In this document: one piece after another, positions 1 to 64,000 of the stretch | Layout of the letters: each line of letters begins with the position of its first letter | How positions within the stretch are numbered: position 1 is the stretch's first letter | DNA from: an uncultured Gammaproteobacteria bacterium | GTDB taxonomy: Bacteria; Pseudomonadota; Gammaproteobacteria; Steroidobacterales; GCA-2729495 | Assembly (NCBI GenBank): GCA_963790015.1 | Contig: CAWBMW010000017.1 | Location: 14,252 to 78,251, forward strand | Length of the DNA: 64,000 nucleotides | Reading direction: 5' to 3' | Program-made: the position numbers and the translations under genes | The notes under the pieces: generated by a model | Seen by the model: only the letters and a program-made list of their open reading frames with translations | What the model was told of the DNA's origin: nothing | Database searches by the model: none

Positions 1-945
1 CAGCTCGTCGACCTCGGTCTCCCCCTTGGCAAGGATCGAGCGGCGCAGGCGCTGGACCCCGACGAGCAGCGCTAGCAGGATCAGCCCGAACGCGGTGAGC
101 TGCGCCGGCCGCCCGTCCAGGTAGTCGCGGATGCCGCCGGCCAGCGTCGTGACGTTCTGCCGCGCGACCCGGATCGGCGGCCCGAGCTTGTCCGGCACCG
201 TCCAGAGCGGCGGCGCGGTGACGGCCAGCGGCTGCTCCTGGCGCTGGAGACGCGCCTCGTCGAGCTGGGTCTGCAGCTCGCGCAGCGAGCCCTGCAGCTG
301 CCCGACGCGCACGTCGGCGCCGACGATCACGTCGAGGCGCTTCAGGAGCGGCTTGCGGGTGGCCTCGAGCTCGTCGGCGAGTTCGGTGAGCCGGGCGTTC
401 AGGGCGGGGGACAGCACGTCTTCCTCGCCGGGGTCCGCGCCGGGTGCCGGCGGGCTGGCCGCCGCGCGCAGGAAGGTGGCATCCGCGCGGAGCTCCTCGC
501 GCCACGGATCGAGGAGATCAACCTCCACCTTCAGCCGCTGGCGCCACTTGTCGAAGATGCGGTCCAGGTTGCGGAGCCTCTGGCGCGTGGCCATCACCTC
601 CACCATCTCGGCCTGGGCCGGGTCGGTGGCCTCCACCGCGCCCAGCACCGACCGGGCCTCCTGGGCCTTGCCGGGCAGCGCCACCGCGATGCCCGCCAGG
701 TCCGGCGCCGGCTTGCGCAGGTACTCGTTGATCTCGGCCAGCCGGCTGCTCACCTGGTCGAGACGCGCCACCAGCTCTGCTGCCGTGGCGGGCCGGGGCT
801 CGACGGCCGGCTTGGTGTCAGTGGCGGGCGCGTCGTTGGCCGCGGGCTCCGCCGCCGGCGAATCCTGGGCAAAGCCGGGGACGGTGAGCAGCAGCAGGCA
901 CAGGGCGAGGCTGGTGGCTCGGGCCTGTTCAATTAGAGTCGGCAT
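1..945 (-). CDS. MscS-family mechanosensitive-channel-like protein, N-terminal periplasmic coiled-coil (DUF3772-like) part; gene continues beyond window start
   Basis: ATG at 945 followed by signal peptide MPTLIEQARATSLALCLLLLTVPGFAQD. The minus frame is open to position 1 and ends in a TM segment (LTAFGLILLALLVGV). It is absent from the ORF track because it has no stop in the window. The '+' ORF 131..958 is its shadow. Confidence 0.45.
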   Translation of the reverse strand, partial: MPTLIEQARATSLALCLLLLTVPGFAQDSPAAEPAANDAPATDTKPAVEPRPATAAELVARLDQVSSRLAEINEYLRKPAPDLAGIAVALPGKAQEARSVLGAVEATDPAQAEMVEVMATRQRLRNLDRIFDKWRQRLKVEVDLLDPWREELRADATFLRAAASPPAPGADPGEEDVLSPALNARLTELADELEATRKPLLKRLDVIVGADVRVGQLQGSLRELQTQLDEARLQRQEQPLAVTAPPLWTVPDKLGPPIRVARQNVTTLAGGIRDYLDGRPAQLTAFGLILLALLVGVQRLRRSILAKGETEVDEL

Positions 946-962
946 GGGGTTAGTGTAACCGG

Positions 963-1258
<296 letters not shown>

Positions 1259-1307
1259 ACTCAAGGCGCGCAGTCTAGCCGAAAGACCCCCTCCGGATAA
1301 ATCGCGT

Positions 1308-2163
1308 TCAGGCCACCAGCACGCAGCGGCCCTGGTCCAGCACCACGACGTCCCGCTCCAGGACCCGCAGGCGGCAGGAGACGATGTTCGCGTCCTGCCA
1401 GAGCTCCGCCACCAGGGTCTCGCCGGGGCTGGCGGGCGCCGCGAAGCCGACGGCCAGGGAGCGGATCAGCGTGTGGTCGTACTCGCAGATCTCGCCGAGG
1501 ATCGCGAGGCAGGCGATGCCCTGGAGGCAGTGGGCGTCGAGGACCGGGGACGGGTGGGCCGGCCGGCGGGCGGACGGCTCCCGCGGCGGGGCGCCGCACG
1601 CCAGCGACAGGCCGGAACAGCAGGGCCTGGTCGGGACGCGTCGGGCAGGCGTGGGTCATGTCGGGACGCCGCTGGGGCATGCGGGTGCGGCTGCCGCCGG
1701 CTCACGCCCTGGGGACCCGCCGAAGCCGCCGTCGCCGCGCGCCAGCCAGGTGCGGCGGACGGTGAACAGGGGCTGCGCGTCCCGCTCGCGCCGGGCCCGG
1801 GTCTCGACGGTCAGCAGCGCGCCGCCGCTGGCGCCCTTGTCGAAGACCGAGACCACGTCGCTGTCCAGGAGCAGCGCAACCGCATCCTCGAGCGGGCGCT
1901 CGAGGCTCACGCTCTCGTCCCGCAGGACCACCTGGGCGGCATTCCAGCCACAGTCGTCGAGCAGCCGGTTGCCGACCAGGACGCTGGCGAAGCTCGGCAG
2001 GGTCCTGAGACCCGCCGGGTCGGTCAGGTAGGGCTGTTCGTGACGGGCAGCCGGATCCCGGCCAAGGCCGATCCCCAGCGCATAGAGAAGAGTGTCCCGA
2101 TCGCTGTACTGGACCCGCTCGCCCCGCGTGCGGAGCGACATCAGGTGCTCGTAGTCGATCGGC
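1308..2163 (-). CDS. MaoC-like (R)-specific enoyl-CoA hydratase/dehydratase, double hot-dog; frameshifted as given (~1690 and ~1625)
   Basis: N-terminus MPIDYEHLMSLRTRGERVQYSDRDTLLYALGIGLG. The middle (PTRPDQALLFR) and C-terminus (ILGEICEYDHTLIRSLAVGFAAPASPGETLVAELW) lie in the other two frames. Total length is ~285 aa. Confidence 0.65.
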
Positions 2164-2167
2164 ATCC

Positions 2168-2485
2168 TTACTCTTCGGGAGCCACCGTGACGGTGATACC
2201 GTCGAGGGCGTCGGAGACCTTCACCTGGCAGGCCAGGCGGGACTCGCCGGCGCGGAAGTTCTCGGTGCTCTCCAGCAGCTCGAGCTCGTCGCTGTGGACG
2301 TTGGGCAGCTTCCTGAACCACTCGGGAGCGATGAAGACGTGGCAGGTGGCGCAGGAGCACATCCCGCCGCACAGGGCCTCGATGCCCTGGTCCAGTTCGC
2401 GGAGCGGCTCCATCAGCGTGAGGCCGTTGTCTACCTTGACGGTGTGGGCATTGCCACCCCGGTCGGTTACGTGAATCGTCGGCAT
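2168..2485 (-). CDS. 2Fe-2S ferredoxin, adrenodoxin/putidaredoxin type
   Basis: 105 aa with cluster motif CGGMCSCATCHV plus a distal Cys (RLACQV). Its stop is 5 nt upstream of the MaoC start. Confidence 0.9.
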   Translation of the reverse strand: MPTIHVTDRGGNAHTVKVDNGLTLMEPLRELDQGIEALCGGMCSCATCHVFIAPEWFRKLPNVHSDELELLESTENFRAGESRLACQVKVSDALDGITVTVAPEE

Positions 2486-2532
2486 GTCTTCTGGCTACCG
2501 TGGTCGAAAAAGGCGCGGAAATATAGCACGGC

Positions 2533-2838
2533 TCAGGCGCGGCCGACGTTCACGTCGAAGGGCGTCTGGTAGTAGGTGCTGTCTTCCGCCCAGCGCTTGG
2601 CCTCCTCCATGAGCTTCCGCATCCGCAGGTCGGCGGTGCTGACCTCCGCGCAGTTCTCGCAGCGGGGATCGTCGCAGGGCTGGCGGGAGTACAGCCAGAA
2701 CTGGATGGCGCCGGCCAGCAGGCCGTCGGCGACCTCCCAGGAGTCGGCGTCCTCGTCGGCCTCCAGGAGCCGGTTGCCGAGTTCGATCACCTGCTCGGCG
2801 GCTTCATCGAGCACGGTCTTGTCGTCGTCCATGGGCAT
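2533..2838 (-). CDS. small acidic protein, DUF3144-like (tentative)
   Basis: Intact 101-aa ORF. Its size and helical acidic pattern (VIELGNRLLE...LLAGAIQFWLY) are reminiscent of DUF3144. Confidence 0.45.
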   Translation of the reverse strand: MPMDDDKTVLDEAAEQVIELGNRLLEADEDADSWEVADGLLAGAIQFWLYSRQPCDDPRCENCAEVSTADLRMRKLMEEAKRWAEDSTYYQTPFDVNVGRA

Positions 2839-2871
2839 TGCTCCGGCAGGCGCTGTTGGCCCGCCATGCTA

Positions 2872-3600
2872 TCAGAGGCGAAAGACCAGGCCGGCCAGGA
2901 CTTCCCACTGCCAGACGATGCTGCCGCTCGCCGTGATCAGGCAGCCGCTCGCCGCACCGCCAGACCGGCAGAAGACGGCCTTGTCGCTGTCCACCACGGA
3001 GCCGAAGACCCGCCCTTCCAGCCGCAGGCCGATCCGGGACGTGGGCGCGATCTTGTACCCACCGCCGATGCCGAAGGCGAAGAAGGTCTCGGAGTCGAAG
3101 CTGCTCTCGTCGGGCTCGAAGCGGGACAAGCCCACGGTGGCCACGATGTAGGGCCGGGCCCGCTCGCCCTCGAACCAGTAGGTGCCGCCGGCCTGCAGGT
3201 AGGTGATGTCCAGGTCCGTGGGCGGTGTCTCCGGCGGCACGAACAGGCCCGCCGCCTCCAGCGACGTGGACTGGCGGCTCAGGTAGACCTCCCATTCCGT
3301 GTTTTCGACGGAGGGCCAGTTCACGATCAGGCCGAAGCTGGCCGCGTCGTCGATGTCGATATCGGCGCCGGTGGTGTTGCCGTCCTCGTCCTCCTCCGCC
3401 TCGAACTCCCCACCGAGGCGGTAGCCCGCGAACGGCGTGATCTCGACGCCGTATTTCACCTCGGCCTGAGCGAAGGCCGGCAACATCAATAAGAGTAGGA
3501 GCGCCGACCGGCGCGACCGGGAATTTCCCGGCAGGCGCGTCTCAGCGCCAGAGGGAAATTCCCGGTCGCGCCGGTCGGCGCTCCTACACATATTGTTCAT
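2872..3600 (-). CDS. outer-membrane beta-barrel protein (OmpW/porin-like, 8-10 strands)
   Basis: Alternating beta-strand pattern with a C-terminal ...LAGLVFRL. The signal-peptide core is LLLLLMLPAFAQA|EV. The 5' end is read through a REP hairpin, so the start is uncertain (ATG 3600/3591 or CTG inside the REP). Confidence 0.7.
   Translation of the reverse strand: MNNMCRSADRRDREFPSGAETRLPGNSRSRRSALLLLLMLPAFAQAEVKYGVEITPFAGYRLGGEFEAEEDEDGNTTGADIDIDDAASFGLIVNWPSVENTEWEVYLSRQSTSLEAAGLFVPPETPPTDLDITYLQAGGTYWFEGERARPYIVATVGLSRFEPDESSFDSETFFAFGIGGGYKIAPTSRIGLRLEGRVFGSVVDSDKAVFCRSGGAASGCLITASGSIVWQWEVLAGLVFRL
3495..3587. repeat. GTAG-type REP, composite 93-bp hairpin
   Basis: GTAGGAGCGCCGACCGGCGCGACCGGGAATTTCCC...GGGAAATTCCCGGTCGCGCCGGTCGGCGCTCCTAC. 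The arms are perfectly complementary. Confidence 0.9.
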
Positions 3601-4976
3601 GCGGCCTCCGTGGCGACGAAGTCGGGGATCGTGACGGTGCAGAGCGTGCCCTGGCCGAGCTCGCTCTCGATGACCAGGGAGCCCCGGTGCGCCTCGGCGA
3701 TGCGCTTCGCCAGGTACAGGCCCAGGCCCAGGCCGCCGGTGCTCCGGCTGCGGGCCGGATCGGCCCGGTAGAACGGCTCGGTGACCCGCGCCAGGTGCTC
3801 CTTCGGGATGCCGGGGCCGTGATCCCGGATGCGGAGGATCACCATGCCGGGCTTGGCGCCGAGCTCGACCTCGACCGGCGGGCCGTCCGGCGGCGTGTAG
3901 CGGAGCGCGTTCTCGATCAGGTTCTTCGCGACGAGGCGCACCCGCACCTCGTCCACTTCCCTCACCAGCGGCTGCGACGGCAGGTGCAGGTTGATCCTGT
4001 CGAACCGGTCCTGGAACTCGGTATGGATCAGCGACTGCAGCATCGAGCCCAGCTCGACGCTCGAGCGCCGGAGCGTGGTGTGCCCGGCGTTCATGCGCTC
4101 GCTCTCCAGCAGGTCGGCGATCAGCTTCTCCATCTCGCGCACGTCGCCGAGGAGATCGTGCTTCACCTGGCCGTCCTCGAGGAACTCCAGCGCGACCTTG
4201 GCCCGGGTCAGCGGCGACCGCAGCTCGTGGCTGATGGCGAGCAGCAGCTGCTGCTTGGCCTCGAGCATGTCCTTGACGTCGTCGGCCATGTGATTGATGT
4301 CGCTGGCCAGGTCACCCAGGTCGTCACGCCGGGTGGACCTGATCCGGTAGTCCAGGTCGCCCTGGCCGATGCGGGCCGTCCCCTTCTGGATCCACTTGAT
4401 GGGCCGCACCAGCCAGCGCACGGCGAAGTAGCAGCCGACCAGCACGATGATGGAAATGAGCGCAATCGCCGGCTGGGTGTAGTCCGGACGGGGCGTCTCG
4501 GCCATCCGCGGGGAGGCGATGATGATCTTGTACCCGTCCCGCACCAGCTCGACGAAGGCGTGGCGCCGGTACTCGCCGAAGCGCACCAGCTTGAGGTTCC
4601 TGGCCCAGGTCTCCAGGTTCCGCTGGCTCTTCTCGTCCAGCCCCAGGAAATCGATGGGGATCGGTCCGAAGGGAATCTGCTCGATCTGCGGGAAGCTGGG
4701 GTCGGACGCCCAGTCCACGCCGGGTCCGCTCAGGCGGATGTCCACGGGCACCCGCTCGGTGATCGCCCGGGCCCGCTCGATGCTCGGCGGCGAGCCGATG
4801 TCGTTGAGCACGTAGTCCGCGTGCAGCGAGATGTGCGCGCCGACCACCTCGCGCAGGAAGTCCTGGTCGAGCACCAGCAGGTACACGAAGCGGCCCACCA
4901 CCGCGTAGACGATGGCCGTGAGGATGAAGATGCCGAGCAGGCGGGCCGACAGCGAGCGGCTGATCTCCTTGATCAC
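3597..4976 (-). CDS. sensor histidine kinase (2 TM, HAMP, HisKA, HATPase_c), partner of the OmpR-type regulator
   Basis: H-box LLAISHELRSPLT, N-box NLIENALRYT, G-boxes DHGPGIP / GGLGLGL. The likely GTG start at 4976 overlaps the regulator stop (GTGA). The track ORF extends to 5021. Confidence 0.9.
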   Translation of the reverse strand: MIKEISRSLSARLLGIFILTAIVYAVVGRFVYLLVLDQDFLREVVGAHISLHADYVLNDIGSPPSIERARAITERVPVDIRLSGPGVDWASDPSFPQIEQIPFGPIPIDFLGLDEKSQRNLETWARNLKLVRFGEYRRHAFVELVRDGYKIIIASPRMAETPRPDYTQPAIALISIIVLVGCYFAVRWLVRPIKWIQKGTARIGQGDLDYRIRSTRRDDLGDLASDINHMADDVKDMLEAKQQLLLAISHELRSPLTRAKVALEFLEDGQVKHDLLGDVREMEKLIADLLESERMNAGHTTLRRSSVELGSMLQSLIHTEFQDRFDRINLHLPSQPLVREVDEVRVRLVAKNLIENALRYTPPDGPPVEVELGAKPGMVILRIRDHGPGIPKEHLARVTEPFYRADPARSRSTGGLGLGLYLAKRIAEAHRGSLVIESELGQGTLCTVTIPDFVATEAA

Positions 4977-5665
4977 GAGGGCTGCACCTCTTCGCCGACG
5001 AAGGCGTAGCCCGTGCCCCACACCGTCTTGATGAAGCGCGGCTGCCGGCTGGTGTCCTGGAGCTTCTGGCGCAGGCGGCTGACCAGGATGTCCACCGACC
5101 GGGAAAAGAGCTGCGCATCGATGCCGCGCAGCTCGTTGAGGATTTCGTCACGGGTGAAGGTCTTGCCCGGATTGCTCGCGAACAGCACCAGCAGCTGGTA
5201 CTCCATGGTCGTCAGGTCGAGCGCCTGGCCCTCGAGCTCCACCGTCCGGCGCTCGAGATTGATGGCCAGGTCGCCGAAACGCAGGGCCTTGTCGTCATGC
5301 CGCGGGCGGCCGCGCCGGAGCACGTTCTGGATCCGGGCCACCAGCTCCCGGGGCTCGAAGGGCTTGGGCAGGTAGTCGTCCGCCCCGATCTCGAGGCCCA
5401 CGATCCGGTCGGTGACTTCGCCGCGGGCGGTCAGCATCACGACGGGCACCGAGCTGGTCTTGCGGATGGTCCGGCAGACCTCGAAGCCGTCCTGCTCCGG
5501 GAGCATCACGTCGAGGATCACCAGGTCCGGCTTGTCGCGCTGGATCTTGGCCAGGCCAACGGACGGCAGCGTCGCGGCGTCGAGCTGCATGTCGAAGCGC
5601 TGGAAGTACGCCTTCAGCAGGTCGCCCAGCTTTTCGTCGTCGTCGATGAGGAGAATTCGTGTCAT
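4973..5665 (-). CDS. OmpR/PhoB-family response regulator
   Basis: Receiver domain (ILLIDDD...DLVILDVMLP...LTARG) plus a winged-helix C-terminus (...IKTVWGTGYAF). Confidence 0.95.
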   Translation of the reverse strand: MTRILLIDDDEKLGDLLKAYFQRFDMQLDAATLPSVGLAKIQRDKPDLVILDVMLPEQDGFEVCRTIRKTSSVPVVMLTARGEVTDRIVGLEIGADDYLPKPFEPRELVARIQNVLRRGRPRHDDKALRFGDLAINLERRTVELEGQALDLTTMEYQLLVLFASNPGKTFTRDEILNELRGIDAQLFSRSVDILVSRLRQKLQDTSRQPRFIKTVWGTGYAFVGEEVQPS

Positions 5666-5776
5666 GGGTCACAGTCTTCCCGGGCACGTTCCGGTGTAAT
5701 GCGCGGCGCTTTTGGGGGTGCTGAGCCGCTGTTCACGACCTCATTCTAAGCCCTTGTCCCAAAAGGGTGATTGGTC

Positions 5777-5802
5777 GTTACAAAGTGTTACAGGGTGTTA
5801 CC
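5777..5802. promoter_or_regulatory. three direct repeats GTTACA-N4-GTTACA-N4-GTTACC (10-bp period); candidate OmpR-family operator
   Basis: Seen directly in the lower-GC divergent region between the regulator start (5665) and small ORF 5914. Confidence 0.4.
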
Positions 5803-5913
5803 CGCGTGAAAGGAAAGTGCAATGCACGGTCCCTATAGTACGCGCACCCAAAGGACTTGGGCTGACTGCGACCTGACTGCACACGCGACGGCATGACTAC
5901 ACATGGAGAGTGG

Positions 5914-6027
5914 ATGATGTTCCGGAATTTCAATTTCAACGATATCGAGCTGCTTGGCGAAGTGATGCTGGCGACCGTCGCGCTGCTGGTGCCGGTGCTG
6001 GCCTTCACGCTGTTCCTGACGGCCTGA
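5914..6027 (+). CDS. candidate 37-aa small membrane protein
   Basis: GGAGAG at 5905-5910, then ATGATG. Translation is MMFRNFNFNDIELLGEVMLATVALLVPVLAFTLFLTA with one TM helix. It is below the ORF-track size cut-off. Confidence 0.35.
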   Translation: MMFRNFNFNDIELLGEVMLATVALLVPVLAFTLFLTA

Positions 6028-6076
6028 CCCGTGCGGGCCGGAACGGTGATCCTCCGGTTCCGGCTCGCATTGGTGA

Positions 6077-6625
6077 CTACCCGGTAACGACCGCACCGGC
6101 CGCCGGCGGCCAGCGCTGGTTCACCCGTTCGGTGGCCAGGACCAGCAGCGGCACCGCCAGCGCCCAGACCACCGCCAGCACGCCGTACACCACCACGCCG
6201 CTGGCCAGCAACTCGGCCGCCCCCAGCTTGATCCCCGCCACGTAGGCCAGCGGGCCACCAATGGCCCCGAGCGCCGCTGCCAGCAGGTAGCGGCCGTGGA
6301 GCCAGCGCATGGACCCGTTCAGGGTCAGCGCAAAGTTGACCCACATGCCCAGGATCCAGTACGGCGCCACGGCCGCGAACGGCAGCGGCTCGGCGTAGGC
6401 CAGCAGATTCGCCTGGATGAAAGCGGTGTCGACGACGAAGCCCACGGCGCAGGCGATCAGCACGATCACGATCTCGGCCCGTGGATTGGCGACGGACCGG
6501 AAATGCCAGGCCGTGAACGCCACCAGCGCGATGGCGCCCAGCCAGGAACGATGCGTGCCAGCCCCGAACAGGCTCAGGAACCAGACCGACTGGAACCCGA
6601 GGAAGTTGATCAGGGCATTGAGCAC
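6077..6625 (-). CDS. polytopic inner-membrane protein, DUF2878-like
   Basis: Intact 182-aa ORF with 5-6 hydrophobic helices. The N-terminus MLNALINFLGFQSVWFLSLFGA resembles DUF2878 members. Confidence 0.55.
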   Translation of the reverse strand: MLNALINFLGFQSVWFLSLFGAGTHRSWLGAIALVAFTAWHFRSVANPRAEIVIVLIACAVGFVVDTAFIQANLLAYAEPLPFAAVAPYWILGMWVNFALTLNGSMRWLHGRYLLAAALGAIGGPLAYVAGIKLGAAELLASGVVVYGVLAVVWALAVPLLVLATERVNQRWPPAAGAVVTG

Positions 6626-6647
6626 TTGGGGCTTCTGCCAGCAGAGG

Positions 6648-7493
6648 CTATTTCCAGCGGCTCCGGGTCTCGGCCATCTGCCGGGTGCCGATGCGCATGT
6701 CCAGCCGGCGATTGAACTCGTCCATGCCCAGCACCTTCTGGGGCAGGACGTTCATCGGGTCCGTGCGGTAGCCCAGTTCGCGAATCTTGTAGTCGTATTC
6801 CTGCTGGGCCGCCCGCTCCTGCTCGGGCACCGTGTCGGCGTCATCGAGCCACTTGAACCAGCGGTCCACGAACTTCACCAGGTACTTCTCGCAGGTGCCG
6901 ATGTTGTCGTCATTGAGTTCGGCGTGGGAGCTCGTGGCGATCGGCGACATCATGGCCCGCAGGTAGGTGCCGTGGCTGACGAAGCGGGTCCACTTCGGGT
7001 CGCTGCGGAACTGGAGGAACTCCTGGTTGGCCGGCTCGTAGTACTTGAGCAGGTAGTCGTAGTTCGTGCGCAGGTCCACGCGCGGCATGTACTCGGCGTA
7101 GAAGTACAGCTTCGGAATGGTGCCGAAGATGATCCCGAGGTGCGGCACGCGGTTCTGCTGGCTTAAGAAAACCGTGGCGTTCATGTCGAGGATGCTGGCC
7201 TTGCGGTTGCCGAGCCAGGAGTGCACGAGCCAGTCCACGTCCGTGCCGGAGTAGGCCTTGAAGCAGCCCTCGAGCTGGCCGTCCGCCGAGGCCCAGTAGT
7301 CCTCGCCTTCGGTCTGCGGGTGGCGCTGCACGGCGAAGCGGGCCTGCACCCGGTCTGCGATCTTCGAGTGGATGTTCCAGCAGCGCTCCCAGGCCCTGGA
7401 GACGTCGACGTTCGGATTCTCGGCCAGGAACTCCATGATGGTCTTCGTCTCGGTGCCCTTGGTGGCGTGGGCTTCGTTGGTCTGGGCTTGCAT
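6648..7493 (-). CDS. conserved hypothetical soluble protein (function unknown)
   Basis: Intact ORF with protein-like composition. ATG at 7493 (MQAQTNEAH...); the track start at 7517 is a TTG. Confidence 0.6.
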   Translation of the reverse strand: MQAQTNEAHATKGTETKTIMEFLAENPNVDVSRAWERCWNIHSKIADRVQARFAVQRHPQTEGEDYWASADGQLEGCFKAYSGTDVDWLVHSWLGNRKASILDMNATVFLSQQNRVPHLGIIFGTIPKLYFYAEYMPRVDLRTNYDYLLKYYEPANQEFLQFRSDPKWTRFVSHGTYLRAMMSPIATSSHAELNDDNIGTCEKYLVKFVDRWFKWLDDADTVPEQERAAQQEYDYKIRELGYRTDPMNVLPQKVLGMDEFNRRLDMRIGTRQMAETRSRWK

Positions 7494-7570
7494 GCGGGGC
7501 CTGCGTGGGATGAACAAATGGGGGTGGGAGTTTAAGCCATAATCTCCGCGGGAGCCCCCCGGAGACCGCC

Positions 7571-8386
7571 ATGCCCACCGTGCAGATCAACGGCCACGAC
7601 ATGTACTACGAGGTCCACGGCCCGGCGGACGGCGGGGCCGGGCTCGCCCTGTGCATGGGGGGCTGGGGCACCTACTGCCACGGGGGCGAACGTCACCTGG
7701 CCCGGGGCCTGACGGATCGCTACCGGGTCCTGATCATCGATTACCGGGGCATCGGCGCTTCCACCGACGACCCGGGCCGGGAGCCCGCGATGGCGCTGCA
7801 CGCCGCCGACGTCATCGGCCTGCTCGACCACCTGGGCTGGTCCCGGGTGCACTTCGTGGGGCTCGTCGGCATGGGCGCCTGCATCGCCCAGGAAGTGGCG
7901 CTCGCGCGTCCCGACCTGGTGCGCAGCATGGTGAACATGGGGGCCTGGGCCAGCGCGGACCCCTTTCTCTACGGCCAGCTGGAGATGTTCCGGGACATCC
8001 ACCGGGATTCCGGCTTTTTCGCCTTCCAGAAGCACGTCTGCCTGATGTCCTTTCTGCCGGACTACTACAACGCGAACCGGGACAAGCTGCTCGGGCCGCA
8101 GGGGCCCTGGAGCGAGCTCAACGGGCGCTATCCCGCCCACGAGCGGCTCGTGGCGGCGTGCCTGGCCCACGACGTGAGCGCCCGGCTCCCGCAGATCCGC
8201 GTGCCAACGCTCATCGTTCACTCCGGCCAGGACCAGGTGACGGGACCGCGCACCACGCTGCCCCTCGAGCACGGCATTCCCGGCGCGGAGGGCGTGCTGA
8301 TGAGTGACGTCGCACACGTGGTGGCCGGCCGCGAGCAGAAGGCGGCCTTCGCGAAACTGCTCCTGAGCTTCCTGGAGCGTCACTAG
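7571..8386 (+). CDS. alpha/beta-fold hydrolase
   Basis: 271 aa. Has a YEVHGP...ALCMGGWG oxyanion region, a nucleophile elbow (GLVGMGA) and a C-terminal His region (DVAHV). Confidence 0.85.
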   Translation: MPTVQINGHDMYYEVHGPADGGAGLALCMGGWGTYCHGGERHLARGLTDRYRVLIIDYRGIGASTDDPGREPAMALHAADVIGLLDHLGWSRVHFVGLVGMGACIAQEVALARPDLVRSMVNMGAWASADPFLYGQLEMFRDIHRDSGFFAFQKHVCLMSFLPDYYNANRDKLLGPQGPWSELNGRYPAHERLVAACLAHDVSARLPQIRVPTLIVHSGQDQVTGPRTTLPLEHGIPGAEGVLMSDVAHVVAGREQKAAFAKLLLSFLERH

Positions 8387-8773
8387 ATGGGTACCGGCGC
8401 GAGCGCCGATGACGTGCGTGCCCAGGTCAGCAAACTGGGCATCGACGCCACGCGCCGGCACATCTTCCTGTGCTGCGACCAGACCAAGCCGAAGTGCGCC
8501 ACGCGGGAGGCGGGCCTGGAATCCTGGGAATACCTGAAGCGGCGCTTGCGGGAACTCGGGCTGGCGCCGGGCGGCGGCGTGTACCGGACCAAGGCGAATT
8601 GCCTGCAGGTGTGCATGGCCGGGCCCATCGCGCTGGTCTATCCGGATGGCACCTGGTACCGGTCCTGCACGCCGGCGGTGCTCGAACGGATCATCCAGGA
8701 ACACCTGATCGGCGGCCGGCCGGTCGAGGAGTTCGTCATCGCGCAGCGGCCGTTGCCCGACCCGGAGCCGTAG
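8387..8773 (+). CDS. thioredoxin-like [2Fe-2S] ferredoxin (COG3411-type)
   Basis: [13 protein letters not shown]...[22 protein letters not shown]. The start abuts the hydrolase stop, and the TAG stop lies inside a REP arm. Confidence 0.8.
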
Positions 8774-8790
8774 GAGCGCCGACCGGCGCG
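8770..8790. repeat. GTAG-type REP, single arm
   Basis: GTAGGAGCGCCGACCGGCGCG. Confidence 0.7.
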
Positions 8791-9150
8791 CAAGGGGACC
8801 AAGGAGCCCGGCGCCCCGAGCAAATCTGACAAGAAGTACCCCGACACGGGACCTATGGCCAGACTGGAACTCGGACCGCCGGGCTTTTCGACTTGAAGGG
8901 GGCTGAAGCCGCGGGCAGGAGCCGAGTATATACATCTGCTCCCGCCCTGCACCCTGCGCGAAAATGGTCGCGGCAGCGTGCCGCATGATGGCAAAGAAGT
9001 GCGCAGCAACTGCATGATTTTATTTACCTTTACCCACCCCTCCCGGCGGCAGGCCCGGCCCTTTGCACTGCTTCAATCCGGGCTTCCGGGGCACATTTTC
9101 GGGGTTGACTTTCCAGGCCCCGCACGCCAGCCAGCCGCTATGCTGAACCC

Positions 9151-9834
9151 ATGATCACGGACCCCGCCGGGGCCATCACGCTCGTCGCTTTCTGCCGGCG
9201 CCCGGCGCCCGGCGTGGGCAAGCGCCGGCTGGCCCCGGAACTCGGTGACGCGGCCACGCTGACGATCAGCGAACTGCTGCTGGCCACCACGCTGGAAGAC
9301 CTGGCCGCGTGGCCCGGACCGCGGGTCGTGGCACCGGCGGACCCGGCCGACGAACCCTGGGCACGGTCGCTGCCCGTGGCACTCGACGACGTGGTGGCGC
9401 AACCTGACGGCAATCTCGGTGACCGGCTCGGCGCCGTGGACCGCCTCCTGCGCCAGCGGGGTCACGCCCGGCTCCTCTACATCGGCAGCGATGCGCCCGT
9501 GCTGGCGGCAGCAGATTATGGTGAGGCCGCCAGGGCGCTCGGCACCCACGACGTGGTGCTGGGGCCCGCCCTCGATGGCGGGGTCACGTGCATGGGCAGC
9601 CGCAGGGCCTGGCCCGATCTCAACCGGCTGCCGTGGAGCGGCGAGCAGCTGCACCGCGCACTGCAGGCCAGTTGCGAGTCTGCGGGCCTCACGGTGCGCA
9701 ACCTGGCGCCACGTTATGACGTGGACGTCCCCGGCGATCTGCGCCGGCTGTGCAGTGATCTGGCGACCGATGCGCGGCCTGCGCGGCGCGCCCTGTACCG
9801 GGTGCTTGCCAGTCTGGGATACTCCCGCGCATGA
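9151..9834 (+). CDS. DUF2064 / TIGR04282-like nucleotidyl-transferase-fold protein (rSAM/selenodomain-associated transferase 1 type)
   Basis: LVAFCRRPAPGVGKRRLA...LLYIGSDAPVL...VLGPALDGGVTCMG is typical of DUF2064. Overlaps the next gene by 4 nt. Confidence 0.75.
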   Translation: MITDPAGAITLVAFCRRPAPGVGKRRLAPELGDAATLTISELLLATTLEDLAAWPGPRVVAPADPADEPWARSLPVALDDVVAQPDGNLGDRLGAVDRLLRQRGHARLLYIGSDAPVLAAADYGEAARALGTHDVVLGPALDGGVTCMGSRRAWPDLNRLPWSGEQLHRALQASCESAGLTVRNLAPRYDVDVPGDLRRLCSDLATDARPARRALYRVLASLGYSRA

Positions 9835-10631
9835 GCGCTGCCGCCGGCAATATCACGAACCTGTTCGCGCCGGACGCGGCCGTGCGCGTCGGCGGCGACC
9901 CGTCGTCGCCCGCCGTCAGCGTCGTGATTCCCGTCATCGGCGACAACGAGATGCTCACGCGGCTGCTCGACCGCCTGCGCAGTCTGCCGGCGCCCCCTGA
10001 CGAGATCGTGATCGTCGATGGCGGCTCCAGTGCCGGGTGCCGCAGCCTTGCCCGTCGCTTCCGTTGCGTGTACGTCGGCACGCGGGCGGGACGCGGCCAC
10101 CAGCTGCACGCGGGCGCCCTCCGCGCTTCCGGCGACGTGCTCTGGTTCCTGCACGCCGACGCCGAGCCCCCCGTGGACGGGGTGACGCTGATCCGCAGCC
10201 GGCATCTCGCCGGAGCAGCGGGCGGCTTCTTCACCTTCCGCTTCGCGGGCGAGACCACCTGGTACAAGCGCGTGCTGGCCCACCTGATCAACTGGCGCAC
10301 CCGGTTCGGCACGCCCTACGGCGACCAGGGGCTGTTCTGCGGCCGCGCCACCTACGATGCCGTCGGCGGCTTCGCGGACACGCCGCTGTTCGAGGAAGTG
10401 CCGCTGGTACGGGCACTGCGCCGGCGGGGCGCGTTCACGCGGCTCGGCGCGGCCATCGGCGTCTCGCCACGGCGCTGGGAGCGGGACGGCTGGCTCTGGC
10501 GGAGCGCGGGCAATCGCCTCCTCGCGCTCGCCTACCTGGCGGGTGTGCCGCCCCGCAGGCTGGCCCGCCGCTACCAGCCGCTGGGACCGACGGAACTGGC
10601 GGAACTGGCAGAACCGGACCCCGAACCGTGA
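9831..10631 (+). CDS. family-2 glycosyltransferase, TIGR04283-like (rSAM/selenodomain-associated transferase 2 type)
   Basis: VSVVIPVIGDNE...EIVIVDGGSSAG...VLWFLHADAEPP...PYGDQGLFC...RRWERDGW. Confidence 0.75.
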   Translation: MSAAAGNITNLFAPDAAVRVGGDPSSPAVSVVIPVIGDNEMLTRLLDRLRSLPAPPDEIVIVDGGSSAGCRSLARRFRCVYVGTRAGRGHQLHAGALRASGDVLWFLHADAEPPVDGVTLIRSRHLAGAAGGFFTFRFAGETTWYKRVLAHLINWRTRFGTPYGDQGLFCGRATYDAVGGFADTPLFEEVPLVRALRRRGAFTRLGAAIGVSPRRWERDGWLWRSAGNRLLALAYLAGVPPRRLARRYQPLGPTELAELAEPDPEP

Positions 10632-11544
10632 TGACGCCGGTTCCGGCGACGGCGCCGGTCCCATCGTCTGCCGCCGACGGCACGGGCTGGATCCAGCCCC
10701 ACGCGCTGGACGAGCTGTGGTTCCACACCGGCACGGCCTGCAACCTGGACTGCCCGTTCTGCCTGGAGGGCTCGCGCCCCGGTGACGCCCGCCTCCAGCG
10801 CATCACGCTCGCCGACGTGCGGCCACTGATCGACGCCGCGGTGGGACTCAACGTCCGCCAGTTCTCCTTCACCGGCGGCGAGCCCTTCGTGGTGAAGGAC
10901 ATGGTCGCCATCCTGGAGTACGCCGCCGGCTTCCGGCCGTGCCTCGTCCTGACCAATGGCACTGCCCCGGTCGTGCGCCGGCTCACGCAGATCCGCAAGC
11001 TCGCCGGCACGGCGCATCCGATCGCCTTCCGGATCAGCATCGATTTCGCCGACGAGGCGCGGCACGATGCCGGCCGCGGGGCCGGCAATTTCCGCCTCGC
11101 GCTCCAGGGCCTGCGCGCGCTGCACAAGGCGGGGTTCGGCGTGTCGCTGGCCCGGCAGGTGCAGCCCGGCCGCGACGAGCCGGAGGTGGACCGCGAATTC
11201 CGGCAATTGCTGGTCGCGGAGGGATTGCCAGCCGGCCTGCGCATCGTGTCGTTCCCCGACTTCGGCATTCCCGGCGAGCAACGCCAGGTGCCGCGGATCA
11301 CGGCAGACTGCATGACGCGCTTCCAGACCGAGGCAACCCGCCGCGCCTTCATGTGCGCGTTCAGCAAGATGGCCGTCAAGCAGGGGGCCGGATGCGGATC
11401 TATGCGTGCACGCTGGTGGACGATGATCCCCGCTACGACCAGGGCGACTCTCTGGCGGACGCCCTCCGCGCCCGGGTGCTGCTCGAGCATCATCGTTGCT
11501 ACAGTTGCTTCAGGTACGGTTCCTCCTGCAGCGAATTGGGGTAG
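10631..11544 (+). CDS. radical SAM protein with Cys-rich C-terminal domain; one frameshift at the G-run 11383-11387
   Basis: CNLDCPFC (CxxxCxxC) near the N-terminus and an FTGGEPF SAM motif. The C-terminus ...RMRIYACTLVDDDPRYDQGDSL...HHRCYSCFRYGSSCSELG is in the +1 frame. The ATG overlaps the GT2 stop. Confidence 0.8.
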
Positions 11545-11547
11545 CGG

Positions 11548-12017
11548 ATGCTCGTGATCGATCCAGCCTGGGCCGGCAAGGTCCAGTTCTACGAGTTGCT
11601 CTTCGGCACCTGGACCGCCTACATCTTCCTGGTGCTCCTGTGGGAGAAGGTGCTGCGCGCGCCGCTGGCCGAGTGGCGCTACGTGCTGATGAACTTCATG
11701 GGCGCCGGCGCGTTCTGGATCAACCACTACTTCCAGAAGGCGCCCTTCTGGCTCACGATGCTGAACACTCTACACCGTGATCTACCTGCTGGTGTGGTGG
11801 TGGGTCGGTGTGAAGGGCCAGCCCCGCCCGGTGGCCTGGAAAGTTGGCGCCACGCTCTCCGCGCTGCGTCTACACGGTGGCCTTCATCAGCTTCGAGCAG
11901 CTCTCCCGCTTCGGGGTCGAGCACTACGGCGTGAACGAGTTCTGGTTCATGGCCGCCAGCTTCTTCGGCTTCATCGGCGTGATCCTCTGGCGCGGTCGGC
12001 GGCACGGCCTGACGTAG
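11548..12017 (+). CDS. small polytopic membrane protein of unknown function; two frame breaks (~11770, ~11865)
   Basis: The pieces MLVIDPAWAGKVQFYELLFGTWTAYIFLVLLW..., ...VIYLLVWWWVGVKG... and ...FWFMAASFFGFIGVILWRGRRHGLT lie in three frames. The TAG stop is inside a REP. Confidence 0.5.
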
Positions 12018-12107
12018 GAGCGCCTTCAGGCGCGACCGGGTATTTCCCGGCAGGCGCGTCTGCGCGCCTGAGGCGAAATACCCGGTCGCGCCTGAAGGCG
12101 CTCCTAC
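12014..12107. repeat. GTAG-type REP, composite 94-bp hairpin between convergent genes
   Basis: GTAGGAGCGCCTTCAGGCGCGACCGGGTATTTCCC...GAAATACCCGGTCGCGCCTGAAGGCGCTCCTAC. Confidence 0.9.
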
Positions 12108-13055
12108 GCCGGGAAGAAGTCGATGGGCTTGGTGGTCGTGACGGCCGGCACGTCCTTCGACAGGAACGTGAACATGCGGATGCGCTGGACCAGCTTCTTC
12201 TCCAGCTCCTCGTCGCCCAGCTCGCTGGACACGACCTCGCACCGCCGACACCTGGCCCGACGGCTCGATCGTCAGCTTCAGCACCAGCTTGCCCTGCAAC
12301 GCGGGGTTGGCGCGGAGCGCGCGGTTGTAGAGCGCGTAGATCGCGCCCTTGTTCTGGTCGAAGACCATCTCGATTTCTTCGCGGCTGCGCCCCGCCTTGC
12401 CCGTGGACGACGCCGGCGCGTCCGGCCCACTGGCGATGCTGGCCACGGCGCTCTGCACCTGGGTCGTGCCGCGCGAGTTCAGGCCGGCGCCGCCGGTGTT
12501 GCGGCTCATGGCCGCGGTGTTGATGCCACCGCTGCCCTTGCCGACCCGCGACGTCAGCAGGGACCGCTCGTTGCGCGTCGCCTCGCCCACCGCGCCCGTC
12601 ACCGCCTGCGCACCGGCAATCTCGGTGACCGCCTTGTCATCACGCAGGTCGGCCAGATCGTCGGCGAAGGCCAGCAGCCCGGACTTCTGCGCCTTTTCCC
12701 GCGCGAGCTTCCGCCGGTCCACCGGCACGGGCTCGGGCTTGACCTCCGCCTTCGGCACGGGCTTCGGCTCGACCTTCTCCACCTTGGGTTCGGGCTTTGG
12801 CTCGACGACCGGCTCCACCTTCGGCGGCGGCACCGGCTTCGGCTGCTCGACGATCAGCTGCACCACCCGGTCCGGAATCTCCGGCGGGCGGGTCAGGTCC
12901 CGCTCGGGGACCGGCATCAGGGGAATCAGGACGCCGAAGACCAGGTAGGCAATGAAGCAGTTGCGGAGGATCTTCCGGAACCGCTCCTCCGACTCTGCGC
13001 CCGGCGACCAGGGCAGTTCGTAGAGCCGGTAGTAGGGCAGCGCGGCCGTGCTCAT
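12104..13055 (-). CDS. tonB: TonB-family energy transducer (N-terminal TM, Pro/Lys/Glu-rich spacer, TonB_C); one frameshift ~12245
   Basis: FIAYLVFGVLIPL TM and a PKPVPPPKVEPVVEPKPEPKVEKVEPKPVPK spacer. The C-terminus ...GKLVLKLTIEPSGQVS / CEVVSSELGDEELEKKLVQRIRMFTF spans two frames. Confidence 0.8.
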
Positions 13056-13579
13056 GCGGTGGCTCCCGCCGCGGACGGCGCGGCCCGCTCCTTCTCGAAC
13101 ACCGCCAGCGACACCTTGCCGAAGTCGGCGTCGGTGCAGGTGGCCATGACCTTCTTCAGCACGGCGTAGGGCGTGCTCTTGTCGCCCATGATCGTGACCT
13201 CACGGCTCGCCACCTCCGCGTCGCTGCCGCTGGCGGCTGCCTGCAGCACCCGGCTGCTCTGCTGGCCGAGGGCCGCCTTGAGGGCGGGAATCACGTTGCC
13301 CTCGGTGGCCTTGATCTCGTCCAGGGTGGCCACGGGCTTGCCGTCGACGAAGAGCGTGTCCCGCGTCAGCATCACGACGAGCGCTTCCCGGGGCTTCAGC
13401 TCCGAGACCGACTGGGGAATGGAGATGTTCTTCGTGTTGGGCAGGATCTCCACGTCAGCCGTGTGCAGCAGGAGGAACACCACCAGGATCGTCAGCATGT
13501 CGATGAACGGCACCAGAGCCAGGTGACCGTCCGGCTTGCGGTTGCGCTCGTGACGACGCTTGAGTCGGGTCGGTGTCAT
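13052..13579 (-). CDS. exbD: ExbD/TolR-family biopolymer transport protein
   Basis: LVPFIDMLTILVVFLL motif, intact. ATGA overlaps on both sides. Confidence 0.9.
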   Translation of the reverse strand: MTPTRLKRRHERNRKPDGHLALVPFIDMLTILVVFLLLHTADVEILPNTKNISIPQSVSELKPREALVVMLTRDTLFVDGKPVATLDEIKATEGNVIPALKAALGQQSSRVLQAAASGSDAEVASREVTIMGDKSTPYAVLKKVMATCTDADFGKVSLAVFEKERAAPSAAGATA

Positions 13580-14110
13580 GTCGGCGCATCCCCCACGGAG
13601 ATCTCGGGAAAGAGTTCAGCCTGTATCGGGCCCGCGCCAGCGGCGCCCGCCTGCCCCGGCGAGGCCGGAAGGACGCGAACCCGGACCGTGTCCATCACCT
13701 GCACCAGCACGTCGTAGGAGATGTCCGGCCCCATCAGGATGGTGGCCGCCTGGTTGTCCGGAAACTTGGCCTTCACGCGCTCCAGGTAGCTGCCGAGCTC
13801 GGACCAGGTCGTAGCCCGTCGCCGTGTTGGGCAGGCTCTGCAGCACGCCGGTGGCCCGGTCCGCCACGTCGATCGAGCCGTCGCGGACGATCACCTCCAG
13901 CTGGAGACCCTCGGGCAGGTCCGGCACGCCGGCCGTGCTGCTCGGCAGGTTCAGCTCGAGGACGTTCGTCTTCGAGAAGACCGCCGTGAAGATCAGGAAG
14001 AACACGAGGATGACCATCATGTCGATCATCGGCACCATGTTCAGGTCATGCCTGCCGCGCAGGCGGGCATGGTGCCGCTGCACGCGGCGGACGCTCTTGG
14101 AGGCTTTCAT
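13576..14110 (-). CDS. exbD: ExbD/TolR-family protein (second copy); one frameshift ~13800
   Basis: LNMVPMIDMMVILVFFLIF. The C-terminal part AKFPDNQAATILMGPDISYDVLVQVMDTV is in another frame. Confidence 0.85.
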
Positions 14111-14138
14111 GGCTTCACGCCTTCCCTGGCAGCGCTGT

Positions 14139-14826
14139 TCAGGCGAGGCCCCGGGCGGTGGCGGGAGCCGGCGCCGGGCGGCAGGGCCTGGGCGGCTGGC
14201 GCTGGCGCCGCGGCGCGCGCTCCGTGACCGCGTTCAGGAACTTGAGCGCGGCGATCTCCAGGCTGTCGATCAGGCCGCGTGGTCTTGGCCTCCAGGAACA
14301 TGTGGGCCATCAGCAGGGTGATGGCCACGATCAGGCCGCCCGCCGTGTTGTTCATGGCGACCGAGATGCTGGCCGCGAGCAGGCTGGCCTTCTCGGCCGG
14401 GTTGGCCGTGGCGATCGCGCCGAAGGCCGCGATCAGGCCGACCACCGTGCCCAGCAGGCCGATGCAGCATGCCCACGTTGGCGAGCGACGACAGGTAGTG
14501 CGTGCGCTTCTCCAGCTTGCGGAATGATCTCGAGGAGGCTCTCCTCCATCGCCTTCTCGAGGTCATCCCGCCGGTGGGTGACCTTGCGTGCGCGCCAGGC
14601 CGTAGCTCAGCACCGTGCCGAGGGCGGTGCCCGACTTGGCGGCCACGTTGGCGGCCTCGGTGAAGTTGCCCGCCTTGAGGCAGGGGGTGATCTTCTCCCA
14701 GAGCTGCCGGTTCGAGATGCTGGCCTTGGTCAGCACCACGAAGCGCTCGATCGCGATGGCGATGCCCACCACGAACAGGGCCGCCATGAAGTACAGGAAG
14801 ATCCCGCCCTCCTGGAAGAAATTCAC
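14139..14826 (-). CDS. exbB: MotA/TolQ/ExbB-family proton channel; at least 3 frame breaks (~14575, ~14465, ~14285)
   Basis: The pieces MNFFQEGGIFLYFMAALFVVGIAIAIERF, KLEKRTHYLSSLANVGML, LLGTVVGLIAAFGAI...AMNNTAGGLIVAITLLMAHMFL and GLIDSLEIAALKFLN are spread over three frames. Confidence 0.85.
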
Positions 14827-14919
14827 GATCGAGTGTGTACGCGTCCATGATCTTCAGTACCTCCAGCCCAGAATTGGTGATCGCACAGTTGCCGTCGGCG
14901 ATTCCCGCCGGCCCGGTAG

Positions 14920-15387
14920 TCAGTCCTTGAGTGCAGTGCCCGTTGCGCCCACCGGAGGGTCCCCACCCGCCGGCCTCCCCGCCAGAGTGCCCGCCCCATA
15001 CAATTGACTGAAATAGCGCGTTTGTCGGCGAAACACTTCACGGTCTACGGGGGCCAGGGCCTCCTCGACCAGGCTGTTGACCGGCCGCCCGGCCAGTTCC
15101 GCCATCGCCGGGTCCTTCCAGGGAACGATGTAGAGCACCTTCGGCAGCTCCTGGTTGCCGCGGATGGCCGTGGCGTCCAGGTTGAGCGGGCCGGGCGGCG
15201 GCTGCCGCGGCTCCACCGCCGTCACCGCGGCGCGCTTCACCGCCGGCGGCTGCTCGGGGTTCAGGGGTTCCTGCGCGCGCACGCCGCAGGCGAGGGACAG
15301 GCCCAGCAGGGCCATCCGGGCGCGCGCCAGCGCCGACGTCTTCAGCGCCTGCAGGCACGGCAGCAGCGCGGCGGGGAGCAGGCTCAT
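14920..15387 (-). CDS. periplasmic protein of unknown function in the TonB/TPR operon
   Basis: Signal peptide MSLLPAALL...MALLGLSLACGVRAQEP and a conserved-looking LPKVLYIVPWKDP. The ATGA overlaps the upstream TPR gene. Confidence 0.5.
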   Translation of the reverse strand: MSLLPAALLPCLQALKTSALARARMALLGLSLACGVRAQEPLNPEQPPAVKRAAVTAVEPRQPPPGPLNLDATAIRGNQELPKVLYIVPWKDPAMAELAGRPVNSLVEEALAPVDREVFRRQTRYFSQLYGAGTLAGRPAGGDPPVGATGTALKD

Positions 15388-15997
15388 GGGGTCCCCTCCG
15401 TCCGGGCCGTCTTGGCCGTGGTGCCCACGCGGCGGCGCAGGTCGGCCACCCACTTCTCCACGTCCGCACTCGCGCCCTCCTCGCCGCCCACCTGCAGGTA
15501 GCGCTCGTAGTTCTGCAGGGCCAGCTCAGGCCGCGGCAGGTAGAGCTCGTAGAGCACGGCCAGGTTGTAGTAGGCCGGCGCGTAGTCCGGCTGGAGTTCG
15601 ATCGCCCGCAGGTAGGCCTGCTCCGCGTCGGCGAAGCGGCCCTGCCGGCGGCCCAGCACGCCCAGTTCGTTCCACGCGGGACCGCAACTGCTGCAGACCC
15701 GCGGTGGCGCGCTGGAAGCAGTCGGCCGCGGCCGCCTCGTCGCCGGCGCGGGCCCTGGCGAGCCCGAGGGTCAGGAGCGGGCCGGCCAGGTCGGGGTGCG
15801 CGGCGCTGAAGCTTCTCGAGATCGGCTAGAGCGGTGGCGTCGGTGGACTGGAGGCGGGACGAGCAGACCGTCGTAGGCGCGACTGGAGCTCGGGGGATGG
15901 GGCTTCGGCGGTCGCGGCTGAAGCCGCTCCTACGGGAGCTTGTGCCAACGGTGGCGCAGCCGGCGAGTGCGCCGAGCGCCAACGCCAGCAGCACCAC
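15384..15997 (-). CDS. TPR-repeat lipoprotein; at least 2 frame breaks (~15805, ~15690); contains a REP arm in its coding sequence
   Basis: Lipobox MVLLALALGALAGC. TPR units are HPDLAGPLLTLGLARARAGDEAAAADCFQRA and AWNELGVLGRRQGRFADAEQAYLRAIELQPDYAPAYYNLAVLY. Confidence 0.7.
15911..15933. repeat. GTAG-type REP, single arm (inside the TPR lipoprotein ORF)
   Basis: GTCGCGGCTGAAGCCGCTCCTAC. Confidence 0.7.
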
Positions 15998-16009
15998 GCC
16001 AGGTTCAGG

Positions 16010-18848
16010 TCAGTCCAGCCGGGCCGCAACATCCTCGCTCCTCTCGGTACGGGCATAGCGGGCCGGCGACATCACGCTGAGACGCGCGAAGCTGGCCCGC
16101 ACCCACTCGTCGTACACACCATCCGTCGACCCGGTCCGCGTTCACGCGGAACAGTTCGATCGCCTTCTCCTCGAACGGGAAGGCCTGCTCCTCGAGCAGC
16201 AGCGCGTATTCCTCCTGCTCGTCGCTGGTCAGGTCCGCGGGCCGCTCCGAGGCCAGCAGGTCGCGGCTCAGCTGGTAGTAGAGTTCCGCGGTCTCGAAGG
16301 TGGCCGCCGTCGTCACCGGGGCCACGCCGTAGTCGGCGGCGGCGCCATAGGCGAGCAGGGCCTCCTCCATGCGCGTCTTCTTGAGCTTCAGGCTCCGGTC
16401 CAGGGGCGCCGTGAGGCTCGCGGCCAGGAAGGCGTCGCGCTTCGGCCGGGCCAGCTCGATGGCGGCGGTCGCGGCGAGGAACCGGCTGCGGTCGGTGCGT
16501 GCGGCGCCGCCGGCGGCGTCCGCCGCGACGATGGCCTCCAGCCAGCGCTTGCGGGCCTGCCAGTCAGCGTCGGCGGCAGCGATGGATGCGAGCTTGTAGC
16601 GCGCCTCCAGCGCCTCGGCGGGCGGCGCGGGAAAGCGCGTCACGATGGCCTCGTAGAGTCGTGCCTCGTTCGCCGGCTGGCCGGCGGCGGCGTAGAGCTC
16701 GGCGGCCTGCCAGAGTGCCGCGCGCTGGACCTCGGCCGTCCCGTCGGTCGCGGCGATGCGCTCGTATTCGCCGGCGGCGTCGGCCGGCCGGCCGTCTTCC
16801 CTGAACGCGACGGCGAGCTTGGCGGTGACGTCGCCGTTGAATTTGTGCGCCGGGAATTCCCGGCGGAAGCGCAGCAGCAGGTCCGTTGCCTGGCCCCAGC
16901 GCTGGCTGGTCAGCAACAGCGTGGCGGCGTCGAACAGCGCGGTCGGCCGGATGTCCGCGTCCGGTGTCGCGTCGGCGATGCGCAGGAAGTTGGCCACCGC
17001 GGCATCGACGTCGCCACTGGCCTGGGCCGACTCGGCCTGCCGGTAGATCGACGCGGCCACGCGCCCCTCCACTTCCTTGCGCTGCTCCGGCGGCAGGTTG
17101 TAGGCGCGCAGCCGCTGGTAGGAGCTCTCGGCGTCCACGAAACGGCCCAGGTCGAACTGGGCGTGGGCCAGCACGGTCCACGCGACCCGCTCCAGCTCCG
17201 GCGTGGCCGGCGGCTGGAGCGTGACGACGAGCCCGGCCACCTGGATGGCCCGGTCGAGCTGGCCCGCCTTGAACAGCTCCTCCGCGACGTTGGTCAGCAC
17301 GGCGCCGGCCTGAGGGTGCGCCGGATAGGTCGCCGCAAACTGCAGGGAGTAGCCGATCTGCTGCTCGTGCCACGCGGCGAGCGCGTCGGCGGTCAGCTGC
17401 TTCTCGTGCTCGCGGGACGCGAGCAGCGCCGCGTAGCCCGCCTCGGCCGCGTGCTCGTGGCTGCCGTAGTCGTAGGCGGAGCGCACGTAGGCATCCCGGG
17501 CCTCGGCGAAGTTCCGGGACTCGAAGAGCAGTTCACCCAGCAGGAAGCTGCGTTCGGCGGACTCCGGGTCCTCCGGGAAATACGCGAGGAAGCGGCGGTA
17601 CCACCCGGCGGCGCGTTCGTAGTCGGCGGGCAGCCTGCTCTTCTGGGCCTCGGCATGGTCGTACGCTGCCAGGTCCGTCAGGTGCGTCTTGAGGGACGCC
17701 ACCACGGTCGCGTAGTCGGCCTGCTGGCGCGTGGCCCAGAACGGCGTGTCGAGCCCGTAGGTCTCCACGTACTCGCGCTTGGCCTCCAGCACCAGGCTGG
17801 GGAACTTGCCCAGCGTGTAGGCCTCGATGGCGGCCTGCTGCAGGCGGGGCGCCTCGTCGTTCACCGGATCGTGGGCGACGAAGGCCTGGTAGGTTTCGGC
17901 CGCGTCCCGGAACCGTTCCTTCTCCAGGTACAGGTCGCCGAGGGCGTCGTAGAGCAGGTAGGTCCAGGCCGGCTCGGGGCCGGACGCCAGCGACACGGGA
18001 ATCGACGCGGCGCCGTCCAGGTACGAGTAGGTGATGCTCGTGACCCGCAGCGTGTCGTCGAGCAGCTCCCGTTCCGGACGGCTCATGCCGTCGACCAGCG
18101 CTGCGGGGCGGGCGCCGCCGGGACCGAGCTTCCGGTCCAGGAGCTGGAGGAAGGAGCGCAGCCCCTCCTCGTTGCGGCCCTGCTTGAAGAGCGCCCAGCC
18201 GTGCTTGTACAGGGACTGCTCGTAGAAGGGCGACGAGTCGCCCCGGGCCAGCACCGCCGCGTAGGCCTGCTCCGCCGCCGTGTAATTCTGCCGGACGAAG
18301 TAGGTTTCCCCGCGCCGGAATTCCGCCTCGTCCTGGTGCTTCGCGGCCGGGTGGCTCGCCACCAGCGTGTCGAGCGTGCGGAGGGCATCGTCGCCCTGGC
18401 CCGCGCCCTCCATCGCCCGGGACAACTGGTAGAGCACCTCGGCGTCGTCGCCGGCGCTGCCGGCCCCGCCCGCGCGGCGCAGTTCGAGGAGCTCGGTGTA
18501 CAGGGTGATGGCCTCGGCGAAGTAGGCGGCGCCGGCGCCAGCCGATTCGCCCTCGCTCTCGGCGTTCACGCCCGCATCCAGGTTCAGGTCGGCGAGACGG
18601 CGCAACGCCTCGGCGCGCATGTCCGCGGACCCGGTCTGCAGCGCCAGGAAGCGGCGGTACTGGTCCATGGCCTGGGCCGCGCTGTCCACCACCGGAGGCT
18701 CGGCGTTGACCTGCACGTCCTGGGACTTGAGGGTGCGGATGGTCGCGCGGGACGCGCCCCGCTCCTTCGCGGCCCCGTCACTGCCGCCGAAGGGCCACAC
18801 ACCGCCCGCGAGGGCGATGCCGACGCACAGTGCCGCCGCGGGCATCAT
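16010..18848 (-). CDS. large (~945 aa) periplasmic TPR-repeat protein; frameshift ~16125
   Basis: The start MMPAAALCVGIALAGG overlaps the stop of the upstream gene. Helical TPR-like repeats run throughout. The true C-terminus DGVYDEWVRASFARLSVMSPARYARTERSEDVAARLD is in the -1 frame. The track ORF N-terminal extension to 19499 is spurious. Confidence 0.8.
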
Positions 18849-20790
18849 TCGGCGGCTCCGCGTTGCGTCTTGCCACTGGACGCGCTTTGGGGCGCGACGC
18901 GCGCGGCCGTGGCGGCCCGGTCGTAGATGGTGGCCAGGGCGAACTGGGCCTGCACCCGGTACGCCGCCAGGCGTTCCCGCTGGTCCTTCAGCGTGTCGAT
19001 GGCGAGGGCCTGCAGCTGCTGCTCCTGCTGGCCGCGGGCCTGGGCAATCACGTTTTGCATGCGCTCGATGCGGGGCGCGACGGCCGCGATCCGGGCGGCG
19101 AAGCCGTCGAGCCCGGCGGGCGTGTCGCGGCGGGCCGTTGCGGCGCCGTCCTGGCCCCGCGTGGCGCGCGCCAGGAGCGCGTCCAGCTCCCGGAGGTTGC
19201 GGCGCTGCTGCCAGAGACGGTACTGGTAGTCCCGGTCGAGCTCCCAGGCCAGCACGCCCGTGAGCAGGCGATGCCGGTCGCGCAGGCCGGCGGCATCGGC
19301 CGCCGCGAGGCCCGGATCGGCGCCGATGCGCGGCCAGGCGCTGCCAGCGGTCCCGTTCCTCGTCGGTGGCGAGCCCGGCCACGTCCCGGCTCGTCCTCGA
19401 TCGCATCCAGGCGCGCGGCGAGCGCGTCGCGCCGGGCCTGCAGCGCCGGCAGGTCCACCCGGTCGAGTCCCTCCCGGAGCCGCGGCTCCCGCTGCGCATA
19501 GGCCAGGCGCCGCGTGTCCACCATGTCCTCGAAGGCGGCGAGCTTGTCCCGCCACTCCTGAAGGTGCGTCGAGAGCGCGGCGAGGTCCCGCACGTTCCGC
19601 AGTCCCTCCTGGAAGCGGTGGTCGGCGATCAGGTGATAGAGGTAGCGGCCTTCGTTGGAGTCGGGCAGCTCCTTGAGCTCCCAGTACCAGCGGCCGACGC
19701 CGGCATCGTCCGCCGCGAGCAGTGCGCTGATCAGCGTCCCGCCGGGATCCGCGGCGCCGGCTGATGGCGTCATCCAGGTTCGCGATCTCGGCGTCGAAGG
19801 ACGCGAGCGCGGACTGGTAGCCCTCGGCCGCCGAGCCGTGCGCGTCGAGCTCCGCGTAGGCGTAGGGAATGGCGAGGAGCGATTCCTGCACGGCGCTGTC
19901 GAGCAGATCCCGGTTCCGGAGCTCGAGCCAGGGCGTGAGGGCGCCGCGGAAGTCGTGCGCGGCGGCGTCCGCCCAGCCGACGCCGAGCAGGGCCTTGTTG
20001 GCGAAGGGACTCTCCAGGCGGACGCGCTCGAGCACGGGCCGCGCCTGGCCGTCGAGGGACTGCTGGAGGTAGGCGTAGCCGAGCGCGAGGTTGGCCTTGT
20101 CCCGCAGGTCGAGCAGCTCCGCCGACGACGGCGAGCTCCGCCCCACCCGGTCCAGCTGGCGCGCGCCGTCGTCGAGCCGGTTCAGGCGGACGAAGGCCAC
20201 GCCCAGGTTGTAGCGGGCGTAGGGCGCCCAGCCCTCCGGGCCCTGCCAGCCATCGAGTAGTTCCGCAGCAGAATCAAAGCGTTCCAGCGCCATCAGCGAC
20301 TGGGCCTGAAGCATGGGAAGCTCGGCCGCGAGCCCTTCCGGGAGCGCGCCGGAGACGCGGGCGAAGGCCGCCAGGGCGTCCTCGTGCAGGCCCCGCTGGT
20401 AGCGGACCTTGCCCAGGTAGAACCAGGCCCGGTCCCGCACGGACGGGGCGACGTCCTGGGTCAGCAGGCGGTTGAAGATCTCCTCGGCGCGCACGTGCTG
20501 GCCGTAGTGCAGGTAGAGCCCGCCCAGCAGCAGCTCCGATTCCGCCTCGTGGTTGCCGACGCGGCCGGCGGCCCGGGCCGCCAGCAGGTGCGTGAGCGCG
20601 TCGAAGTGCTCGTCCTGGTAGAACTGGAACAGGGCCTCGCCGTAGTACAGGTCCCGGATCGCCGTCGGCGCCGCCACGTCGTCCGCGCGGGCGGACAGGC
20701 ACGCGCCCGCCGCCAGCACGCCGGCCAGCAGGCCAGCAGGTTACGGCCGGCGCGCAGGGACCGGCCCCGCCTGGCGGGCGACAACGCCAC
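18845..20790 (-). CDS. ~650-aa TPR-repeat protein with signal peptide; at least 4 frame breaks (~20735, ~19770, ~19385, ~19330)
   Basis: GTG start with VALSPARRGRSLRAGRNLLA / LLAGVLAAGACLSARADD. The N-terminal TPRs (LYYGEALFQFYQDEHFDAL...) and the middle segment WYWELKELPDSNEGRYLYHLIADHRFQEGLRNVRDL lie in alternative frames. Confidence 0.75.
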
Positions 20791-20793
20791 GGG

Positions 20794-21363
20794 CTACTCC
20801 CACTCCTTCACCAGGAACTCGGGCTGCTGCTTGCTCTCCCGGTCGGAGATGCGCAGCTCGACGAACTTGGCGCCGATGCCCTTCTCCACCTTCAGCGTGG
20901 CACCGCGCCGGTAGTCCCGGGCGTGGGGGCCCTGGCCGGTGAACACGGCCGTCAGCTCGTGCTCGCCCGTCTTCAGGTTGCCCAGGTAGATCCGGTGCAC
21001 GCCGCCGCGGAGGAGCGCCGCGACCTCGCGCTCGGTGTAGAGGTAGTTGCTGACCGGCTTGTCGTCGATCCGCAGCTGCACCGAATCCAGGTCGAAGAAG
21101 TCGCCCACGTCCATGGAGACGAAGACCGCCACCTGGGTATTGGCCGGGAAGAGCAGCTCTTCCTCCAGGAGGAACAGTTCCCGGTTGAGGTCCAGCACCT
21201 CGTCCTTGAGGACCTGCACCTCGCTGTCCACGCTCGCCGTCGGCGGCCGGCGCGGCGCGGGCGCGGCGGCCTCCTCCACGGCCCGGACCGGCTGGAGGCC
21301 CAGCGCGGCGCCGAGAAGCAGGGCGCCGGTTATGAAATGCAGCTTGAAGCGTTTGGGTGTCAT
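20794..21363 (-). CDS. secreted protein of unknown function, first structural gene after the redoxin in the TonB/TPR operon
   Basis: Intact. Signal peptide MTPKRFKLHFITGALLLGAALGLQPVRA, followed by a beta-rich body. Confidence 0.65.
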   Translation of the reverse strand: MTPKRFKLHFITGALLLGAALGLQPVRAVEEAAAPAPRRPPTASVDSEVQVLKDEVLDLNRELFLLEEELLFPANTQVAVFVSMDVGDFFDLDSVQLRIDDKPVSNYLYTEREVAALLRGGVHRIYLGNLKTGEHELTAVFTGQGPHARDYRRGATLKVEKGIGAKFVELRISDRESKQQPEFLVKEWE

Positions 21364-21373
21364 GGTGCGTCCT

Positions 21374-21868
21374 CTACTCCTGGAGAAGAGCGGCCAGCTC
21401 TTCGTCGTACAGGGCGGCATCGCCGCCCCGGTATTTCTCGTGCACGTGCCGCACGGTGCCGTGGGCGTCCACGAGCACGGTCAGCGGCAGGTTGGACAGG
21501 TCGTACTGGCGGGCGACGGACTGGTCGCTGTCGTGCAGGACCAGCACGCCGGAGCGGCCAGCGGCCTCGCGGGCAGGCCTGGCGTCGGTGTCGATGTTGA
21601 CCGTGACCACCCGGACCCCGCGCTCGCCGTACTGCTTCTGGAGGCGTGCGAGTTCCTGGAGCTGGTCGCTGCAGCGGCCGCACCAGTCGGCCCAGAAGGA
21701 CAGCAGCACCACTTCGCCCCTCCATTCGGAGAGGCGCAGGTTCTCGCCGGCGGCGTTCTTCAGGGCGAAATCGGGGGCCGGCTGGCCGGGAACGACGGTG
21801 CCGGAGCCGATGGCCAGCGACGGCAAGAGAATTGCCGTGAGGAGCATGGCCAGAAGCTGCGTGCGCAT
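21374..21868 (-). CDS. TlpA-like periplasmic thiol:disulfide oxidoreductase (redoxin family)
   Basis: Signal peptide MRTQLLAMLLTAILLPSLAIG and active site WADWCGRC. The track ORF N-terminal extension was ignored. Confidence 0.85.
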   Translation of the reverse strand: MRTQLLAMLLTAILLPSLAIGSGTVVPGQPAPDFALKNAAGENLRLSEWRGEVVLLSFWADWCGRCSDQLQELARLQKQYGERGVRVVTVNIDTDARPAREAAGRSGVLVLHDSDQSVARQYDLSNLPLTVLVDAHGTVRHVHEKYRGGDAALYDEELAALLQE

Positions 21869-22140
21869 CCCGAATTCTTCCCGTGTTCCGCGTTCAGGCG
21901 GACAGGGGCAACGCACTGGCTTGGGGGACGCGCGGAAACGCGGTCTGACGACCGCGTTCGAGTCCGGCAGCCCCGCTGTCATGGACGAACTGGCGTTCGC
22001 CGGTAGACCGGTGGCTTTGCGTCCCCGCCTTTCAGCAGGTTTGCCCTTGTCGGCACGGGAATGTTGACAATTTCCGGCGGCGAATCCTGCGACCTCGCTC
22101 ACGTCCTCTCGTGCGTGAGTAAAATTGCACTGCGCTTATG

Positions 22141-23057
22141 TCAAACCTTCAGAGGCACCGGGTTTGGCATCTGGGCATTTGCGCTGCCCTGCATCCGTCG
22201 CCAGCGGGTCGCGGCCTTGGTAATCGACGACAGGTCACGATTGAAGCGCCGGGCAATTTCGGTAAACGTCGCGGCACCCTCCAGGGTGGCAGTTACGGCA
22301 ATCTCGGCGCGCAGGCGGGAGAGGATATGGCTCTTGCCGGGCTCTGCGAGATGCTCCTCGCCGTACACCGGCCCGGTGGCACACGATGGCGACGATCTCG
22401 TCAACGGTTCGCCCCGGTCGACGCCCGGCGTCGACCGGGGCAGCGCTGACGGCGTCATCGACGACCCGTTCCGCGAGGATCTCCCGGGCGATGTCCATGG
22501 CCTCGGGTGACTGCACCGCTTCCCCACAGAATCGGGCGAAGACCTGACGGGCTTCAACAGACCCTGGCGCGAGCGGTCCGAGCACGGCGTCCGGATGAAT
22601 CCACGGCACATCAACCACGCCCACGTAGCAGCGGTGACTGGACCACGGGTAGTCACCCGGCGCGGCCACCAGTCCTGGCGCGCACCGGATTGAGGTGCAC
22701 ATACCGCACGACGTGTAGCAATTGTTCCTGCCGGATGACAAGGACATCGTGATAGCGCCGCTCGAACAGGTGACCCGTGGTCCCGCAGCGACGCTGCAGG
22801 TAGCGTGCGTACCTGGAGCCGATGATCTGCATCAGGTCGCCCAGTGGCTGCCGGTCAACCCGCACGACCAGATGAATGTGATTGGTCATCCAGCAGTAGG
22901 CGATCACCCGCGCCCCGGTGCGCTCACTCGCACCCCTTGCGATGGCATCCAGCGCCGACCGGTCGGCAGGATCCCGGAAGATCTCCTGCCGATGATTGCC
23001 CCGGAGCGTGACGTGGTAGTACCCGCCCTGAATATGCACGCGCCGACGCCGCGACAT
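22141..23057 (-). CDS. IS200/RAYT-like Y1 tyrosine transposase domain fused to a DnaA-C-like HTH; two frame breaks (~22680, ~22400)
   Basis: HUH motif WMTNHIHLVV and Tyr motif VRYVHLNPVRAGL. The C-terminus ILSRLRAEIAVTATLEGAATFTEIARRFNRDLSSITKAA is a DnaA domain IV-like HTH. The ORF ends inside the left IR. Confidence 0.75.
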
Positions 23058-23188
23058 TGCCAGTCCCCTGACCAGGCTGGATTCTCGCCTGCCGGTGAAT
23101 GTCACGGCCTGCGACCAATCTGGCCTCTTTAACTGGATTCACTGCACTGACGCAGAAATGCCCAGATGCCAAACCCGGTGCTTCTGAA
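22148..23188. mobile_element. 1,041-bp unit bounded by 33-bp inverted repeats, carrying a Y1 (HUH) IS200-like transposase gene
   Basis: Left IR 22148-22180 is TTCAGAGGCACCGGGTTTGGCATCTGGGCATTT. The reverse complement of right IR 23156-23188 is TTCAGAAGCACCGGGTTTGGCATCTGGGCATTT (32/33 match). Confidence 0.6.
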
Positions 23189-24161
23189 CTACCGGGACTG
23201 CAGTGCCTTTGAGAAGCGGACGTTGCGCTCGGCGTCGATGACGACGGCGGCGTAGCCGGGCGTGGCGTCGATGAGCGCGAGGCCGCGCTCCGGACCGAGG
23301 ATGAACACGGCGTTGTCCAGGCCGTCGGTCATGGTGGCGTCCGGACCGATCACGGTGACGCTGCGGACGCCCGCGCGCCGAGTCGCCGGTCTTCGGATTG
23401 ATGATGTGGTGATAGCGGACGCCGTCCTCGTCGAAGTAGCGCTCGTAGTCACCGGCCGTGGAGATCGCCTCGTCGTCCAGCGCCAGACGCGTGACCCAGC
23501 GATCGTCCGCGTCGGGGTCCCGGATGCCGACCATCCAGGGCCTGCCCCTGGCGGTCGCCGATCAGGCGCGTGTCGCCGCCGGCATTCACCCGTCCCGAGC
23601 GGCACGCCGGCCTTGCGCAGGAGGTCCGCCACCCGGTCGCAGGAGTAGCCCTTGCCGATGCCGCCCAGGTTGATCCGGGTCCCCTCCTGCGTGAAGCGGA
23701 TGGTCGAGGCGGCCGGGTCGAGGAGCACGTGGCGGTAGTTGATGTCCGGGAGGTTCTTCCGGATCGCAGTCGGCGTCGGGCCGGACCCCGGCCCGGAAGT
23801 CATAGAGCTTCCCCACGCTGTCGAAGGTGATGTCGAAGGCGCCGTCCGACAGCACCGACAGCTCCAGGGACTTCTGGACGATGCCGAAGAGCTCGGCGGA
23901 CACCTTCACCGGCTCCCGGGCGGCCAGCCGGTTGACCCGGGAGATCTCCGAGTCCTCCCGGTACGTGCTCATCCAGGACTCGATGCGGTCGAACTCCGCC
24001 ATTCCCGCGGCGAGCAGCGGCCGGGCGGCCGCCTCGCTGTCGGCCCACAGCTGGATCTCGACCTTCGTGCCCATCTTCTGCCGGGCATCGCTGTACCACT
24101 CCGCCCGGAGTGGCGCGGCGGCCAGCAGCAGCAGGCAGGCACAGAGAGGGACACGGCGCAT
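23189..24161 (-). CDS. apbE: FAD:protein FMN transferase ApbE; at least 3 frame breaks (~23770, ~23590, ~23385)
   Basis: Signal MRRVPLCACLLLLAAAPLRA. The pieces MGTKVEIQLW, AFDITFDSVGKLYDF, INLGGIGKGYSCDRVADLL, AISTAGDYERYF...YHHIINPKTG and ATMTDGLDNAVFILG lie in alternating frames. Confidence 0.85.
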
Positions 24162-24211
24162 GGCGAGTCGTCCGCCCGGAGACGAGCCGGATGGTAACGC
24201 CCGGCGCGCCG

Positions 24212-25423
24212 TCAGAACCAGAGGGAGAAGAACAGCTGGACGACGGTGGCGTCGAAGTCGTAGAACGGTTCCGTCCCGGCGTCCACGTCGGCACGCAGGT
24301 CGCGGAAGTCGTCGTAGGTGTACATGTAGTAGTCCACGAAGAGGTTGACCGTGCTCTTCAGCGGCCGCTCGCCCTGCCGGTCCAGGAAGGTGTAGGTCAC
24401 GCCCGCGCGCGGGCCCTGGCTCTGGAAGGTGCTGAGCTCCTTGTCCCGGGCCAGGTAGTTCTGGGCATTGGCGTAGGGAAACAGGTCGCTGTAGAAGTCC
24501 GCGGCGGACTGGGTGTAGAAGCGGTACCTGACGTCGAAGAGCCACCTCGCGCGGAACGGGTGGACGTAGCCGACCTCGACCGTGTGGGCGTCGATGCCCC
24601 AGTCGTCCGTGAAGAAGCGGTACTCGCCCGAGACCGCGGCCCGGTACGGCAGGTGGTACTTGCCCCGGATCGCAACGGCGTTGCTCGCCCGGGTCTCCGG
24701 GTACACCTCGCCCTGGGTCAGCCAGTTCGTCGGGTCGGCCGGGTCCACGTAGCGCACCTGGCGATACGGGTTGTTCAGGTAGCCCTCGTCGGCGACCGCC
24801 TCGTAGGACAGGCCCATGATCAGGTTGCGGGTGATGACCTGGGTGACGCCGAGCCGGTAGGCGTGGCGGTCGACCTCCTCGGCGAAGACCTCGTCGCCGC
24901 GCCGGCTCACCTCGTCGGCGCCGCTGCCGTAGCCCAGCGTGATGGTCGTCAGCCCGCCGAACACATCCTGGCTGATGGCGAAGTTCAGCGTGTCGGCCTG
25001 GTAGTCGTTTCGTCGCTGGTGCTGTAGCCCACGCTCATCGTGGTGTCGCCACGGAGGTAGTCGACACCGACGCCGTACTGGGTGCGCTCCTCGCTGTAGC
25101 CATCGGGGCTGGCGCCCGTGGTGACCACGTCGATCGACGCGCTGCTGATCGTGTCCACGTAGTAGCTGCCCGAGACCGAGACCTTCTCACCCACGGACTT
25201 CCGCACCAGCACGCGACGGGCCATCGATCTGGACGCCGCCGCCGTCGTAGTAGTGATAGAGCGTGTCGACGCGCTCCTCGGGCAGCACGCCGGAATAGGC
25301 ACTTGTGGAGAACAGGAGCAGTAGGAGCGGCTTCAGCCGCGACCGGTATTTCCCTCTGGCGCTGAGACGCGCCTGACGGGAAATACCGGTCGCGGCTGAA
25401 GCCGCTCCTACTGTTTCGTTCAA
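24212..25423 (-). CDS. DUF3570 outer-membrane beta-barrel protein; frame breaks ~25215 and ~25010; N-terminus read through a REP
   Basis: The C-terminal 250 aa are intact and end ...VQLFFSLWF. The upstream pieces LYHYYDGGGVQIDGP and SGSYYVDTISSASIDVVTTGASP are in other frames. Confidence 0.8.
25321..25411. repeat. GTAG-type REP, composite 91-bp hairpin (inside the 5' end of the DUF3570 gene)
   Basis: GTAGGAGCGGCTTCAGCCGCGACCGGTATTTCCC...GGGAAATACCGGTCGCGGCTGAAGCCGCTCCTAC. Confidence 0.9.
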
Positions 25424-25430
25424 CGCATCA

Positions 25431-25652
25431 TCAGTTGCACCCGCAACCGCCGCCGGAGCTGCCGGAGGCGCCCCGGGCGCCCTCGCGGGCCTCGTGGACG
25501 TGATCGATATAGGAGCCCGACACCGGGTTCCGGTCGAAGCTCATGATCGGATCGGCCAGGCGGTCCCGCTCGTAGGGCTTCACCCAGGGCTCGACGCCGG
25601 TGCAGCCCGCGAGCAGGAGGGCGGCGGCCAGGATGACAGCGCCGGGCTTCAT
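25431..25652 (-). CDS. DUF4266 lipoprotein
   Basis: Lipobox LLLAGC and the family-typical C-terminus GGGCGCN. Confidence 0.8.
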   Translation of the reverse strand: MKPGAVILAAALLLAGCTGVEPWVKPYERDRLADPIMSFDRNPVSGSYIDHVHEAREGARGASGSSGGGCGCN

Positions 25653-26170
25653 GCCTTCTCCCGGATCAGCTGGCGGATCATGTCCTGGTACTTGCTCTCG
25701 TCACCGGGCTGGTAGCCCTGGTGGATGAAGCGCACGTTGCCCTTGCGGTCGACGATCACGGTGCTCGGCATGGCCGACACGTTGTAGAGCTTGCTCACCC
25801 CGTTGGCCGGATCGAGGAGGATCGGGAAGGTCACGGGCACGTCCTTGAGGAAGGCCTCCATCAGCCGGGTGTCCTCCTCCACGTTCACGCCGAGCATCGT
25901 GAAGCCCAGCGGCGCGTACTTCTTCTGGATCTGCTCCAGCAGCGGCATTTCCTTGCGGCAGGGGCCGCACCAGGTCGCCCAGAAATTGATCAGCACCACC
26001 TGGCCCTTGAGGTCAGCCAGGGCGACGGGCTTGCCAGCCCGGGATGGCAGGTTGAACGCGGCGGCCGGCGCGGCGGCATCGCCGGCAGCGCTCCCCGGCA
26101 CGACCGGCGCTGCCAGCAGGGTCGTCGCGATGACCACGGCGCCGAGCAGCTTTGGCATCGTCTTGCTCAT
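25649..26170 (-). CDS. TlpA-family thiol:disulfide interchange protein
   Basis: FWATWCGPCRKEMP active site and a signal peptide. Overlaps DUF4266 by 4 nt. Confidence 0.9.
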   Translation of the reverse strand: MSKTMPKLLGAVVIATTLLAAPVVPGSAAGDAAAPAAAFNLPSRAGKPVALADLKGQVVLINFWATWCGPCRKEMPLLEQIQKKYAPLGFTMLGVNVEEDTRLMEAFLKDVPVTFPILLDPANGVSKLYNVSAMPSTVIVDRKGNVRFIHQGYQPGDESKYQDMIRQLIREKA

Positions 26171-26177
26171 GGATACC

Positions 26178-26838
26178 TCAGAAGAACCAGGAAAGGCCCA
26201 GGTTGAACTCGATGTTGTGGGTGGTCTTGTCCTCGCCCGTGACGTCGTTGTCGAACATGTGGTTGCGCACGTCGAAGCGCAGGGCGATCGAGTCCGTCGC
26301 CAGCACCCGGTAGCCGGCGCCGAAGGTCAGCGTGAACAGGTCCTCGCCGGCGAAGCTCGTGTTGCCGGCGCCGCCGATCACGTAGAGCGCCGAGTTGAAG
26401 GCGCGGTTCCGGCCGAGGAACACCTCGCCCGGCAGCAGGTTCCAGCCGACCGCCAGGTCGTAGTAGCTGTAGTCCCGGTCGTCGCCGAGCAGGTCGATGT
26501 TGTCGAGCACCTCGACGCTGGACCGGTCCACGTCGCCGGTCATGGCGTAGGTGCCCTCGAGGAACAGGCTCTCGCTCACGTGGTAGGCCACGCGGGCGCC
26601 GTAGATGAAGTTCGAGCCGAAGTCCTCGACGCTGATCTGGCCCACGTAGGCCGTGATCTCGAAGTCCTCGGTGTCGATCTTCGGCGTGCGTGATCTCGCG
26701 CCGCTCCACCTCCGGCGAGATGACCGGCGCGGACGCCCCGGCATCCTCCATCGGAGGCTCGTCCCGGCCGAAGAGGCTGCAGCCGGTCGTGGCTGCCACC
26801 AGTCCGGTCAGAAGAAGAACGCGAAGCCCGCTTTCCAT
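26178..26838 (-). CDS. outer-membrane beta-barrel lipoprotein (OMP_b-brl type); frameshift ~26690
   Basis: Lipobox LVAATTGC. The barrel part DFEITAYVGQISVEDF...IEFNLGLSWFF ends in an aromatic C-terminal residue. Confidence 0.7.
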
Positions 26839-27550
26839 TCGTCCAGTTCCTCGTTGTCGTCGCGGCTCGTGAAAGTCAGGTAGCTGTTGTACTCACCCCG
26901 GAACATGAAGCGCCGGGTCACGTACATCCGGAGCCCGAGGCCCACGTGCCCCACCTGGTCCGTGCGGTCCTCCGTCTGGACCAGCGTCGCCGCGGGCTCG
27001 ATGTGGATCACGCCCGTCCCCAGCGCCGCGTAGGGCGACACGCGCCACTCCGGGAACGGCTGGTGCACGATGTCGGCCGTCGCGATCCAGCCGCTCGAGT
27101 AGTCGCCGCTGATGTCGCCCACCCGGAGTTCCGTCGACAGGTTGCGGGTGAAGTGGTACCCGCCGTAGACGGAAATCACGCTCGCGCCGTCGAGGTCGCC
27201 CAGCTGGAGGCCCACCTCCCAGCGCCGCCCCACGTAGTCGTCGGCCGTCGGGTCGTCCAGGGCGCGTCGGCTTGCCCGCCGTATCCAGCGTCTCCGCCAT
27301 CTGCTCGAGCTTCACCCAGCCCTCGACGCCCTTCGCCGTGCGCACCTGGAACCAGTCGGTCCGGCGCTTCACGCACGTCGATCTGCTCGCCCTTGTCCAC
27401 CACATGGAACACCGGGAAGCCCCGCCCGGGTCCCGTGTGGAGCTCGAGAAAGGGCTCCGCCACGACGGCCTCATAGTGGCTGGTCTTGCCATAAGCCGGT
27501 GTGACGGAGGGCAAGAAAACGAGGGCCGCAATGAGGATGAACTGGCGCAT
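26808..27550 (-). CDS. SH3-domain plus outer-membrane beta-barrel protein; frame breaks ~27370 and ~27250
   Basis: Signal MRQFILIAALVFLPSVTPAYG. SH3b-like region is LELHTGPGRGFPVFHVVDKGEQIDV / RRTDWFQVRTAKGVEGWV. The barrel ends ...WKAGFAFFF. Confidence 0.7.
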
Positions 27551-27568
27551 GACGCTTCCTGAACGGGA

Positions 27569-30220
27569 TCAGTCGAGGGGCGCCAGGAACGGGTCGTTGT
27601 AGTACTGGGCGCCGATGTCCACCCACTCGGAAAGCAGGCGCAGTTCCGCGGGCAGGAGTCTTCCGGCAGTGGGAGCCGCCCGCCGCGAAGCGGTTGAAGA
27701 AGGTGCCCGAGGCCAGCGCGCCGGCCGTGCTCATCGGGGGATTGACGCCCACGGGCGCGAACACGGGATCGCCGGTGACCGGATCCACGCCGACCTGGAC
27801 GAGGCGGTCCTGCAGGTTGCCCCCGTTCAGCTCCTGCTCGTTGTCGGCGGAGAAGAGCTCCCGGTAGGCCTTGAAGTGCGTCGCGTCGATGTCCGACGGG
27901 CCATTGGTGAGGTCCAGCTGCGCGGCAGGCACCCGCGCGGCCATGTTGGCGTCCACCGGCGAGTGGCAGCTGGTGCAGGTGTCGTCCGACAGCACCGTGA
28001 CGCCATCCACGTCCAGCGTCACCCGCGGCTTGGCCCAGAGCGGGTGGATGTGCGCCTCGTAGTGGAGCGTGATCCGGCAGCTCGGCGACCAGTCCGTGAG
28101 GCAGGAGCCGGGCGTGGGCAGTGGCGTCGTCAGGTCGGCGTAGCGGTACGCGAAGCTCGCGTCCTTCGCCCGCCCCGCCGCGACCGGGTCGGTCCAGATG
28201 TCGTCGTAGACCACGTCCACGCTCGGCGTGACCAGGGCGCAGTCCGTGGCGCAGCTGATCCGCTCCTTGACCTGGGCCATGGTCTCGCCGAAGTCGGCGA
28301 AGAACGCGGGCTCGGTGTTCGGGAACGGCTGGGCGTCGGCCGGAGCGCCTGCCCAGGCGCTGACGAAGGCGTCCTTCCGGCCGTGGGACACGTCACTCGT
28401 GGGGACGTGGCAGCCATTGCAGGTGAGCACCTCGCCCGGACGGACCTGCAGCCAGTTCTGGTGGCGGCTCGTGATGCGGCGGCCGTTCGCGGTCGAGCAC
28501 CGACAACGCCAGCGGCACGTTGGCGGGCACCTTCGCCACGACGGAGCCGTCCGGCTCCACCGGCACGTAGCCGAGGATCTCGCGCATGCCCTGGCCAGCG
28601 CTCACGCCAAAGGCGCTGTTGTCGAAGTCGCGCACGTCGTCGTCGGGCAGGGCCACCGCCTTCTCCAGGCGCAGGAAGCGGGCCGGCCGCTCGTCGGCGG
28701 TGGTCTGGGCCGGGTCGGCGAGGACGGCGATGTTCACGCCCGCGCCCGTCACCCCGTCGAAATCGTAGACGCTGCGGATGTCGATCAGGCCGGCACCCTC
28801 CGCCAGCAGGTCGGGGTCGGCGCTGCCCGTCGTGGCCAGGTCGTAGATGATCGGCGGCACCGCGCGGGGCTGGCCGGCGACGATGTCGCTGATCAGGATG
28901 CCCTCGACCGGCGCGAATATCGGCTGCTGCGTGTTCGCAACCCGATCGTAGATCCAGACGCCGTAGAGCGGCGGCGCGGCGACGACGTTCGGGTCAGCCA
29001 GCGCGGCGGCCGTGCAGGGAATGATCTGCAGCGTGGCGCTCAGCAGGCGGCACGGGCTCCAGCTGACGAACATGCGCTCCGTGCCGTCGAACAGCGGGTA
29101 GGCCGAGCTGAACTCGCCGCCCGGCGAGATCGTGTCGTCCGTCCGCACGTCGTTGACCACGAGCCGGGACTGGGCCGGGCCCGCGAGCAGGCCGGCGTTC
29201 GGCGCGGTGGGCTGCAGGTTCTCGACGTAATTCGCGGCCTCGATGGCCACCAGGTCACCGCCGGAGTCGTCCGTCCGGAACGGCCGGACGATGGTCAGGA
29301 TGCGACCGTCGGGCATCTCCCGCGGCTGGATGAACTGGACCGTGGCGCCGTCCGTGCCCGTAGCGTGGCTCTGGGCGCCGTAGTAGAGCTCCAGGCCCGA
29401 ACCGTCCGGGTTCATCCGGTACAGGTTCATCTCGTTGTTGCCCGCCGCGTTGTCCCAGCGGGTGAACACCACCTGCCCGTTCGTGAGCACCGTCGGGTCC
29501 AGGTCGTGGCTCTGGTTGAAGGAGACCTGGTGGACGTCGGAGCCGTCGTCGTTCATCACGTGCAGGACGAACGCGGGCTCGTTGCGGTCCTCGTCCTGGG
29601 CGTCGAACTGGGGCTTCCCCTCGTCCAGCAGCACGGCCTTCGACTGCCGTTGCCGCGTGGACGAGAAGACGATGCGCCCGTCCGGCAGGTAGTGCGGGGC
29701 CACGTCGTGGCCCGCCTCGGCGTTCAGGTCCGAGGGGATGATGCGGCGGAGCTCGTCGGTGGCGAGCGTGTACTCCCAGACGTTCCAGGTGGGCTGGTCC
29801 TCCTCCTGGGCGCCCTCGATGAAGGGACCGCGCATGGCGAAGACCACCTTCGAGCCGTCCCAGGCCATCTCCAGGTCACGGATGTCGTACAGGCCGCCAC
29901 CCTGCGTGATGCGGTTGGTGACGTTGATCTCGGCAGCGGAGACCGCGGCCCGCTCGCGCACGAAGAGGTCGGCGCCGACGTTGAAGGTGCGCAGCTCGCG
30001 CACGTCGGAGGGCTCGACGGCGCCCTGGTCATCGACGGGCACCGGCCGCTTGACGTAAGCAATGGCCACGTCAACGATGACCGGGTCGGGATCCTGTCCC
30101 GCCGCCCACGCCACCGCCGCCACCGCAGGCGGCCAGCGCGCTCGCCAGCAGACCGGCCAGAGACCTGGCCAGAAATCGAGCCGGCGCGCGTGCAAGCGCC
30201 GGCGACGGAATACTCCGCAT
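27569..30220 (-). CDS. ~880-aa lipoprotein with TolB/PD40-like beta-propeller repeats and two CxxCH motifs; at least 3 frame breaks (~30090, ~28420, ~27660)
   Basis: Lipobox LLASALAAC. PD40-like segments are PDGRIVFSSTR, NDDGSDVHQVSFN and MNPDGSGLELYY. It has CNGCH and CTSCH motifs. The C-terminus LLPAELRLLSEWVDIGAQYYNDPFLAPLD is in another frame. Confidence 0.7.
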
Positions 30221-30428
30221 CCTTGCAGTCATCATCATCCCCATCACGGCCTGCCCAAGAAAAGGCCGTGATGCATAAGAGCCGATGCGCGGCGCCCAAT
30301 TGCCCGCGAGATAACGTAATACAGCGACATTTCCACGAACCGTTAAGGCAGTCACAGAACCCCGGACTGCTCCCAAAGCTAAATGCATCCCGGCGCGCAA
30401 GGCGCCAGGCTTTTGGGATGGGCACAAC

Positions 30429-31645
30429 TTGATCACCTTGCTGTCAGGACGGCGCATTGCCGTCGCTACGTCGGCCCCGCGCGGGCGGGTCTTGAGCGCC
30501 ACGGCGCTGTCGGCCCTGCTGGTGCTGGCCGCTTCGTTGGCGTCAGCTACCGCGGACGCTGGCCCGCGCGAGCAGGCCCGGCGCATCCACGAGCGGCTGG
30601 CCGGCGTGCCGCCGACCGAGGCCGTGCTGGCCGACATGCAGGCGGACGTGGCCGGCAGCAACGCCACCGACGCGGCCTACACGGCCATGGACAACAGCAG
30701 CTTCTACAGCGTCACGCTGAAGAACTTCGCCGCGCCCTGGACAAATCGCGACCAGAGCGTCTTCGTGCCCCTGAATGACTACACGGCGACCGTCATCGGC
30801 ATGGTGCGCGACGACGTGCCCTTCAACACGCTGCTGTCGGCCAACCTGGTGTACGTCGGGACCGGCGGCGGGATTCCCGCCTACTCGCCCAGCCAACAAC
30901 GACCACTACCAGGCGCTGGAGGACCAGAATGCCGACCTGAAGACGCGGCTGACGGCCTCGAGCCAGACCGCCGTCAGCGGCCTGCCGGACTCGGCCACGG
31001 CCGGCGTGCTGACGACGCGCGCGGCCGCCGAGGCCTTCTTCGTCGCCGGCACGAACCGGGCGATGTTCCGCTTCACCCTGCTGAATCACCTGTGCCGCGA
31101 CATGGAGCAGGTGCTGGACACGCGGGGCGTGCCCGACCGGATCCGCCAGGACGTGTCGCCGAAGCCCGGGCGGCGACAGCCGCATCTTCCTGAACAACTG
31201 CATCGGCTGCCACATCGGCATGGACCCGCTGACCCAGGCCTTCGCCTACTACACCTTCGATCCGGTCCAGGGCCGCATCGTCTACACCCCGGGCGTGGTG
31301 CAGCCCAAGTACTTCAACAACGATGCCACCTTCCCGCACGGCTACCGCACGCCGGACGACCAGTGGAGCAACTACTGGCGCGCGGGCCAGAACGCCCTCC
31401 TCGGCTGGGACAGCCAGCTTCCGGGCAGCGGCGCCGGCGCCAAGTCCATGGGCCAGGAACTCGCCAACAGCACCGCCTTCGCGCGCTGCCAGGTCGAGAA
31501 GGTCTTCCGCAACGTGTGCCTGCGCTCGCCGGTGGATGGCACCGACCGCACGCAGATTGATTCGATGGTCAGTTCGTTCCGGTCCGGCGGCTACAGGCTG
31601 AAGCAGGTCTTTGCCGAGTCCGCTGCGTACTGCATGGGCGATTGA
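30429..31645 (+). CDS. secreted CxxCH-motif protein, DUF1588/DUF1585-like; frame breaks ~30895 and ~31190
   Basis: Signal ALSALLVLAASLASATA. CIGCHIGMDPLTQAFAYYTFD resembles the C..CH..DP.G motif of planctomycete-type PSCyt/DUF1588 proteins. Start codon uncertain (TTG at 30429). Confidence 0.6.
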
Positions 31646-31659
31646 ACGGAGGCTTGACG

Positions 31660-34154
31660 GTGAAAACGGAATCGGGATCGCGCCTGAAGGCGCTCCTACG
31701 GGCCTCGACCCTCGCCATCGCGGCTTCGGTCCTCGCCGCGTGCGGCGGCGGTGCCGGCACCGAGCGGCTGCCGCCGACGGGCGTCACGCCGCCGTCGACC
31801 TACACGGGCCCGGCGCCGCAGACCGTGGATATCCAGAACTTCATGAATGCCCTCTGGACGAACGTCCGGAACGGCGGCGTGGCGAACTGCTCGGCGTGCC
31901 ACGGCAACACCCAGTCACCGCTCTTCGCCCGGGACGACGACGTGAACCTGGCCTGGGCCGCGGCCGACCAGCTCGTCAATCGCACCGACCCCGGCCTGTC
32001 CACCATCGTCCAGAAGATGGCCGAAGGGCCACAACTGCTGGCTTGGCAGCAACCAGGCGGCCATCCAGGCCTGCGCGACGACGATGCAGACGTGGGTGGA
32101 GAACTGGGTCGCCGGCACGGCGAGCGGCGGCACGAAGACCATCCAGCTGGTTGCCCCGCCCCTCAAGGACGTGGGCCAGAGCCGCAACTTCCCGGCCGAC
32201 TCCGCGGGCTTCGCGGCCACGGTCTACCCGCTGGTGACCGAGTACTGCGCGGGCTGCCACAGCTCCTCCTCGGCCACCCAGCAGTCCCCGTTCTTTGCCG
32301 ACGAGGACGTGGAGACCGCCTACCAGGCCGTGAAGACCAAGATCAACCTCGACAGCCCGGAGAGCTCCCGGCTGGTGCTCCGCCTGCGCGACGAGTTCCA
32401 CAACTGCTGGGACAACTGCACGAGCAACGCCCAGGAGATGGAGGACGCCATCGCCGCCTATGCCGCGACGATCGACGTGACGTCCGTCGATCCGGCGCTG
32501 GTCATCAGCCGGGCGCTGACCATGTACGACGGGACCGTCGCGAGCGGCGGCAGCCGGTACGAGGCGGGCCAGATCGCCCTCTGGGAGTTCAAGGAAGGCA
32601 GCGGCACGACGGCCTTCGACACCAGCGGCGTCCAGCCGGCCATCAACCTGACGCTGTCGGGCGACATCGCCTGGGTCGGCGGCTGGGGCATCAACATCCG
32701 CAGCGGCCGGGCGCAGGGCTCGACCACCGCCAGCCGGAAGCTGCACGACCTGATCACGGCCACCGGCCAGTACAGCATCGAGGCCTGGGCGGCGCCCGCC
32801 AACGTGAACCAGGAGGAGGCGCGCATCGTCACCTACTCCGCCGGCTCCACGCTGCGCAACTTCACCATGGGCCAGACGCTGTACAGCTACGACTTCTTCA
32901 ACCGCAGCAGCACGTCGGACGCCAACGGCTCGCTGCTGCAGACCCTGGACGACGACGAGGACGCCCAGGCGACCCTCCAGCACGTCGTGATGACCTACGA
33001 CCCGGTCGCGGGCCGGCGCATCTACGTGAACGGCGTGTACACCGAGGACCCGGACACGGCCATGGGCGGCACCCTCGGCGACTGGGACGACACGTTCGCG
33101 CTGGTGCTCGGCAACGAGCCGTCCGGCGACCGGCAGTGGCAGGGCGTGCTGCGCATGGCCGCGGTCCACAACCGCGCACTGACGCCGGAGCAGGTCCAGC
33201 AGAACTTCGACGCCGGCGTCGGCGAGAAGTTCTTCCTGCTGTTCGACGTCGAGCGCCCACAGCGGCGCGGCGAGCAGCTACGTGCTCTTCGAGGTCAGCC
33301 AGTTCGACAGCTACAGCTACCTGTTCAACCGGCCGACCTTCGTCAGCCTGGATCCGGACTGGACGCCGTCGACGCCGATTCCGGTCCGCGGGCTGCGCAT
33401 CGGCGCCAACGGCGTGGTGCTGCCGATCAGCCAGGCCTACCGGAACCTGGACACGGCGGTCAGCGTGGCGAACGGCTACTCGGCCGCCACCGGCCAGGTG
33501 CTGTCGAGCCTCGGCACGGTGATCCCGCTGGAGAAGGGCCCGGACCAGGACGAGTTCTTCCTCACCTTCGAGGTGCTTCGGCAACAGCACCAACGTGGTG
33601 ACCGAGCCGGCACCCCTGACCCCGCCGCCGCCCGCGGACGGCGACCCCGTCTCCGACATCGGCGTGAAGACCTTCGACGAGATCAACGCCACCATGGCCG
33701 CGATCACCGGCGTCTCGCCGAACCAGCCGGCCGTGAAGGCCACCTTCGCGCTGGTCCGGCAGCAGCTGCCGGCGGTCGTCGACCTGAATGCCGTGCTGGC
33801 CTCGCACCAGGTGGGCATCGCCCAGCTGGCCATCGAGTACTGCAACGCGCTGGTGGAGGACGACGCGCTGCGGACCAGCCTGCTGGCGGCGGCTTCAACT
33901 TCAGCGCGCCGGCGAGCACGGCCTTCGACACGGGCCCGGAGCGGGACCAGATCTTCGTACCCGCTGCTGACGCGGGCCATGGGCACGAATCGTCGACCAG
34001 CCAGCCGGACGCATCGGCCGTCGCGACGGAACTCGACAACCTGACGACAGACCTGACGGCTTGCGGCGGGTCCTGCGCCGCAGACCGGACCGAGACGGTC
34101 GTGAAGGCAGCCTGCGCAGCCACGATCGGCAGCGCAGTGACGCTGGTGCAGTAG
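31660..34154 (+). CDS. ~830-aa lipoprotein with two CxxCH motifs and a LamG (concanavalin-like) domain; at least 4 frame breaks
   Basis: GGAGG at 31648, then GTG at 31660. Signal (M)KTESGSRLKALLRASTLAIAASVLAAC. Motifs CSACH and CAGCH. The LamG-like block is IEAWAAPANVNQEEARIVTYS...LQHVVMTYDPVAGRRIYVNGVY...WQGVLRMAAVHNRALTPEQV. The TAG stop is in a REP. Confidence 0.7.
31678..31699. repeat. GTAG-type REP, single arm (encodes the signal-peptide n-region SRLKALL)
   Basis: TCGCGCCTGAAGGCGCTCCTAC. Confidence 0.75.
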
Positions 34155-34172
34155 GAGCGCCTTCAGGCGCGA
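34151..34172. repeat. GTAG-type REP, single arm
   Basis: GTAGGAGCGCCTTCAGGCGCGA. Confidence 0.75.
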
Positions 34173-34188
34173 ACCGTAGGCAACGGAC

Positions 34189-35789
34189 ATGGCACGCAAG
34201 AAGACCCGCAACTACTTCGAGCCGCAACGGCACCCCGATCATCCGCGGCCCATCACGCGCCGGCAGCTGATCGCCCAGGGCTTCATGGCCGGGACGGCGA
34301 CCGTGGTCGGCGCCGGCGTCTTCAGCCTGTTCGCCAACCCGCGGGCGGCCTACGCCGCGCTCGCCCCGGACCTGGAGGCGCTGAAGGCCTCCTGCGGCAT
34401 CGCCACCCAGGGCGCCGGCAAGATCCCGTTCATCTGCTTCGACCTGGCGGGCGGCGCCAACATGGCCGGCTCCAACGTGCTCGTCGGCGGCGCCGGCGGC
34501 CAGCTCGACTTCCTCTCCACCGCGGGCTACAGCAAGCTCGGCCTGCCCGGCGACATGATCCCGCCGGTCGTGAGCGCGATCACCCAGCAGGATCACGTCG
34601 ACCAGACCCTGGGCCTCGCCTTCCACAGCGACAGCGCCTTCCTGCGCGGCATGCTCATGGCACGTGTCGGCCGGCACCGCCGCCGACATCAACGGCGCCG
34701 TCATCCCGGCCCGGTCGGAGAACGACACCGGCAACAACCCGCACAACCCCATGTACGGCATCGCCCGCGCCGGCGCCGACGGCTCGCTGCTCGGCCTGAT
34801 CGGCTCGCGCAACGCCGACTCCGGCGGCAACTCCATGGCGCCCGTGATGATGATCAACCCCGAGGACCGGCCCACGAAGGTGGACCGGCCGAGCGACGTG
34901 ACCGGCCTGGTGGACACGGGCGCCCTCGTGGGCCTGCTGAACCAGGCGGACGCGGTGAAGGTGCTCGAGTCCATCCAGCGCGTCAGCGACATGAAGCTGC
35001 AGCGCGTGGACACCCGGCTCGACGGTGACCCAGGACGACGTGATCAAGGACCTGGTGAACTGCGGCTACGTGAAGTCGGCGGACATCGCGGACCGCTTCG
35101 GCGATCCGTCGAGCCTGAATCCGTCCATCGACCCGGACATCGTCGGCCCGACCGGCATCTTCAGCCAGGCCGAGTTCGACAGGCAGCGACGAGTTCCGGA
35201 AGACCGCGTCGGTGATGAAGCTGGTGATCAACGGCTTCGCCGGCGCCGGCACGCATCACGATGGGCGGCTACGACTACCACGGCGGCCGCCGGGCCGAGG
35301 GCGAGGTGAAGGACTTCCGCGCCGGGCGCTGCATGGGCGCCTGCCTCGAGTACGCCGCGCGCGTCGGCGTGCCGCTGATGATGTACGTGTTCAGCGACGG
35401 CTCGCTGTCCAGCGACGGCGCGATCGACGACTACGGTCGACGGCCGCGGCAAGGGCGAGTGGACCAGCGACAACCAGTCCACCGCCGCGTCGTTCTTCCT
35501 GGTCTACAACCCGGCTGGGCGGCCACGCTGCTGGGCGGCACGCCCGACGCGAGCAGGCGCAGGCACCAGCAGCTCGGCTACATGCGCCGCGACGGTTCGG
35601 TGGAGACCGCGGCGCACACCGGCGGCCAACAACGTCAACCTGCTGGTGGAGACGGTGCTGCTCAACTACATGGCGCTGCACGGCGAACAGGGCAACTTTG
35701 CCACGCTGTTCCCGGGCCACGGCCTCGGGTCGCCGGCACTGCGCGACTCGCTGACGGCCTTCGAGCCGATCGTCAACGGCACGATCTAG
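34189..35789 (+). CDS. Tat-signal secreted protein, DUF1501-like (alkaline-phosphatase-superfamily fold suspected); at least 5 frame breaks
   Basis: Twin-arginine signal ITRRQLIAQGFMAGTATVVGAGVF. The pieces IPFICFDLAGGANMAGSN, MGGYDYHGG and PLMMYVFSDGSLSSDG are spread over three frames. The C-terminus is ...LTAFEPIVNGTI. Confidence 0.6.
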
Positions 35790-35794
35790 ATCCC

Positions 35795-35883
35795 GTAGGA
35801 GCGCCTTCAGGCGCGACCGGGTTCCCATCAGCTCGCGGACACGCTCACGCGGGAATCCCGGTCGCGCCTGAAGGCGCTCCTAC
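35795..35883. repeat. GTAG-type REP, composite 89-bp hairpin
   Basis: GTAGGAGCGCCTTCAGGCGCGACCGGGTTCCC...GGGAATCCCGGTCGCGCCTGAAGGCGCTCCTAC. Confidence 0.9.
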
Positions 35884-35913
35884 GGGCGCACTGACCGCAG
35901 TGCCATAATCGGC

Positions 35914-37285
35914 ATGCCGCACCCGGTGTCACCGCCCTCCTCGCCTGCCCCCGCTGCGAGGTCGCCGTCCGTCAGTACCCGGACGCGAGCTTCGGCTGCA
36001 GCGGCTGCGGGCTCAAGTTCCCGTCGCTGGCCGGGGTGCCGTGCCTGTTCGCAGAGCCGGCGGCGACACTGGCCGAGTGGCGCCAGCGGCTGAAGTTCTT
36101 CGCTCGAGAAGCTGGCACAGGACGCCGCGGGCGTGCAGGCCGAGTTGCAGAACCCGCGGCTGCGGCCCCTCACGCGGGAGCGGCTGACGCTGCAGAACCG
36201 GGCCTGCGGCGACCAGGCGCGGCGGCTCGCGGAACTGCTGTCACCGCTGGCGCTCCAGGGCTGGCCAGGCCGGCCTGGCCACCCACCTGGCGCTGCAGAC
36301 GCGGCTGCCGACCGACCAGGGCCTCACCACCTATTACCCGAACATCCACCGGGACTGGGCCTGGGGCGACACGGAGAACGCGGAGTCGCTGCAGCTCGTC
36401 GTGGGCGCGCTCGGCGGGACGGCGCCCGGCAACCTGGTGGTCCTGGGCGCCGGTGCGGGCCGCCTGGCCTACGACCTGCACCAGCAGCTGCCGGCGGACA
36501 ACACTGTCGCGCTGGACTTCAATCCGTTGCTGGCCCTGGTGGCCGCGCGAGCCGTGTCCGGCGAGGGCGTGGAACTCTGGGAGTTTCCGGTCGCGCCCCG
36601 CTCCATCGGCGACCACGCCGTGCTGCGGACCCTGGTGGCGCCGGAGCCGGTGCGGGACGGCTTCCACCTGATCCTGGGCGACGTGCTGCGCCCCCCGCTG
36701 GTCGCCGGGAGCATCGACGTGGTCGTGACGCCCTGGGTGGTGGACATCCTCCCGGAGGACTTCCGCCACTTCGCAGCCCGGGTGAACGGGCTGCTGAAGC
36801 CCGGCGGCCGCTGGATCAGCTTCGGGTCCCTCGCGTTCAGCCAGCCCGAGGCCGCCTGCCGCTACAGCCTGGAGGAGGTCCTCGCCATCGTCATGGACAG
36901 CGGCTTTGCCGAGCCCGACGTCCGGGAGGATGAGATTCCTTATATGTGCTCGCCGGCCAGCCGCCACGGGCGGCGGGAGCTCGTGGTGACGATCGGCGCG
37001 ACGAAGGAACAGTCCGTGGCCAAGCCGCCCCGGCACCGGGCGCTGCCGGACTGGCTCGTGGCAGGAACGCAGCCCGTGCCGCTGCTGCCCGCCTTCCAGC
37101 TGCAGGCCATGACCACGCGGATCTACGGCTTCATCATGGGGCTGATCGACGGCCGCCGGTCGGTGGCCGACATGGCCAAGCTGCTGGCGGACCAGCGGCT
37201 GATGACGCGGGAAGAAGCGGAACCGGCCATCCGCACCTTCCTGACAAAGATGTACGAAGACAGCCAGCGCCCCCCCGGCTTCTGA
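35914..37285 (+). CDS. class I SAM-dependent methyltransferase with N-terminal Trm112-like zinc ribbon and extra C-terminal domain; ~3 frame breaks (~35925, ~36095, ~36265)
   Basis: Zinc ribbon LLACPRCEVAVRQYPDASFGCSGCGLKFPSLAGVPCLF and SAM motif I VVLGAGAGRLAYDL. The intact 294-aa C-terminal frame is 36401-37285. Confidence 0.7.
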
Positions 37286-37397
37286 AATAGAAAAGGTACC
37301 GGACACTTAGTTCTGTTAGTTGTCGGGGTTTGGTCCCGCAATGCTGCGGTACACCCCGACAACTAACAGAACTAAGTGTCCGGTACCTTTTCTATTT
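37285..37397. repeat. 113-bp perfect hairpin (44-bp arms, 25-nt loop), low GC; MITE-like or bidirectional terminator
   Basis: The left arm AAATAGAAAAGGTACCGGACACTTAGTTCTGTTAGTTGTCGGGG (37285-37328) is the exact reverse complement of 37354-37397. The element touches the stop codons of both convergent genes. Confidence 0.9.
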
Positions 37398-38796
37398 AGC
37401 GCCGGATCAGGGGAAGGTCCCCAATGCGGGTTTTCGGCAGCAGCACCGCGATTTCGGCGCCGCCCAGGGCCGAGCGGCCCAGGCGCAGACTGCCGCCGTA
37501 GAGGCCCACGATCTCCCGCACGACGGCCAGGCCAATGCCCTGGCCGGGCACGTCGCCGCGCTGGTCCACACGAATGCCCCGGTTCAGCACGGCCTCCGTC
37601 TGGTCCTCCGGAATCCCCGGACCGTCATCCGCGACGGTCACCGACAGCCCACCCGCCGCCACCTCCACCGTCACGACGACCCGGCTGCGGCACCACTTCC
37701 AGGCGTTGTCGAGCAGGTTGCCGAGGATCTCGTAGAGGTCGCCCTGCTCGGCCGGATAGCTGGCGCCCTCCGGCACCTGCAGGTCGCAGGCCACGTCCCG
37801 GTCGCGATGAATCTTGCGGAGGCTCGCCACCAGTTCCGTCAGCACCGGCTGGAGCGCCACGGGCCGGGCGGCGAGGCTGCGGGGTCCCGTGGCCGCAGCC
37901 CGCTTCAGCTGGTAATCGATCACGCTCTGCATGCGATCCACCTGCGCCTGCAGCGCGACCCGATCGGGCTGGCCACCACTCACCTCGTTGCGCACCACCG
38001 CCAGCGGCGTCTTCAGGCTGTGCGCGAGGTCATCCATGGTGGTCCGGTAACGCTCCATGCGCTGGCGCTCCGAGCGCAGCAGCGTGTTGAAGCCGCGTCC
38101 GACCCCCTCCAGTTCCCGCGGGTACTCCTCGCTGAGCGCCTCGCGCCCGCCCTTCTCGATCTCCGCGATCTCGCTGGACATCCGCCGCAGCGGCTGGAGG
38201 CCGAAGCGGATGGCCAGCCAGAGCGCGGCGAGGAGCACGAACATGACGCTGGAGAACCAGCCGAGCAGCTGCCGGCGGAACTGGTCCAGCTGGCGCTCGG
38301 ACGCGGCGAGGTCCGCCGCCGTGAACACCTGGAACGCCGGCGTGGCGGCGGGCCCCAGTTCCCAGTTGATCGCCACACCGAGGAGCAGCGCCCGCGTGCC
38401 GTCGGCCAGCCGGCGGCGCGTGAGCGTGCGCTGGCCTGCGTTCAGCGTGGCGCCGGTGGCGAGGTCGAGGCCCACGGCGGACGGGGAGCGCCACAACGGC
38501 AGGCCGGAGGCATCGAGGATCTCGGCATACAGTCCCGACCCGGGGTTGGCGAGGCGCGGCTCGAGCAGCCGGTCGGGGATCGTCAGGTTGCCCGCGTCGT
38601 CGGGCTCGACGGCGCCGATCAGCGCCGAAACCTGGGTTTCCAGCTGGTCGGCCAGCGCCTGCTCGGCGCTGCGGCGGAAGACGATGTCGAGGACGACGAT
38701 GGTGCCGCCGAAGGCGGCCACCAGCATCACGGCGGTGATGACCAGGAGTCGCGTGCTGAGGGAGCCCGGCCGGCCAGACATCCGGCTCTGTCTCAA
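37396..38796 (-). CDS. sensor histidine kinase (PhoQ/QseC-like: 2 TM, periplasmic domain, HAMP, HisKA, HATPase_c)
   Basis: Intact 466 aa. H-box DDLAHSLKTPLA, N-box LLDNAWKW, G-boxes DDGPGIP / GQGIGLAV. Confidence 0.9.
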   Translation of the reverse strand: MRQSRMSGRPGSLSTRLLVITAVMLVAAFGGTIVVLDIVFRRSAEQALADQLETQVSALIGAVEPDDAGNLTIPDRLLEPRLANPGSGLYAEILDASGLPLWRSPSAVGLDLATGATLNAGQRTLTRRRLADGTRALLLGVAINWELGPAATPAFQVFTAADLAASERQLDQFRRQLLGWFSSVMFVLLAALWLAIRFGLQPLRRMSSEIAEIEKGGREALSEEYPRELEGVGRGFNTLLRSERQRMERYRTTMDDLAHSLKTPLAVVRNEVSGGQPDRVALQAQVDRMQSVIDYQLKRAAATGPRSLAARPVALQPVLTELVASLRKIHRDRDVACDLQVPEGASYPAEQGDLYEILGNLLDNAWKWCRSRVVVTVEVAAGGLSVTVADDGPGIPEDQTEAVLNRGIRVDQRGDVPGQGIGLAVVREIVGLYGGSLRLGRSALGGAEIAVLLPKTRIGDLPLIRR

Positions 38797-39476
38797 CCGC
38801 CGTCCGGTGGACGCGGCATCCGGTAACCCTGTCCTCGCACCGTCTCGATGAGGCCGAGCGAGCGGTCCGGATCGAGCTTCTTGCGCAGGCGCGTCAGCAG
38901 GACCTCGACGACGTTGCTGTCGCGCTCGAAATCCTGGTCGTAGAGCTGGTCGGTGAGCTCCTGCTTGCTCACGACCCGCCCCGCGCGCATGACGAGCATC
39001 TCGAGCAGGCGGTACTCGTAGGCGGTGAGCGCCACGACGCGGCCCTGCACCCGCACTTCCCGGGCGTGGGTGTTCATCTCCAGCGGCCCCGCGCGCAGGA
39101 CCGGCTGCGCCTGGCCCGCCGTCCTGCGCAGCAGCGCGTTGATCCGGGCCTTGAGCTCATCCAGGTTGAAGGGCTTCACGACGTAGTCGTCGGCGCCCGC
39201 GTTGAGACCGTTGACCTTGTCCTGCCAGTGCTCGCGGGCCGTGAGGATCAGGATGGGGAACCCGGCGCCGCTGGCCCGCAGCCGCGTGATGAGCTCGACC
39301 CCGGAACGGTCCGGCAGCCCGAGGTCCACGATGCCGAGCTGCACGGCGAACTCCGAGGCGAAGTACTCGGCCTCGGCGGCGGTGGCTGCCTCGTCCACGG
39401 CGAAGCCGGCCGCACGCAGGCTGCCGGCCAGGGACTGGCGGAGCGCGGTGTCGTCTTCAACGATGAGCAGGCGCAT
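38793..39476 (-). CDS. OmpR/PhoB-family response regulator
   Basis: MRLLIVEDD...LGIVDLGLPD...LTAREHW plus a winged helix ending ...ETVRGQGYRM. Overlaps the kinase by 4 nt. Confidence 0.95.
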   Translation of the reverse strand: MRLLIVEDDTALRQSLAGSLRAAGFAVDEAATAAEAEYFASEFAVQLGIVDLGLPDRSGVELITRLRASGAGFPILILTAREHWQDKVNGLNAGADDYVVKPFNLDELKARINALLRRTAGQAQPVLRAGPLEMNTHAREVRVQGRVVALTAYEYRLLEMLVMRAGRVVSKQELTDQLYDQDFERDSNVVEVLLTRLRKKLDPDRSLGLIETVRGQGYRMPRPPDGG

Positions 39477-39499
39477 GCGGGCAGCTTACTCCCGGGGAA

Positions 39500-39790
39500 T
39501 CAGCGAATGGCGCCCGTCGCCGCGTCCACGCGGTACTCGCGCAGCCGGCCGTCGGGCGTCAGCACACGGACGCGATAGACGAGGCTCTGCCCCTCCAGCT
39601 TGCGGTCCACGCGCACCACCTTGCCATCGGTCTGCTCACGGACCAGGGCGACCGCCGTGTCCTCGGAAATGGCCTCGCCCGCCAGGGAGTCCTGGGCACG
39701 GGATGCCGGCACGTGGGACGCCAGGACCGCCAGCAGTGCCAGACAGGCGCTGGCGGCGAGGCGACGGAGGGCTGGAGGCATGGCGGGCAT
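39500..39790 (-). CDS. PepSY-domain periplasmic protein
   Basis: Signal MPAMPPALRRLAASACLALLAVLASHVPA. PepSY core is ISEDTAVALVREQTDGKVVRVDRKLEGQSLVYRVRVLTPDGRLREYRVDAATG. Start chosen at an internal Met. Confidence 0.75.
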   Translation of the reverse strand: MPAMPPALRRLAASACLALLAVLASHVPASRAQDSLAGEAISEDTAVALVREQTDGKVVRVDRKLEGQSLVYRVRVLTPDGRLREYRVDAATGAIR

Positions 39791-39875
39791 TGTCGAGGGT
39801 CGGTGACGTGGTGGCAATGGCGGACTCACTGTTTACCCTTCGGCACTGAACCCGCGCTGAAGGGCCGGCCAGGCC

Positions 39876-41363
39876 CTACCACTGCTGCCGCCACTCCAGG
39901 AACAGCCGCCAGTCCTCGTCCGTGGCGCCGGTGGACGGCGTGTCCCGCGACTCGAAGCCGAGGCCCGCGCGCAAGCGTGCCGACCGGCAGGCTGCGGCTG
40001 TGGACGAGCGAGGCGCCGACGTACTCCTGCTTGACCGGCGTCACGGTGTTGGCCGGGTCCGGCTCGCCCTCCCGGTTCAGGTCCCCGGCGCTGAGAGTCA
40101 GGGCCCAGCTGTGGTCGTCTGCATCGTTGAGCAGGACACCGAGGGACCAGATCTCCGCGTCGTTGTCGGCGGTGTGGCCGATGGCCCGGCCGCGGTACCG
40201 CATGCCGGTGGAGTAGATCGGGTGGTTGTAGGCGCAGTTGGGCAGCCCGGACCCGGTGATGTTGCCGCCGCAGAGCGTGTCGGCCACCTCGAGGTAGACC
40301 CGCAGGCTGCCGAGGTCCCCCGCCTGCCCCCAGGCCTCGAGGCCAATCTGGGTGAGGAACAGCGAGGGCAGGAAGTCGTCCTCGTCCTCGCCGATGCGCT
40401 GGGTGTAGACGGCCACGGGCACACCCAGGCCGCGCCGCGCTCAGGCGCATGTCGTAGCCGCCCAGCTGGTTGCCCGGCTCGTCCTCCGGGTCCACGTTGT
40501 CGCCGGCATTGTCGCGGCCGAGCAGGAGGTCGGTGAAGGTGTCGAAGTCGCAGGGGCGGCCGCTGCCGCACCACATGGCGGTGCGCGAGAGCCCGAACTC
40601 CAGGAAGCTGGCCGGGCGCACGGTCGTGCGCAGGCCGAAGTACCGCGCGTTGGGGATGTCGCGGCCGTCCTCCAGGAAGCCCCAGAGAGCCACCAGGTCC
40701 CAGTGGCCGATCCAGCGCAGCCATTTCGACTCGAAGGGTGCGGTGGAGTTGCGGTCGATCGTGAAGGCGGGAATCGGCCGGGCATTGTTCGACAGGATCA
40801 TGCTGCTCTGCCAGCCGGGGCCCCACCAGCGATCGGTCATGGCCGCGGCGACCATCCAGTTGCCGAGGGCGATGCCGGCATAGCTGCCATCCGCGCGCCA
40901 CTCGCGGTCATCCTCGGGATCGGCAGCGAACTGGCCCTGCAACCGGAGTGCCGCGCGTGCGCCGGTCCACTCGATGCCGAGCTCGACCTCGGCGGCCTCC
41001 CGCGGCGTCGCTTCGAAATCGCGCAGCGTGCGGCCTTCGGTGCCGCCGCTCAGCCGGGCGCTGGGGCGCCAGTCGCCCACCGCGCGCTCCGACCGGGCCA
41101 GGCGCACCAGGCGGGCCAGGGCGCCGGCCTCGGCGGGCGACAGGTCGACCGGCCGCGCGTCGCCGAACCGCCAGGATGTCGCCCCAGGACAGGGGCCACT
41201 GGGTGACGGGCCCCTTGATGATGCCGGCATCGGCCAGCAACTGGATGTCGTGGCGGAGTCCCGTGTTTCCCGGATCGACCCACGGACCCGCGTCGGCACG
41301 CGGGGCGGCCATGACCAGGATCAGGATCAGGAGGAGCGCCGGCGCCAGTGCAGGAATCCGCAT
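39876..41363 (-). CDS. wzi: capsule assembly protein Wzi (outer-membrane lectin/barrel); multiple frame breaks
   Basis: Signal MRIPALAPALLLILILVMAAPRADA. The pieces LRHDIQLLADAGIIKGPVTQWPLSWGDI, NNARPIPAFTIDRNSTAPFESKWLRWIGHWDL and RYFGLRTTVRPASFLEFGLSRTAMWCG are present. It ends ...LEWRQQW. Confidence 0.75.
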
Positions 41364-41450
41364 CGGCGGGGATGGTACGGAGCCGGGTCGCCCGGACGCA
41401 ACCCTCGCAGCGGCTGGCAAACGCCTGACCCATCCGGCAAGCTCCCCGCC

Positions 41451-42101
41451 ATGAACTCCCTCCAGCGACTCCTGGACAACAATCGCGCGTGGTCCGAACG
41501 GATCCGCCAGCAGGATCCCGACTTCTTCCCCAAGCTCGCGGCCCAGCAGGGGCCGGAGTATCTCTGGATCGGCTGCTCCGACAGCCGCGTGCCGGCCAAC
41601 CAGATCGTCGGCCTGCTGCCGGGCGAGGTCTTCGTGCACCGGAACGTGGCCAACGTGGTGGTGCACGCGGACCTGAACTGCCTGTCGGTGCTCCAGTTCG
41701 CCGTGGATGTCCTCAAGATCCGGCACGTCATCGTCTGCGGCCACTACGGCTGCGGCGGCGTGCGGGCCGCGTACCAGGACGAGCGGATGGGCCTCGTGGA
41801 CAACTGGCTCCGGCACGTGCAGGACGTGGCGCAGAAGCACCGCGTGGTTCTGGAGAGTGCGGGCTCGGTCGATGACCAGGTGAACCGGCTCTGCGAGCTG
41901 AACGTGCTGGAGCAGGTGGCCAACGTGTGCCAGACGACGGTGATCCAGGACGCCTGGGCCCGGGGCCAGGACGTCACGGTGCACGGCTGGATCTACGACC
42001 TGGCGGACGGGCTGATCCGGGACCTGAAGGTCAACTCGTCGAGTGCGGCGGAGTTCCAGCGGGTCTACCGGTCGGCCGAGAACGTTTACATAAGACGCTG
42101 A
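41451..42101 (+). CDS. can: beta-class carbonic anhydrase
   Basis: Near full-length similarity to E. coli Can (LWIGCSDSRVPANQI, FVHRNVANVV, LNCLSVLQFAVDVLKIRHVIVCGHYGCGGV). Confidence 0.9.
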   Translation: MNSLQRLLDNNRAWSERIRQQDPDFFPKLAAQQGPEYLWIGCSDSRVPANQIVGLLPGEVFVHRNVANVVVHADLNCLSVLQFAVDVLKIRHVIVCGHYGCGGVRAAYQDERMGLVDNWLRHVQDVAQKHRVVLESAGSVDDQVNRLCELNVLEQVANVCQTTVIQDAWARGQDVTVHGWIYDLADGLIRDLKVNSSSAAEFQRVYRSAENVYIRR

Positions 42102-42188
42102 TTCGCTTAGATTACCGATCAAGGCAGGGGACCCGACGGAACGGGCCCTGATTCATCCCGTCAAGTTCGTCCCGTCAAGGAGGACACC

Positions 42189-43022
42189 ATGACCCGAATG
42201 CTCTCCCCGTTCACCACCGTCGTCCGGACCGTCGCGCTGCTTGCTGTCGCCACGCTGGGCGCTTCCCTCACCGCCCAGGCCGCCGAAGACCTGGACCGCC
42301 GGGTACAGACCGCCACCTGGGTGCTGCAGGACCTGCAGAAGATCCCCGAACAAGCCATCCCGCCCAACCTGCTGAACAGCGCCTACGCGGTCGCCGTGCT
42401 CCCGAATGTCCTCAAGGGCGGCTTCATCCTCGGCGGCAGCTACGGCAAGGGCGTGTTGCTGGTCCGGCAGTCCGACGGCGCCTGGAGCAATCCGTCGTTC
42501 ATCACGCTCACCAACTTCGGGATAGGCTTCCAGGCCGGTGCCCAGGGCGCGGACCTGGTGCTGGTGTTCAAGACCCGTCGCGGCGTGGACAACATCGCCC
42601 GCGGCAAGTTCACGCTCGGCGGCAGCGCGTCGGCATCTGCCGGCCCCGTGGGCCGCACCGCGCTCGCTATGACCGACGGCGAGTTCAAGGCGGAGATCTA
42701 CACCTACGCCCGCAGCCGCGGCCTCTTCGCCGGCGTGTCGCTGGACGGTGGCACCATCACCATCGACCAGGAGGCCAACGCCCGCTGGTATGCCGGTGCC
42801 CAGGACACGAGCGCCAACACGATCTTCACCGATCGCAGCCTGGCGGCGCCGGCAGCCGGTCAGGAACTGGTGGCGACACTTGGCACCATGGCCCCGCAGG
42901 TGAACTGGAAGGACGCCGCCCTCGCCAGCCAGCCGCCGGCAGAGGCCCCGCCCGCCGAGACCGGCAGCAAGACCTACGCCATCGAGGACGGCGCCCAGCC
43001 TGCGCCCGAAACGAAGTTCTGA
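42189..43022 (+). CDS. SYLF (DUF500/Ysc84-like) lipid-binding domain protein, secreted
   Basis: Signal peptide plus AVAVLPNVLKGGFILGGSYGKGVLL...FGIGFQAGAQGADLVLVF...FTLGGSASASAGPVGR. Confidence 0.8.
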   Translation: MTRMLSPFTTVVRTVALLAVATLGASLTAQAAEDLDRRVQTATWVLQDLQKIPEQAIPPNLLNSAYAVAVLPNVLKGGFILGGSYGKGVLLVRQSDGAWSNPSFITLTNFGIGFQAGAQGADLVLVFKTRRGVDNIARGKFTLGGSASASAGPVGRTALAMTDGEFKAEIYTYARSRGLFAGVSLDGGTITIDQEANARWYAGAQDTSANTIFTDRSLAAPAAGQELVATLGTMAPQVNWKDAALASQPPAEAPPAETGSKTYAIEDGAQPAPETKF

Positions 43023-43027
43023 GCGTT

Positions 43028-43078
43028 GTAGGAGCGCCTTCAGGCGCGAATAGTGATCGCGCCTGAAGGCGCTCCTAC
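43028..43078. repeat. GTAG-type REP, short 51-bp hairpin between convergent genes
   Basis: GTAGGAGCGCCTTCAGGCGCGA-atagtga-TCGCGCCTGAAGGCGCTCCTAC. Confidence 0.9.
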
Positions 43079-43542
43079 AAGGCCGGTACCATTTCCGGGA
43101 GGATCGTGACGGCGGTCTTCACGGAGTTGGCGATGAAGCAGCCCCGGTGGGCCTTGTCGTGCAGCTTGCCGTGATCCTCGACTGACAGCGCCGTGCCCGG
43201 CGCGAAGCGCACCCGGGGCCGGAGCTCCACCCGCGTGACGGCCAGCCGGCCCTCCGCGTCCGGTTCCAGCCAGCCCTGCGCAGAGTCCGTGTACTCCAGC
43301 ACCACCAGCCGCCGGCGGGCCGCGATCGCCAGGAAGGTCAGCATGTGGCAGCTGGCGAGCGCCGCCACCAGGGCATCCTCCGGGTCCATCAGGTCCGCGT
43401 TCCCCTGGTAGGCCGGCGCCGACGACGCCGGCACGGTCAGCCGCCCTTCCTTCACCGTCCAGGTGTGGTCCCGGCTGAAGTGGTCGTAGTCCAGCGTGGC
43501 ACCGCTGTTCTGCCAGCGGATGGTGGCGCGATGCTCGGACAT
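43075..43542 (-). CDS. OsmC/Ohr-family peroxiredoxin-like protein
   Basis: PEDALVAALASCHMLTF...KAHRGCFIANS (two conserved Cys). The TAG stop lies inside a REP. Confidence 0.85.
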   Translation of the reverse strand: MSEHRATIRWQNSGATLDYDHFSRDHTWTVKEGRLTVPASSAPAYQGNADLMDPEDALVAALASCHMLTFLAIAARRRLVVLEYTDSAQGWLEPDAEGRLAVTRVELRPRVRFAPGTALSVEDHGKLHDKAHRGCFIANSVKTAVTILPEMVPAL

Positions 43543-43606
43543 GGGCGTTCCCGGTGTGACTGGGGTCCGCTATGATCCTGCGCCTCCACCTCCTTCGGCA
43601 ACCCGC

Positions 43607-43856
43607 ATGGAACTCAGCAACCCGCACAATCTCCGCACCCCGGCGCCCGAGCCCGCCGCGCTGCGCTACGGGATTCGCGTGACGATGCCCCCCAACGACC
43701 CGCTGCGGCGGCGTGCTGGGCAACGACTGGCAGAAGGAGCACTGGTTCGTCACCCGCGAGGAGCGCGACGAGACGCTCCGGGACATGGCCAGCCGCCACG
43801 CTTTCAGCCGAATCGGCGACACGCCCAGCATCCGGCTCGAGTCGCTCGAGCGCTAG
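43607..43856 (+). CDS. small hypothetical protein; one frame break ~43705
   Basis: MELSNPHNLRTPAPEPAALRYGIRVT... continues as ...VLGNDWQKEHWFVTREERDETLRDMASRHAFSRIGDTPSIRLESLER. Confidence 0.35.
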
Positions 43857-45941
43857 TGCGCCGCGCCGTCCTGCTGCTCGCGCCGGGCGCTGCTCGGCGC
43901 ACCGTCCGTGCCGGAGGCCGCCCCGCGCAACCTGCCGGACGAGATCATCGTCACCGCCACGCGCTATCCCACGCCCGCCCTCGAGTTCGCCGGCAACACC
44001 GCCCGCGTCGACGCCGACCGCATCGACCTGCTCAACGCCACGCACATCCACGAGGTCGGCACGCAGGTCCCCGGCGTGTGGCTCTCCCGCGGCAGCGGCC
44101 AGGAGCACCTCACCGCGATCCGCTCGCCGGTGCTCACCGGCCCCGGCTCCTGCGGCAGCTTCCTGATCCTGGAGGACGGCATCGCCGATCCGCCCCACGG
44201 GCTTCTGCAACGTCAACGAACTGTTCGAGCTGCCCTCCGAGCAGGCCACGGCGATCGAGGTGATCCGCGGTCCGGGCACGGCGCTGTACGGCTCCAACGC
44301 CGTCCACGGCACGCTCAACGTGCTGCTGCCGGAGCCGGGCGGGCGCGGGATCGCGGTGAGCGGCGAGTCGGGGCCGAATCGCTTCGTCCGCGGCAAGATC
44401 CTCGTGAGCACACCCGGCGGCAACGCCGGCACCACCGGCGACGACTCCGGCTTCATCGGCGGCCTGCTGTTCGATCACGACGGCGGCTTCCGCGACGAGT
44501 CCGACTACCGGCAGGCCAAGGGCTTCCTCAAGTACGCGACGAGCCTGGCTGCCGGCCACCTGGAACTCGGCTTCAGCGGCAACGTGCTGGACCAGGAGAC
44601 GGCCGGCTTCATCCTCGGCGAGGACAGCCTACCGGGACGAGGCCATCCGCCTCACCAACCCCAACCCGGAGTCCTACCGGGACGCCAACGCCCAGCGCCT
44701 CAGCGCCCGCTGGCAGCCGGCGGCGAACACGGCCGACAGCGGCTGGGACGTCATCGGCTTCCTCCGCCGCTCCGACATGGATTTCCTCCAGCACTTCCTG
44801 CTCGGCCAGCCCACCGAGAAGAACGGCCAGACCAGCGGCGGCGTGACGCTGCTCCGCTACTTCGCCACCGGCAACGGCCCGCGTCACCGCCGGCTTCGAC
44901 GTGGAGATCGCCAGCGGCTACCTGGAGGAGTTCCAGTCGAACCCGGAGATCGGCAACCCGCCCCGCCCGGCGGGCCTGCACTACGACTACGACGCCTGGC
45001 AGTGGCTCGCCTCGCCCTACGCCCAGGCCGAGTACCCGCTCGACGAGCGCCTGACGCTCACCGGCGGCCTGCGGCTGCGAATGGCTGCGCTACGACTACG
45101 ACAACAACATGCTCGCCGGCAACACCCGGGACGACGGCACGCCCTGCACGCCCGACTGCCTCTTCAACCGGCCCGCCGACCGCAGCGACAGCTTCACCAA
45201 CGTCGCACCCAACATCGGCATCAACTACCGGCCCGGCGGAGCACACGGCCGTCTACGCGACGCTGACCCGCGGCTTCCGCGCGCCGCAGGCAGCCGAGCT
45301 CTACCGCCTGCAGGCGGGGCAGGACGCGGCGGACCTGGACGCGGAGTCCATCGACAGCCTGGAGGTCGGCTGGCGCTGGCAGTCGCCCCACCTGCAGGTG
45401 GAGTCGGCCGCCTTCGCCATGCGCAAGGAGGACTACGTCCTGCAGGACTCCAACCGCTTCAACGTGAGCAACGGCGAGAGCGAGCACGTGGGTGTGGAGA
45501 CTCGGCGTGGACCTGCAGCAGCGACCTGGGGCTGTACGCCTCGCTGGCCGCCACCTGGGCTAAGCAGACCTACGCCTTCAGCCAGGTGGTCACCGGCGGC
45601 GAGACCATCACCGACGGCAACGACATCGACACCGCGCCCCGCACCCTCGGCAGCCTGCGCCTGGGCTGGACCGGCGATTTCCTGCTGGCCGAGGCGGAGT
45701 GGGTGCACCAGGGCGAGTACTACCTCGACCGCCCAGGAACTCCAGGACTACCCCGGCCACGACCTGCTGAACCTGCGCGCCTCCTGGGCCGTGACGCCGA
45801 ACTGGACCACGACAGCTACGCATGAACAACGTGACGGACGAGCGCTACGCCGACCGCGCCGACTTCGCCTTCGGCGATTACCGCTACTTCCCGGGCCGCG
45901 ACCGCGAGCTCTTCTTCGAGATCGCCTGGCAGTCCCCGTAG
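43856..45941 (+). CDS. TonB-dependent outer-membrane receptor; heavily frame-broken (at least 8 breaks)
   Basis: The plug region is DEIIVTATRYP...IDLLNATHIHEVGTQVPGVWLSRGSGQEHLTAIRSP and IEVIRGPGTALYGSNAVHGTLNV. Barrel segments are present, and the C-terminus is ...RYFPGRDRELFFEIAWQSP. The TAG stop lies in a REP. Confidence 0.8.
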
Positions 45942-46098
45942 GAGCGCGTTCACGCGCGACCTGCCGCGGCCCGTGGCCCGCGGCATCGCGGCCGACAATC
46001 TCTTTGGCTACCGTGAGTACACGGTGAGCGCCAAAGAGATTCTCGTCCACGCTGCCGCTCTGCCGGAGCCGTCCGGTCGCGCGTGAACGCGCTCCTAC
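45938..46098. repeat. GTAG-type REP pair (arms GTAGGAGCGCGTTCACGCGCGAC / inverse) enclosing a 115-bp core with its own inverted repeat
   Basis: Arms at 45938-45960 and 46076-46098, with an inner palindrome CAATCTCTTTGGC...GCCAAAGAGATT. It supplies the TAG stops of both convergent genes. Confidence 0.75.
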
Positions 46099-48245
46099 GG
46101 GGACGACCAGTTCGTCCAGTCCTGGCGGTTCGCGGCCACGTGGAACAGCGCCGCGATGACGCGGCGGTCGTACTGGGTGCCGGCGCCGCGGAGGAGTTCC
46201 TCCAGCGCGGCCTCGATGGACACGCCCTGCCGGTAGGCGCGCACGCTCACCAGCGCCACGAAGGCGTTGGCGACGGAGAGGATCCGGCCGGAGAGCGTCA
46301 TCTCCTGGTCCGCCGAGGCCCCGCGGGTAGCCGCTGCCGTCGAGCAGTTCCTGCTTCTGGGCGATCACGTCGAGCACGGGCCCCTCGAAGTCGAGGCCCT
46401 TCAGCAGCTCGAGGCTGTAAGTCCACGTGCCGGCGGAGCAGCTCCCGGTCGGCGGGTGTCAGCGGCTCCGTCTTCGTGAGCAGGTCGCCGGGCAGCATGA
46501 TCTTGCCGATGTTGGCAAGCGTGGCGGCGAGCCCGAGGGTCTCCCGCTCCTCCTCGGGCAGCCCGAGCTCCCGGGCCACCGCCTGGGCCACCTCCGCCAT
46601 GCGGCTGGCGTGGTGGGCGGAGTACGGGTCGTGCAGGGCCACCGCGTCCGAGAGCTTCCCCACGAGTTCACGCAGCAGGTCCGCGTGCTCCTGCTCGGCC
46701 ACCTTCAGCTCCGTGACGTCGCTCATCACCAGCAGCACGAGCTGGCGCCGCTCGCCGATGCGCTCCACGGGAATGAGGCTCACCTGGAAGCTCTTCAGCG
46801 CGCCGCCGATGGTGAGCGGCAGCACCCGGTGCAGCGGCAGGCGCTGGCGGCGCACGTCGTCGCCGAGGTCGCCGAGGAGGACCGCCGTCGCGTGACCGAA
46901 GATGCCGGAGAGCTGCCCGCCGATCATCGAGGCGATGCTGCTCCTCGCGGCGCTGGCCGTGGCCTGGTTGGTGAAGATCACGTGCTGGTCCCGGTCGACG
47001 AGGACGGTGAGCACGTCGAGGTTGTCGGTGATCGTGTGGAGCAGGTCGGTCTGACGCTGGAGCTTCGCGGCCTTCTCGCGCAGCTCGTCGGCCTGGTGGC
47101 GCGCCCGCACGCTGCTGCCGTGGCGCCAGGCGGCCACCGCCAGCGCAGCGATGGCGACCAGGAGCAGGGAGAGCGTGGCCAGCAGGAATGCGCGCCGCTC
47201 GTTGGCGCCGGCCAGCGCCTCCCCGGCGTTCACCTGCTGCGCGAGGACCCACCCCTGGCCTTCCCTGCGCTGCCCGTCGGTCGCCTGCCCGCGGATCCGC
47301 CGGCTCACCTGCAGCACGGGCGTGCCCCGGTAGTTGTCGAGGGCGGCGAACCGGTCCGGCGCCAGCACGGCCGAGACCTCGGCGAGTTCCGCATCGGCCG
47401 CCGGCCGCTCGAGGGGCACGCTGCGCCGGAGGGCATTGGCGCCCTCCCGGGTGGGCGACAGGAAGAGCACGCTGTCTTCCCGGCGGGCCAGCAGCAGCGT
47501 TTCGCTGTCCTCGGCAAAGGCCGGGCCGCGGCCGAGCAGCGGGAACAGTTCCTGGTCCGCGCTGCGCACGCCGAGGATCACGCCGGCGGGCCCGCTGCCC
47601 GGCGCACCGCCCGGCTGCAGCGCGCCGGACACCGCGCTGACCGGCACGGCGATCACCAGCATGGCCCGGTCGTCGGGTCCGAGCACCAGGTCCACCACCG
47701 TCCGGGCCGGCGTGGCCAGGGCGCGCCGCGCCACGTCGCTGTAGTGGCCAGCACCCGGGCGACGCTGCTGCCGAGGCCGGGCGTGACCACCACGGCATTG
47801 AGTTCCGCATCGAACAGGGCCAGGCCCGACGTCGCCGCGCGCGGCACGTTGGCCGGCACGCGGCCGCTCGCATCCGGCAGGTAGCCGCCCCGCTCCGCCG
47901 CCGCCAGGATCAGGTTGCGCAGGTAGGCCTGCTGGGCAGGCTCGGCCGCCGCCGCGTCGGCCTGGCGCGCCTTCACCACCTGCCAGAGGTAGAGCTGCAG
48001 CGACGCGTTGCGCGCGAGCTCCTCCAGCTCCCGGCGATCCGCCGCCAGCAGCCGCGCGACGGCATCCGCCTTGGCGTCGGCCACGAGGCCCAGCCGTGAC
48101 TCCCACTGCAGCAGGTCCCGCTGCCGTTCGCCTTCTATATAGACGTTGATGAGCAGCGCGCCGAGGCCGATCAGCCCGAGCAGCGCCAGCCACCGCGATC
48201 GCGACGGGGGAGAGACAGCGGGCGCCTGGGGACGGACGCGCTCAT
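46095..48245 (-). CDS. membrane signalling protein: TM / ~330-aa periplasmic domain / TM / PAS-like / degenerate HD-GYP domain (AN...KQE...GYP); multiple frame breaks
   Basis: TM1 WLALLGLIGLGALLINVYI and TM2 AFLLATLSLLLVAIAALAVAAW. The HD-GYP-type region is HDPYSAHHASRMAEVAQAVA...LAATLANIGKIMLPGDLL...IAQKQELLDGSGYPRGL...ILSVANAFVAL. The ATGA overlaps the BTLCP stop. Confidence 0.8.
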
Positions 48246-48943
48246 GTGGGCGGCAGGTGGATCCACCAGCGGGACTCGTTGAGCGAGAAGACCGGCACGT
48301 AGTGCACGACGTCCCGGTCCGACAGGACCGCCTGCACCTGGTTGTCCAGGATCAGGGTCTCCCGCCCGCGGGCCACCGCCAGGACGGCGTGGGGCACGCG
48401 CAGGTTGGTGTCCTGCACGACGACCAGGCGCAGCTCGTCCGCCGGATAGCCGAGCCAGAGCAGCGAGAACAGCTTGGTGATCACGTAGTCCTCGCAGTCG
48501 CCGCCGCTGCCGAGGAACTCGCGGGGGATCGCCCAGTAGTCCTCGATGCCGTAGTTGTCGATGTCGAGCACGTACTCCCGGGTGTTGGCGAAGCGGTTCA
48601 CGGCCCTGAGCTGGTCGGCCACCGGCAGGTTCCGCGCCTCGTCGAGAAAGCGGCGCCACTCGGCCAGGTGGCAGCGGTTGAACACCCGGGCCGTGCAGTC
48701 GCCCCCGCCGGGGCCGTCCCTGAGATCGTCTTTCAGGTGGCGTTCAAGGACCCGCAGCCACTGTGGGAAATCGGCAATCTGCTCCTGGGGCAGTTGCCGG
48801 TAGCCGAAGAGCTCCGCCGGAAAGGCCGCCGCGCCCGCAGACGCCAGACATAAGCACAGACTGGCCAGGATCGGCGCCGGGGCACGACCGTTCAGCGACG
48901 GGGTCGGTGGTGTGTTGATGCGGGGTGTAGTAATTTTGCGCAA
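48242..48943 (-). CDS. bacterial transglutaminase-like cysteine proteinase (BTLCP, LapG family, Peptidase_C93)
   Basis: Intact. Signal-like ILASLCLCLASAGAAAF. The catalytic Cys context is GGDCEDYVITKLFSLLWLG, with downstream VPHAVLAV and LILDNQ (His/Asp). Confidence 0.85.
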   Translation of the reverse strand: MRKITTPRINTPPTPSLNGRAPAPILASLCLCLASAGAAAFPAELFGYRQLPQEQIADFPQWLRVLERHLKDDLRDGPGGGDCTARVFNRCHLAEWRRFLDEARNLPVADQLRAVNRFANTREYVLDIDNYGIEDYWAIPREFLGSGGDCEDYVITKLFSLLWLGYPADELRLVVVQDTNLRVPHAVLAVARGRETLILDNQVQAVLSDRDVVHYVPVFSLNESRWWIHLPPT

Positions 48944-48970
48944 GGCCTCGAAACTACAACAAAAAGGCTT

Positions 48971-50287
48971 ATGGAAAGCAAGCTTATGTCCGTCCCCCGG
49001 CGCGCCACCTCGACCGCGCGCGTCGTTGCCTGTTTTGCCCTGTGCCTCGCCGGGTCAGCCCTCGGTCCCGCCCACGCCCAGGCGACCGCCGACGGCGTCC
49101 AGCAGGAATTCGACGCGGCCCTGGCGGCCATCGAACAGCAGCGCCTGCGCACGGCCCGGCAGCGTCTCACCAGCCTGCTCGCCGCCAATCCCTCCCTGAG
49201 CCGGGCGCGGCTCGAGCTGGCCCGGGTGCACTACCTCTCCCGGGACTACGCCGACGCGCGCCGCGAGGCGCAGCAGGTGCTGGACGACCCCAACACGCCG
49301 CCCGCCGTGCGCGCCACGGTGCTGGCCTTCCTCGCGCAGATCGACGCGGACGAGCGCCGCTTCGCCCCCCGGCATCTCTGGTCGCCCTCCGTCTACGCGG
49401 GCGTGATGTACGACTCCAACGTCAACATCGGCCCCGGCCGCGACGTGATCGACATCGGCGGGATCGACTTCACCGTCGCACCCGCCTCCCAGGAAACCAG
49501 CGACTGGGCCGGCGTGCTCGACGCCGGCATCGCCCACACGTACAACCCGGACGGGCGCTTCGACTGGGGCGAGACCCAGGGCGACTTCCTCTGGCAGAGC
49601 GAGCTGAACGGCTACTACCGGGGCTACTTCGACGAGACCGACTTCAACCTGGGCGTGCTCACCGCGCGCACCGGCCCCGCCTGGGTCGTGCCCGGCCGCT
49701 GGCGAGCCTACGTGGCCGTGCAGCTCGACCAGATCTTCCTCGGCGGCGACGACCTCGCGCTCTTCACCAGCCTCAACCCCGGCATCGCCTGGCAGATCGG
49801 CGACGACTGGGAAGTGGGCCTCGACGCCTTCATCACCGACCGCAACTACAGCGGCAGCGACGAGGACGGGCGGGACGGCGACTACCAGTCCGCCAGCCTC
49901 ACCGTCGGCCGCTACTTCCGGGAACGCAGCCTGCTGGTGCAGGCTGGGGCCAGCTACTACAACTTCGACGCGGACGCGGAGTTCCTGAGCTACGACGGAC
50001 CGGAGGTCTTCGCCGGCTTCATCAGCCAGGCCTGGACGAACGGCTCCGTGTTCGCCCGCGTCGGCTACCGCTGGTACGACTTCGAGGGCCTGGAGCCGCT
50101 CTTCAACGAGCCGCGGGACGACGACGAGCTGCGCGCCACGGCCGGCTTCCAGCACGACTACCGCGAGGGCTGGCTCGACCGCTGGTCCCTGGTCGGCTCC
50201 TGGACGTGGACCGACAACCAGTCGGACGTGGCGATCTACGAGTACGACCGGCACCAGGTGAGCCTGGGCCTGTCGCGAACGTTCTAG
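48971..50287 (+). CDS. DUF560 outer-membrane protein (Slam / type 11 secretion system barrel) with N-terminal TPR region
   Basis: Intact 438 aa. It has a signal peptide and a TPR-like N-terminus (ARLELARVHYLSRDYADARREAQQVL), then a beta-barrel body (SVYAGVMYDSNVNIGP...) ending ...VSLGLSRTF. Confidence 0.8.
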   Translation: MESKLMSVPRRATSTARVVACFALCLAGSALGPAHAQATADGVQQEFDAALAAIEQQRLRTARQRLTSLLAANPSLSRARLELARVHYLSRDYADARREAQQVLDDPNTPPAVRATVLAFLAQIDADERRFAPRHLWSPSVYAGVMYDSNVNIGPGRDVIDIGGIDFTVAPASQETSDWAGVLDAGIAHTYNPDGRFDWGETQGDFLWQSELNGYYRGYFDETDFNLGVLTARTGPAWVVPGRWRAYVAVQLDQIFLGGDDLALFTSLNPGIAWQIGDDWEVGLDAFITDRNYSGSDEDGRDGDYQSASLTVGRYFRERSLLVQAGASYYNFDADAEFLSYDGPEVFAGFISQAWTNGSVFARVGYRWYDFEGLEPLFNEPRDDDELRATAGFQHDYREGWLDRWSLVGSWTWTDNQSDVAIYEYDRHQVSLGLSRTF

Positions 50288-50453
50288 GCCCCGGGATTAG
50301 GTTGAATGTGAACCCGGTCGCAGATTCCCGCGGCGCGTCGTGAAGTGCCGTAGGACATGGTGTAGAAGACTTAGCTAACAACAGAAGATTTGCCGGCGAA
50401 GCGCGCGCGAGACGCGGTGCCGGGACAACAGACGAAGAGACGGGGAACACTCC

Positions 50454-51609
50454 ATGCAGAAGTTACTGGCCATCGCCGCACTTGCGTTGCTGGCGCTGCC
50501 CCTCCAGGCCAACGCCGCCACGCCGCGCTCGGACGCCGACTGCGCCCAGCTGCTCGAGCGCTGGGCCGGCGACCCCAAGGCCGCGCCGAAGAGCGAGATC
50601 AATTCGTGCAAGGACCAGCTGGCCGCCATCGCGCCGGCCGCCGGTCCGCCGCCCGAACCCGTTGCCGTAGTCGATCCCTGCTCCGGTCCGGACGCGGGCA
50701 GCTCCGTGCTCTGCTGGGGACCCTGGTCCGCGCTGGCGCCCGCCGCGGCCGCGCCGCTGGCGGCCCTCGATTTCCCGGACACGTACCTGCAGTGCGATTC
50801 CGGCGCGGCGCTGCTGGCCGAGCAGTGCGTGCCCCAGCTCGAGCCCGTCCTGCCCGTGGCCGGCTGCCAGCCCGGCACACCCTGCGGCTTCGCCACCATC
50901 GTGGACGGCAGCACCAGCAACGGCGATGCCGAAGACACGGCGTTCGGCCGCATCGACCTGGCGCCCGACGGCACCGCCTTCTCGATCGACCCGGACACCG
51001 GCGAGCCGATCGACTCTGTACCGATGACCACCGTGGTCACGCCGCGGCCCGACGACGGCTACGGCAACCTGCGTGCGAACGGGCGCCAGGGGGACGTGGG
51101 CTCCCGGCTGATCGCCCGGGTCGAGCAGGACGAGGACGGCGAGATCGTGCTGGCCGCCGACGTCTGGACCCACGGCACCCGGGAGAACGCCCGGTCGGGC
51201 TACTTCGCCTGGGGCACGGCCACGAGCCAGTCCGGCCTGGATGCGCTCAACGGCGGCAACGTCAGCCTGAACTTCACCGGACCCATGTCGGTGAACAACT
51301 CGACCACCGCCAACATGACCGTGAACTTCGGCGGCAACCCGAACTGGACCGGCACCTGGACCAACCCCGCCTGGAGCTTTGGCGCGGGCGGCACGGTGAG
51401 CGGCCCCAACCTGATCTCCCTGCCCGGCCAGTTCACCAGCAACGTGACGGGCTCGGGCAATTTCGTCCAGGGCGCGCTGGTTGGCGAAGGCGGGGTCGGC
51501 CGCCCGCGGCCTCACGCACATCATCGACGTCACGCTCGAAGGCCCGGGACGCATCAAGGACGTGGGCCTGCTGCGCGACGTGGTGGCCGGCCCGGTCATC
51601 GCGCCGTAA
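50454..51609 (+). CDS. secreted protein with C-terminal TbpB-like 8-stranded barrel (candidate Slam/T11SS cargo); one frame break ~51490
   Basis: SPase-I-type signal MQKLLAIAALALLALPLQANA with no lipobox. The C-terminal pattern is GYFAWGTATSQSGLDALNGGNVSLNFTGPM...MTVNFGGNPNWTGTW...SFGAGGTVSGPNL...VQGALVGEGG / GLTHIIDVTLEGPGRIKDVGLL. Confidence 0.6.
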
Positions 51610-51628
51610 CCTGTCAGTGAGAACCGCC

Positions 51629-52201
51629 ATGCATCTCCGCAACCTCGCCGCTGCCCTGCTGCTGATCGCCGCGGGCAGCGCCGCCCAGGCGGCCAGCCTC
51701 GCGCTGGTGCCGTCCGCAAACCCCGTGGTGGAGGACAGTACCTTCACGGTGAACCTGGTGCTGAACGCCGCCGACGCGCCGGGCATCCACCCGGGCCTCC
51801 ACAGCGGCGCCATCAGCGTGGACTTCAACAGGACGCTGCTCACCTACAACGGCTTTACGCTGGCGAACGGCCTGATCTTCTTCTCGCCCCTCGCGGTCAC
51901 CACGAACGGCACTGCACAGACCGTCACGCTCGGCTTCCAGAACGCCCCGGATGCCGGCACGGTCGGCACCTTCTCCTTCACGGCGACCGGCCCGGCCGGC
52001 AGCCTCGCGACGCTCGGCCTCGTCGATGCCGACGACCTGTTCGGCAGCTTCGTGAACAAGGCCGTCAGCGATCAACCCTACGTCCCGACCTTCACCGGCA
52101 CCCAGGTGAGCATCTCCCCCGTCCCGCTGCCCGCCGGCATCTGGCTGCTGGGCACCGCCGTCGGCGCCCTCGCCGCGCGCCGCCGCCTGAAGCCGCGGTA
52201 A
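51629..52201 (+). CDS. VPLPA-CTERM (PEP-CTERM-variant) sorting-signal protein
   Basis: Signal peptide and a beta-rich domain. The C-terminus is SPVPLPAGIWLLGTAVGALAARRRLKPR (motif, TM, basic tail). Confidence 0.8.
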   Translation: MHLRNLAAALLLIAAGSAAQAASLALVPSANPVVEDSTFTVNLVLNAADAPGIHPGLHSGAISVDFNRTLLTYNGFTLANGLIFFSPLAVTTNGTAQTVTLGFQNAPDAGTVGTFSFTATGPAGSLATLGLVDADDLFGSFVNKAVSDQPYVPTFTGTQVSISPVPLPAGIWLLGTAVGALAARRRLKPR

Positions 52202-52208
52202 TGGCGCC

Positions 52209-53420
52209 GTGACCGCACGGGCTGGCACCGCGCTGGCCCTGCTCCTCGCGAGCGTCGCTGCCTTCGGGGCACCCACGCAGGATCCCGACTGGCACATTCC
52301 CCTCGCTGCCGTAGGAGCGCCGACCGGCGCGACCGGCCAGCTACCGCAGCCCGACGCCGTTCGTCTCCGCGCAGCCCTCACCCACTACCAGCACCTCGCC
52401 GCCGCCGGCGGCTGGCCCGAACTGCCGGCCGGCACGACCCTGCAGCCCGGCCAGCGCGACGCGCGCGTCGTGGCGCTCCGGAACCGGCTCCGCCTCAGCG
52501 GCGACTTCACCGGTTTGCCGGGCACCGCCGACGCCTGGTTCTTCGACGGCAGCCTTCAGCGCGCGCTGCAGGGTTTCCAGGCGCGGCACGGGCTGCCTCC
52601 CACCGGCGTGCCGGACGAGCGCACGCTCACGGCGCTGAACGTCCCCGCCGCCGACCGGGTGCAGCAGCTGCAGGCCACGCTCACCCGCTGGGGCTGGCTG
52701 CCCCGGGACTTCGGTCCCCGCTACCTGTGGGTCAACGTGCCGGGCGGGTCGCTGGAGCTGGTCGAGGACGGCACGGTCACGCTCAGCATGCGCGTCATCG
52801 CCGGCCACCCGGACCGGCCCACGCCCAGCTTCCAGGACACGGTCACCGGGATCGTGGTGAACCCGCCCTGGTCCGTGCCCCGCACCATCGCCGTGGAGGA
52901 CCTGCTGCCCACCCAGCAGGAGGACCCGACCTTCCTCGCGCGCCTCGGCATCCGCGTGCTCGACGGCAATGGTGAGGAGCGGGACCCGGCGCGCATCGAC
53001 TGGCAGCGGGTCAGCGCCGACAACTTCCCCTACCGCCTCCGCCAGGACCCGGGCCCGCTGAACAGCCTCGGCAAGCTCAAGTTCGTGCTCTCGAATCCCT
53101 GGGACATCTTCCTGCACGACACCCCGTCCCGGCGCCTCTTCGACCTGAACAGCCGGACGCTGAGCTCCGGCTGCATCCGGCTGGAGCAGCCGGAGCAGCT
53201 GGCGGAACGGCTGGTAGGAGCGGCTTCAGCCGCGACCCTGGATCGGGTCGCGGCTGAAGCCGCTCCTACGGCCGCTCCTACGGCCGCTCCAACGACACGG
53301 ACCCTCACCATTCCTCGGCCAATCCCGATATACGTGGTTTACCTGACGGCCTGGGTCACGCCCGAGGGCGTGGTCAACTTCCGCCCTGACGTTTACGGCC
53401 GGGACGCGAGGCTGCGATAA
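52209..53420 (+). CDS. YcbB/LdtD-like L,D-transpeptidase (PG-binding plus YkuD domains) carrying two in-frame REP-derived insertions
   Basis: PG_binding region is [28 protein letters not shown]. The YkuD catalytic region is IFLHDTP...LSSGCIRLE. The ORF is intact as given. Confidence 0.85.
52311..52332. repeat. GTAG-type REP, single arm inside the Ldt ORF
   Basis: GTAGGAGCGCCGACCGGCGCGA, translated as VGAPTGAT. Confidence 0.75.
53214..53294. repeat. GTAG-type REP 56-bp hairpin plus triplicated 12-bp terminal unit, all in frame inside the Ldt ORF
   Basis: The hairpin is GTAGGAGCGGCTTCAGCCGCGAC-cctggatcgg-GTCGCGGCTGAAGCCGCTCCTAC. The tandem unit follows as GCCGCTCCTACG x2 plus GCCGCTCCAACG (53259-53294). 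Confidence 0.9.
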
Positions 53421-53469
53421 TGCGCGGCTTCACCCGTCAGTCACACCGCAAACACGTCAGGAAGACCCC

Positions 53470-54770
<1,301 letters not shown>

Positions 54771-54779
54771 GAGCGCGTT

Positions 54780-54835
54780 GTAGGAGCGCCTTCAGGCGCG
54801 ATCGAAACTTGAATCGCGCCTGAAGGCGCTCCTAC
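54780..54835. repeat. GTAG-type REP 56-bp hairpin, preceded by a partial arm at 54767-54779
   Basis: GTAGGAGCGCCTTCAGGCGCGATCGAAACTTGAATCGCGCCTGAAGGCGCTCCTAC. Confidence 0.9.
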
Positions 54836-54849
54836 AGCCACGACACGAA

Positions 54850-54878
54850 GGGCCGGCCCCGCAAGGCGCCGGCCCTTT
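54850..54878 (+). terminator. weak candidate intrinsic terminator after icd
   Basis: GGGCCGGC-N10-GCCGGCCC followed by only TTT. Confidence 0.3.
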
Positions 54879-54918
54879 GCATTGGTGCTGTGCGGAGAAA
54901 CCCGGCGAATAGCAGCGA

Positions 54919-55497
54919 TTGTCCGGTTGCCCGGACCCGGGCAGGCCCTATCCTGAGTCGGTGACCACTCACCCGCGCATTGACACCGCGCCGATAGCCA
55001 GCTGCATCATCGTCGTGCGCGGCGTACGGGTGCTGCTGGATCGAGATCTGGCAGACCTCTACCGCGTCCGGGCCATCGCGCTCCGGCAGCAGGTGAAGCG
55101 GAACCGGGCACGGTTCCCGGCGGACTTCATGTTCCAGCTGACGCCCAGAGAGGTCGCCGGCCTACTATCACAATCTGTGATACCTCGCCTGACAAGGCGA
55201 GGCGGATCAATGCCTTACGTGTTCACCGAACAGGGCGTGGCGATGCTCTCCAGCGTCCTTTCCAGCGACCGGGCGGTGGCGGTGAACATCGCGATCATGC
55301 GGGCGTTCGTGCAGGTGCGATCGATGCTGGCGACCAACCAGGAGCTGTCGGAGCGCCTCCTGGAGCTTGAGCGGCAGGTCGCCTCCAATGATGCATCGAT
55401 TACCACCCTGTTCGACGCCATCCGGCAACTGATGGCCATACCCCAGGCGGGCAGCCGGCCCATTGGCTTCACCGCGGATTTGGATGGCGCCGGTTGA
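54919..55497 (+). CDS. ORF6N (KilA-N-related) DNA-binding domain protein
   Basis: VRGVRVLLDRDLADLYRVRAIALRQQVKRNRARFPADFMFQLT...PYVFTEQGVAMLSSVLSSDRAVAVNIAIMRAFV. Start codon uncertain. Confidence 0.8.
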   Translation: MSGCPDPGRPYPESVTTHPRIDTAPIASCIIVVRGVRVLLDRDLADLYRVRAIALRQQVKRNRARFPADFMFQLTPREVAGLLSQSVIPRLTRRGGSMPYVFTEQGVAMLSSVLSSDRAVAVNIAIMRAFVQVRSMLATNQELSERLLELERQVASNDASITTLFDAIRQLMAIPQAGSRPIGFTADLDGAG

Positions 55498-55507
55498 CGG
55501 ACTGACG

Positions 55508-56474
55508 CTAACCCCGGTCCAGCGGACTCTTCACCCCCTTCGCCCCCTTCCCCATGACGTGCGTGTAGATCATCGTGGTCTTCACGTCGCTGTGGCCGAG
55601 CAGCTCCTGCACCGTGCGGATGTCGTAGCCGTCCTCGAGCAGGTGGGTGGCGAAGCAGTGGCGTAGCGTGTGCGGGCTGGCCGGCTGCGTGATGCGCGCA
55701 GCCCGGATCGCGGTGCGCATGGCACGCTGGATGGTCTTCTCGTGCAGGTGATGACGGATCGGGCGCCCCGAGTACGGATCCCGGCACAGGGACGTGGACG
55801 GGAAGACGTATTGCCAGCCCCACTGGGTGCCGACGCCCGGGTACTTCGCCGCGAGCGCCATGGGCACCGACACGCCCGGGCTCGCCCCGGCGCCGCTGCT
55901 CGTCGAACCAGCCCCGCAGGCGCGCGAGGTGCGCCCGCAGCGGCAGCGCGACCGCCGCCGGCAGGACCGTCACCCGGTCCTTGCCGCCCTTCCCGTCCCG
56001 GACGATCAGCTCGCCCCGCTCCAGCGCCAGGTCCTTGACCCGCAGTCGCAGCGCTTCCGTCACCCGCAGCCCGCTGCCGTAGAGCAGTTGCGCCACCAGC
56101 AGCGCCGTACCCTGGAGGCCCGCCAGGACTGACCGAACCTCGTCCCGGGTCAGCACCACCGGGAGCCGCTGCGGCCGGCTCGCCCGGGTGACGTTCTCCA
56201 GCCAGGGCAGGTCGACCCCCAGCACATTACGGTAAAGGAACAGCAGGGCCTGTAGCGCCTGGTTCTGGGTGCTCGCGCTGACCTTGCGGCGGACCGCCAA
56301 ATGGGTCAAGAATCGCTCCACGCCCTCCGCACCCAGGTCCCGGGGATGCTGCCGCTCATGGAACTGCACGTACCGCCGAATCCACTGCAGGTAGGCCTGC
56401 TCGGTGCGATACGCCAGATGCCGGGTGCGCATCTTCTCCCTCGCCACCTGCAGCAGCCCCGGCCCCTCGCCCAT
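55508..56474 (-). CDS. intI: integron integrase IntI (tyrosine recombinase); one frame break ~55875
   Basis: Collinear by eye with IntI1. Matching segments are [63 protein letters not shown], the IntI-specific insert [21 protein letters not shown], and [39 protein letters not shown]. Confidence 0.9.
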
Positions 56475-56610
56475 GCGCCCTATCCCTCCGGCCGCTTAGG
56501 CGACATCGCCGTGGCCCCCAGAGAATGGAATCAGGACCTTGCCCCAACCACCACCAGACTATCCGACGCTTTCGACCAGTTTTATCCCCCACTTCGTCCC
56601 CCTACATATA

Positions 56611-56617
56611 GTTAGGC
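56611..56617 (+). other. attI core site GTTAGGC (candidate cassette insertion point)
   Basis: First GTTRRRY downstream of the divergent intI start. The first cassette ORF starts 4 nt later. Confidence 0.5.
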
Positions 56618-56621
56618 GTCT

Positions 56622-56924
56622 ATGTCCAGTTGTACGCTCGATCACGTTCCCATTCGTGGTTCTGGCGGCGATTGCGGGCGGGTCTTGAGCCTGTATGCGG
56701 CACGCCTTAGCGTCGTTGAATTTTCCCTTTACGTAGGGGCGATTCAGACTGGTTTCTCCACTGCTGGAGTCTTTGTCGTGTGCTATCCCGCCCTATTGAT
56801 CGCGCGGCGAATTGCTGGCGCAACTCCTCGCAAACGGACTTATGGACTCCCCCCGCAAGTCGGGCGAGTGATCGATAGTGATGGCCGCGGGGATTTCGCC
56901 TGCAGTCGTATATCCGGCATCTAA
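56622..56924 (+). CDS. first-cassette ORF, hypothetical (weak)
   Basis: 100-aa ORF starting right after attI. Composition is not strongly protein-like, and the region downstream is scrambled by an IS remnant. Confidence 0.2.
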   Translation: MSSCTLDHVPIRGSGGDCGRVLSLYAARLSVVEFSLYVGAIQTGFSTAGVFVVCYPALLIARRIAGATPRKRTYGLPPQVGRVIDSDGRGDFACSRISGI

Positions 56925-57142
56925 GGTGGGCTCTGAATGGCCCGTGCCGACATGGAATCTGCGTCACCGAGGCGCCAGTCGATACAAGCGGCAGGCGAAG
57001 CTGCCGGAAGAGTTATCGGCGTCTCTCGGTGTGGGGTGAACCCGGTTGGCCATGATGGTCGATCAATCTCGTCGCAAGCGTGTGGTGGGTCGTCAGTCTT
57101 AAGCTCGCGGCATCGCGAAGGCCCGCGCTCGAGCTTCACGGC

Positions 57143-57905
57143 TCAGTCGCGCTGCGTCCGTAACGGCTCCTGGTCTCTGAGCGTGGCGTAGCAGATGCGC
57201 GCCAGCTTGTTGGCCAGCGCGCAGGCGGCCTTGTTGTGGTTCGAGCGTCTCTGCACATCCAGGGCCCAGCGGCGCAGGCGCCATCGACGCTTTGCCGCGC
57301 GGTCGTGCGCGACGCTTGGCCGCTCGCAGCACGCTCCTGGCGCCGTGCGTCAGCAGCATGCGCAGGTAGCGGTCCCCGTGCTTGCGAGATCCGCCGAGGT
57401 GGCGGCTACTGCCCGAGGAGTGCTCCTTCGGCGTCAAGCCCGAACCAGCTGGCGAAGTGCCGTGCATCCTTGAAGTGGCCGACGATCACCCGAGTGGCCG
57501 CCACCATCGCCGTGGCGGTGCAGCAGGCCGATGCCGGGCATCGACAGCAGCGTGGTGCAGGCCGGCGACTCACTTGGCCAGCGCTGCGCAACTCACGCTC
57601 CAGCTGGGAGACGGGCTTCGAGCAAGCGGATCTCCTCGACGAGCAACGTCAGCGGTGCCTCGAAACAGCATCCGGGATCGCCGTGCTGGGATCGGCGAGC
57701 ACCCGGCCGATCGGCTCGACGCCCGATGCGGCTACCCATCGGGAATGCGCGATGCCAAACTCCGGCAGAAGCCGCGCAGGGCGTTGATCCGCGAGTACGG
57801 GTTGCCATCCACAGCGCCACGGGTACGGTGCAGCGCCTGCAAGCGCCTGTTGCTCCACGCGACTTGACGCGCACCGGTACAGATCTCGGCGCAGCGCGCA
57901 CCCAT
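57143..57905 (-). pseudogene. IS110-family (IS1111-like) transposase remnant, 5'-truncated and multiply frame-broken
   Basis: The pieces VEQQALQALHRTR, RINALRG / LLPEFGI, GHFKDARHFASWFGL / TPKEHSSGSSRHLGG.SKHGDRYLRMLLTHGARSVLRAA and NHNKAACALANKLARICYATLRDQEP lie across three frames. The N-terminal DEDD region is absent. Confidence 0.7.
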
Positions 57906-58474
57906 GCACCGGCGCCCTCTGCTCATCGGGATAGTAGCCATGTCACTTGTGGGCGTAGGCATGTTGTCGTGGAGGCTAGGGTCGTCCCTGTCAATGTCCG
58001 CAACGACTCGGGAGGCCAGCGGCTCTGAGATCCCGGCGGAGCGCATTGCCGCCATCGCCTCCGGCGAGGTTGCAGAGTTCGTGTCATTCGGCACGCCACT
58101 GTTAGTCCTTCGTCCATCACCTGCTCAATTGCAAGCTGTGGCTGACCTCAACAATCACGTCTGGAATGGTCAGTGGTCTGGGTACGACAAAGAACATGGG
58201 CTATTCATCTACTGGGGTGTAAGTACGCGCTTTCGGTGTAAATTGCAGCATATCCCCCAGGGAGAGTCCCCTCTTGGAGTTCGGCACGGGTTACCGCTGG
58301 CTCGGCGGCTATTTCGACCCCTGCCACGACTCTAGTTACGACTACGCGGGTCGCACAATCAAGTCCCTTACGTACACCCGAAATGGTTTCAATGCGGAGG
58401 TACCAAACTTGCGAGCACCTGAACATCGCTTTCGCCGAGATGGCACGCTTGTCGTCTATCCCGAAGCCAGCTAA
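57904..58474 (+). CDS. cassette protein: bc1-type Rieske-fold homologue lacking most [2Fe-2S] ligands; one frame break ~58270
   Basis: RR plus TM N-terminus (MHRRPLLIGIVAMSLVGVGML). It has GVSTRFRC in place of CTHLGC and GGYFDPCHDSSYDYAGR in place of GGWFCPCHGSHYD. The stop TAA lies in the attC inverse core. Confidence 0.6.
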
Positions 58475-58522
58475 CCAACCGCTCCACCGGTCGCCAGGCG
58501 CCGGTGAGCTCAATCGTTAGGC
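58469..58522 (+). repeat. attC recombination site (54 bp)
   Basis: AGCTAAC...imperfect palindrome...GTTAGGC. Confidence 0.75.
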
Positions 58523-58525
58523 AAC

Positions 58526-58984
58526 ATGAAAGTACGTTGGGCAGCCGTCGCTTGTCTTGTGGTTGGCCATCACGCCACGGCCGCACAGCGAAATTTGTCT
58601 TGCCCGGCGGCCACAGTCCTTCCTGATCTAGACGGTGCGTACCACGCGTGCTCCAACGGCTATGTTGACGGAAGCTGCCAGCGATTCATTGAGGCGTTCA
58701 AAAAGCTCACGGGCCGGTATGACTGTCAGCGCTCGTTTGATACCGACCCTGTGCCAGCCGTTTGGCTCGCACCACGCGGAGCGGTTGAAGATTTCGTACG
58801 GCTAACGTGGCGCCTCGCCTCAGATTCGCAATTCAAGGACAAGCTGTATAAGGACGTACGCACCGAAGCGCGTGCCTTCTTTGGAAGCGCGGATTTCCAA
58901 GGCGTTCTGGACGGAGCCCTAGCGGAGGATTACCTAGGGAAATCACAGCGCGTTGCCAGGGAACTGAAAGAGTCAGGGCCGTGA
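58526..58984 (+). CDS. cassette ORF, secreted Cys-containing hypothetical protein
   Basis: 152 aa, signal-like MKVRWAAVACLVVGHHATAA. Starts 4 nt after the attC core. Confidence 0.6.
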   Translation: MKVRWAAVACLVVGHHATAAQRNLSCPAATVLPDLDGAYHACSNGYVDGSCQRFIEAFKKLTGRYDCQRSFDTDPVPAVWLAPRGAVEDFVRLTWRLASDSQFKDKLYKDVRTEARAFFGSADFQGVLDGALAEDYLGKSQRVARELKESGP

Positions 58985-58988
58985 CGCT

Positions 58989-59072
58989 GCCTAACCAACG
59001 GTTCCAGCCGACGCCGGCGCTTGGCGCCGATTCCCTCACCGCACTCGGCGCGGCTGAACCGAGACGTTATGT
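58989..59072 (+). repeat. attC recombination site (84 bp)
   Basis: GCCTAAC...GTTATGT. Confidence 0.65.
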
Positions 59073-59139
59073 GACAAAGCCGAGCGAAAGCGTGGATTCT
59101 GGCGTTGACCCCCTCCATGGACCGATCTAAGGTGCTGAC

Positions 59140-59370
59140 ATGAAATCGGACCAATCGACCCTTGAGGATCAGATTTCCCGGTTACCTGACCGGGAACGAG
59201 CCCGGTTGGCACTTCGGCTTCTGGAGAGCCTGGAGCCGGGGTCAGACGAGAATGTCGATGAACTCTGGCTGGACGAAGCTGAACGCCGTCTTGGGGACTA
59301 CGACAAGGGCTTGACCGAGGCCCGTGATGCCGACGAAGCAATTGCCGAGATCGAGCGCCACCTTAGATGA
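59140..59370 (+). CDS. type II antitoxin (addiction-module component, TIGR02574-like)
   Basis: RLPDRERARLALRLLESLEPG...DELWLDEAERRLGDYDKG. Overlaps the toxin gene by 4 nt. Confidence 0.75.
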   Translation: MKSDQSTLEDQISRLPDRERARLALRLLESLEPGSDENVDELWLDEAERRLGDYDKGLTEARDADEAIAEIERHLR

Positions 59371-59660
59371 CGCAAATTCGACTTCTCCCGGAGGCCGAGG
59401 AGGAGTTGCAGGCTGCTGCCAGGTTCTACGAAGCGCTGCGGCTGGGCTTGGGGCTGGCTCTGCTTCAGGAGGTACGTCGCGCTAGAGAGCGTATCGCCGA
59501 GCGGCCGAGGGCATCACGCATCGAGCGTGGTGATATTCGGGTCCGAAGCATTCTCCGATTCCCCTATCGGCTTTATTATCGAGTCCGCGCCGACGAGATT
59601 GTCATCATAGCAGTCGGCCATCGGCGTCGACGACCGGGGTTCTGGCGTAGCCGAACTTAG
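59367..59660 (+). CDS. RelE/ParE-family type II toxin
   Basis: IRLLPEAEEELQAAARFYE...FPYRLYYRVRADEIVIIAVGHRRRRPGFW. Confidence 0.8.
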   Translation: MTQIRLLPEAEEELQAAARFYEALRLGLGLALLQEVRRARERIAERPRASRIERGDIRVRSILRFPYRLYYRVRADEIVIIAVGHRRRRPGFWRSRT

Positions 59661-59662
59661 TC

Positions 59663-59749
59663 ACATAACAAATCGCTGATGCTGACCGTGACAGATAAAG
59701 CGTCAAAGACGAAACCGCGGCGTGCGGCCGCTCAGCTCCAACGTTAGAG
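59663..59749 (+). repeat. attC recombination site (87 bp)
   Basis: ACATAAC...GTTAGAG. Confidence 0.65.
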
Positions 59750-59755
59750 CGCCGG

Positions 59756-60067
59756 ATGAAGACGTCACTGTCCATAGCGTTACTGATTGCTGCCGGCTTC
59801 GCAGTTAAGGCATCGCTCGATGAGGCAGAACGTTATGTCCACGTTCGAATCGTCGATACGTGCTTTGCCAAATACTCAGCCCCTCTATCCAAGGCACAGG
59901 AACTCGCGTGCTATGAGTCGCCACGTCAGAGTTCGGCCTACCGGGTCCTTGCCGCATTGGCCTTTCAGCCACAACTATGGAAGAACACTGGGGGACGGTG
60001 CGTGGATTCGCAGGATCAACAGCGTGAGTACTTCGATTGCGGGTGGTGGAACCGTGTCGCGCTCTAA
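59756..60067 (+). CDS. cassette ORF, small secreted Cys-rich hypothetical protein
   Basis: 103 aa, signal MKTSLSIALLIAAGFAVKA, 4 Cys. Confidence 0.55.
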   Translation: MKTSLSIALLIAAGFAVKASLDEAERYVHVRIVDTCFAKYSAPLSKAQELACYESPRQSSAYRVLAALAFQPQLWKNTGGRCVDSQDQQREYFDCGWWNRVAL

Positions 60068-60163
60068 TCAATCGCTCCACCGAGCGCCTGCCGCACCTGT
60101 CACGCGGCTTGCAAGCGAAACCCGCGCGCCAGCCGCTGGCGCCGCTGAGCTCAATCGTTAGGC
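60062..60163 (+). repeat. attC recombination site (102 bp), paralogue of 61268-61368
   Basis: CTCTAATCAATCGCTCCACCG...GCTTGCAAGCG...GAGCTCAATCGTTAGGC. Confidence 0.75.
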
Positions 60164-60168
60164 CTGCC

Positions 60169-60594
60169 GTGTCGTATCAGTTTGCGGTTTCCTTCTACGC
60201 GCTAACGTTGGGTTACATCGTGTTCACGGGACTAAGCGGAGGACTTCAACCTCCTCCAGAAACTGCCGCCATTATTCTGCTTTTATCGGGTCCGTTGATT
60301 CTCGTGATTCTGCGCTGGCATCGTGTCCGCCGTCGCGGAGCTCTGCTGGTACCCCATGAATACCTTAATACCCGACGGATTGGCCGATACGCCGGAGTCG
60401 CACTACTCTGGGCAGGTCATCTTCCAGTTTTGGCAGCCGTGATCTTCCTGTGGGCCGGCCTAATGGGCTCGGGGGTCGGCACCTTTGTCCCCGCCATTGG
60501 GATGGCCTGTATCACGTCATTATTGCTCTATGCGCTAGCTGTGCTGACAATCGAGATCAGCATCCGGCGATGGCAGACGTCGGGGAAGGCCTAA
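60169..60594 (+). CDS. cassette ORF, 4-TM membrane protein of unknown function
   Basis: The GTG at 60169 lies just after the attC core. Four hydrophobic helices. The stop is in the next inverse core. Confidence 0.55.
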   Translation: MSYQFAVSFYALTLGYIVFTGLSGGLQPPPETAAIILLLSGPLILVILRWHRVRRRGALLVPHEYLNTRRIGRYAGVALLWAGHLPVLAAVIFLWAGLMGSGVGTFVPAIGMACITSLLLYALAVLTIEISIRRWQTSGKA

Positions 60595-60683
60595 CTTGGC
60601 GCTCCACACGGACGCGCCCCAGGCGCGTACCTCGTGGGAGGCATAACGATGAAGGGGCGCGCCGGTCAGCTCAGGCGTTATCG
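60589..60683 (+). repeat. attC recombination site (95 bp)
   Basis: GCCTAAC...GTTATCG. Confidence 0.65.
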
Positions 60684-60691
60684 GGCAGCAT

Positions 60692-61249
60692 GTGATGGCC
60701 TATTTTGAAGACCTGACGAAGTACCAGTACTCGGGAAGGCCACAATCTGGCGTCCTCAATGTAGGCTGGCTAGCCGAGGATCGGCCGTTTAACGTCGGCA
60801 CGACATCTGAGGCATTTCACACCGCACTTAGGGATATGTGCGACAACAAGTCGATGAACCTTTGCTTTGGCCACCATGTCTGCGAGTTCTGCCCGGGTGC
60901 ATCCTGGAGTGATCCATATTTTCACAGCAATGGAAACGGTGAGATCCGCGTCCGCGGAGTTGACGGCACCTGGTATGTCGCACCTCGCCTAGTTCTTCAC
61001 TACGTAGTCGCGCATGACTATTGCCCGCCCAAGGACTTCATTGAGGCAGTATTGAACCCGGCTGAGATTGGGCAAGATCCGGAGCCGGTGCGATTGAGTG
61101 AAGACGAGCAAACAGAACGCATTCGCGAATGGGATAAACGTATGCGGGCCGAACGCGGCCCTCCACTTACTGAAGCAGAAATGGATCGAATCGTGAAGTG
61201 GGGGATTCGGAACACAGGCTCACAAAAGCCGTGGTGGCGATTCTGGTAA
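60692..61249 (+). CDS. cassette ORF, conserved-looking hypothetical protein with Cys/His cluster
   Basis: 185 aa. Contains NLCFGHHVCEFCPG and VLHYVVAHDYCPP. Confidence 0.6.
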   Translation: MMAYFEDLTKYQYSGRPQSGVLNVGWLAEDRPFNVGTTSEAFHTALRDMCDNKSMNLCFGHHVCEFCPGASWSDPYFHSNGNGEIRVRGVDGTWYVAPRLVLHYVVAHDYCPPKDFIEAVLNPAEIGQDPEPVRLSEDEQTERIREWDKRMRAERGPPLTEAEMDRIVKWGIRNTGSQKPWWRFW

Positions 61250-61267
61250 TCGAACGCGCACATACCC

Positions 61268-61368
61268 GATAATCAATCGCTCCACCGGTCGCCGAATGCG
61301 TCTTTCACGCGGCTTGCAAGCGCAACCCGCGCGCCAGTCACTGGCGCCGGTCAGCTCAAGCGTTAGAC
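61268..61368 (+). repeat. attC recombination site (101 bp)
   Basis: GATAATCAATCGCTCCACCG...GCTTGCAAGCG...CAGCTCAAGCGTTAGAC. Confidence 0.75.
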
Positions 61369-61437
61369 GGCACATATCCAGCGAATAACGGAGCTTTAGC
61401 AGATTGCGGAAATAGCTGCCACCGTTAGCGTTGGCGC

Positions 61438-61632
61438 ATGAAGGTGAGTGAAGTACTTCGACTACTCCTCGACGATGGCTGGTACCTCGTAGCGACACGC
61501 GGTAGCCACCGCCAGTTCAAGCACCGGATTAAGTCAGGTCGGGTCACCGTCCCAGGCAAACCCGGTGACGATTTGGCGCCGGGGACTCTGAACAGTATCC
61601 TCAAGCAGTCCGGCCTGAAGAAACCAGGGTGA
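61438..61632 (+). CDS. hicA: HicA-family mRNA interferase toxin
   Basis: LLDDGWYLVATRGSHRQFKHRIKSGRVTVPGKPGDDLAPGTLNSILKQSGL. Confidence 0.85.
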   Translation: MKVSEVLRLLLDDGWYLVATRGSHRQFKHRIKSGRVTVPGKPGDDLAPGTLNSILKQSGLKKPG

Positions 61633-61635
61633 TTT

Positions 61636-61848
61636 ATGCGCTACGCGATCGTGATTGAGGCGGCAGGCACCAACTTCTCGGCATACGTTCCCGATCTGCC
61701 AGGCTGCGTTGCAACTGGGACCACAGTCGAAGCTACAGAGCAGGCCATACGTCAGGCAATCGCATTTCACCTCGATGGGCTTCGAGAGGACGGCACCCCG
61801 ATTCCCCCGCCGCTGAGCCGGGTTGACTACGTCGAGGTCGCCGCCTAA
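61636..61848 (+). CDS. hicB: HicB-family antitoxin (short form)
   Basis: MRYAIVIEAAGTNFSAYVPDLPGCVATGTTVEATEQAIRQAIAFHLDGLREDG. Confidence 0.8.
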   Translation: MRYAIVIEAAGTNFSAYVPDLPGCVATGTTVEATEQAIRQAIAFHLDGLREDGTPIPPPLSRVDYVEVAA

Positions 61849-61930
61849 CCAATCGCTGGAGCGTTCGCGTGAATATTGCAGCGCCAGAACACACCCACTC
61901 CACGCGCGGCGCTCAGCTCAGACGTTAGGC
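61843..61930 (+). repeat. attC recombination site (88 bp), canonical cores
   Basis: GCCTAAC (RYYYAAC)...GTTAGGC (GTTRRRY). Confidence 0.8.
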
Positions 61931-61979
61931 CGCACGAGTACCTGCTCCACACGATCGCCAGTACTCGAGGAGTTCCGCC

Positions 61980-63827
61980 ATGCGCAAGACCCTGCTCTCC
62001 CTTCTCTTCATCCTCGTCATTGGACCCGCGCTGGCGGAGCGCACGCAGAAGCCCCCACTGCACGGCAAGGATTGGATGGCTGTCACCGGCAAGCCCCTCG
62101 GCGCCGCGGCCGGCGCGCGCATCTTCATCCAGGGCGGCAACGCCGTCGACGCGGCTTGCGCCATGCTCGCCGCCACCGCGACGATGTGGGACGTGCTGCA
62201 CTGGGGCGGCGAGACACAGGCGCTCATCTGGGACCCGCGCGCGAAGAAGGTTGTCGGCATCAACGCACTCGGCGTGGCGCCAACCGGCGCGACTCCGGAG
62301 TTCTTCGCCGCCAGAGGCCTCGATTACCCGCCGCCGTACGGCCCGCTCGCGGCGGTAACGCCGGGCACACCGGGTGGGCTGCTGGTGATGCTCGCCGAGT
62401 ACGGCAGGCTGTCGCTGGCGCAGGTGCTGCAGCCGGCGATCGAGATGGCCGACGGCTACCCCATGGAGGGCCAGACGGCGCGCTACATCGAGGAAGACCG
62501 CAAGGAGATCGAGCAGTGGCCCGATTCGAAGCGCCTGTTCTTCCCCAACCCGGGCGGCAAGGCCCCCGACCCGGGCCAGCTGTTCCGCCAGCCCGAGCTG
62601 GCCGCCACATTGCGCAAGCTGGTCGACGCCGAGCGCCAGGCGCTGGCGGCCGGAGCTGACCGCAAGACGGCGATCCGCGCGGCCTACGACCGTTTCTACA
62701 AGGGTGACATCGCCGAGCAGCTCGTCGCCAGCGTACGCGCGCAGGGCGGGCTGTTCACGCGGGAGGACCTGGCGAACTGGCAGGTGCGCATCGAGGAGCC
62801 GGTGAAAACCAGCTACAAGGGCATCGACGTCTACAAGCTCACCGCCTGGACGCAGGGACCAGTGATGCTGCAGGCGCTGAACATCCTGGAGAACTTCGAC
62901 CTGAAGGCGATGGGCTACAACAGCACGCGCTACGTACACACGGTGTACCAGGCCATGAACCTGGCCTATGCCGACCGCGATTTCTACTACGGCGACACCA
63001 CGCAGCCGCCCGAGGAGCCGGTGGCCGGGCTGCTGTCGAAGGACTACGCGAGGGCGCGCGCGAGGCTCATCAACGCCGAGCGCAACGACGCTGCAGCGTC
63101 GCCCGGTGACCCGTACCCTTTCCAGGGCGGCCGCAACCCGTACCTGGAGCAGCTGAAGCGCTGGAACGAGCCGCGAGCGAAGCACCCCGCGCCCCCCGGG
63201 GGCACGCCGGTGAGTTCGCTGGACCCAATGAGCGGGTCGTTCTTCGCGGGGACAACGTCGGTCGTCGCGGCCGACAAGGAAGGCTGGCTGGTTTCGATCA
63301 CGCCGAGCGGCGGCTGGATCCCGGCGGTGGTCGCCGGCCCGACCGGCATCGGGCTGTCACAGCGCATGCAGAGCTTCGTACTCGACGCCGCCGAGAACCC
63401 GTTCAATGTGCTCGCGCCCGGCAAGCGGCCGCGCGTGACGCTGACGCCAACGATGGCGACAAAAGATGGCTCACCGTGGCTGGCGTTCGCGGTCCAGGGC
63501 GGCGACGGGCAGGACCAGCACCTGCTGCAGTACTTCCTGAACATCGTCGAGTTCGGCATGACGCCGCAGGAGGCGGCCGAGGCACCGGCGTTCGTCAGCG
63601 AGCAGATGCGCGAGTCGTTCGAGCAACACGCGTCGAAGGCGGGCGCGATCTGGCTCAACGACGTGACGCCGCCCTACGTGCGCAGCGAACTTGGTCGCAT
63701 GGGCTACGAGCCGAGCTACGGCGCCCGCACGATGGGGCCGATCAACGCGATCCTGATCGACCCGAAGTACGGCACCTTCTGGGGCGCGTCGGGGAACCAC
63801 GGCGAGGATTACGGCATCGGTTGGTAG
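61980..63827 (+). CDS. ggt: gamma-glutamyltransferase-family protein (Ntn hydrolase), secreted; carried as an integron cassette
   Basis: Intact 615 aa. Has a signal peptide, GGNAVDAACAM, the nucleophile region FFAGTTSVVAADKEGWLVSITPS, and a C-terminal GASGNHGEDYGIGW. Confidence 0.85.
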   Translation: MRKTLLSLLFILVIGPALAERTQKPPLHGKDWMAVTGKPLGAAAGARIFIQGGNAVDAACAMLAATATMWDVLHWGGETQALIWDPRAKKVVGINALGVAPTGATPEFFAARGLDYPPPYGPLAAVTPGTPGGLLVMLAEYGRLSLAQVLQPAIEMADGYPMEGQTARYIEEDRKEIEQWPDSKRLFFPNPGGKAPDPGQLFRQPELAATLRKLVDAERQALAAGADRKTAIRAAYDRFYKGDIAEQLVASVRAQGGLFTREDLANWQVRIEEPVKTSYKGIDVYKLTAWTQGPVMLQALNILENFDLKAMGYNSTRYVHTVYQAMNLAYADRDFYYGDTTQPPEEPVAGLLSKDYARARARLINAERNDAAASPGDPYPFQGGRNPYLEQLKRWNEPRAKHPAPPGGTPVSSLDPMSGSFFAGTTSVVAADKEGWLVSITPSGGWIPAVVAGPTGIGLSQRMQSFVLDAAENPFNVLAPGKRPRVTLTPTMATKDGSPWLAFAVQGGDGQDQHLLQYFLNIVEFGMTPQEAAEAPAFVSEQMRESFEQHASKAGAIWLNDVTPPYVRSELGRMGYEPSYGARTMGPINAILIDPKYGTFWGASGNHGEDYGIGW

Positions 63828-63885
63828 ACCGTACCGGACACCGCCCCTGGTGTTCTATAGTGAGCCGGGAGGCCTGCGCGGTGTC

Positions 63886-63945
63886 GCCTAACCCTTCGCC
63901 CGAGCCGACCCGCAATGGCAGAGCGGCTCACCTCAACCGTCAGGC
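63886..63945 (+). repeat. attC recombination site (60 bp), degenerate core
   Basis: GCCTAAC...GTCAGGC. A new ORF (ATG 63961) starts after it and runs off the window. Confidence 0.55.
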
Positions 63946-64000
63946 ACCTGGAGAAACGCCATGACGCAGAGCAGTTCTGCAACTTCTGGCGCTTCCTCGG

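What the first reader, a model, noticed from the sequence alone, without database searches (positions are those of the whole stretch)
12104..21868. Ten-gene operon coupling an ExbB-ExbD-ExbD-TonB motor to three TPR proteins, two small periplasmic proteins and a redoxin (Agl/Glt-core-like layout)
All ten genes are on the minus strand. Junctions are tight or overlapping, with ATGA overlaps at 13052-13055, 13576-13579, 15384-15387 and 18845-18848.

Gene order:
1. TlpA-like redoxin
2. 189-aa secreted protein
3. ~650-aa TPR protein
4. ~945-aa TPR protein
5. TPR lipoprotein
6. small periplasmic protein
7. ExbB
8. ExbD
9. ExbD
10. TonB-like protein

This differs from a canonical tonB-exbBD locus and from the Vibrio TonB2/Ttp cluster. 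A TolQ/R-type motor with a TonB-like protein and several large TPR proteins is instead the composition of the conserved core of the Myxococcus Agl-Glt gliding machinery. Comparative studies of that machinery have reported homologous cores, of unknown function, in non-gliding proteobacteria. The function here is uncharacterised; candidates include envelope-spanning energised transport, surface dynamics, or OM protein/lipid handling.
Basis: partly seen in the sequence, partly recalled or inferred. Interest (0 to 1): 0.6.

Follow-up and report, generated by a model that had tools for sequence, protein, structure and literature searches.

The report
Riboswitch-led Glt-type envelope motor operon
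This is a copy of the proton-driven "core complex" related to the Myxococcus gliding machine. The kind has been known since 2011 and its job is still unknown. Here it sits behind a c-di-GMP-class riboswitch, and its apparent gene breaks are almost certainly sequencing errors.

Summary
The ten minus-strand genes, their order, the outer coordinates (12104-21868) and all four ATGA overlaps are real.

In this assembly six of the ten genes are interrupted by 16 isolated one-base insertions. Removing them restores every frame. The same kind of break affects 30 of 76 genes compared on seven contigs, so I read them as assembly errors, not decay.

The operon is the stand-alone Agl/Glt "core complex" of Luciano et al. 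2011: gltC-gltD-gltE-extra gene-aglR-aglQ-aglS-gltG. Gene order and sizes match their table for eight proteobacteria. The TonB-like protein carries the AgmX/PglI tail domain.

Added here:
- A c-di-GMP-I-GGC riboswitch lies 94 nt upstream of the redoxin gene. It is conserved in the genus and recurs before the redoxin in at least 28 Steroidobacterales loci.
- The 189-aa protein is a near-universal ninth member of the cluster.
- The operon abuts the ApbE/DUF3570/DUF4266/TlpA flavin module, with which the core co-occurs (64 of 78 versus 27 of 322 genomes).
- The motor cassette of this lineage was swapped.

Separate canonical TonB-ExbB and Tol systems exist in the genus. This scan has found the core, and its link to the redox module, before on other DNA. 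Verdict: a new member of a known kind, of moderate interest.

The parts
22116..22144 (-). Promoter-like stretch: TTGACA (22139-22144), 17-nt spacer, TACTCA (22116-22121)
   Evidence: It is conserved in four loci of the genus (coordinates). The consensus scan did not call it. This is an inference only.
21962..22054 (-). c-di-GMP-I-GGC riboswitch aptamer (Rfam RF03167)
   Evidence: 71.1 bits against a gathering score of 59, E 3e-15, full model 1-80. It sits at the same place in L011, L013 and L030.
21937..21958 (-). GC-rich hairpin just after the aptamer, followed by UUUCC; a possible expression platform
   Evidence: Fold and alignment. Its function is inferred.
21374..21868 (-). TlpA/ResA-like periplasmic thiol-disulfide oxidoreductase (164 aa, signal peptide, WCGRC motif); intact
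   Evidence: Pfam AhpC-TSA and Redoxin; sequence. It is a paralogue of the redoxin in the upstream flavin module.
20794..21363 (-). p189: secreted protein with a signal peptide, a long helix and an 8-strand beta-sandwich; intact
   Evidence: No Pfam or NCBIfam hit. AlphaFold2 pLDDT 85, with no PDB relative. It is present directly before the GltC-like gene in nearly all 112 loci examined.
18845..20731 (-). GltC-like TPR protein (~620 aa). It is broken by one-base insertions at 19757, 19390 and 19329. The start is uncertain (GTG 20719).
   Evidence: The size and position equal those of the MXAN_2541 homologues in Table S3.
16010..18848 (-). GltD-like TPR scaffold (~945 aa), with one insertion at 16128 that alters the last 38 residues
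   Evidence: TPR families and the YbgF-type repeat model TIGR02795 at 95.9 bits.
15384..16032 (-). GltE-like TPR lipoprotein (LAGC lipobox). Five insertions at 15942, 15880, 15860, 15812 and 15705. The probable start is GTG 15997.
   Evidence: Weak hit to NF033758 GltE (31 bits).
14920..15387 (-). Small secreted protein x (155 aa), the 'extra gene' of the core complex; intact
   Evidence: No family hit. It has a conserved C-terminal beta-strand plus helix motif. Its position equals the unlisted locus tag in Table S3.
14139..14848 (-). ExbB/TolQ/AglR-like proton channel (~234 aa). Five insertions at 14830, 14587, 14524, 14464 and 14278.
   Evidence: Pfam MotA_ExbB.
13576..14110 (-). First ExbD/TolR-like plug (aglQ position, ~177 aa), with one insertion at 13803. 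The transmembrane Asp is present.
13052..13579 (-). Second ExbD/TolR-like plug (aglS position, 175 aa); intact, transmembrane Asp present
12104..13055 (-). GltG-like TonB-type transducer (~316 aa), with one insertion at 12239 just before the last 44 residues
   Evidence: NF033768 at 67.7 bits on the intact orthologue. TonB-CTD fold..
23192..30262 (-). Linked upstream module on the same strand: haem lipoprotein with a hydrazine-synthase-like domain, SH3-OMP, OMP, redoxin, DUF4266, DUF3570 and ApbE
   Evidence: tblastn mapping. The same order stands directly before p189 in distant Gammaproteobacteria.
22147..23188 (-). IS200/RAYT-like element inserted between the ApbE stop and the riboswitch promoter; not part of the system
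   Evidence: It is absent at this point in L011 and L030.

Best explanation
The region is the Steroidobacterales version of the stand-alone Agl/Glt 'core complex' operon.

Transcription probably starts at a conserved promoter-like site. It then passes a c-di-GMP-I-class (GGC variant) riboswitch and reads ten genes:
1. A TlpA-like periplasmic reductase.
2. A secreted beta-sandwich protein (p189).
3. A GltC-like TPR protein.
4. A GltD-like TPR protein.
5. A GltE-like TPR lipoprotein.
6. A small secreted protein (x).
7. An AglR/TolQ/ExbB-like channel.
8. A TolR/ExbD-like plug.
9. A second TolR/ExbD-like plug.
10. A GltG-like TonB-type transducer.

By analogy with Tol, Exb and Agl motors (inferred), five channel subunits surround a heterodimeric plug and convert proton flow into movement of the transducer's membrane helix. 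The transducer's proline-rich linker crosses the periplasm. Its conserved disordered segment and TonB-type C-terminal domain dock onto the GltD-like scaffold. The GltE-like lipoprotein, the GltC-like adaptor, p189 and x tie that scaffold to the outer membrane.

The most likely thing acted upon (inferred from gene linkage only) is the neighbouring flavin/haem/thiol outer-membrane module: the DUF3570 barrel, two OMPs, a haem lipoprotein, ApbE and redoxins.

The 16 one-base insertions that break six genes are artefacts of the assembly. The operon is intact in the organism.
For: Identity:
- Domain content.
- Order and sizes equal to Table S3 of PMC3169522.
- NF033768 above its cut-off, plus GltG and GltJ hits. 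The GltG hit covers the segment that the 2025 structural model places in the GltD crevice.
- The predicted architecture is TM helix, Pro-rich linker and TonB-CTD. Its best PDB matches are HasB, H. pylori TonB and FusB CTDs, two of which (6sly, 7zc8) are entries the 2025 paper cites for GltJ and GltG.

Conservation:
- 29 of 31 relatives.
- The nine-gene string is kept in 19 of 20 class-level loci with GC 39-78% and in nearly all of 112 loci.
- The GltD-like gene is in 79 of 400 Gammaproteobacteria sampled.
- 3707 cluster representatives at E <= 1e-30, including ~1500-aa GltC-GltD fusions.

Operon start: the riboswitch.

Link to the redox module.

Artefact reading:
- All 16 breaks are +1 insertions, seen against two references, and their removal restores all frames.
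- 30 of 76 genes are broken genome-wide, with an excess of insertions on many contigs.
- Completeness is 61.8% in only 28 contigs.
Against: - No experiment bears on function. The function of the core complex has been unknown since 2011.
- Homology of the two big TPR proteins to M. xanthus GltD and GltC was not tested directly here.
- The GltE, GltG and GltJ equivalog cut-offs are far from met.
- The TonB-like protein lacks the FHA domains of GltG.
- The cargo idea rests on gene neighbourhood among related genomes, which are not independent samples.
- rpoB is intact over 4 kb, so the indel density is uneven.
- I did not establish the ligand of the GGC riboswitch variant.
Confidence: 0.78

Rival explanations
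1. It is a decaying, non-functional copy. On this reading the frameshifts are real and six of the ten genes are pseudogenes in this strain.
For: Six genes are interrupted in the sequence as given. Breaks are denser in the ExbB and TPR-lipoprotein genes, at 5 each in about 650 nt. rpoB is clean.
Against: All 16 events are +1 insertions and none is a deletion. The same defect hits 39% of genes compared on seven contigs, including flanking unrelated genes. Between the breaks the sequence keeps strong third-position GC and 85-90% identity to intact orthologues. Genome completeness is only 61.8% despite 28 contigs.
Confidence: 0.08
2. It is an extra TonB-ExbB-ExbD energiser for TonB-dependent outer-membrane uptake, in the manner of the Vibrio TonB2/Ttp cluster. 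On this reading the TPR proteins are accessories.
For: It has an ExbB/ExbD/TonB-type domain set. The C-terminal domain has the TonB-CTD fold and just passes TIGR01352 (28.1 against 27.1).
Against: No TonB-dependent receptor gene is in or beside the operon in 112 loci. Pfam TonB_C is below its cut-off (18.4 against 24.6), as are the ExbB equivalogs. There is no DUF3450 or TtpC-type component. A canonical TonB-ExbB locus exists elsewhere, at G000 C13:103928-105079.
Confidence: 0.05
3. It is a Tol-Pal-like paralogue that tethers or remodels the outer membrane (division, envelope integrity, lipid homeostasis) and is unrelated to the neighbouring redox genes.
For: The best NCBIfam hit of the channel is TolQ (66.9 bits). 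The GltD-like protein passes the YbgF/CpoB repeat model (95.9 against 90.1). TolA domain III is among the fold matches. The 2025 model likens AglR5QS-GltG to TolQ5R2-TolA.
Against: There is no TolB or Pal gene in the cluster. A bona fide TolQ is present elsewhere in the genus (288 bits). There is strong co-occurrence and adjacency with DUF3570-type modules. This rival overlaps with the best explanation on motor mechanics and differs only in the output.
Confidence: 0.09

Closest known systems
Agl/Glt 'core complex' (Group B genes gltC, gltD, gltE, gltG, aglR, aglQ, aglS plus one extra gene) of non-gliding Gamma- and Betaproteobacteria, Geobacter and Fibrobacter (Luciano et al. 2011, PMC3169522)
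   Same: Same gene set, order and protein sizes, including the unnamed gene between gltE and aglR. It forms a single co-directional cluster. There are second copies in some genomes. The function is unknown.
   Different: Four things are not described in that paper as far as I read it. The operon is led by a c-di-GMP-class riboswitch and a TlpA-like redoxin. The conserved p189 gene stands upstream of gltC. The flavin/haem module is adjacent. The first plug subunit has Asn at the proton-carrying position in about half of the loci.
Myxococcus xanthus Agl-Glt gliding machine and Agl-Nfs spore-coat machine
   Same: A TolQ/TolR-type motor with two different plug subunits. A TonB-type transducer with the AgmX/PglI tail. 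Periplasmic TPR scaffolds in GltD, GltE and GltC positions.
   Different: No GltI or GltJ type parts and no FHA domains on the transducer were seen. The GltG, GltJ and GltE equivalog scores are far below their cut-offs. GltA, GltB, GltH, GltK and CglB were not searched for. p189 and x are extra. Gliding is not expected.
Tol-Pal system (TolQRA-TolB-Pal-CpoB)
   Same: The motor architecture, a periplasm-spanning transducer with a TonB/TolA-like end domain, and CpoB-type TPR repeats.
   Different: There is no TolB or Pal. The TolQ and TolR equivalog scores are not met. A separate Tol system is present in the genus.
TonB-ExbB-ExbD uptake energisers, including Xanthomonas tonB-exbB-exbD1-exbD2 and Vibrio TonB2/Ttp
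   Same: An ExbB-type channel, two ExbD-type genes and a TonB-CTD fold.
   Different: The gene order differs. There are three TPR proteins and two secreted proteins, no receptor gene and no TtpB or TtpC. A canonical system lies elsewhere in the genome.
DsbD-type ApbE / DUF3570 / thioredoxin-like / DUF4266 flavinylation clusters (Meheust et al. 2021, PMC8238504)
   Same: The redoxin at the head of the operon is a paralogue of that module's thioredoxin-like protein. The module itself lies directly upstream at 23192-26170.
   Different: That paper does not mention a Tol/Exb/TPR partner. The DUF3570 genes linked to the core are a low-scoring subtype (90-140 bits).

Membership tests
Agl/Glt core complex (Luciano et al. 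2011) | One TolQ/ExbB-like gene and two TolR/ExbD-like genes clustered together | tested here: met
   Pfam MotA_ExbB and ExbD x2 on the window pieces and on intact orthologues.
Agl/Glt core complex (Luciano et al. 2011) | GltG-type transducer: single TM helix, Pro-rich linker, TonB-like C-terminal domain of the AgmX/PglI kind | tested here: met
   NF033768 at 67.7 bits against a cut-off of 40. GltG model E 1.7e-9. AlphaFold2 architecture and TonB-CTD fold matches.
Agl/Glt core complex (Luciano et al. 2011) | Cluster order gltC-gltD-gltE-extra gene-aglR-aglQ-aglS-gltG, with sizes of about 550-690, 930-1016, 160-263, x, 205-272, 169-188, 162-185 and 321-334 aa | tested here: met
   Sizes and order of the window and L011 genes compared with Table S3.
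Agl/Glt core complex (Luciano et al. 2011) | Sequence homology of the two large TPR proteins to M. xanthus GltD (MXAN_4870) and GltC (MXAN_2541) | not testable with these tools
   No M. xanthus sequence or GltC/GltD model could be obtained. NCBIfam gave only generic TPR and YbgF hits. The best 150 of the profile search were all close relatives. The link is taken from the paper.
Agl/Glt core complex (Luciano et al. 2011) | TPR lipoprotein related to GltE | tested here: inconclusive
   NF033758 GltE at 31.1 bits (cut-off 225) ranks below PilW, Tgl and PrsT, so this is generic TPR similarity. The lipobox is present.
Full Myxococcus Agl-Glt gliding machine | GltG and GltJ equivalogs with cytoplasmic FHA, ZnR or GYF domains | tested here: not met
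   GltG 36.8 bits against 650 and GltJ 32.4 against 450. The cytoplasmic N-terminus is only about 20-30 residues.
Full Myxococcus Agl-Glt gliding machine | GltA/B/H/K outer-membrane barrels, CglB adhesin and GltF | not tested
   No models or sequences were at hand. The small proteins hit no NCBIfam model even at E 10. OMP_b-brl proteins exist upstream, but their relation to GltA and GltB was not examined.
Canonical TonB-ExbB-ExbD uptake system | ExbB, ExbD and TonB equivalog or family scores | tested here: not met
   TIGR02797 at 45.6 against 206, the ExbD models well below their cut-offs, and Pfam TonB_C at 18.4 against 24.6. Only TIGR01352 is marginally passed.
Canonical TonB-ExbB-ExbD uptake system | Being the genome's housekeeping (only) TonB system | tested here: not met
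   G000 has 5 MotA_ExbB and 5 TonB_C places, including an adjacent TonB_C and ExbB pair on C13.
Tol-Pal | TolQ and TolR equivalogs with TolB and Pal in the cluster | tested here: not met
   TolQ 66.9 against 221 and TolR 23-27 against 127. There is no TolB or Pal gene among the ten. A true TolQ lies elsewhere in G014 (288 bits).
c-di-GMP-I riboswitch, GGC variant (Rfam RF03167) | Covariance-model score at or above the gathering score, over the full model | tested here: met
   71.1 bits against 59, model positions 1-80 of 80. 67-72 bits in three relatives. Ligand binding was not tested.

The most novel reading that the evidence does not exclude
The stand-alone Glt-type motor is one half of a roughly 17-gene, c-di-GMP-gated envelope machine. 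Its other half is the flavinylated DUF3570 barrel with its haem lipoprotein, two OMPs, DUF4266, ApbE and TlpA redoxins. On this reading the proton-driven transducer energises, gates or positions an outer-membrane redox module. That would give the 2011 'core complex' its long-missing cargo and give the 2021 DUF3570 system its missing function. The small protein x would play the GltF-like bridging role: a beta-strand onto the TonB-type domain and a helix into the GltC-like adaptor.
Probability: 0.3. Interest if true: 0.7.

Novelty: new member of a known kind. Interest (0 to 1): 0.4.

Why it matters
The core complex is found in about a fifth of the Gammaproteobacteria sampled here, and nobody knows what it does. 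This copy adds three testable handles.
- A cyclic-dinucleotide riboswitch ties its expression to surface and biofilm signalling.
- A thiol reductase and a conserved secreted protein belong to the same transcript.
- It stands side by side with a flavin/haem outer-membrane module.

The motor-cassette swap shows which parts travel together: the channel, both plugs and the membrane-proximal two thirds of the transducer. The TonB-type end domain stays with the TPR scaffold, which is the pattern expected from who touches whom.

The practical lesson is that this genome is full of one-base insertions. Any apparent pseudogene in it needs checking.

Tried and rejected
- The promoter and terminator consensus scan found nothing above chance.
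- Two word-index homology searches returned only near relatives with generic names, so they gave no bridge to named Glt proteins.
- The best 150 hits of the exhaustive profile search were all close family members, so Myxococcus GltD was not reached.
- A PDB sequence search with the TonB-like protein found nothing meaningful. The fold search did.
- The fold search with p189 gave only generic beta-sandwich matches (E > 0.001, TM <= 0.37). The database label 'AraC family regulator' for its relatives is rejected, because the protein has a signal peptide and no DNA-binding domain.
- The small protein x has no family in Pfam, NCBIfam or the Atlas.
- Rejected reading: that the region is the only TonB system.
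- Rejected reading: that the ten genes are a strain-specific assembly.


Full report
**Observation**

The window has about 70% GC, so many spurious frames stay open. A third-position GC plot showed the coding phase changing inside what should be single genes between 12.1 and 21.9 kb.

I fetched the orthologous locus of a near-complete genome of the same genus (G014, locus L011), where all ten genes are intact.
- Six of them were split over two to four frames.
- The outer coordinates (ATG at 21868, TAG at 12104-12106) and the four ATGA overlaps are exact.
- Pfam confirms the redoxin, three TPR proteins, MotA_ExbB, two ExbD and, on the intact orthologue, a weak TonB_C.

**The breaks**

DNA alignment to G014 showed isolated one-base insertions in the window. 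A second intact locus, L030, carries the same motor type as the window and showed the same ones.
- GltC-like gene: 19757, 19390 and 19329.
- GltD-like gene: 16128.
- TPR lipoprotein: 15942, 15880, 15860, 15812 and 15705.
- ExbB: 14830, 14587, 14524, 14464 and 14278.
- First ExbD: 13803.
- TonB-like gene: 12239.

Deleting these 16 bases in silico restores open frames of 627, 945, 202, 234, 177 and 316 codons that end at the expected stops.

All the events are +1 insertions. The flanking ApbE, OMP, haem-lipoprotein and membrane-protein genes carry the same defect.

Across fifteen 20-kb stretches of G014, 30 of 76 comparable genes are frame-broken in this genome on seven contigs, at 0.66 shifts per coding kb. 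One-base insertions outnumber deletions about threefold. Completeness is only 61.8% for 28 contigs.

rpoB is clean, so the density is uneven. I conclude, at about nine to one, that the operon is intact in the organism.

**What it is**

NCBIfam places the C-terminus of the TonB-like protein in NF033768, the AgmX/PglI tail domain, at 67.7 bits against a cut-off of 40. There are secondary hits to the GltG and GltJ equivalogs. The channel and plugs fall below every TolQ/ExbB and TolR/ExbD equivalog cut-off.

Luciano et al. 2011 (PMC3169522) described seven 'Group B' genes: gltC, gltD, gltE, gltG, aglR, aglQ and aglS. With one extra gene, these form a single cluster of unknown function in non-gliding Gamma- and Betaproteobacteria, Geobacter and Fibrobacter.

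Their Table S3 lists, for Methylibium, Marinobacter, Hahella, Cellvibrio, Saccharophagus, Shewanella, Teredinibacter and Thioalkalivibrio, the same order and nearly the same sizes as here. It also shows one unlisted locus tag between gltE and aglR. That position is occupied here by the small secreted protein x.

AlphaFold2 on an alignment of 77 orthologues gives the transducer these parts:
- an N-terminal membrane helix;
- a proline-rich linker;
- a conserved but disordered segment;
- a confident C-terminal domain whose best PDB matches are TonB-type C-terminal domains (HasB, H. pylori TonB, FusB), followed by TolA domain III.

The GltG model hit covers residues 154-305. That range includes the segment which the 2025 structural model of the Myxococcus machine places in a crevice of GltD.

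**Conservation**

- The GltD-like gene is found in 29 of 31 relatives and in all 13 genera sampled in the order.
- A scan of species genomes returned 591 confirmed loci before hitting its limit. The best 80 are from Steroidobacterales-type MAGs and Peristeroidobacter.
- In an even sample of 400 Gammaproteobacteria it occurs in 79 genomes, often twice.
- In 20 class-level loci with GC from 39 to 78%, the nine-gene string is kept in 19: p189, GltC-like, GltD-like, GltE-like, x, ExbB, ExbD, ExbD, TonB-like. It is kept in nearly all of 112 loci overall.
- p189 is therefore a regular member of the cluster, although the 2011 paper could not list it because it has no Myxococcus homologue.
- Fusions support physical association. 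About 1500-aa GltC-GltD proteins appear among 3707 family representatives. A 736-aa TPR cluster matches the p189 fold.
- p189 itself is a signal peptide, a long helix and an eight-stranded beta-sandwich with no specific structural relative.

**Not the housekeeping system**

The genome has five MotA_ExbB and five TonB_C places, including an adjacent canonical pair on contig 13. G014 has a true TolQ.

**Operon head**

An Rfam scan found a c-di-GMP-I-GGC aptamer at 21962-22054 on the minus strand (71.1 bits, gathering score 59). It lies 94 nt upstream of the redoxin start and is followed by a GC-rich hairpin.

The leader, including a TTGACA box, is conserved in the genus. Steroidobacteraceae loci have a canonical c-di-GMP-I aptamer at the same place.

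A model built from five copies finds the element in front of the redoxin in 28 of 99 loci. It finds none in the class-level loci.

It also ties expression to cyclic-dinucleotide signalling. I did not establish the ligand of the GGC variant.

An IS200/RAYT-like element (22147-23188) is inserted exactly between the ApbE stop and this leader.

**Neighbourhood**

Upstream on the same strand (23192-30262) lie a haem lipoprotein with a hydrazine-synthase-like domain, an SH3-OMP, an OMP, a second TlpA-like redoxin, DUF4266, DUF3570 and ApbE. The same series stands directly before p189 in 8 of 20 class-level loci and in several order-level loci.

In the 400-genome sample, DUF3570 is present in 64 of 78 genomes that have the GltD-like gene, against 27 of 322 that lack it. 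In 39 of the 78 it lies within 25 kb on the same contig. This is a hand tally, and related genomes are not independent.

Meheust et al. 2021 showed that DUF3570 is flavinylated by ApbE. They grouped ApbE, DUF3570, a thioredoxin-like protein and DUF4266 as a DsbD-fed system of unknown function. They do not mention a Tol/Exb/TPR partner.

Earlier notes of this scan reached the same association on other genomes, so it is not new to the scan. I know of no publication of it.

**Motor details**

The second plug always keeps the transmembrane Asp (93 of 93). The first plug has Asn there in 50 of 95 loci, including all 19 class-level ones, and Asp in the Steroidobacteraceae type and in this window.

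The window's channel, plugs and the first two thirds of the transducer are only 42-57% identical to those of G014. The TPR genes and the transducer's end domain are about 90% identical.

In a tree of the GltD-like protein, the window's lineage (L030, L029) sits with G014 (support 0.997). In the motor tree it sits with L034, next to the Steroidobacteraceae type (support 1.0).

The motor cassette was therefore exchanged as a unit. This fits contact between the channel and the transducer's membrane helix on one side, and between the end domain and the TPR scaffold on the other.

**Mechanism**

Shown:
- the parts, their order and their conservation;
- the riboswitch;
- the fold of the transducer's end domain.

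Inferred from Tol, Exb and Agl work:
- a five-subunit channel around a two-subunit plug uses proton flow to move the transducer;
- the transducer transmits force through the GltD-like scaffold to outer-membrane-proximal partners.

Inferred from linkage only: the partner is the flavin/haem/thiol module.

**Verdict**

The thing is a new member of a known but functionally unexplained kind. The observation needs the correction that the sequence as deposited is frame-broken by probable assembly errors.

Noticed in passing
whole genome G000 (e.g. window 23373, 23548, 23602, 23769, 26688, 27265, 27373, 28488): One-base insertions are spread genome-wide. 30 of 76 genes compared with G014 are frame-broken on seven contigs, and insertions outnumber deletions about 3:1. 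Apparent pseudogenes in this assembly are unreliable.
   Followed up: yes
window 12240-14848 versus L011, L030, L034: The motor cassette (ExbB, both ExbD, and the TM and linker part of the TonB-like gene) was exchanged in this lineage. It is 42-57% identical to genus mates but 57-73% identical to L034 and Steroidobacteraceae-type loci. The motor tree and the GltD tree are incongruent.
   Followed up: yes
first ExbD gene, window ~14030 and 95 related loci: The proton-carrying transmembrane Asp of the first plug subunit is Asn in 50 of 95 loci, including all 19 class-level ones. The second plug always has Asp. This window has Asp in both.
   Followed up: partly
window 22147-23188: An IS200/RAYT-like Y1 transposase element is inserted exactly after the ApbE stop and just upstream of the conserved TTGACA of the riboswitch leader. 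It is absent at this site in G014 and L030, and its own ORF is also frame-broken.
   Followed up: partly
window 12014-12108 (and L011:17954-18047): A ~95-bp repeated palindromic (REP-like) element lies between the TonB-like stop and the convergent membrane-protein gene. Its translation recurs in several spurious ORFs.
   Followed up: no
window ~20731-20749: A 10-bp tandem duplication (CCTGCTGGCC) and small indels replace the ATG that G014 uses for the GltC-like gene. The start here may be GTG 20719.
   Followed up: no
L020, L021, L026 (second cluster copies in G026, G028, G029): Paralogous second copies of the nine-gene cluster lack the redoxin and have about 500 bp (room for one more gene) between the second ExbD and the TonB-like gene. 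In L020 a c-di-GMP-I-like aptamer lies just downstream of the TonB-like gene.
   Followed up: no
window 11548-12040 (+): A small polytopic membrane-protein gene converges on the operon. It too carries two one-base insertions (11769, 11867) relative to G014.
   Followed up: no
window 21873: One of the G000-specific inserted bases lies in the ribosome-binding region, 5 nt upstream of the redoxin ATG. The insertions are therefore not confined to coding sequence.
   Followed up: no

What the first reader, a model, noticed from the sequence alone, without database searches (positions are those of the whole stretch)
27569..35789. Divergent cluster of four large secreted proteins with planctomycete-type cytochrome-like (CxxCH) modules, a LamG domain, PD40 repeats and a Tat-exported DUF1501-like partner
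**Minus strand.** A ~880-aa lipoprotein with PD40/TolB-like repeats and the motifs CNGCH and CTSCH.

**Plus strand, from a shared ~200-bp divergent region.**
- A ~400-aa protein with CIGCHIGMDP, the C..CH..DP motif typical of DUF1588/PSCyt proteins.
- A ~830-aa lipoprotein with CSACH, CAGCH and a LamG domain.
- A ~530-aa protein with a twin-arginine signal (TRRQLIAQGFMAG) and DUF1501-like blocks (FDLAGGANM, GGYDYHGG, FSDGS).

The pairing of PSCyt-type and DUF1501-type proteins is abundant and functionally unexplained in Planctomycetes and Verrucomicrobia. I would consider it uncommon as a compact four-gene locus in a gammaproteobacterium. Whether the five CxxCH motifs bind heme is unknown.
Basis: partly seen in the sequence, partly recalled or inferred. 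Interest (0 to 1): 0.6.

Follow-up and report, generated by a model that had tools for sequence, protein, structure and literature searches.

The report
Conserved haem-protein and Tat-enzyme envelope locus
The four genes are real and belong to a widespread but uncharacterised gammaproteobacterial cell-envelope locus (haem proteins, a Tat-exported phosphatase-fold enzyme, a flavin/thiol outer-membrane operon and a Ton-like motor), and in this window they look broken only because the assembly carries single-base insertion errors.

Summary
All nine quoted motifs, the gene order, the coordinates and the ~183-bp divergent region are present. However, none of the four genes is one open frame in the window. 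About 17 single-base insertions break them. Six same-genus genomes lack these bases, and ≥99%-identical contigs from four independent metagenome studies lack the 11 listed in that table. They are therefore almost certainly assembly errors, not decay.

In intact orthologues:
- Protein 1 is a hydrazine-synthase-alpha-like PD40 two-CxxCH lipoprotein, not a PSCyt protein.
- Protein 2 is a one-CxxCH protein with a sub-threshold PSD2 match.
- Protein 3 is a two-CxxCH LamG lipoprotein.
- Protein 4 is a Tat-exported protein of a family with no Pfam model. It resembles DUF1501 and the alkaline-phosphatase fold only weakly.

All five CxxCH motifs are invariant in 64-66 orthologues.

The locus is not uncommon. 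It occurs in at least 591 species genomes, and in 38 of 296 evenly drawn high-quality gammaproteobacterial genomes. It lies beside the ApbE/DUF3570/DUF4266/TlpA flavinylation operon, and usually near an ExbB/ExbD/TonB-TPR operon.

The function is unknown. My best guess is an outer-envelope haem/flavin/thiol relay serving a hydrolase-fold enzyme.

This scan has already noted the same module in 34 other windows.

The parts
27569..30245 (-). Hydrazine-synthase-alpha-like lipoprotein of about 890 aa. [quoted passage not shown] It is the first gene of the minus-strand operon. In the window it is broken by 1-bp insertions at 27668 and 28487, with a further one at 30097 in the Gly-rich linker.
   Evidence: Searches give the positions and frameshifts. 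The intact orthologue P0001 matches PF18582 at 3e-16 (60 bits against a cut-off of 26.6). It is collinear with PDB 5C2V_A. C66 (lipobox), both CxxCH motifs and H648/H886 are conserved in 64/64 orthologues.
30246..30428 (.). Divergent intergenic region of about 183 bp between the two operons.
   Evidence: Sequence read. No Fur, Pho or FNR-like box was found across 65 orthologous regions.
30429..31645 (+). Sec-exported protein of about 400 aa with one haem motif (CIGCHxGMDP). It has a sub-threshold PSD2/DUF1585 C-terminus. It is broken by insertions at 30892 and 31159.
   Evidence: PSD2 matches at 9.5e-5, below the gathering cut-off, and in 18/20 orthologues. The ESM Atlas neighbours are PSCyt3/PSD4/PSD2, with TM 0.6-0.67. 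C292, C295, H296 and M299 are conserved in 65-66/66.
31650..34154 (+). Lipoprotein of about 830 aa. It has two repeated CxxCH modules (CSACH, CAGCH), a LamG domain and a C-terminal domain. It is broken by insertions at 32024, 33250, 33577, 33884, 33959 and 33992. The start coordinate is approximate.
   Evidence: Laminin_G_3 matches at 2e-18 and in 20/20 orthologues. The lipobox Cys and both CxxCH motifs, each with a His about 44-47 residues further on, are conserved in 65/65. In distant lineages the N-terminal two-CxxCH part and the C-terminal domain are separate genes.
34189..35789 (+). Tat-exported protein of about 531 aa from a family with no Pfam or NCBIfam model. Databases often mislabel it 'GspF'. 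It is probably a divergent alkaline-phosphatase-superfamily enzyme close to DUF1501. It is broken by at least 8 indels (34662, 35021, 35182, 35254, 35432, 35521, 35559, 35615 and others).
   Evidence: R25 and R26 are invariant in 79 sequences, as are D180, D362, H364, D403 and D427.
35913..37285 (+). Class I methyltransferase with a PqqD-like C-terminal domain, about 456 aa. It is an accessory gene of the Tat-enzyme module. It has two frameshifts in the window.
   Evidence: It follows the Tat gene in 21/80 loci. A 27%-identical homologue sits beside Tat-enzyme modules in the distant locus L101.
23189..27550 (-). The rest of the minus-strand operon, downstream of the HZS-alpha-like gene: SH3 + OMP barrel, OMP barrel, TlpA-like redoxin (CGPC), DUF4266 lipoprotein (C-terminal CGC), DUF3570 barrel (TGAS flavinylation motif) and ApbE.
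   Evidence: for the window. for the intact G014 copy. The same order and strand hold in 56-57 of 57 loci.
12104..21868 (-). Linked third module: an operon of TPR proteins (about 650 and 945 aa), ExbB, ExbD and a TonB-like protein. An IS200-like element separates it from ApbE here. In other genomes it lies directly downstream of the Tat gene.
   Evidence: The 945-aa TPR gene lies 2-13 kb from DUF3570 or from the Tat gene, on the same contig, in at least 30 sampled genomes (searches compared).
35792..35890 (.). REP-like palindromic repeat of about 95 bp between the Tat gene and the methyltransferase gene. It is dispersed in this genome and its relatives and matches on both strands.
   Evidence: many hits to query positions 8393-8490 in G000 and the same-genus genomes.

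Best explanation
**What is shown**
- The region is the core of a conserved gammaproteobacterial cell-envelope locus built from modules.
- Module B (plus strand) encodes a Sec-exported one-CxxCH protein, a two-CxxCH LamG lipoprotein and a Tat-exported protein whose conserved Asp/His/Ser residues and fold resemble the alkaline-phosphatase superfamily. Its closest named relative is DUF1501.
- Module A (minus strand) starts with a hydrazine-synthase-alpha-like propeller lipoprotein carrying two CxxCH motifs. It runs on through two outer-membrane barrels, a TlpA-type thiol reductase, the CXC lipoprotein DUF4266, the ApbE-flavinylated barrel DUF3570, and ApbE.
- A Ton-like ExbB/ExbD/TonB-TPR operon (module C) usually lies nearby.
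- The genes are intact in nature. The window's frameshifts are consensus errors.

**What is inferred**
- The thiol, flavin and haem carriers form an electron relay at the periplasmic face of the outer membrane.
- This relay serves, or is served by, the Tat-exported enzyme.
- The enzyme acts on a substrate held by the LamG and propeller domains.
- The substrate and the direction of electron flow are unknown.
For: **Genes intact, frameshifts artefactual:**

**Conservation and layout**
- In 57/57 loci with enough flank, all four genes plus SH3, OMP and DUF4266 lie in the same order. DUF3570 is present in 56/57.
- The family is in at least 591 species genomes and in 38/296 evenly drawn high-quality class genomes.
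- In that draw, 34 of the 40 genomes with the Tat protein also have an HZS_alpha protein. That protein always lies about 5 kb from a divergent DUF3570.

**Haem**
- All five CxxCH motifs are invariant, each with conserved candidate distal His or Met residues.
- The first motif of protein 1 aligns with the haem alpha-I motif of PDB 5C2V_A.
- CcmE is present in the genome.

**Export**
- The lipobox Cys residues and the twin arginines are invariant.

**Tat enzyme**
- The AlphaFold2 model has pLDDT 87.
- All top 50 Foldseek PDB hits are alkaline-phosphatase-superfamily members.
- hhalign against DUF1501 aligns the motifs collinearly.
- The ESM Atlas gives TM 0.52-0.61 to DUF1501 models.

**Flavin/thiol operon**
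- Pfam matches and the CGPC, C-terminal CGC and TGAS motifs.
- DUF3570 has been shown to be flavinylated by ApbE (PMC8238504).

**Ton-like module:**
Against: - No experiment shows haem binding, flavinylation of this divergent DUF3570 subfamily, or any activity.
- The fold evidence for the Tat enzyme is weak. Foldseek E-values are 0.01-0.2 with TM about 0.2. The hhalign probability is 21-23%.
- An alkaline-phosphatase fold suggests hydrolysis, which needs no electron relay.
- Modules A and B can occur apart. A occurs without B in G195, G293, G122, G246 and G132. B occurs without A in the distant locus L101. A physical or functional coupling is therefore inferred from adjacency only.
- No regulatory box was found.
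Confidence: 0.55

Rival explanations
1. Nutrient-scavenging hydrolase with non-redox partners. The Tat protein is a phosphatase- or sulfatase-like hydrolase. The CxxCH/LamG proteins mainly bind or present a polymeric or organic substrate. The Ton-like motor imports the product. Any haems are structural or sensory and do not form a relay.
For: - The weak fold hits are to the alkaline-phosphatase superfamily, and there is a conserved D-S-A-like motif (D149-S150-A151) at a helix N-terminus.
- A LamG domain is present in 20/20 orthologues.
- An ExbB/ExbD/TonB operon is linked.
- The PSCyt literature points to carbohydrate-binding modules and sulfatase neighbours (PMC5615132).
Against: - The five CxxCH motifs, including the His, are invariant, with candidate distal ligands.
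- Protein 1 is homologous to a true haem enzyme subunit.
- The locus is tightly linked to a flavinylation/thiol redox operon.
- No Pho box lies in the divergent region.
Confidence: 0.2
2. Sox-like carrier chemistry. The C-terminal Cys arm of DUF4266 (GGGCGCN) carries a covalently bound intermediate. Haem proteins load it oxidatively. The Tat hydrolase releases the product. TlpA resets the carrier. This would be analogous to SoxYZ, SoxAX, SoxB and SoxS.
For: - DUF4266 ends in a Gly-rich CGC tail, and TlpA has CGPC.
- The locus holds several c-type haem proteins plus a Tat-exported hydrolase-fold enzyme.
- The Sox analogy itself comes from my general knowledge and was not tested.
Against: - DUF4266 belongs to module A, and the Tat enzyme to module B.
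- The two modules occur apart in several genomes.
- No sulfur-oxidation genes were seen nearby.
- There is no sequence relation to the Sox proteins.
Confidence: 0.08
3. The cluster was recently transferred horizontally from a planctomycete or verrucomicrobium into this gammaproteobacterium.
For: The ESM Atlas neighbours of proteins 2 and 3 are PSCyt/PSD families from Planctomycetota, Verrucomicrobiota and Myxococcota.
Against: - The locus is present with the same synteny across many gammaproteobacterial orders.
- It is in 18/18 genomes of the genus.
- Its GC content (0.68-0.70) equals that of its surroundings.
- No protein reaches a PSCyt or DUF1501 HMM.
- The nearest Atlas clusters are Pseudomonadota.
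- No phylogeny was built.
Confidence: 0.04
4. The four genes are true pseudogenes in this organism: a decaying locus.
For: Every gene has several frame-breaking indels in the window.
Against: - The indels are nearly all 1-bp insertions.
- They occur across the whole window, not only in this locus.
- Eleven are absent from contigs about 99% identical in four independent studies.
- All of them are absent from six same-genus genomes.
- GC3 periodicity is fully retained in each frame segment.
- The genome has the low completeness typical of an indel-rich assembly.
Confidence: 0.03

Closest known systems
Planctomycete-type PSCyt/PSD proteins paired with Tat-signal DUF1501 (PF07394) or DUF1552 (PF07586) proteins. 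Their function is unknown (PMC5615132, PMC3542564).
   Same: - Exported CxxCH proteins, some with LamG, are encoded next to a Tat-signal protein of a phosphatase-like fold.
- The C..CH..DP-type motif and a PSD2-like C-terminus occur in protein 2.
- DUF1501 aligns collinearly with the GGxxD, GGWDTH/GGYDYH and post-strand acidic motifs of protein 4.
   Different: - No PSCyt1/2/3, PSD1, DUF1501 or DUF1552 HMM is reached.
- There is no HXXSHH motif.
- The locus is single-copy per genome, not the many copies reported for PVC genomes (general knowledge; 19 DUF1552 copies were seen here in G026).
- The Tat enzyme is larger (about 530 aa) and unusually conserved, about 70% identical across orders.
- Protein 2 looks like a PSCyt3/PSD2 type, whose usual partner is DUF1552, but the enzyme looks closer to DUF1501.
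- The locus is linked to the DUF3570 and Ton-like operons.
ApbE-associated DUF3570 / DUF4266 / thioredoxin-like flavinylation system (Meheust et al. 2021, eLife 10:e66878, PMC8238504)
   Same: The operon contains DUF3570, DUF4266 with a C-terminal CXC, a TlpA-like CxxC protein and ApbE. The paper likewise leaves the function open.
   Different: - The DUF3570 here is a divergent subfamily. Its Pfam E-values are 1e-26 to 1e-45, covering only part of the model, and it has one canonical [ST]GA[ST] site.
- The paper's main text does not mention the HZS-alpha-like two-CxxCH lipoprotein, the two OMPs, the Tat-enzyme module or the Ton-like operon. Its supplement was held only in truncated form.
Hydrazine synthase alpha subunit (PDB 5C2V chain A) and the wider family of HZS_alpha-domain proteins
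   Same: - Propeller, then a middle domain with CxxCH, then a C-terminal CxxCH domain.
- Three collinear matching stretches, including the C-terminal EW(V/I)D(I/L)GAQ motif.
- PF18582 is well above its cut-off.
   Different: - No beta/gamma (MauG-like) partner is present in the locus.
- The protein is lipid-anchored.
- It occurs in organisms that do not perform anammox.
- None of the non-anammox homologues has an experimentally confirmed function (PMC12758564).
Alkaline phosphatase superfamily (E. coli PhoA, TAB5 AP, iPGM, LtaS, sulfatases)
   Same: - All top 50 weak Foldseek hits belong to this superfamily.
- An Asp ends the first strand.
- A D-S-A-like motif sits at a helix start.
- D-x-H and a later Asp are conserved.
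   Different: - There is no significant structural or sequence match (E >= 0.01, TM about 0.2; PDB profile search empty).
- Large helical insertions span residues 235-350.
- The catalytic assignment of S150 is inference only.

Membership tests
PSCyt/PSD planctomycete cytochrome families (PF07635, PF07583, PF07627, PF07587, PF07624, PF07631) | Match to a family HMM above the Pfam gathering score | tested here: not met
   Only PSD2 matches, and below the cut-off (22.5 against 25.8 bits). It recurs at E<=0.01 in 18/20 orthologues of protein 2. No PSCyt1/2/3, PSD1 or PSD4 hit was found in 60 proteins.
PSCyt/PSD planctomycete cytochrome families (PF07635, PF07583, PF07627, PF07587, PF07624, PF07631) | Conserved CxxCH haem-attachment motif(s) | tested here: met
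   All five motifs are invariant in 64-66 orthologues, down to 37-50% identity.
PSCyt/PSD planctomycete cytochrome families (PF07635, PF07583, PF07627, PF07587, PF07624, PF07631) | Fold or feature similarity to family members | tested here: inconclusive
   ESM Atlas feature scores are 0.87-0.93. TM is 0.6-0.67 between a cluster representative of protein 2 and PSCyt3/PSD4/PSD2 models. These are leads, not statistics.
PSCyt/PSD planctomycete cytochrome families (PF07635, PF07583, PF07627, PF07587, PF07624, PF07631) | Covalent haem actually bound | not testable with these tools
   This needs a haem stain or pyridine haemochrome on expressed protein. CcmE is present in the genome.
DUF1501 (PF07394) | Match to the family HMM | tested here: not met
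   0 of 40 diverse family members match at E<=0.01. PF07394 finds other genes in 28/41 genomes of the order but none at E<=1e-10 in the window's genome G000, so not the window's protein 4.
DUF1501 (PF07394) | Twin-arginine signal peptide | tested here: met
   TRRxFL is present, with R25 and R26 invariant in 79 sequences. The N-terminus was read in the window.
DUF1501 (PF07394) | Profile-profile homology and collinear signature motifs (GGxD, GGWDTH, SEFGR) | tested here: inconclusive
   hhalign gives probability 21-23% and E about 1e-3. The motifs FDLAGGAN, GGYDYH and VFSDGS align with the DUF1501 motifs over 419 columns.
DUF1552 (PF07586, HXXSHH) | HMM match, HXXSHH motif and profile similarity | tested here: not met
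   - No Pfam hit.
- hhalign aligns only the Tat signal, with probability 8%.
- No HXXSHH motif is in the printed sequence.
Alkaline phosphatase superfamily | Core alpha/beta fold with a metal-binding Asp/His set and a nucleophile at a helix N-terminus | tested here: inconclusive
   - The model has pLDDT 87.
- All top 50 Foldseek hits are superfamily members, but at E 0.01-0.2 and TM about 0.2.
- D86, S150, D362, H364 and D403 are conserved.
Hydrazine synthase alpha / HZS_alpha-domain proteins (PF18582) | Middle-domain HMM above cut-off, with a propeller and two CxxCH motifs in the same order | tested here: met
   - 60.2 bits against a 26.6 cut-off.
- 20/20 orthologues match.
- Three stretches are collinear with 5C2V_A.
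Hydrazine synthase alpha / HZS_alpha-domain proteins (PF18582) | Adjacent beta/gamma (MauG-like two-haem) subunit genes, as in true hydrazine synthase | tested here: not met
   No neighbouring gene gives a peroxidase/MauG-type hit in the Pfam scans of the locus. The protein is therefore not a hydrazine synthase.
DUF3570/DUF4266/thioredoxin-like/ApbE flavinylation system | All four components adjacent, with a CXC tail, a CxxC motif and [ST]GA[ST] site(s) | tested here: met
   - Pfam matches: DUF3570 8e-47, DUF4266 1.3e-22, Redoxin 3e-28, ApbE 8e-84.
- Motifs: CGC tail, CGPC, one TGAS site plus an adjacent SSAS.
- Window copies were found.
DUF3570/DUF4266/thioredoxin-like/ApbE flavinylation system | DsbD-type membrane electron donor in the cluster | not tested
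   No search was made for DsbD or CcdA.

The most novel reading that the evidence does not exclude
The three linked modules form one machine spanning the cell envelope and driven by the proton-motive force. The modules are the Ton-like motor with TPR proteins, the HZS-alpha-like haem lipoprotein with the flavinylated DUF3570 barrel and thiol shuttle, and the PSD2-like/LamG haem proteins with the Tat enzyme. In this reading an alkaline-phosphatase-fold enzyme performs a redox-coupled reaction rather than a purely hydrolytic one. The methyltransferase with its PqqD-like domain may act as a cytoplasmic maturase or a chaperone that binds the Tat signal. That signal carries a conserved HxxHxxPxTRR stretch before the twin arginines. 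If true, this would also give a first function to the enigmatic PSCyt + DUF1501/DUF1552 pairs of PVC bacteria and to the DUF3570 flavinylation system.
Probability: 0.12. Interest if true: 0.8.

Novelty: new variant of a known kind. Interest (0 to 1): 0.48.

Why it matters
Two large sets of bacterial envelope proteins have no known function. One is the PSCyt/PSD cytochrome-like proteins with their DUF1501/DUF1552 partners. The other is the ApbE-flavinylated DUF3570 system. This locus joins distant relatives of both, as one copy per genome, in culturable and genetically tractable marine Gammaproteobacteria (Alteromonas, Paraglaciecola, Microbulbifer, Pseudoalteromonas, Shewanella). Knock-outs and biochemistry are therefore feasible. 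The Tat enzyme is about 70% identical across orders, which points to a strongly constrained catalytic role.

For this particular window the practical lesson is different. The assembly carries frequent single-base insertions, so any gene call or 'pseudogene' reading from it needs checking against relatives.

Tried and rejected
- **Single-sequence AlphaFold2 of the Tat protein** gave pLDDT 34 and was unusable. It was repeated with a 79-sequence alignment.
- **PDB sequence-profile search with the Tat family** gave only chance hits.
- **The search for related loci with the 40-sequence alignment** failed because the alignment was too diverse. It was repeated with 11 closer sequences.
- **ORF coverage per contig as a measure of assembly error** was uninformative. 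It was replaced by indel counts against G014 and by laying independent contigs.
- **Fur, Pho, FNR and OxyR-like boxes and shared 9-mers** in 65 divergent regions showed nothing above noise.
- **The supplement of PMC8238504** was searched for HZS_alpha or LamG next to DUF3570. The file is truncated and gave no information.
- **DUF1552 as the relative of the Tat enzyme** was rejected.
- **True pseudogenisation and recent transfer from PVC bacteria** were considered and rejected (see the rival explanations).
- **No phylogeny was built.**
- The DUF3570 tally includes one unpublished genome (G094). No conclusion rests on it.

Full report
**1. The observation**

A six-frame search finds all nine quoted motifs at the stated place and strand. 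The outer coordinates are the two stop codons, and the divergent gap is about 183 bp.

The window does not contain four open genes, however.
- ORF lists show only fragments.
- The phase of third-position GC jumps inside each gene.
- tblastn with intact orthologues from a same-genus genome (G014, 89% DNA identity; ORFs of 918, 439, 844 and 531 aa) needs 3, 3, 5 and at least 3 frame segments.

**2. Why the genes are broken here**

- An alignment with six same-genus loci shows about 17 single-base insertions private to the window. They are not in homopolymers.
- Against G014, gaps of length not divisible by three occur all along 14-56 kb of the window. There are 178, biased to insertions. This is therefore not locus-specific decay.
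- Contigs from four independent metagenome studies match the window at about 99%. They lack the extra base at 11 of these positions.
- The genome is 62% complete in 28 contigs, although rpoB on another contig is intact.

I conclude, at roughly 90% confidence, that these are patchy consensus errors and that the genes are intact in the organism. All four are intact in seven genus relatives and in Aliiglaciecola.

**3. What the four proteins are**

*Protein 1.*
- It matches the hydrazine-synthase-alpha middle domain at 60 bits (cut-off 26.6), and PD40 weakly.
- It aligns with PDB 5C2V chain A in three collinear stretches: propeller, the haem alpha-I CxxCH region and the C-terminal motif.
- It has no beta/gamma partner, so it is an HZS_alpha-domain protein and not a hydrazine synthase.
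- A 2025 study notes hundreds of such homologues without a confirmed function (PMC12758564).

*Protein 2.*
- It has only a sub-threshold PSD2 (DUF1585) match, which recurs in 18/20 orthologues.
- Its ESM Atlas neighbours are PSCyt3/PSD4/PSD2 families.

*Protein 3.*
- It has LamG in 20/20 orthologues and weak cytochrome c matches.
- Its Atlas neighbours are PSCyt1/LamG proteins, with low feature overlap.

*Protein 4.*
- Neither it nor any of 40 diverse relatives has a Pfam or NCBIfam match.
- Databases call it 'GspF', which is a mislabel.
- A model built from a 79-sequence alignment is confident (pLDDT 87).
- Foldseek against the PDB gives no significant hit. All top 50 weak hits are nevertheless alkaline-phosphatase-superfamily enzymes.
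- hhalign against a DUF1501 alignment gives 21-23% probability, with collinear motifs. Against DUF1552 only the signal peptide aligns.
- Invariant residues are R25, R26, D180, D362, H364, D403 and D427. S150 and D86 are nearly invariant.
- The D149-S150-A151 stretch at a helix start recalls the PhoA nucleophile motif. That is my recollection, not a test.

*All four.*
- All five CxxCH motifs and both lipobox cysteines are invariant in 64-66 orthologues, down to 37-50% identity.
- CcmE is present in the genome.

**4. The real unit is larger**

*Immediate neighbours.* In Aliiglaciecola the HZS-alpha-like gene is followed by SH3, OMP, a redoxin, DUF4266 and DUF3570. The window and G014 have the same genes, plus ApbE.

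*Consistency across loci.* Among 80 named loci, all 57 with enough upstream flank show the same order and strand. DUF3570 is seen in 56/57 and TlpA in 47/57.

*The known part.* DUF3570/DUF4266/thioredoxin-like/ApbE is the flavinylation system of Meheust et al. They showed that ApbE flavinylates DUF3570 and left the function open (PMC8238504). Here TlpA has CGPC, DUF4266 ends in CGC, and DUF3570 has a TGAS site and an outer-membrane-type C-terminus.

*Evenly drawn sample of about 300 class genomes.*
- The Tat protein is in 40, DUF3570 in 73 and HZS_alpha in 41. Thirty-four have both the Tat protein and HZS_alpha.
- HZS_alpha always lies about 5 kb from a divergent DUF3570. This also holds in five genomes that lack the Tat protein.

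I therefore separate two modules:
- Module A runs from the HZS-alpha-like gene to ApbE.
- Module B is protein 2, protein 3 and the Tat enzyme.

B lies next to A in 23 of 25 decidable sampled genomes.

*A third module.* Module C holds TPR proteins, ExbB, ExbD and a TonB-like protein.
- It is at 12.1-21.9 kb in the window.
- It lies directly downstream of the Tat gene in 19/59 loci.
- In at least 30 sampled genomes it lies 2-13 kb from DUF3570 or the Tat gene (one search compared).

*An accessory methyltransferase.* A methyltransferase with a PqqD-like domain follows the Tat gene in 21/80 loci, including here. It has a homologue beside Tat-enzyme modules in a distant lineage.

*Distant lineages.* There the N-terminal two-CxxCH part and the C-terminal domain of protein 3 are separate genes flanking the Tat gene, and a protein 2 homologue is retained.

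**5. Distribution**

- There are 1382 clusters at 50% identity with E<=1e-3.
- It is in 38/296 evenly drawn high-quality class genomes.
- It is in 18/18 genomes of the genus.
- The GC content equals that of the surroundings.

The locus is not uncommon in Gammaproteobacteria, and nothing suggests a recent transfer.

**6. Mechanism**

Shown: the export routes, the conserved haem motifs, a conserved metal-enzyme-like site and tight gene linkage.

Inferred: a thiol-flavin-haem relay at the outer envelope coupled to the Tat enzyme, with an unknown substrate. Rival readings (a plain hydrolase with binding partners, Sox-like carrier chemistry) cannot be excluded.

**7. Earlier notes of this scan**

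A sequence look-up shows the same module noted in 34 other windows. Follow-up agents there reached similar conclusions. My results were obtained before that look-up and agree with them.

I add or differ on these points:
- the assembly-error diagnosis for this window;
- DUF1501 rather than DUF1552 as the nearer relative of the enzyme;
- the split into modules A and B, shown by genomes that have A alone;
- the fusion origin of protein 3;
- the recurrent methyltransferase;
- the flexible placement of the Ton-like module.

Noticed in passing
window 14000-56000 (whole window): Single-base indels, mostly insertions, occur throughout the window relative to the same-genus genome G014: 178 gaps of length not divisible by three. 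Other findings on this window that rest on ORF integrity, junction overlaps or 'pseudogenes' should be re-read with this in mind.
   Followed up: partly
window 35792-35890: A palindromic REP-like element of about 95 bp lies between the Tat gene and the methyltransferase gene. It has dozens of copies, on both strands, in this genome and its genus relatives.
   Followed up: no
window 12104-21868; L027:11716-20517: The TPR/ExbB/ExbD/TonB-like operon is a mobile third partner of the locus. It lies downstream of ApbE here, after an IS200-like element at 22141-23188, but directly downstream of the Tat gene in 19/59 other loci.
   Followed up: partly
window 35913-37285; L002:316-1686; L101:5753-6979: A methyltransferase fused to a PqqD-like (peptide-recognition) domain recurs next to Tat-enzyme modules even at about 27% identity. 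This may indicate a maturation or signal-peptide-binding role.
   Followed up: partly
window 34189-34270 (N-terminus of the Tat protein): A conserved His-x-x-His-x-x-Pro-x-Thr stretch lies directly before the twin arginines (H19 >=90%, H16 in close relatives). Conservation in this part of a Tat signal is unusual and may mark a dedicated chaperone site.
   Followed up: no
G026 (same order), e.g. L113, L116, L119, L122: One genome of the same order carries 19 DUF1552 (HXXSHH) genes and 3 DUF1501 genes. This is a planctomycete-like expansion inside a gammaproteobacterial order.
   Followed up: no
L101:570-5752: The distant lineage has a second Tat-enzyme paralogue (542 aa) followed by a 1182-aa lipoprotein with three CxxCH motifs. 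The Tat enzyme plus CxxCH partner pairing is therefore duplicated there.
   Followed up: no

What the first reader, a model, noticed from the sequence alone, without database searches (positions are those of the whole stretch)
46095..48943. LapG-like periplasmic cysteine protease translationally coupled to a transmembrane protein with a catalytically degenerate HD-GYP domain (possible LapD analogue)
**Protease.** The BTLCP gene (48242-48943) has the LapG-family signature GGDCEDYVITKLF plus downstream His and Asp. Its stop overlaps the start of the next gene (ATGA at 48242-48245).

**Partner protein.** The downstream product has TM1, a ~330-aa periplasmic domain, TM2, a coiled-coil/PAS-like region and an HD-GYP-type domain. 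In that domain the HD dyad reads AN (LAATLANIGKIMLP). The HHE metal-binding triad reads KQE (IAQKQELLDGSGYPRG), while GYP is retained. These are substitutions read in clean frame, not artefacts of the indels elsewhere in the gene.

**Interpretation.** In the Lap paradigm, LapG is controlled by LapD, a membrane protein whose degenerate GGDEF-EAL module senses c-di-GMP and sequesters LapG in the periplasm. Here the same logic seems to be built on a degenerate HD-GYP scaffold. As far as I know that has not been described. No LapA-type giant adhesin or T1SS is in the window, so the substrate is open.
Basis: partly seen in the sequence, partly recalled or inferred. Interest (0 to 1): 0.75.

Follow-up and report, generated by a model that had tools for sequence, protein, structure and literature searches.

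The report
DvhDG-type c-di-GMP-gated periplasmic protease module
A periplasmic cysteine protease sits beside a membrane receptor whose dead HD-GYP domain probably senses c-di-GMP; this design was already shown in Desulfovibrio (DvhG/DvhD), but here it is linked to a Slam-like outer-membrane protein and a small secreted protein with a LapG-type cleavage motif, not to a giant adhesin.

Summary
A BTLCP/LapG-family protease gene (48242-48943, minus strand) overlaps by ATGA a gene (46095-48245) for a TM / periplasmic domain / TM / PAS / HD-GYP protein. Its HD, HH and a later Asp metal ligands read AN, KQ and N, while GYP is kept. The gene carries five single-base indels, but these are assembly errors found across the window. 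None of the 120 best homologues (51-96% identity) has an HD or HHE motif, and the 24 aligned all read AN/KQ/N.

The claim that this is undescribed is wrong. DvhD/DvhG of Desulfovibrio vulgaris (PNAS 2024; Nat Commun 2026) has the same architecture and logic. DvhD crystal structures are the best sequence and fold matches for all three soluble domains.

What differs is the context. In 78 of 80 related loci (uncultured Gammaproteobacteria) the pair is conserved. It lies next to a divergent TPR + beta-barrel outer-membrane protein (distant Slam/T11SS type), with no T1SS or giant adhesin. The gene after that protein encodes a secreted protein carrying WG[PR]W..L[AS]PAA[G/A] in 60 of 62 loci, which matches the LapG/DvhG cleavage consensus [T/A/P]AAG. 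I propose it as the substrate; this is inferred, not shown.

Verdict: a new variant of a known kind, of moderate interest.

The parts
48242..48943 (-). BTLCP / LapG-DvhG-family periplasmic cysteine protease (233 aa from the TTG start). The signal-peptide-like N-terminus is at 48812-48943. The Cys motif GGDCEDY is at 48467-48505, His at 48374-48400 and Asp at 48335-48355.
   Evidence: PF06035 scores 69.8 bits. LapG structures 4fgo and 4u65 match at 1.7e-19 and 1.4e-16 with the triad aligned. GxCEDY is present in 79 of 79 orthologues, and HAVLA and LDNQ are at least 90% conserved. The NCBIfam LapG equivalog scores 85 bits, below its cutoff of 320.
46095..48245 (-). DvhD-type receptor gene (about 715 aa), broken in this assembly by five single-base indels near 48214, 48188, 47761, 46418 and 46312.
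   Evidence: Three-frame translation. Alignment to the 98.5% identical intact contig L085. Pfam hits to HD_5, HD and PAS_4. Best PDB sequence and fold hits are the DvhD structures.
47192..48135 (-). Periplasmic sensor or output domain between TM1 (48136-48192) and TM2 (47126-47191). The predicted fold is dCache-like.
   Evidence: The AF2 model of P0001 (mean pLDDT 78.3) shows a long helix followed by two alpha/beta lobes. Foldseek hit to the DvhD periplasmic domain 9rc2: E 1.8e-6, target TM-score 0.73, 14% identity. No Pfam hit.
46703..47044 (-). Cytoplasmic PAS domain.
   Evidence: PF08448 PAS_4 scores 33 bits at residues 409-516. It aligns to the PAS domain of DvhD 9rc0.
46158..46654 (-). 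Degenerate HD-GYP domain. HD reads AN (46490-46531), HH reads KQ with E and GYP kept (46315-46365), and VAD reads VAN (46230-46283).
   Evidence: HD_5 scores 137 bits. The substitutions are invariant in 24 aligned relatives, and none of 120 homologues has HD or HHE. Of the eight c-di-GMP contact residues of DvhD, five are identical, two are conservative and one (E668) reads Ala.
48971..50287 (+). Divergently transcribed outer-membrane protein with an N-terminal TPR region and a C-terminal beta-barrel. It is a distant Slam / type 11 secretion type (also hits DUF2860).
   Evidence: Pfam: DUF2860 44.9 bits, SlipAM 30.3 bits (cutoff 22), TPR_16, TPR_19, and TPR_Slam below cutoff. Among ten orthologues, SlipAM hits eight at E below 0.01 and exceeds the cutoff in four; TPR_Slam hits all ten below cutoff. 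It is conserved next to the BTLCP gene in nearly every locus whose contig reaches that far; L070 lacks both.
50454..51606 (+). Candidate BTLCP substrate ('P380', about 384 aa when intact; one frameshift near 51495-51505). It has a signal peptide, a Cys-rich helical hairpin, the motif SVLCWGPWSALAPAAAAP at 50703-50756, and a beta-rich C-terminal domain.
   Evidence: WG[PRS]W followed within a few residues by PAA is found in the gene after the OMP gene in 60 of 62 loci; the next residue is G in 30 and A in 20 of 57 unique sequences. Remote family members start with a signal peptide followed directly by DSVxxWGxW..L.[P/T]AAG. The consensus [T/A/P]AAG for LapG and DvhG is from PMC13090378. No Pfam or NCBIfam family matches.
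51629..52201 (+). Small secreted protein with a VPLPA-CTERM (PEP-CTERM-type) sorting signal at 52121-52198.
   Evidence: The orthologue in L001 hits TIGR03370 VPLPA-CTERM at 32.4 bits (cutoff 25.35). It is conserved in the module in relatives of about 50% identity or more. The Thiogranum locus I read (L049) has a different PEP-CTERM-like protein at that position.
52209..53420 (+). LdtD/YcbB-like L,D-transpeptidase with a peptidoglycan-binding domain; the last gene of the conserved module.
   Evidence: Pfam YkuD 72.8 bits and PG_binding_1 50.1 bits; NCBIfam PRK10594 243 bits, below its cutoff. It is conserved in the closer relatives only.

Best explanation
The pair is a gammaproteobacterial version of the DvhG/DvhD system.

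**Proposed mechanism.**
1. The receptor is an inner-membrane protein with its N-terminus in the cytoplasm, a periplasmic dCache-like domain, and a cytoplasmic PAS plus HD-GYP module. It probably acts as a dimer, as DvhD does; I did not test this.
2. The HD-GYP domain has lost five of its metal ligands, so it cannot hydrolyse c-di-GMP. It keeps most of the nucleotide-contact residues and therefore binds c-di-GMP.
3. Binding is relayed through the stalk helices, the PAS domain and the transmembrane helices to the periplasmic domain.
4. At high c-di-GMP the periplasmic domain holds or inhibits the secreted, calcium-dependent BTLCP protease.
5. At low c-di-GMP the protease is free. It cleaves between the two alanines of the conserved ...WG(P/R)W..L(A/S)P-A|A-(G/A)... 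motif near the N-terminus of the secreted protein encoded next to the TPR/beta-barrel outer-membrane protein.
6. Cleavage removes the N-terminal periplasmic piece. This releases, or otherwise changes the state of, a cargo handled by that Slam-like outer-membrane protein. This would be the equivalent of LapA release from LapE.

**Shown here.** Domain architecture, loss of catalytic ligands, homology to DvhD and LapG, conserved gene order, and the conserved motif.

**Inferred.** c-di-GMP binding, the direction of signalling, the identity of the substrate, and the consequence of cleavage.
For: **The receptor is a DvhD relative.**
- It matches DvhD PAS/HD-GYP (9rc0, 2.6e-36, 129 bits) better than the catalytic HD-GYPs 4mcw and 5z7c (about 85 bits).
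- In the AF2 model (pLDDT 78.3), DvhD structures are the top Foldseek hits for the PAS/HD-GYP region (9rc0, E 1.4e-16), the HD-GYP domain (9rbz, target TM-score 0.78) and the periplasmic domain (9rc2, target TM-score 0.73).
- DvhD binds c-di-GMP at about 0.3 uM, is catalytically inactive and controls DvhG.

**The nucleotide site is kept while the metal site is lost.**
- DvhD contact residues map as Y523 to Y, L577 to L, K582 to R, Y621 to Y, M646 to L, R650 to R and Y652 to Y.
- In the family, L595, Y639, L664 and R668 are invariant. Position 670 is always aromatic and position 541 is aromatic in 22 of 24 sequences.
- AN, KQ and N are invariant. The VAD to VAN change is shared with DvhD.

**The protease looks active.**
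- The Cys-His-Asp triad and the D-C-E calcium motif are present.

**The genes are linked.**
- The BTLCP gene lies directly upstream of the receptor gene in 78 of 80 loci from 80 species-level genomes.
- The TPR/barrel outer-membrane protein gene is next to it in nearly every locus whose contig reaches that far, while outer flanks differ.

**The candidate substrate carries a matching site.**
- 60 of 62 loci carry WG[PRS]W followed by PAA in the gene after the OMP gene.
- This includes forms whose C-terminal parts are very different.
- The motif matches the experimentally defined [T/A/P]AAG site with an Ala-Ala scissile bond.
- The protein family is tiny: 102 clusters among 1.84 billion representatives.
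Against: - No biochemistry exists for this clade.
- The DvhD 'bridging' c-di-GMP site is not conserved (K520 to H, R569 to D/E; only P567 is kept). The guanine-specifying E668 aligns to Ala. Ligand stoichiometry or specificity may therefore differ.
- In the short-form substrates only about 15-20 residues precede the motif. That is hard to reconcile with a folded retention module like LapA's, so the outcome of cleavage may be maturation rather than release.
- The substrate fold could not be predicted (pLDDT 40.7), so its status as T11SS-type cargo is untested.
- The OMP match to the Slam family is weak (22-31 bits).
- PAA is not rare in Ala/Pro-rich proteins of high-GC genomes, although its fixed register after WGxW is.
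- One relative (L070) lacks the BTLCP and OMP genes and lies near a 1864-aa repeat protein.
- A LapA-type substrate elsewhere in the genome cannot be excluded from 64 kb.
Confidence: 0.6

Rival explanations
1. The receptor and protease work as proposed, but the real substrate is a LapA/DvhA-type giant T1SS adhesin encoded elsewhere in the genome. The neighbouring OMP, secreted protein, PEP-CTERM protein and transpeptidase genes are unrelated neighbours.
For: Every characterised LapG/DvhG system acts on large adhesins. Published DvhDG neighbourhoods are dominated by T1SS genes (140 mentions of 'type I secretion' and 52 of TolC). One relative (L070) lies beside a 1864-aa repeat protein. Only 64 kb of this genome is visible.
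Against: The OMP gene stays beside the BTLCP gene across relatives down to about 37-45% identity while outer flanks change. The next gene keeps a motif matching the protease's known specificity in 60 of 62 loci. No T1SS gene was called within 10 kb in the three annotated loci.
Confidence: 0.15
2. The partner protein is an outside-in sensor. Its periplasmic dCache domain detects a ligand. The dead HD-GYP domain signals by protein-protein contact through its retained GYP motif, for example to a GGDEF or PilZ protein, and does not act as a c-di-GMP receptor that gates the protease.
For: dCache domains are usually ligand sensors. GYP is invariant. From my own recollection, not checked here: GYP-dependent binding of GGDEF proteins is reported for RpfG, and the inactive YN-GYP protein PA2572 has regulatory roles.
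Against: The closest characterised relative works inside-out. The c-di-GMP contact residues are conserved rather than only GYP. The tight, often overlapping operon with a periplasmic protease in 78 of 80 loci points to a periplasmic output.
Confidence: 0.1
3. The gene is a decaying pseudogene in this organism, so the pair is non-functional here.
For: There are five frameshifting indels in 2.15 kb.
Against: Frameshifts also hit icd, wzi, the TonB-dependent receptor and the 388-aa ORF in the same 17 kb. That is the signature of assembly error. A 98.5% identical contig has the intact ORF. All substitutions relative to relatives are conservative.
Confidence: 0.04
4. It is an ordinary HD-GYP phosphodiesterase, and AN and KQE are sequencing artefacts.
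For: The window has many errors.
Against: The motifs lie in clean frame. None of 120 homologues from independent assemblies has HD or HHE, and AN, KQ and N are invariant in the 24 aligned.
Confidence: 0.01

Closest known systems
DvhD/DvhG (DVU1020/DVU1019, also BfsD/BfsG) of Desulfovibrio (Nitratidesulfovibrio) vulgaris Hildenborough
   Same: - A BTLCP gene is followed by a gene for a TM / dCache / TM / PAS / HD-GYP protein that has lost the HD and HH metal ligands but kept GYP.
- The VAD to VAN change is shared.
- Most canonical c-di-GMP contact residues are conserved.
- DvhD structures are the best sequence and fold matches for all three soluble domains.
- Most DvhG orthologues also have signal peptides.
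   Different: - The replacement residues differ: AN and KQ here, SQ and MN in DvhD.
- The bridging c-di-GMP site is not conserved.
- Identity is only about 37% in the HD-GYP domain and 14% in the periplasmic domain.
- The lineage is uncultured Gammaproteobacteria, against Desulfovibrionales and some Alphaproteobacteria in the parts of the published lists I read.
- There is no T1SS or giant adhesin operon. Instead there is a Slam-like OMP, a small secreted protein with a PAA(G) motif, a PEP-CTERM-type protein and an L,D-transpeptidase.
LapD/LapG of Pseudomonas fluorescens and relatives
   Same: - A periplasmic calcium-dependent BTLCP protease with a Cys-His-Asp triad.
- The proposed inside-out control by a degenerate c-di-GMP-metabolising domain.
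- A di-alanine cleavage motif.
   Different: - The receptor here has no HAMP, GGDEF or EAL domains and no LapD/MoxY periplasmic domain.
- The BTLCP scores far below the LapG equivalog cutoff (85 against 320 bits).
- No LapA/LapEBC genes are present.
LapG control of CdrA/CdrB in Pseudomonas aeruginosa (PMC4694147)
   Same: It is a precedent for a BTLCP acting on a surface protein exported by something other than a T1SS (the CdrA/CdrB pair), as proposed here for a different outer-membrane transporter.
   Different: CdrA is a large adhesin and the regulator is canonical LapD. Here the transporter is Slam-like and the candidate substrate is a protein of about 180-400 aa with no recognised adhesin domain.
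Slam / type 11 secretion system outer-membrane proteins (DUF560, PF04575)
   Same: An N-terminal TPR region plus a C-terminal beta-barrel, with an adjacent gene for a secreted beta-rich protein.
   Different: The Pfam scores are marginal. The candidate cargo is not a lipoprotein and hits no known cargo family. I found no paper that links T11SS to BTLCP or c-di-GMP.
Other degenerate HD-GYP proteins (Bd1817 of Bdellovibrio; PA2572 YN-GYP of P. aeruginosa)
   Same: HD-GYP domains with lost catalytic residues. Bd1817 (3tm8) is a weak PDB hit.
   Different: Their domain context differs (from my own recollection, not tested here): they are not reported as membrane proteins with a periplasmic domain and are not paired with a BTLCP.

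Membership tests
DvhD-type c-di-GMP receptor | Architecture TM / periplasmic dCache / TM / PAS / HD-GYP | tested here: met
   Pfam PAS_4 and HD_5. The AF2 model gives the topology. Foldseek finds DvhD dCache 9rc2 (target TM-score 0.73) and DvhD PAS/HD-GYP 9rc0 (E 1.4e-16) as best matches.
DvhD-type c-di-GMP receptor | HD and HH metal-ligand motifs lost while GYP is retained | tested here: met
   AN, KQ and VAN are present, and GYP is kept. They are invariant in 24 relatives. None of 120 homologues has HD or HHE.
DvhD-type c-di-GMP receptor | Canonical c-di-GMP contact residues (Y523, L577, K582, Y621, M646, R650, Y652, E668) | tested here: met
   Five are identical, two are conservative (K to R, M to L) and one is lost (E668 to A). 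The family conserves them.
DvhD-type c-di-GMP receptor | Bridging c-di-GMP site (K520, P567, R569) | tested here: not met
   Only the proline is kept; K is replaced by H and R by D/E/Q. The authors themselves are unsure whether this site is general.
DvhD-type c-di-GMP receptor | Binds c-di-GMP, does not hydrolyse it, and controls the BTLCP | not testable with these tools
   This needs ITC or DRaCALA, a phosphodiesterase assay and a reconstitution experiment.
DvhDG/Lap-type adhesin system | The receptor gene is adjacent to a BTLCP gene | tested here: met
   True in 78 of 80 loci. The window and L001 share the ATGA overlap.
DvhDG/Lap-type adhesin system | Operon or neighbourhood with a T1SS (ABC, MFP, TolC) and a giant adhesin carrying an N-terminal retention module | tested here: not met
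   No such genes were called within 10 kb in L001-L004. None was found among the window ORFs I scanned. A location elsewhere in the genome was not testable.
BTLCP / LapG family (Peptidase C93) | PF06035 domain with a Cys-His-Asp triad and the D-C-E calcium motif | tested here: met
   69.8 bits. The triad aligns to LapG structures. GxCEDY is present in 79 of 79 orthologues. DvhG D316, C317 and E318 correspond to D-C-E.
BTLCP / LapG family (Peptidase C93) | NCBIfam LapG equivalog score | tested here: not met
   85 bits against a cutoff of 320. It is a family member but not a LapG orthologue.
BTLCP / LapG family (Peptidase C93) | Export to the periplasm (signal peptide) | tested here: inconclusive
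   The N-terminus MRKITTPRINTPP...ILASLCLCLASAGAAA/FPAE looks like a Sec signal and is conserved in L001. No signal-peptide predictor was available.
BTLCP / LapG family (Peptidase C93) | A substrate with a [T/A/P]AAG site in a periplasm-accessible N-terminal segment | tested here: inconclusive
   A candidate was found with PAA(G/A) in 60 of 62 loci and TAAG or PAAG in remote members. Cleavage itself was not testable.
LapD | HAMP, degenerate GGDEF and EAL cytoplasmic module plus a LapD/MoxY periplasmic domain | tested here: not met
   There are no GGDEF, EAL or HAMP hits.
Catalytic HD-GYP phosphodiesterase | A complete set of metal ligands (H, HD, H, HH, D) | tested here: not met
   Only the first His, the fourth His and the Glu remain.
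Slam / T11SS outer-membrane protein | PF04575 (DUF560/SlipAM) barrel preceded by TPR repeats | tested here: inconclusive
   SlipAM scores 30.3 bits in the window (cutoff 22). Four of ten orthologues exceed the cutoff. TPR_Slam is below its cutoff in all. DUF2860 scores higher in several.
Slam / T11SS outer-membrane protein | An adjacent cargo with a C-terminal 8-stranded barrel domain | tested here: inconclusive
   The AF2 model is unusable (pLDDT 40.7). There are no Foldseek, PDB or Pfam matches. The only hint is a C-terminal sequence pattern that looks to me (from memory) like the end of known T11SS cargo barrels.

The most novel reading that the evidence does not exclude
Lap/Dvh-type inside-out proteolytic control has been moved onto a different export route. 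A DvhD-like c-di-GMP receptor gates a BTLCP that clips the N-terminal WGxW..L.PA|AG segment off a new family of small secreted proteins. These proteins are handled by a Slam/T11SS-like outer-membrane protein. The second messenger would then control surface display or release of T11SS-type cargo rather than of a giant T1SS adhesin. In the window's clade this may act together with a PEP-CTERM-type protein and an L,D-transpeptidase.
Probability: 0.4. Interest if true: 0.7.

Novelty: new variant of a known kind. Interest (0 to 1): 0.55.

Why it matters
If the model holds, three things follow.
- The DvhD solution (a dead HD-GYP domain acting as a c-di-GMP receptor for a periplasmic protease) would not be confined to sulfate reducers. 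At least 95 species-level genomes of uncultured, mostly sulfur-cycle or wastewater-type Gammaproteobacteria carry a relative.
- BTLCP proteases would have substrates other than giant adhesins.
- It would give the first regulatory input, and the first environmental cargo family, for the poorly understood non-host-associated Slam/T11SS-like proteins.

The invariant WGxW..L.PAA(G) motif makes the hypothesis directly testable with the published SUMO-GFP cleavage reporter.

Tried and rejected
- **Fold of the candidate substrate.** The AF2 model from a 14-sequence alignment had a mean pLDDT of only 40.7. Foldseek against the PDB gave nothing below E 0.03. A profile search of PDB sequences gave nothing meaningful. 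The T11SS-cargo idea therefore stays untested.
- **OMP against PDB sequences.** No relatives were found.
- **L,D-transpeptidase as a second substrate.** Its N-terminus has a conserved DPDWHI motif sometimes followed by AA. The di-alanine is not conserved across loci, so I rejected this.
- **Source record of the window.** The frameshifted ORF product P0129 is in the protein database, but its contig was not on record.
- **Context of remote substrate homologues.** P0337 was not on record. The P0321 contig starts at the gene, so the upstream side is missing.
- **Galperin and Chou 2022 HD-GYP census.** The paper is not held.
- **Literature linking BTLCP/LapG with Slam/T11SS.** No paper holds both sets of terms in a relevant way, and the T11SS cargo survey does not mention c-di-GMP, HD-GYP, PEP-CTERM or transpeptidases.
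- **Exosortase/PEP-CTERM system in the window.** I looked around 6-21 kb and found large TPR and AgmX/PglI-tail proteins instead.
- **Pseudogene and sequencing-artefact readings.** Both were rejected.

Full report
**1. What is in the sequence**

On the minus strand, ORF 48242-48943 encodes a 233-aa protein. It hits Pfam PF06035 (Peptidase_C93, BTLCP) at 69.8 bits. Its best solved relatives are the LapG proteases of Legionella (4fgo, 1.7e-19) and P. fluorescens (4u65).

The motif GGDCEDYVITKLF (48467-48505) and the downstream PHAVL and LILDN align with the LapG Cys-His-Asp triad. The Cys is flanked by Asp and Glu, like the calcium-site residues D316 and E318 of DvhG.

Against the NCBIfam LapG equivalog it scores only 85 bits, with a cutoff of 320. 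It is therefore a family member, not a LapG orthologue. The N-terminus looks like a Sec signal peptide, but I had no predictor to confirm this.

The stop codon overlaps the next start codon as ATGA at 48242-48245.

The downstream gene (46095-48245) is spread over three reading frames. A 98.5% identical public contig (L085) carries an intact 715-aa ORF (P0001). Relative to it the window has exactly five single-base indels.

The same kind of frameshift breaks icd, wzi, the TonB-dependent receptor gene and the neighbouring 388-aa ORF. These are assembly errors, not gene decay.

The stitched protein has this order of parts:
- a positively charged N-terminus;
- TM1;
- a periplasmic region of about 315-330 aa with no Pfam hit;
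- TM2;
- PAS_4 (33 bits);
- HD_5 (137 bits).

**2. The HD-GYP domain is truly degenerate**

Three ligand motifs are changed:
- HD reads AN (LAATLANIGK).
- HH reads KQ (IAQKQELLDGSGYP).
- The last Asp ligand reads Asn (SVANAF).

The first and fourth His, the Glu and GYP remain.

A homology search returned 222 proteins at E below 1e-10. Among the 120 best (51-96% identity) none has HDxGK or HHE. In 24 aligned sequences A577, N578, K630, Q631 and N659 are invariant. Resequencing would not restore a phosphodiesterase.

**3. It has already been described in principle**

[quoted passage not shown] It binds c-di-GMP at 322 nM and confers c-di-GMP control over the BTLCP DvhG (PMC10990149).

The 2026 structural paper adds the following (PMC13090378):
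- the periplasmic domain is a dCache fold;
- HD is replaced by SQ and HH by MN;
- no metal is bound and no hydrolysis occurs;
- c-di-GMP binding splays the stalk helices.

The window's protein is the same kind of protein.
- Its best PDB sequence hits are DvhD PAS/HD-GYP (9rc0, 2.6e-36) and DvhD HD-GYP (9rbz, 1.2e-34). These are well ahead of the catalytic HD-GYPs at about 85 bits.
- An AF2 model of P0001 (mean pLDDT 78.3) finds 9rc0 and 9rbz as its top Foldseek hits.
- It also finds the DvhD periplasmic domain 9rc2 (E 1.8e-6, target TM-score 0.73), the only periplasmic sensor-domain structure among the 50 listed hits.

I recovered the DvhD numbering from the alignment and mapped the contact residues.
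- Five of the eight canonical c-di-GMP contacts are identical and two are conservative.
- E668 aligns to Ala.
- Of the three bridging-site residues only the proline is kept.
- The VAD to VAN change is shared with DvhD.

**4. Conservation and context**

A scan of one genome per species found 95 relatives, of which 80 loci were fetched. All but one carry gammaproteobacterial or unresolved Pseudomonadota labels, and nearly all are uncultured: Chromatiales or Chromatiaceae MAGs, Thiogranum, Thiohalobacter and 'PRO' bins. The exception is labelled Sulfurirhabdus.

I built HMMs from three annotated loci and searched all 80.
- The BTLCP gene lies directly upstream of the receptor gene in 78 of 80 loci. 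One exception is a truncated contig. The other, L070, lacks the BTLCP gene and sits near a 1864-aa repeat protein.
- Divergent from the BTLCP gene, in nearly every locus whose contig reaches that far, is a gene for a protein of about 430 aa with N-terminal TPR repeats and a C-terminal beta-barrel.
- The outer flanks differ between lineages.

The barrel protein hits DUF2860 and SlipAM/DUF560, the Slam or type 11 secretion outer-membrane family. SlipAM scores 30.3 bits in the window. It exceeds its cutoff in four of ten orthologues tested. TPR_Slam is below its cutoff in all ten.

In relatives of about 50% identity or more, three further genes follow:
- a secreted protein of about 384 aa with no known family;
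- a protein of about 196 aa with a VPLPA-CTERM sorting signal (TIGR03370, 32.4 bits);
- an LdtD/YcbB-like L,D-transpeptidase.

No T1SS or giant adhesin gene was called within 10 kb in the annotated loci. By contrast, the published DvhDG neighbourhood table is dominated by T1SS and TolC genes. It contains no PEP-CTERM or transpeptidase entries. Its taxa are Desulfovibrionales, Desulfuromonas and some Alphaproteobacteria.

**5. A candidate substrate**

The gene immediately after the OMP gene carries WG[P/R/S]W followed within a few residues by PAA in 60 of 62 loci. The next residue is G in 30 and A in 20 of 57 unique sequences.

The motif occurs in two forms.
- **Long form** (the window's clade). 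A signal peptide is followed by a Cys-rich helical hairpin, then ...DPC..SVLCWGPW..LAPAA.
- **Short form** (Thiogranum, Thiohalobacter and remote members). DSVYxWGRWAVL(A/S)PAAG follows the signal peptide directly, although the rest of the protein differs.

One remote member reads TAAG.

The LapG/DvhG recognition consensus is [T/A/P]AAG, with the scissile bond between the alanines. Di-arginine substitution blocks cleavage.

The family is very small, with 102 clusters at E of 1e-3 or below among 1.84 billion representatives. In the loci I hold it always sits beside the OMP/BTLCP/receptor genes.

This is the basis for proposing it as the protease's substrate. The proposal is an inference. The fold of this protein could not be predicted.

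**6. Mechanism proposed**

By homology with DvhD, c-di-GMP binds the metal-free HD-GYP pocket. The signal passes through the stalk, PAS and transmembrane helices to the dCache-like domain, which restrains the BTLCP. At low c-di-GMP the BTLCP cleaves the PA|A(G) site.

By analogy with LapA/LapE, and with CdrA/CdrB for a non-T1SS case, cleavage would remove a periplasmic N-terminal piece. That would release or re-route a cargo of the Slam-like outer-membrane protein.

Weak points:
- The short-form substrates have only about 15-20 residues upstream of the site, so maturation rather than release is possible.
- The bridging c-di-GMP site and the guanine-specifying Glu are not conserved.
- The OMP assignment is marginal.
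- A distal adhesin substrate cannot be excluded.

**7. Verdict**

The instance is a new variant of that kind. It occupies a different bacterial class and a different conserved gene neighbourhood, and it has a plausible new substrate family.

My confidence that the pair is a DvhDG-type c-di-GMP-gated protease module is about 0.7. My confidence that the neighbouring secreted protein is the substrate is about 0.5-0.55.

Noticed in passing
window 21962-22054 (-): A c-di-GMP-I-GGC riboswitch aptamer (RF03167, 71.1 bits, gathering score 59) lies upstream of minus-strand ORFs for very large TPR proteins (16005-20719, probably one frameshifted gene). An AgmX/PglI-tail protein is encoded at 11727-13055. 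From memory, this resembles a Glt/Nfs-like envelope machine under c-di-GMP control; that resemblance was not tested.
   Followed up: partly
window 39879-54767: Single-base frameshifts are spread over many genes: icd 53470-54767, wzi 39879-41315, the TonB-dependent receptor 43887-45935, a small 82-aa ORF around 43607-43853, and the 388-aa ORF 50454-51620. The protein database holds the exact frameshifted product of 50454-51620 (P0129, from a 163-kb NCBI/ENA contig). The window therefore comes from an error-rich public MAG.
   Followed up: yes
L070 1840-11890: In one relative the DvhD-like gene keeps the AN and KQE motifs, but no BTLCP or OMP gene lies beside it. Upstream are a 494-aa coiled-coil protein and a 1864-aa repeat-rich, adhesin-like protein.
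   Followed up: no
window 55215-56474 (-) and 58000-62000: A phage-type integrase gene is followed by a stretch with GC 0.58, against about 0.70 elsewhere. This may be an integrated element. L001 also has an integrase and a toxin-antitoxin pair near the module.
   Followed up: no
window 43887-45935 (+): A TonB-dependent receptor lies directly downstream of the receptor gene in the window and in L001, but not in L002-L004. The Slam-like OMP next to a TonB receptor is therefore not a conserved pairing here.
   Followed up: partly
window 48650-48705 (-), BTLCP residues ~98-112: The BTLCPs of this clade share an extra conserved Cys pair (G-D-C.....N-R-C-H) upstream of the region that matches the Pfam BTLCP model. 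It may form a disulfide. I did not compare this region with LapG or DvhG.
   Followed up: no
window 28393-30195 (-): A 600-aa ORF has a weak hit to the hydrazine synthase alpha middle domain (PF18582, 31 bits). Neighbouring long ORFs between 27 and 35 kb have no Pfam hits.
   Followed up: no
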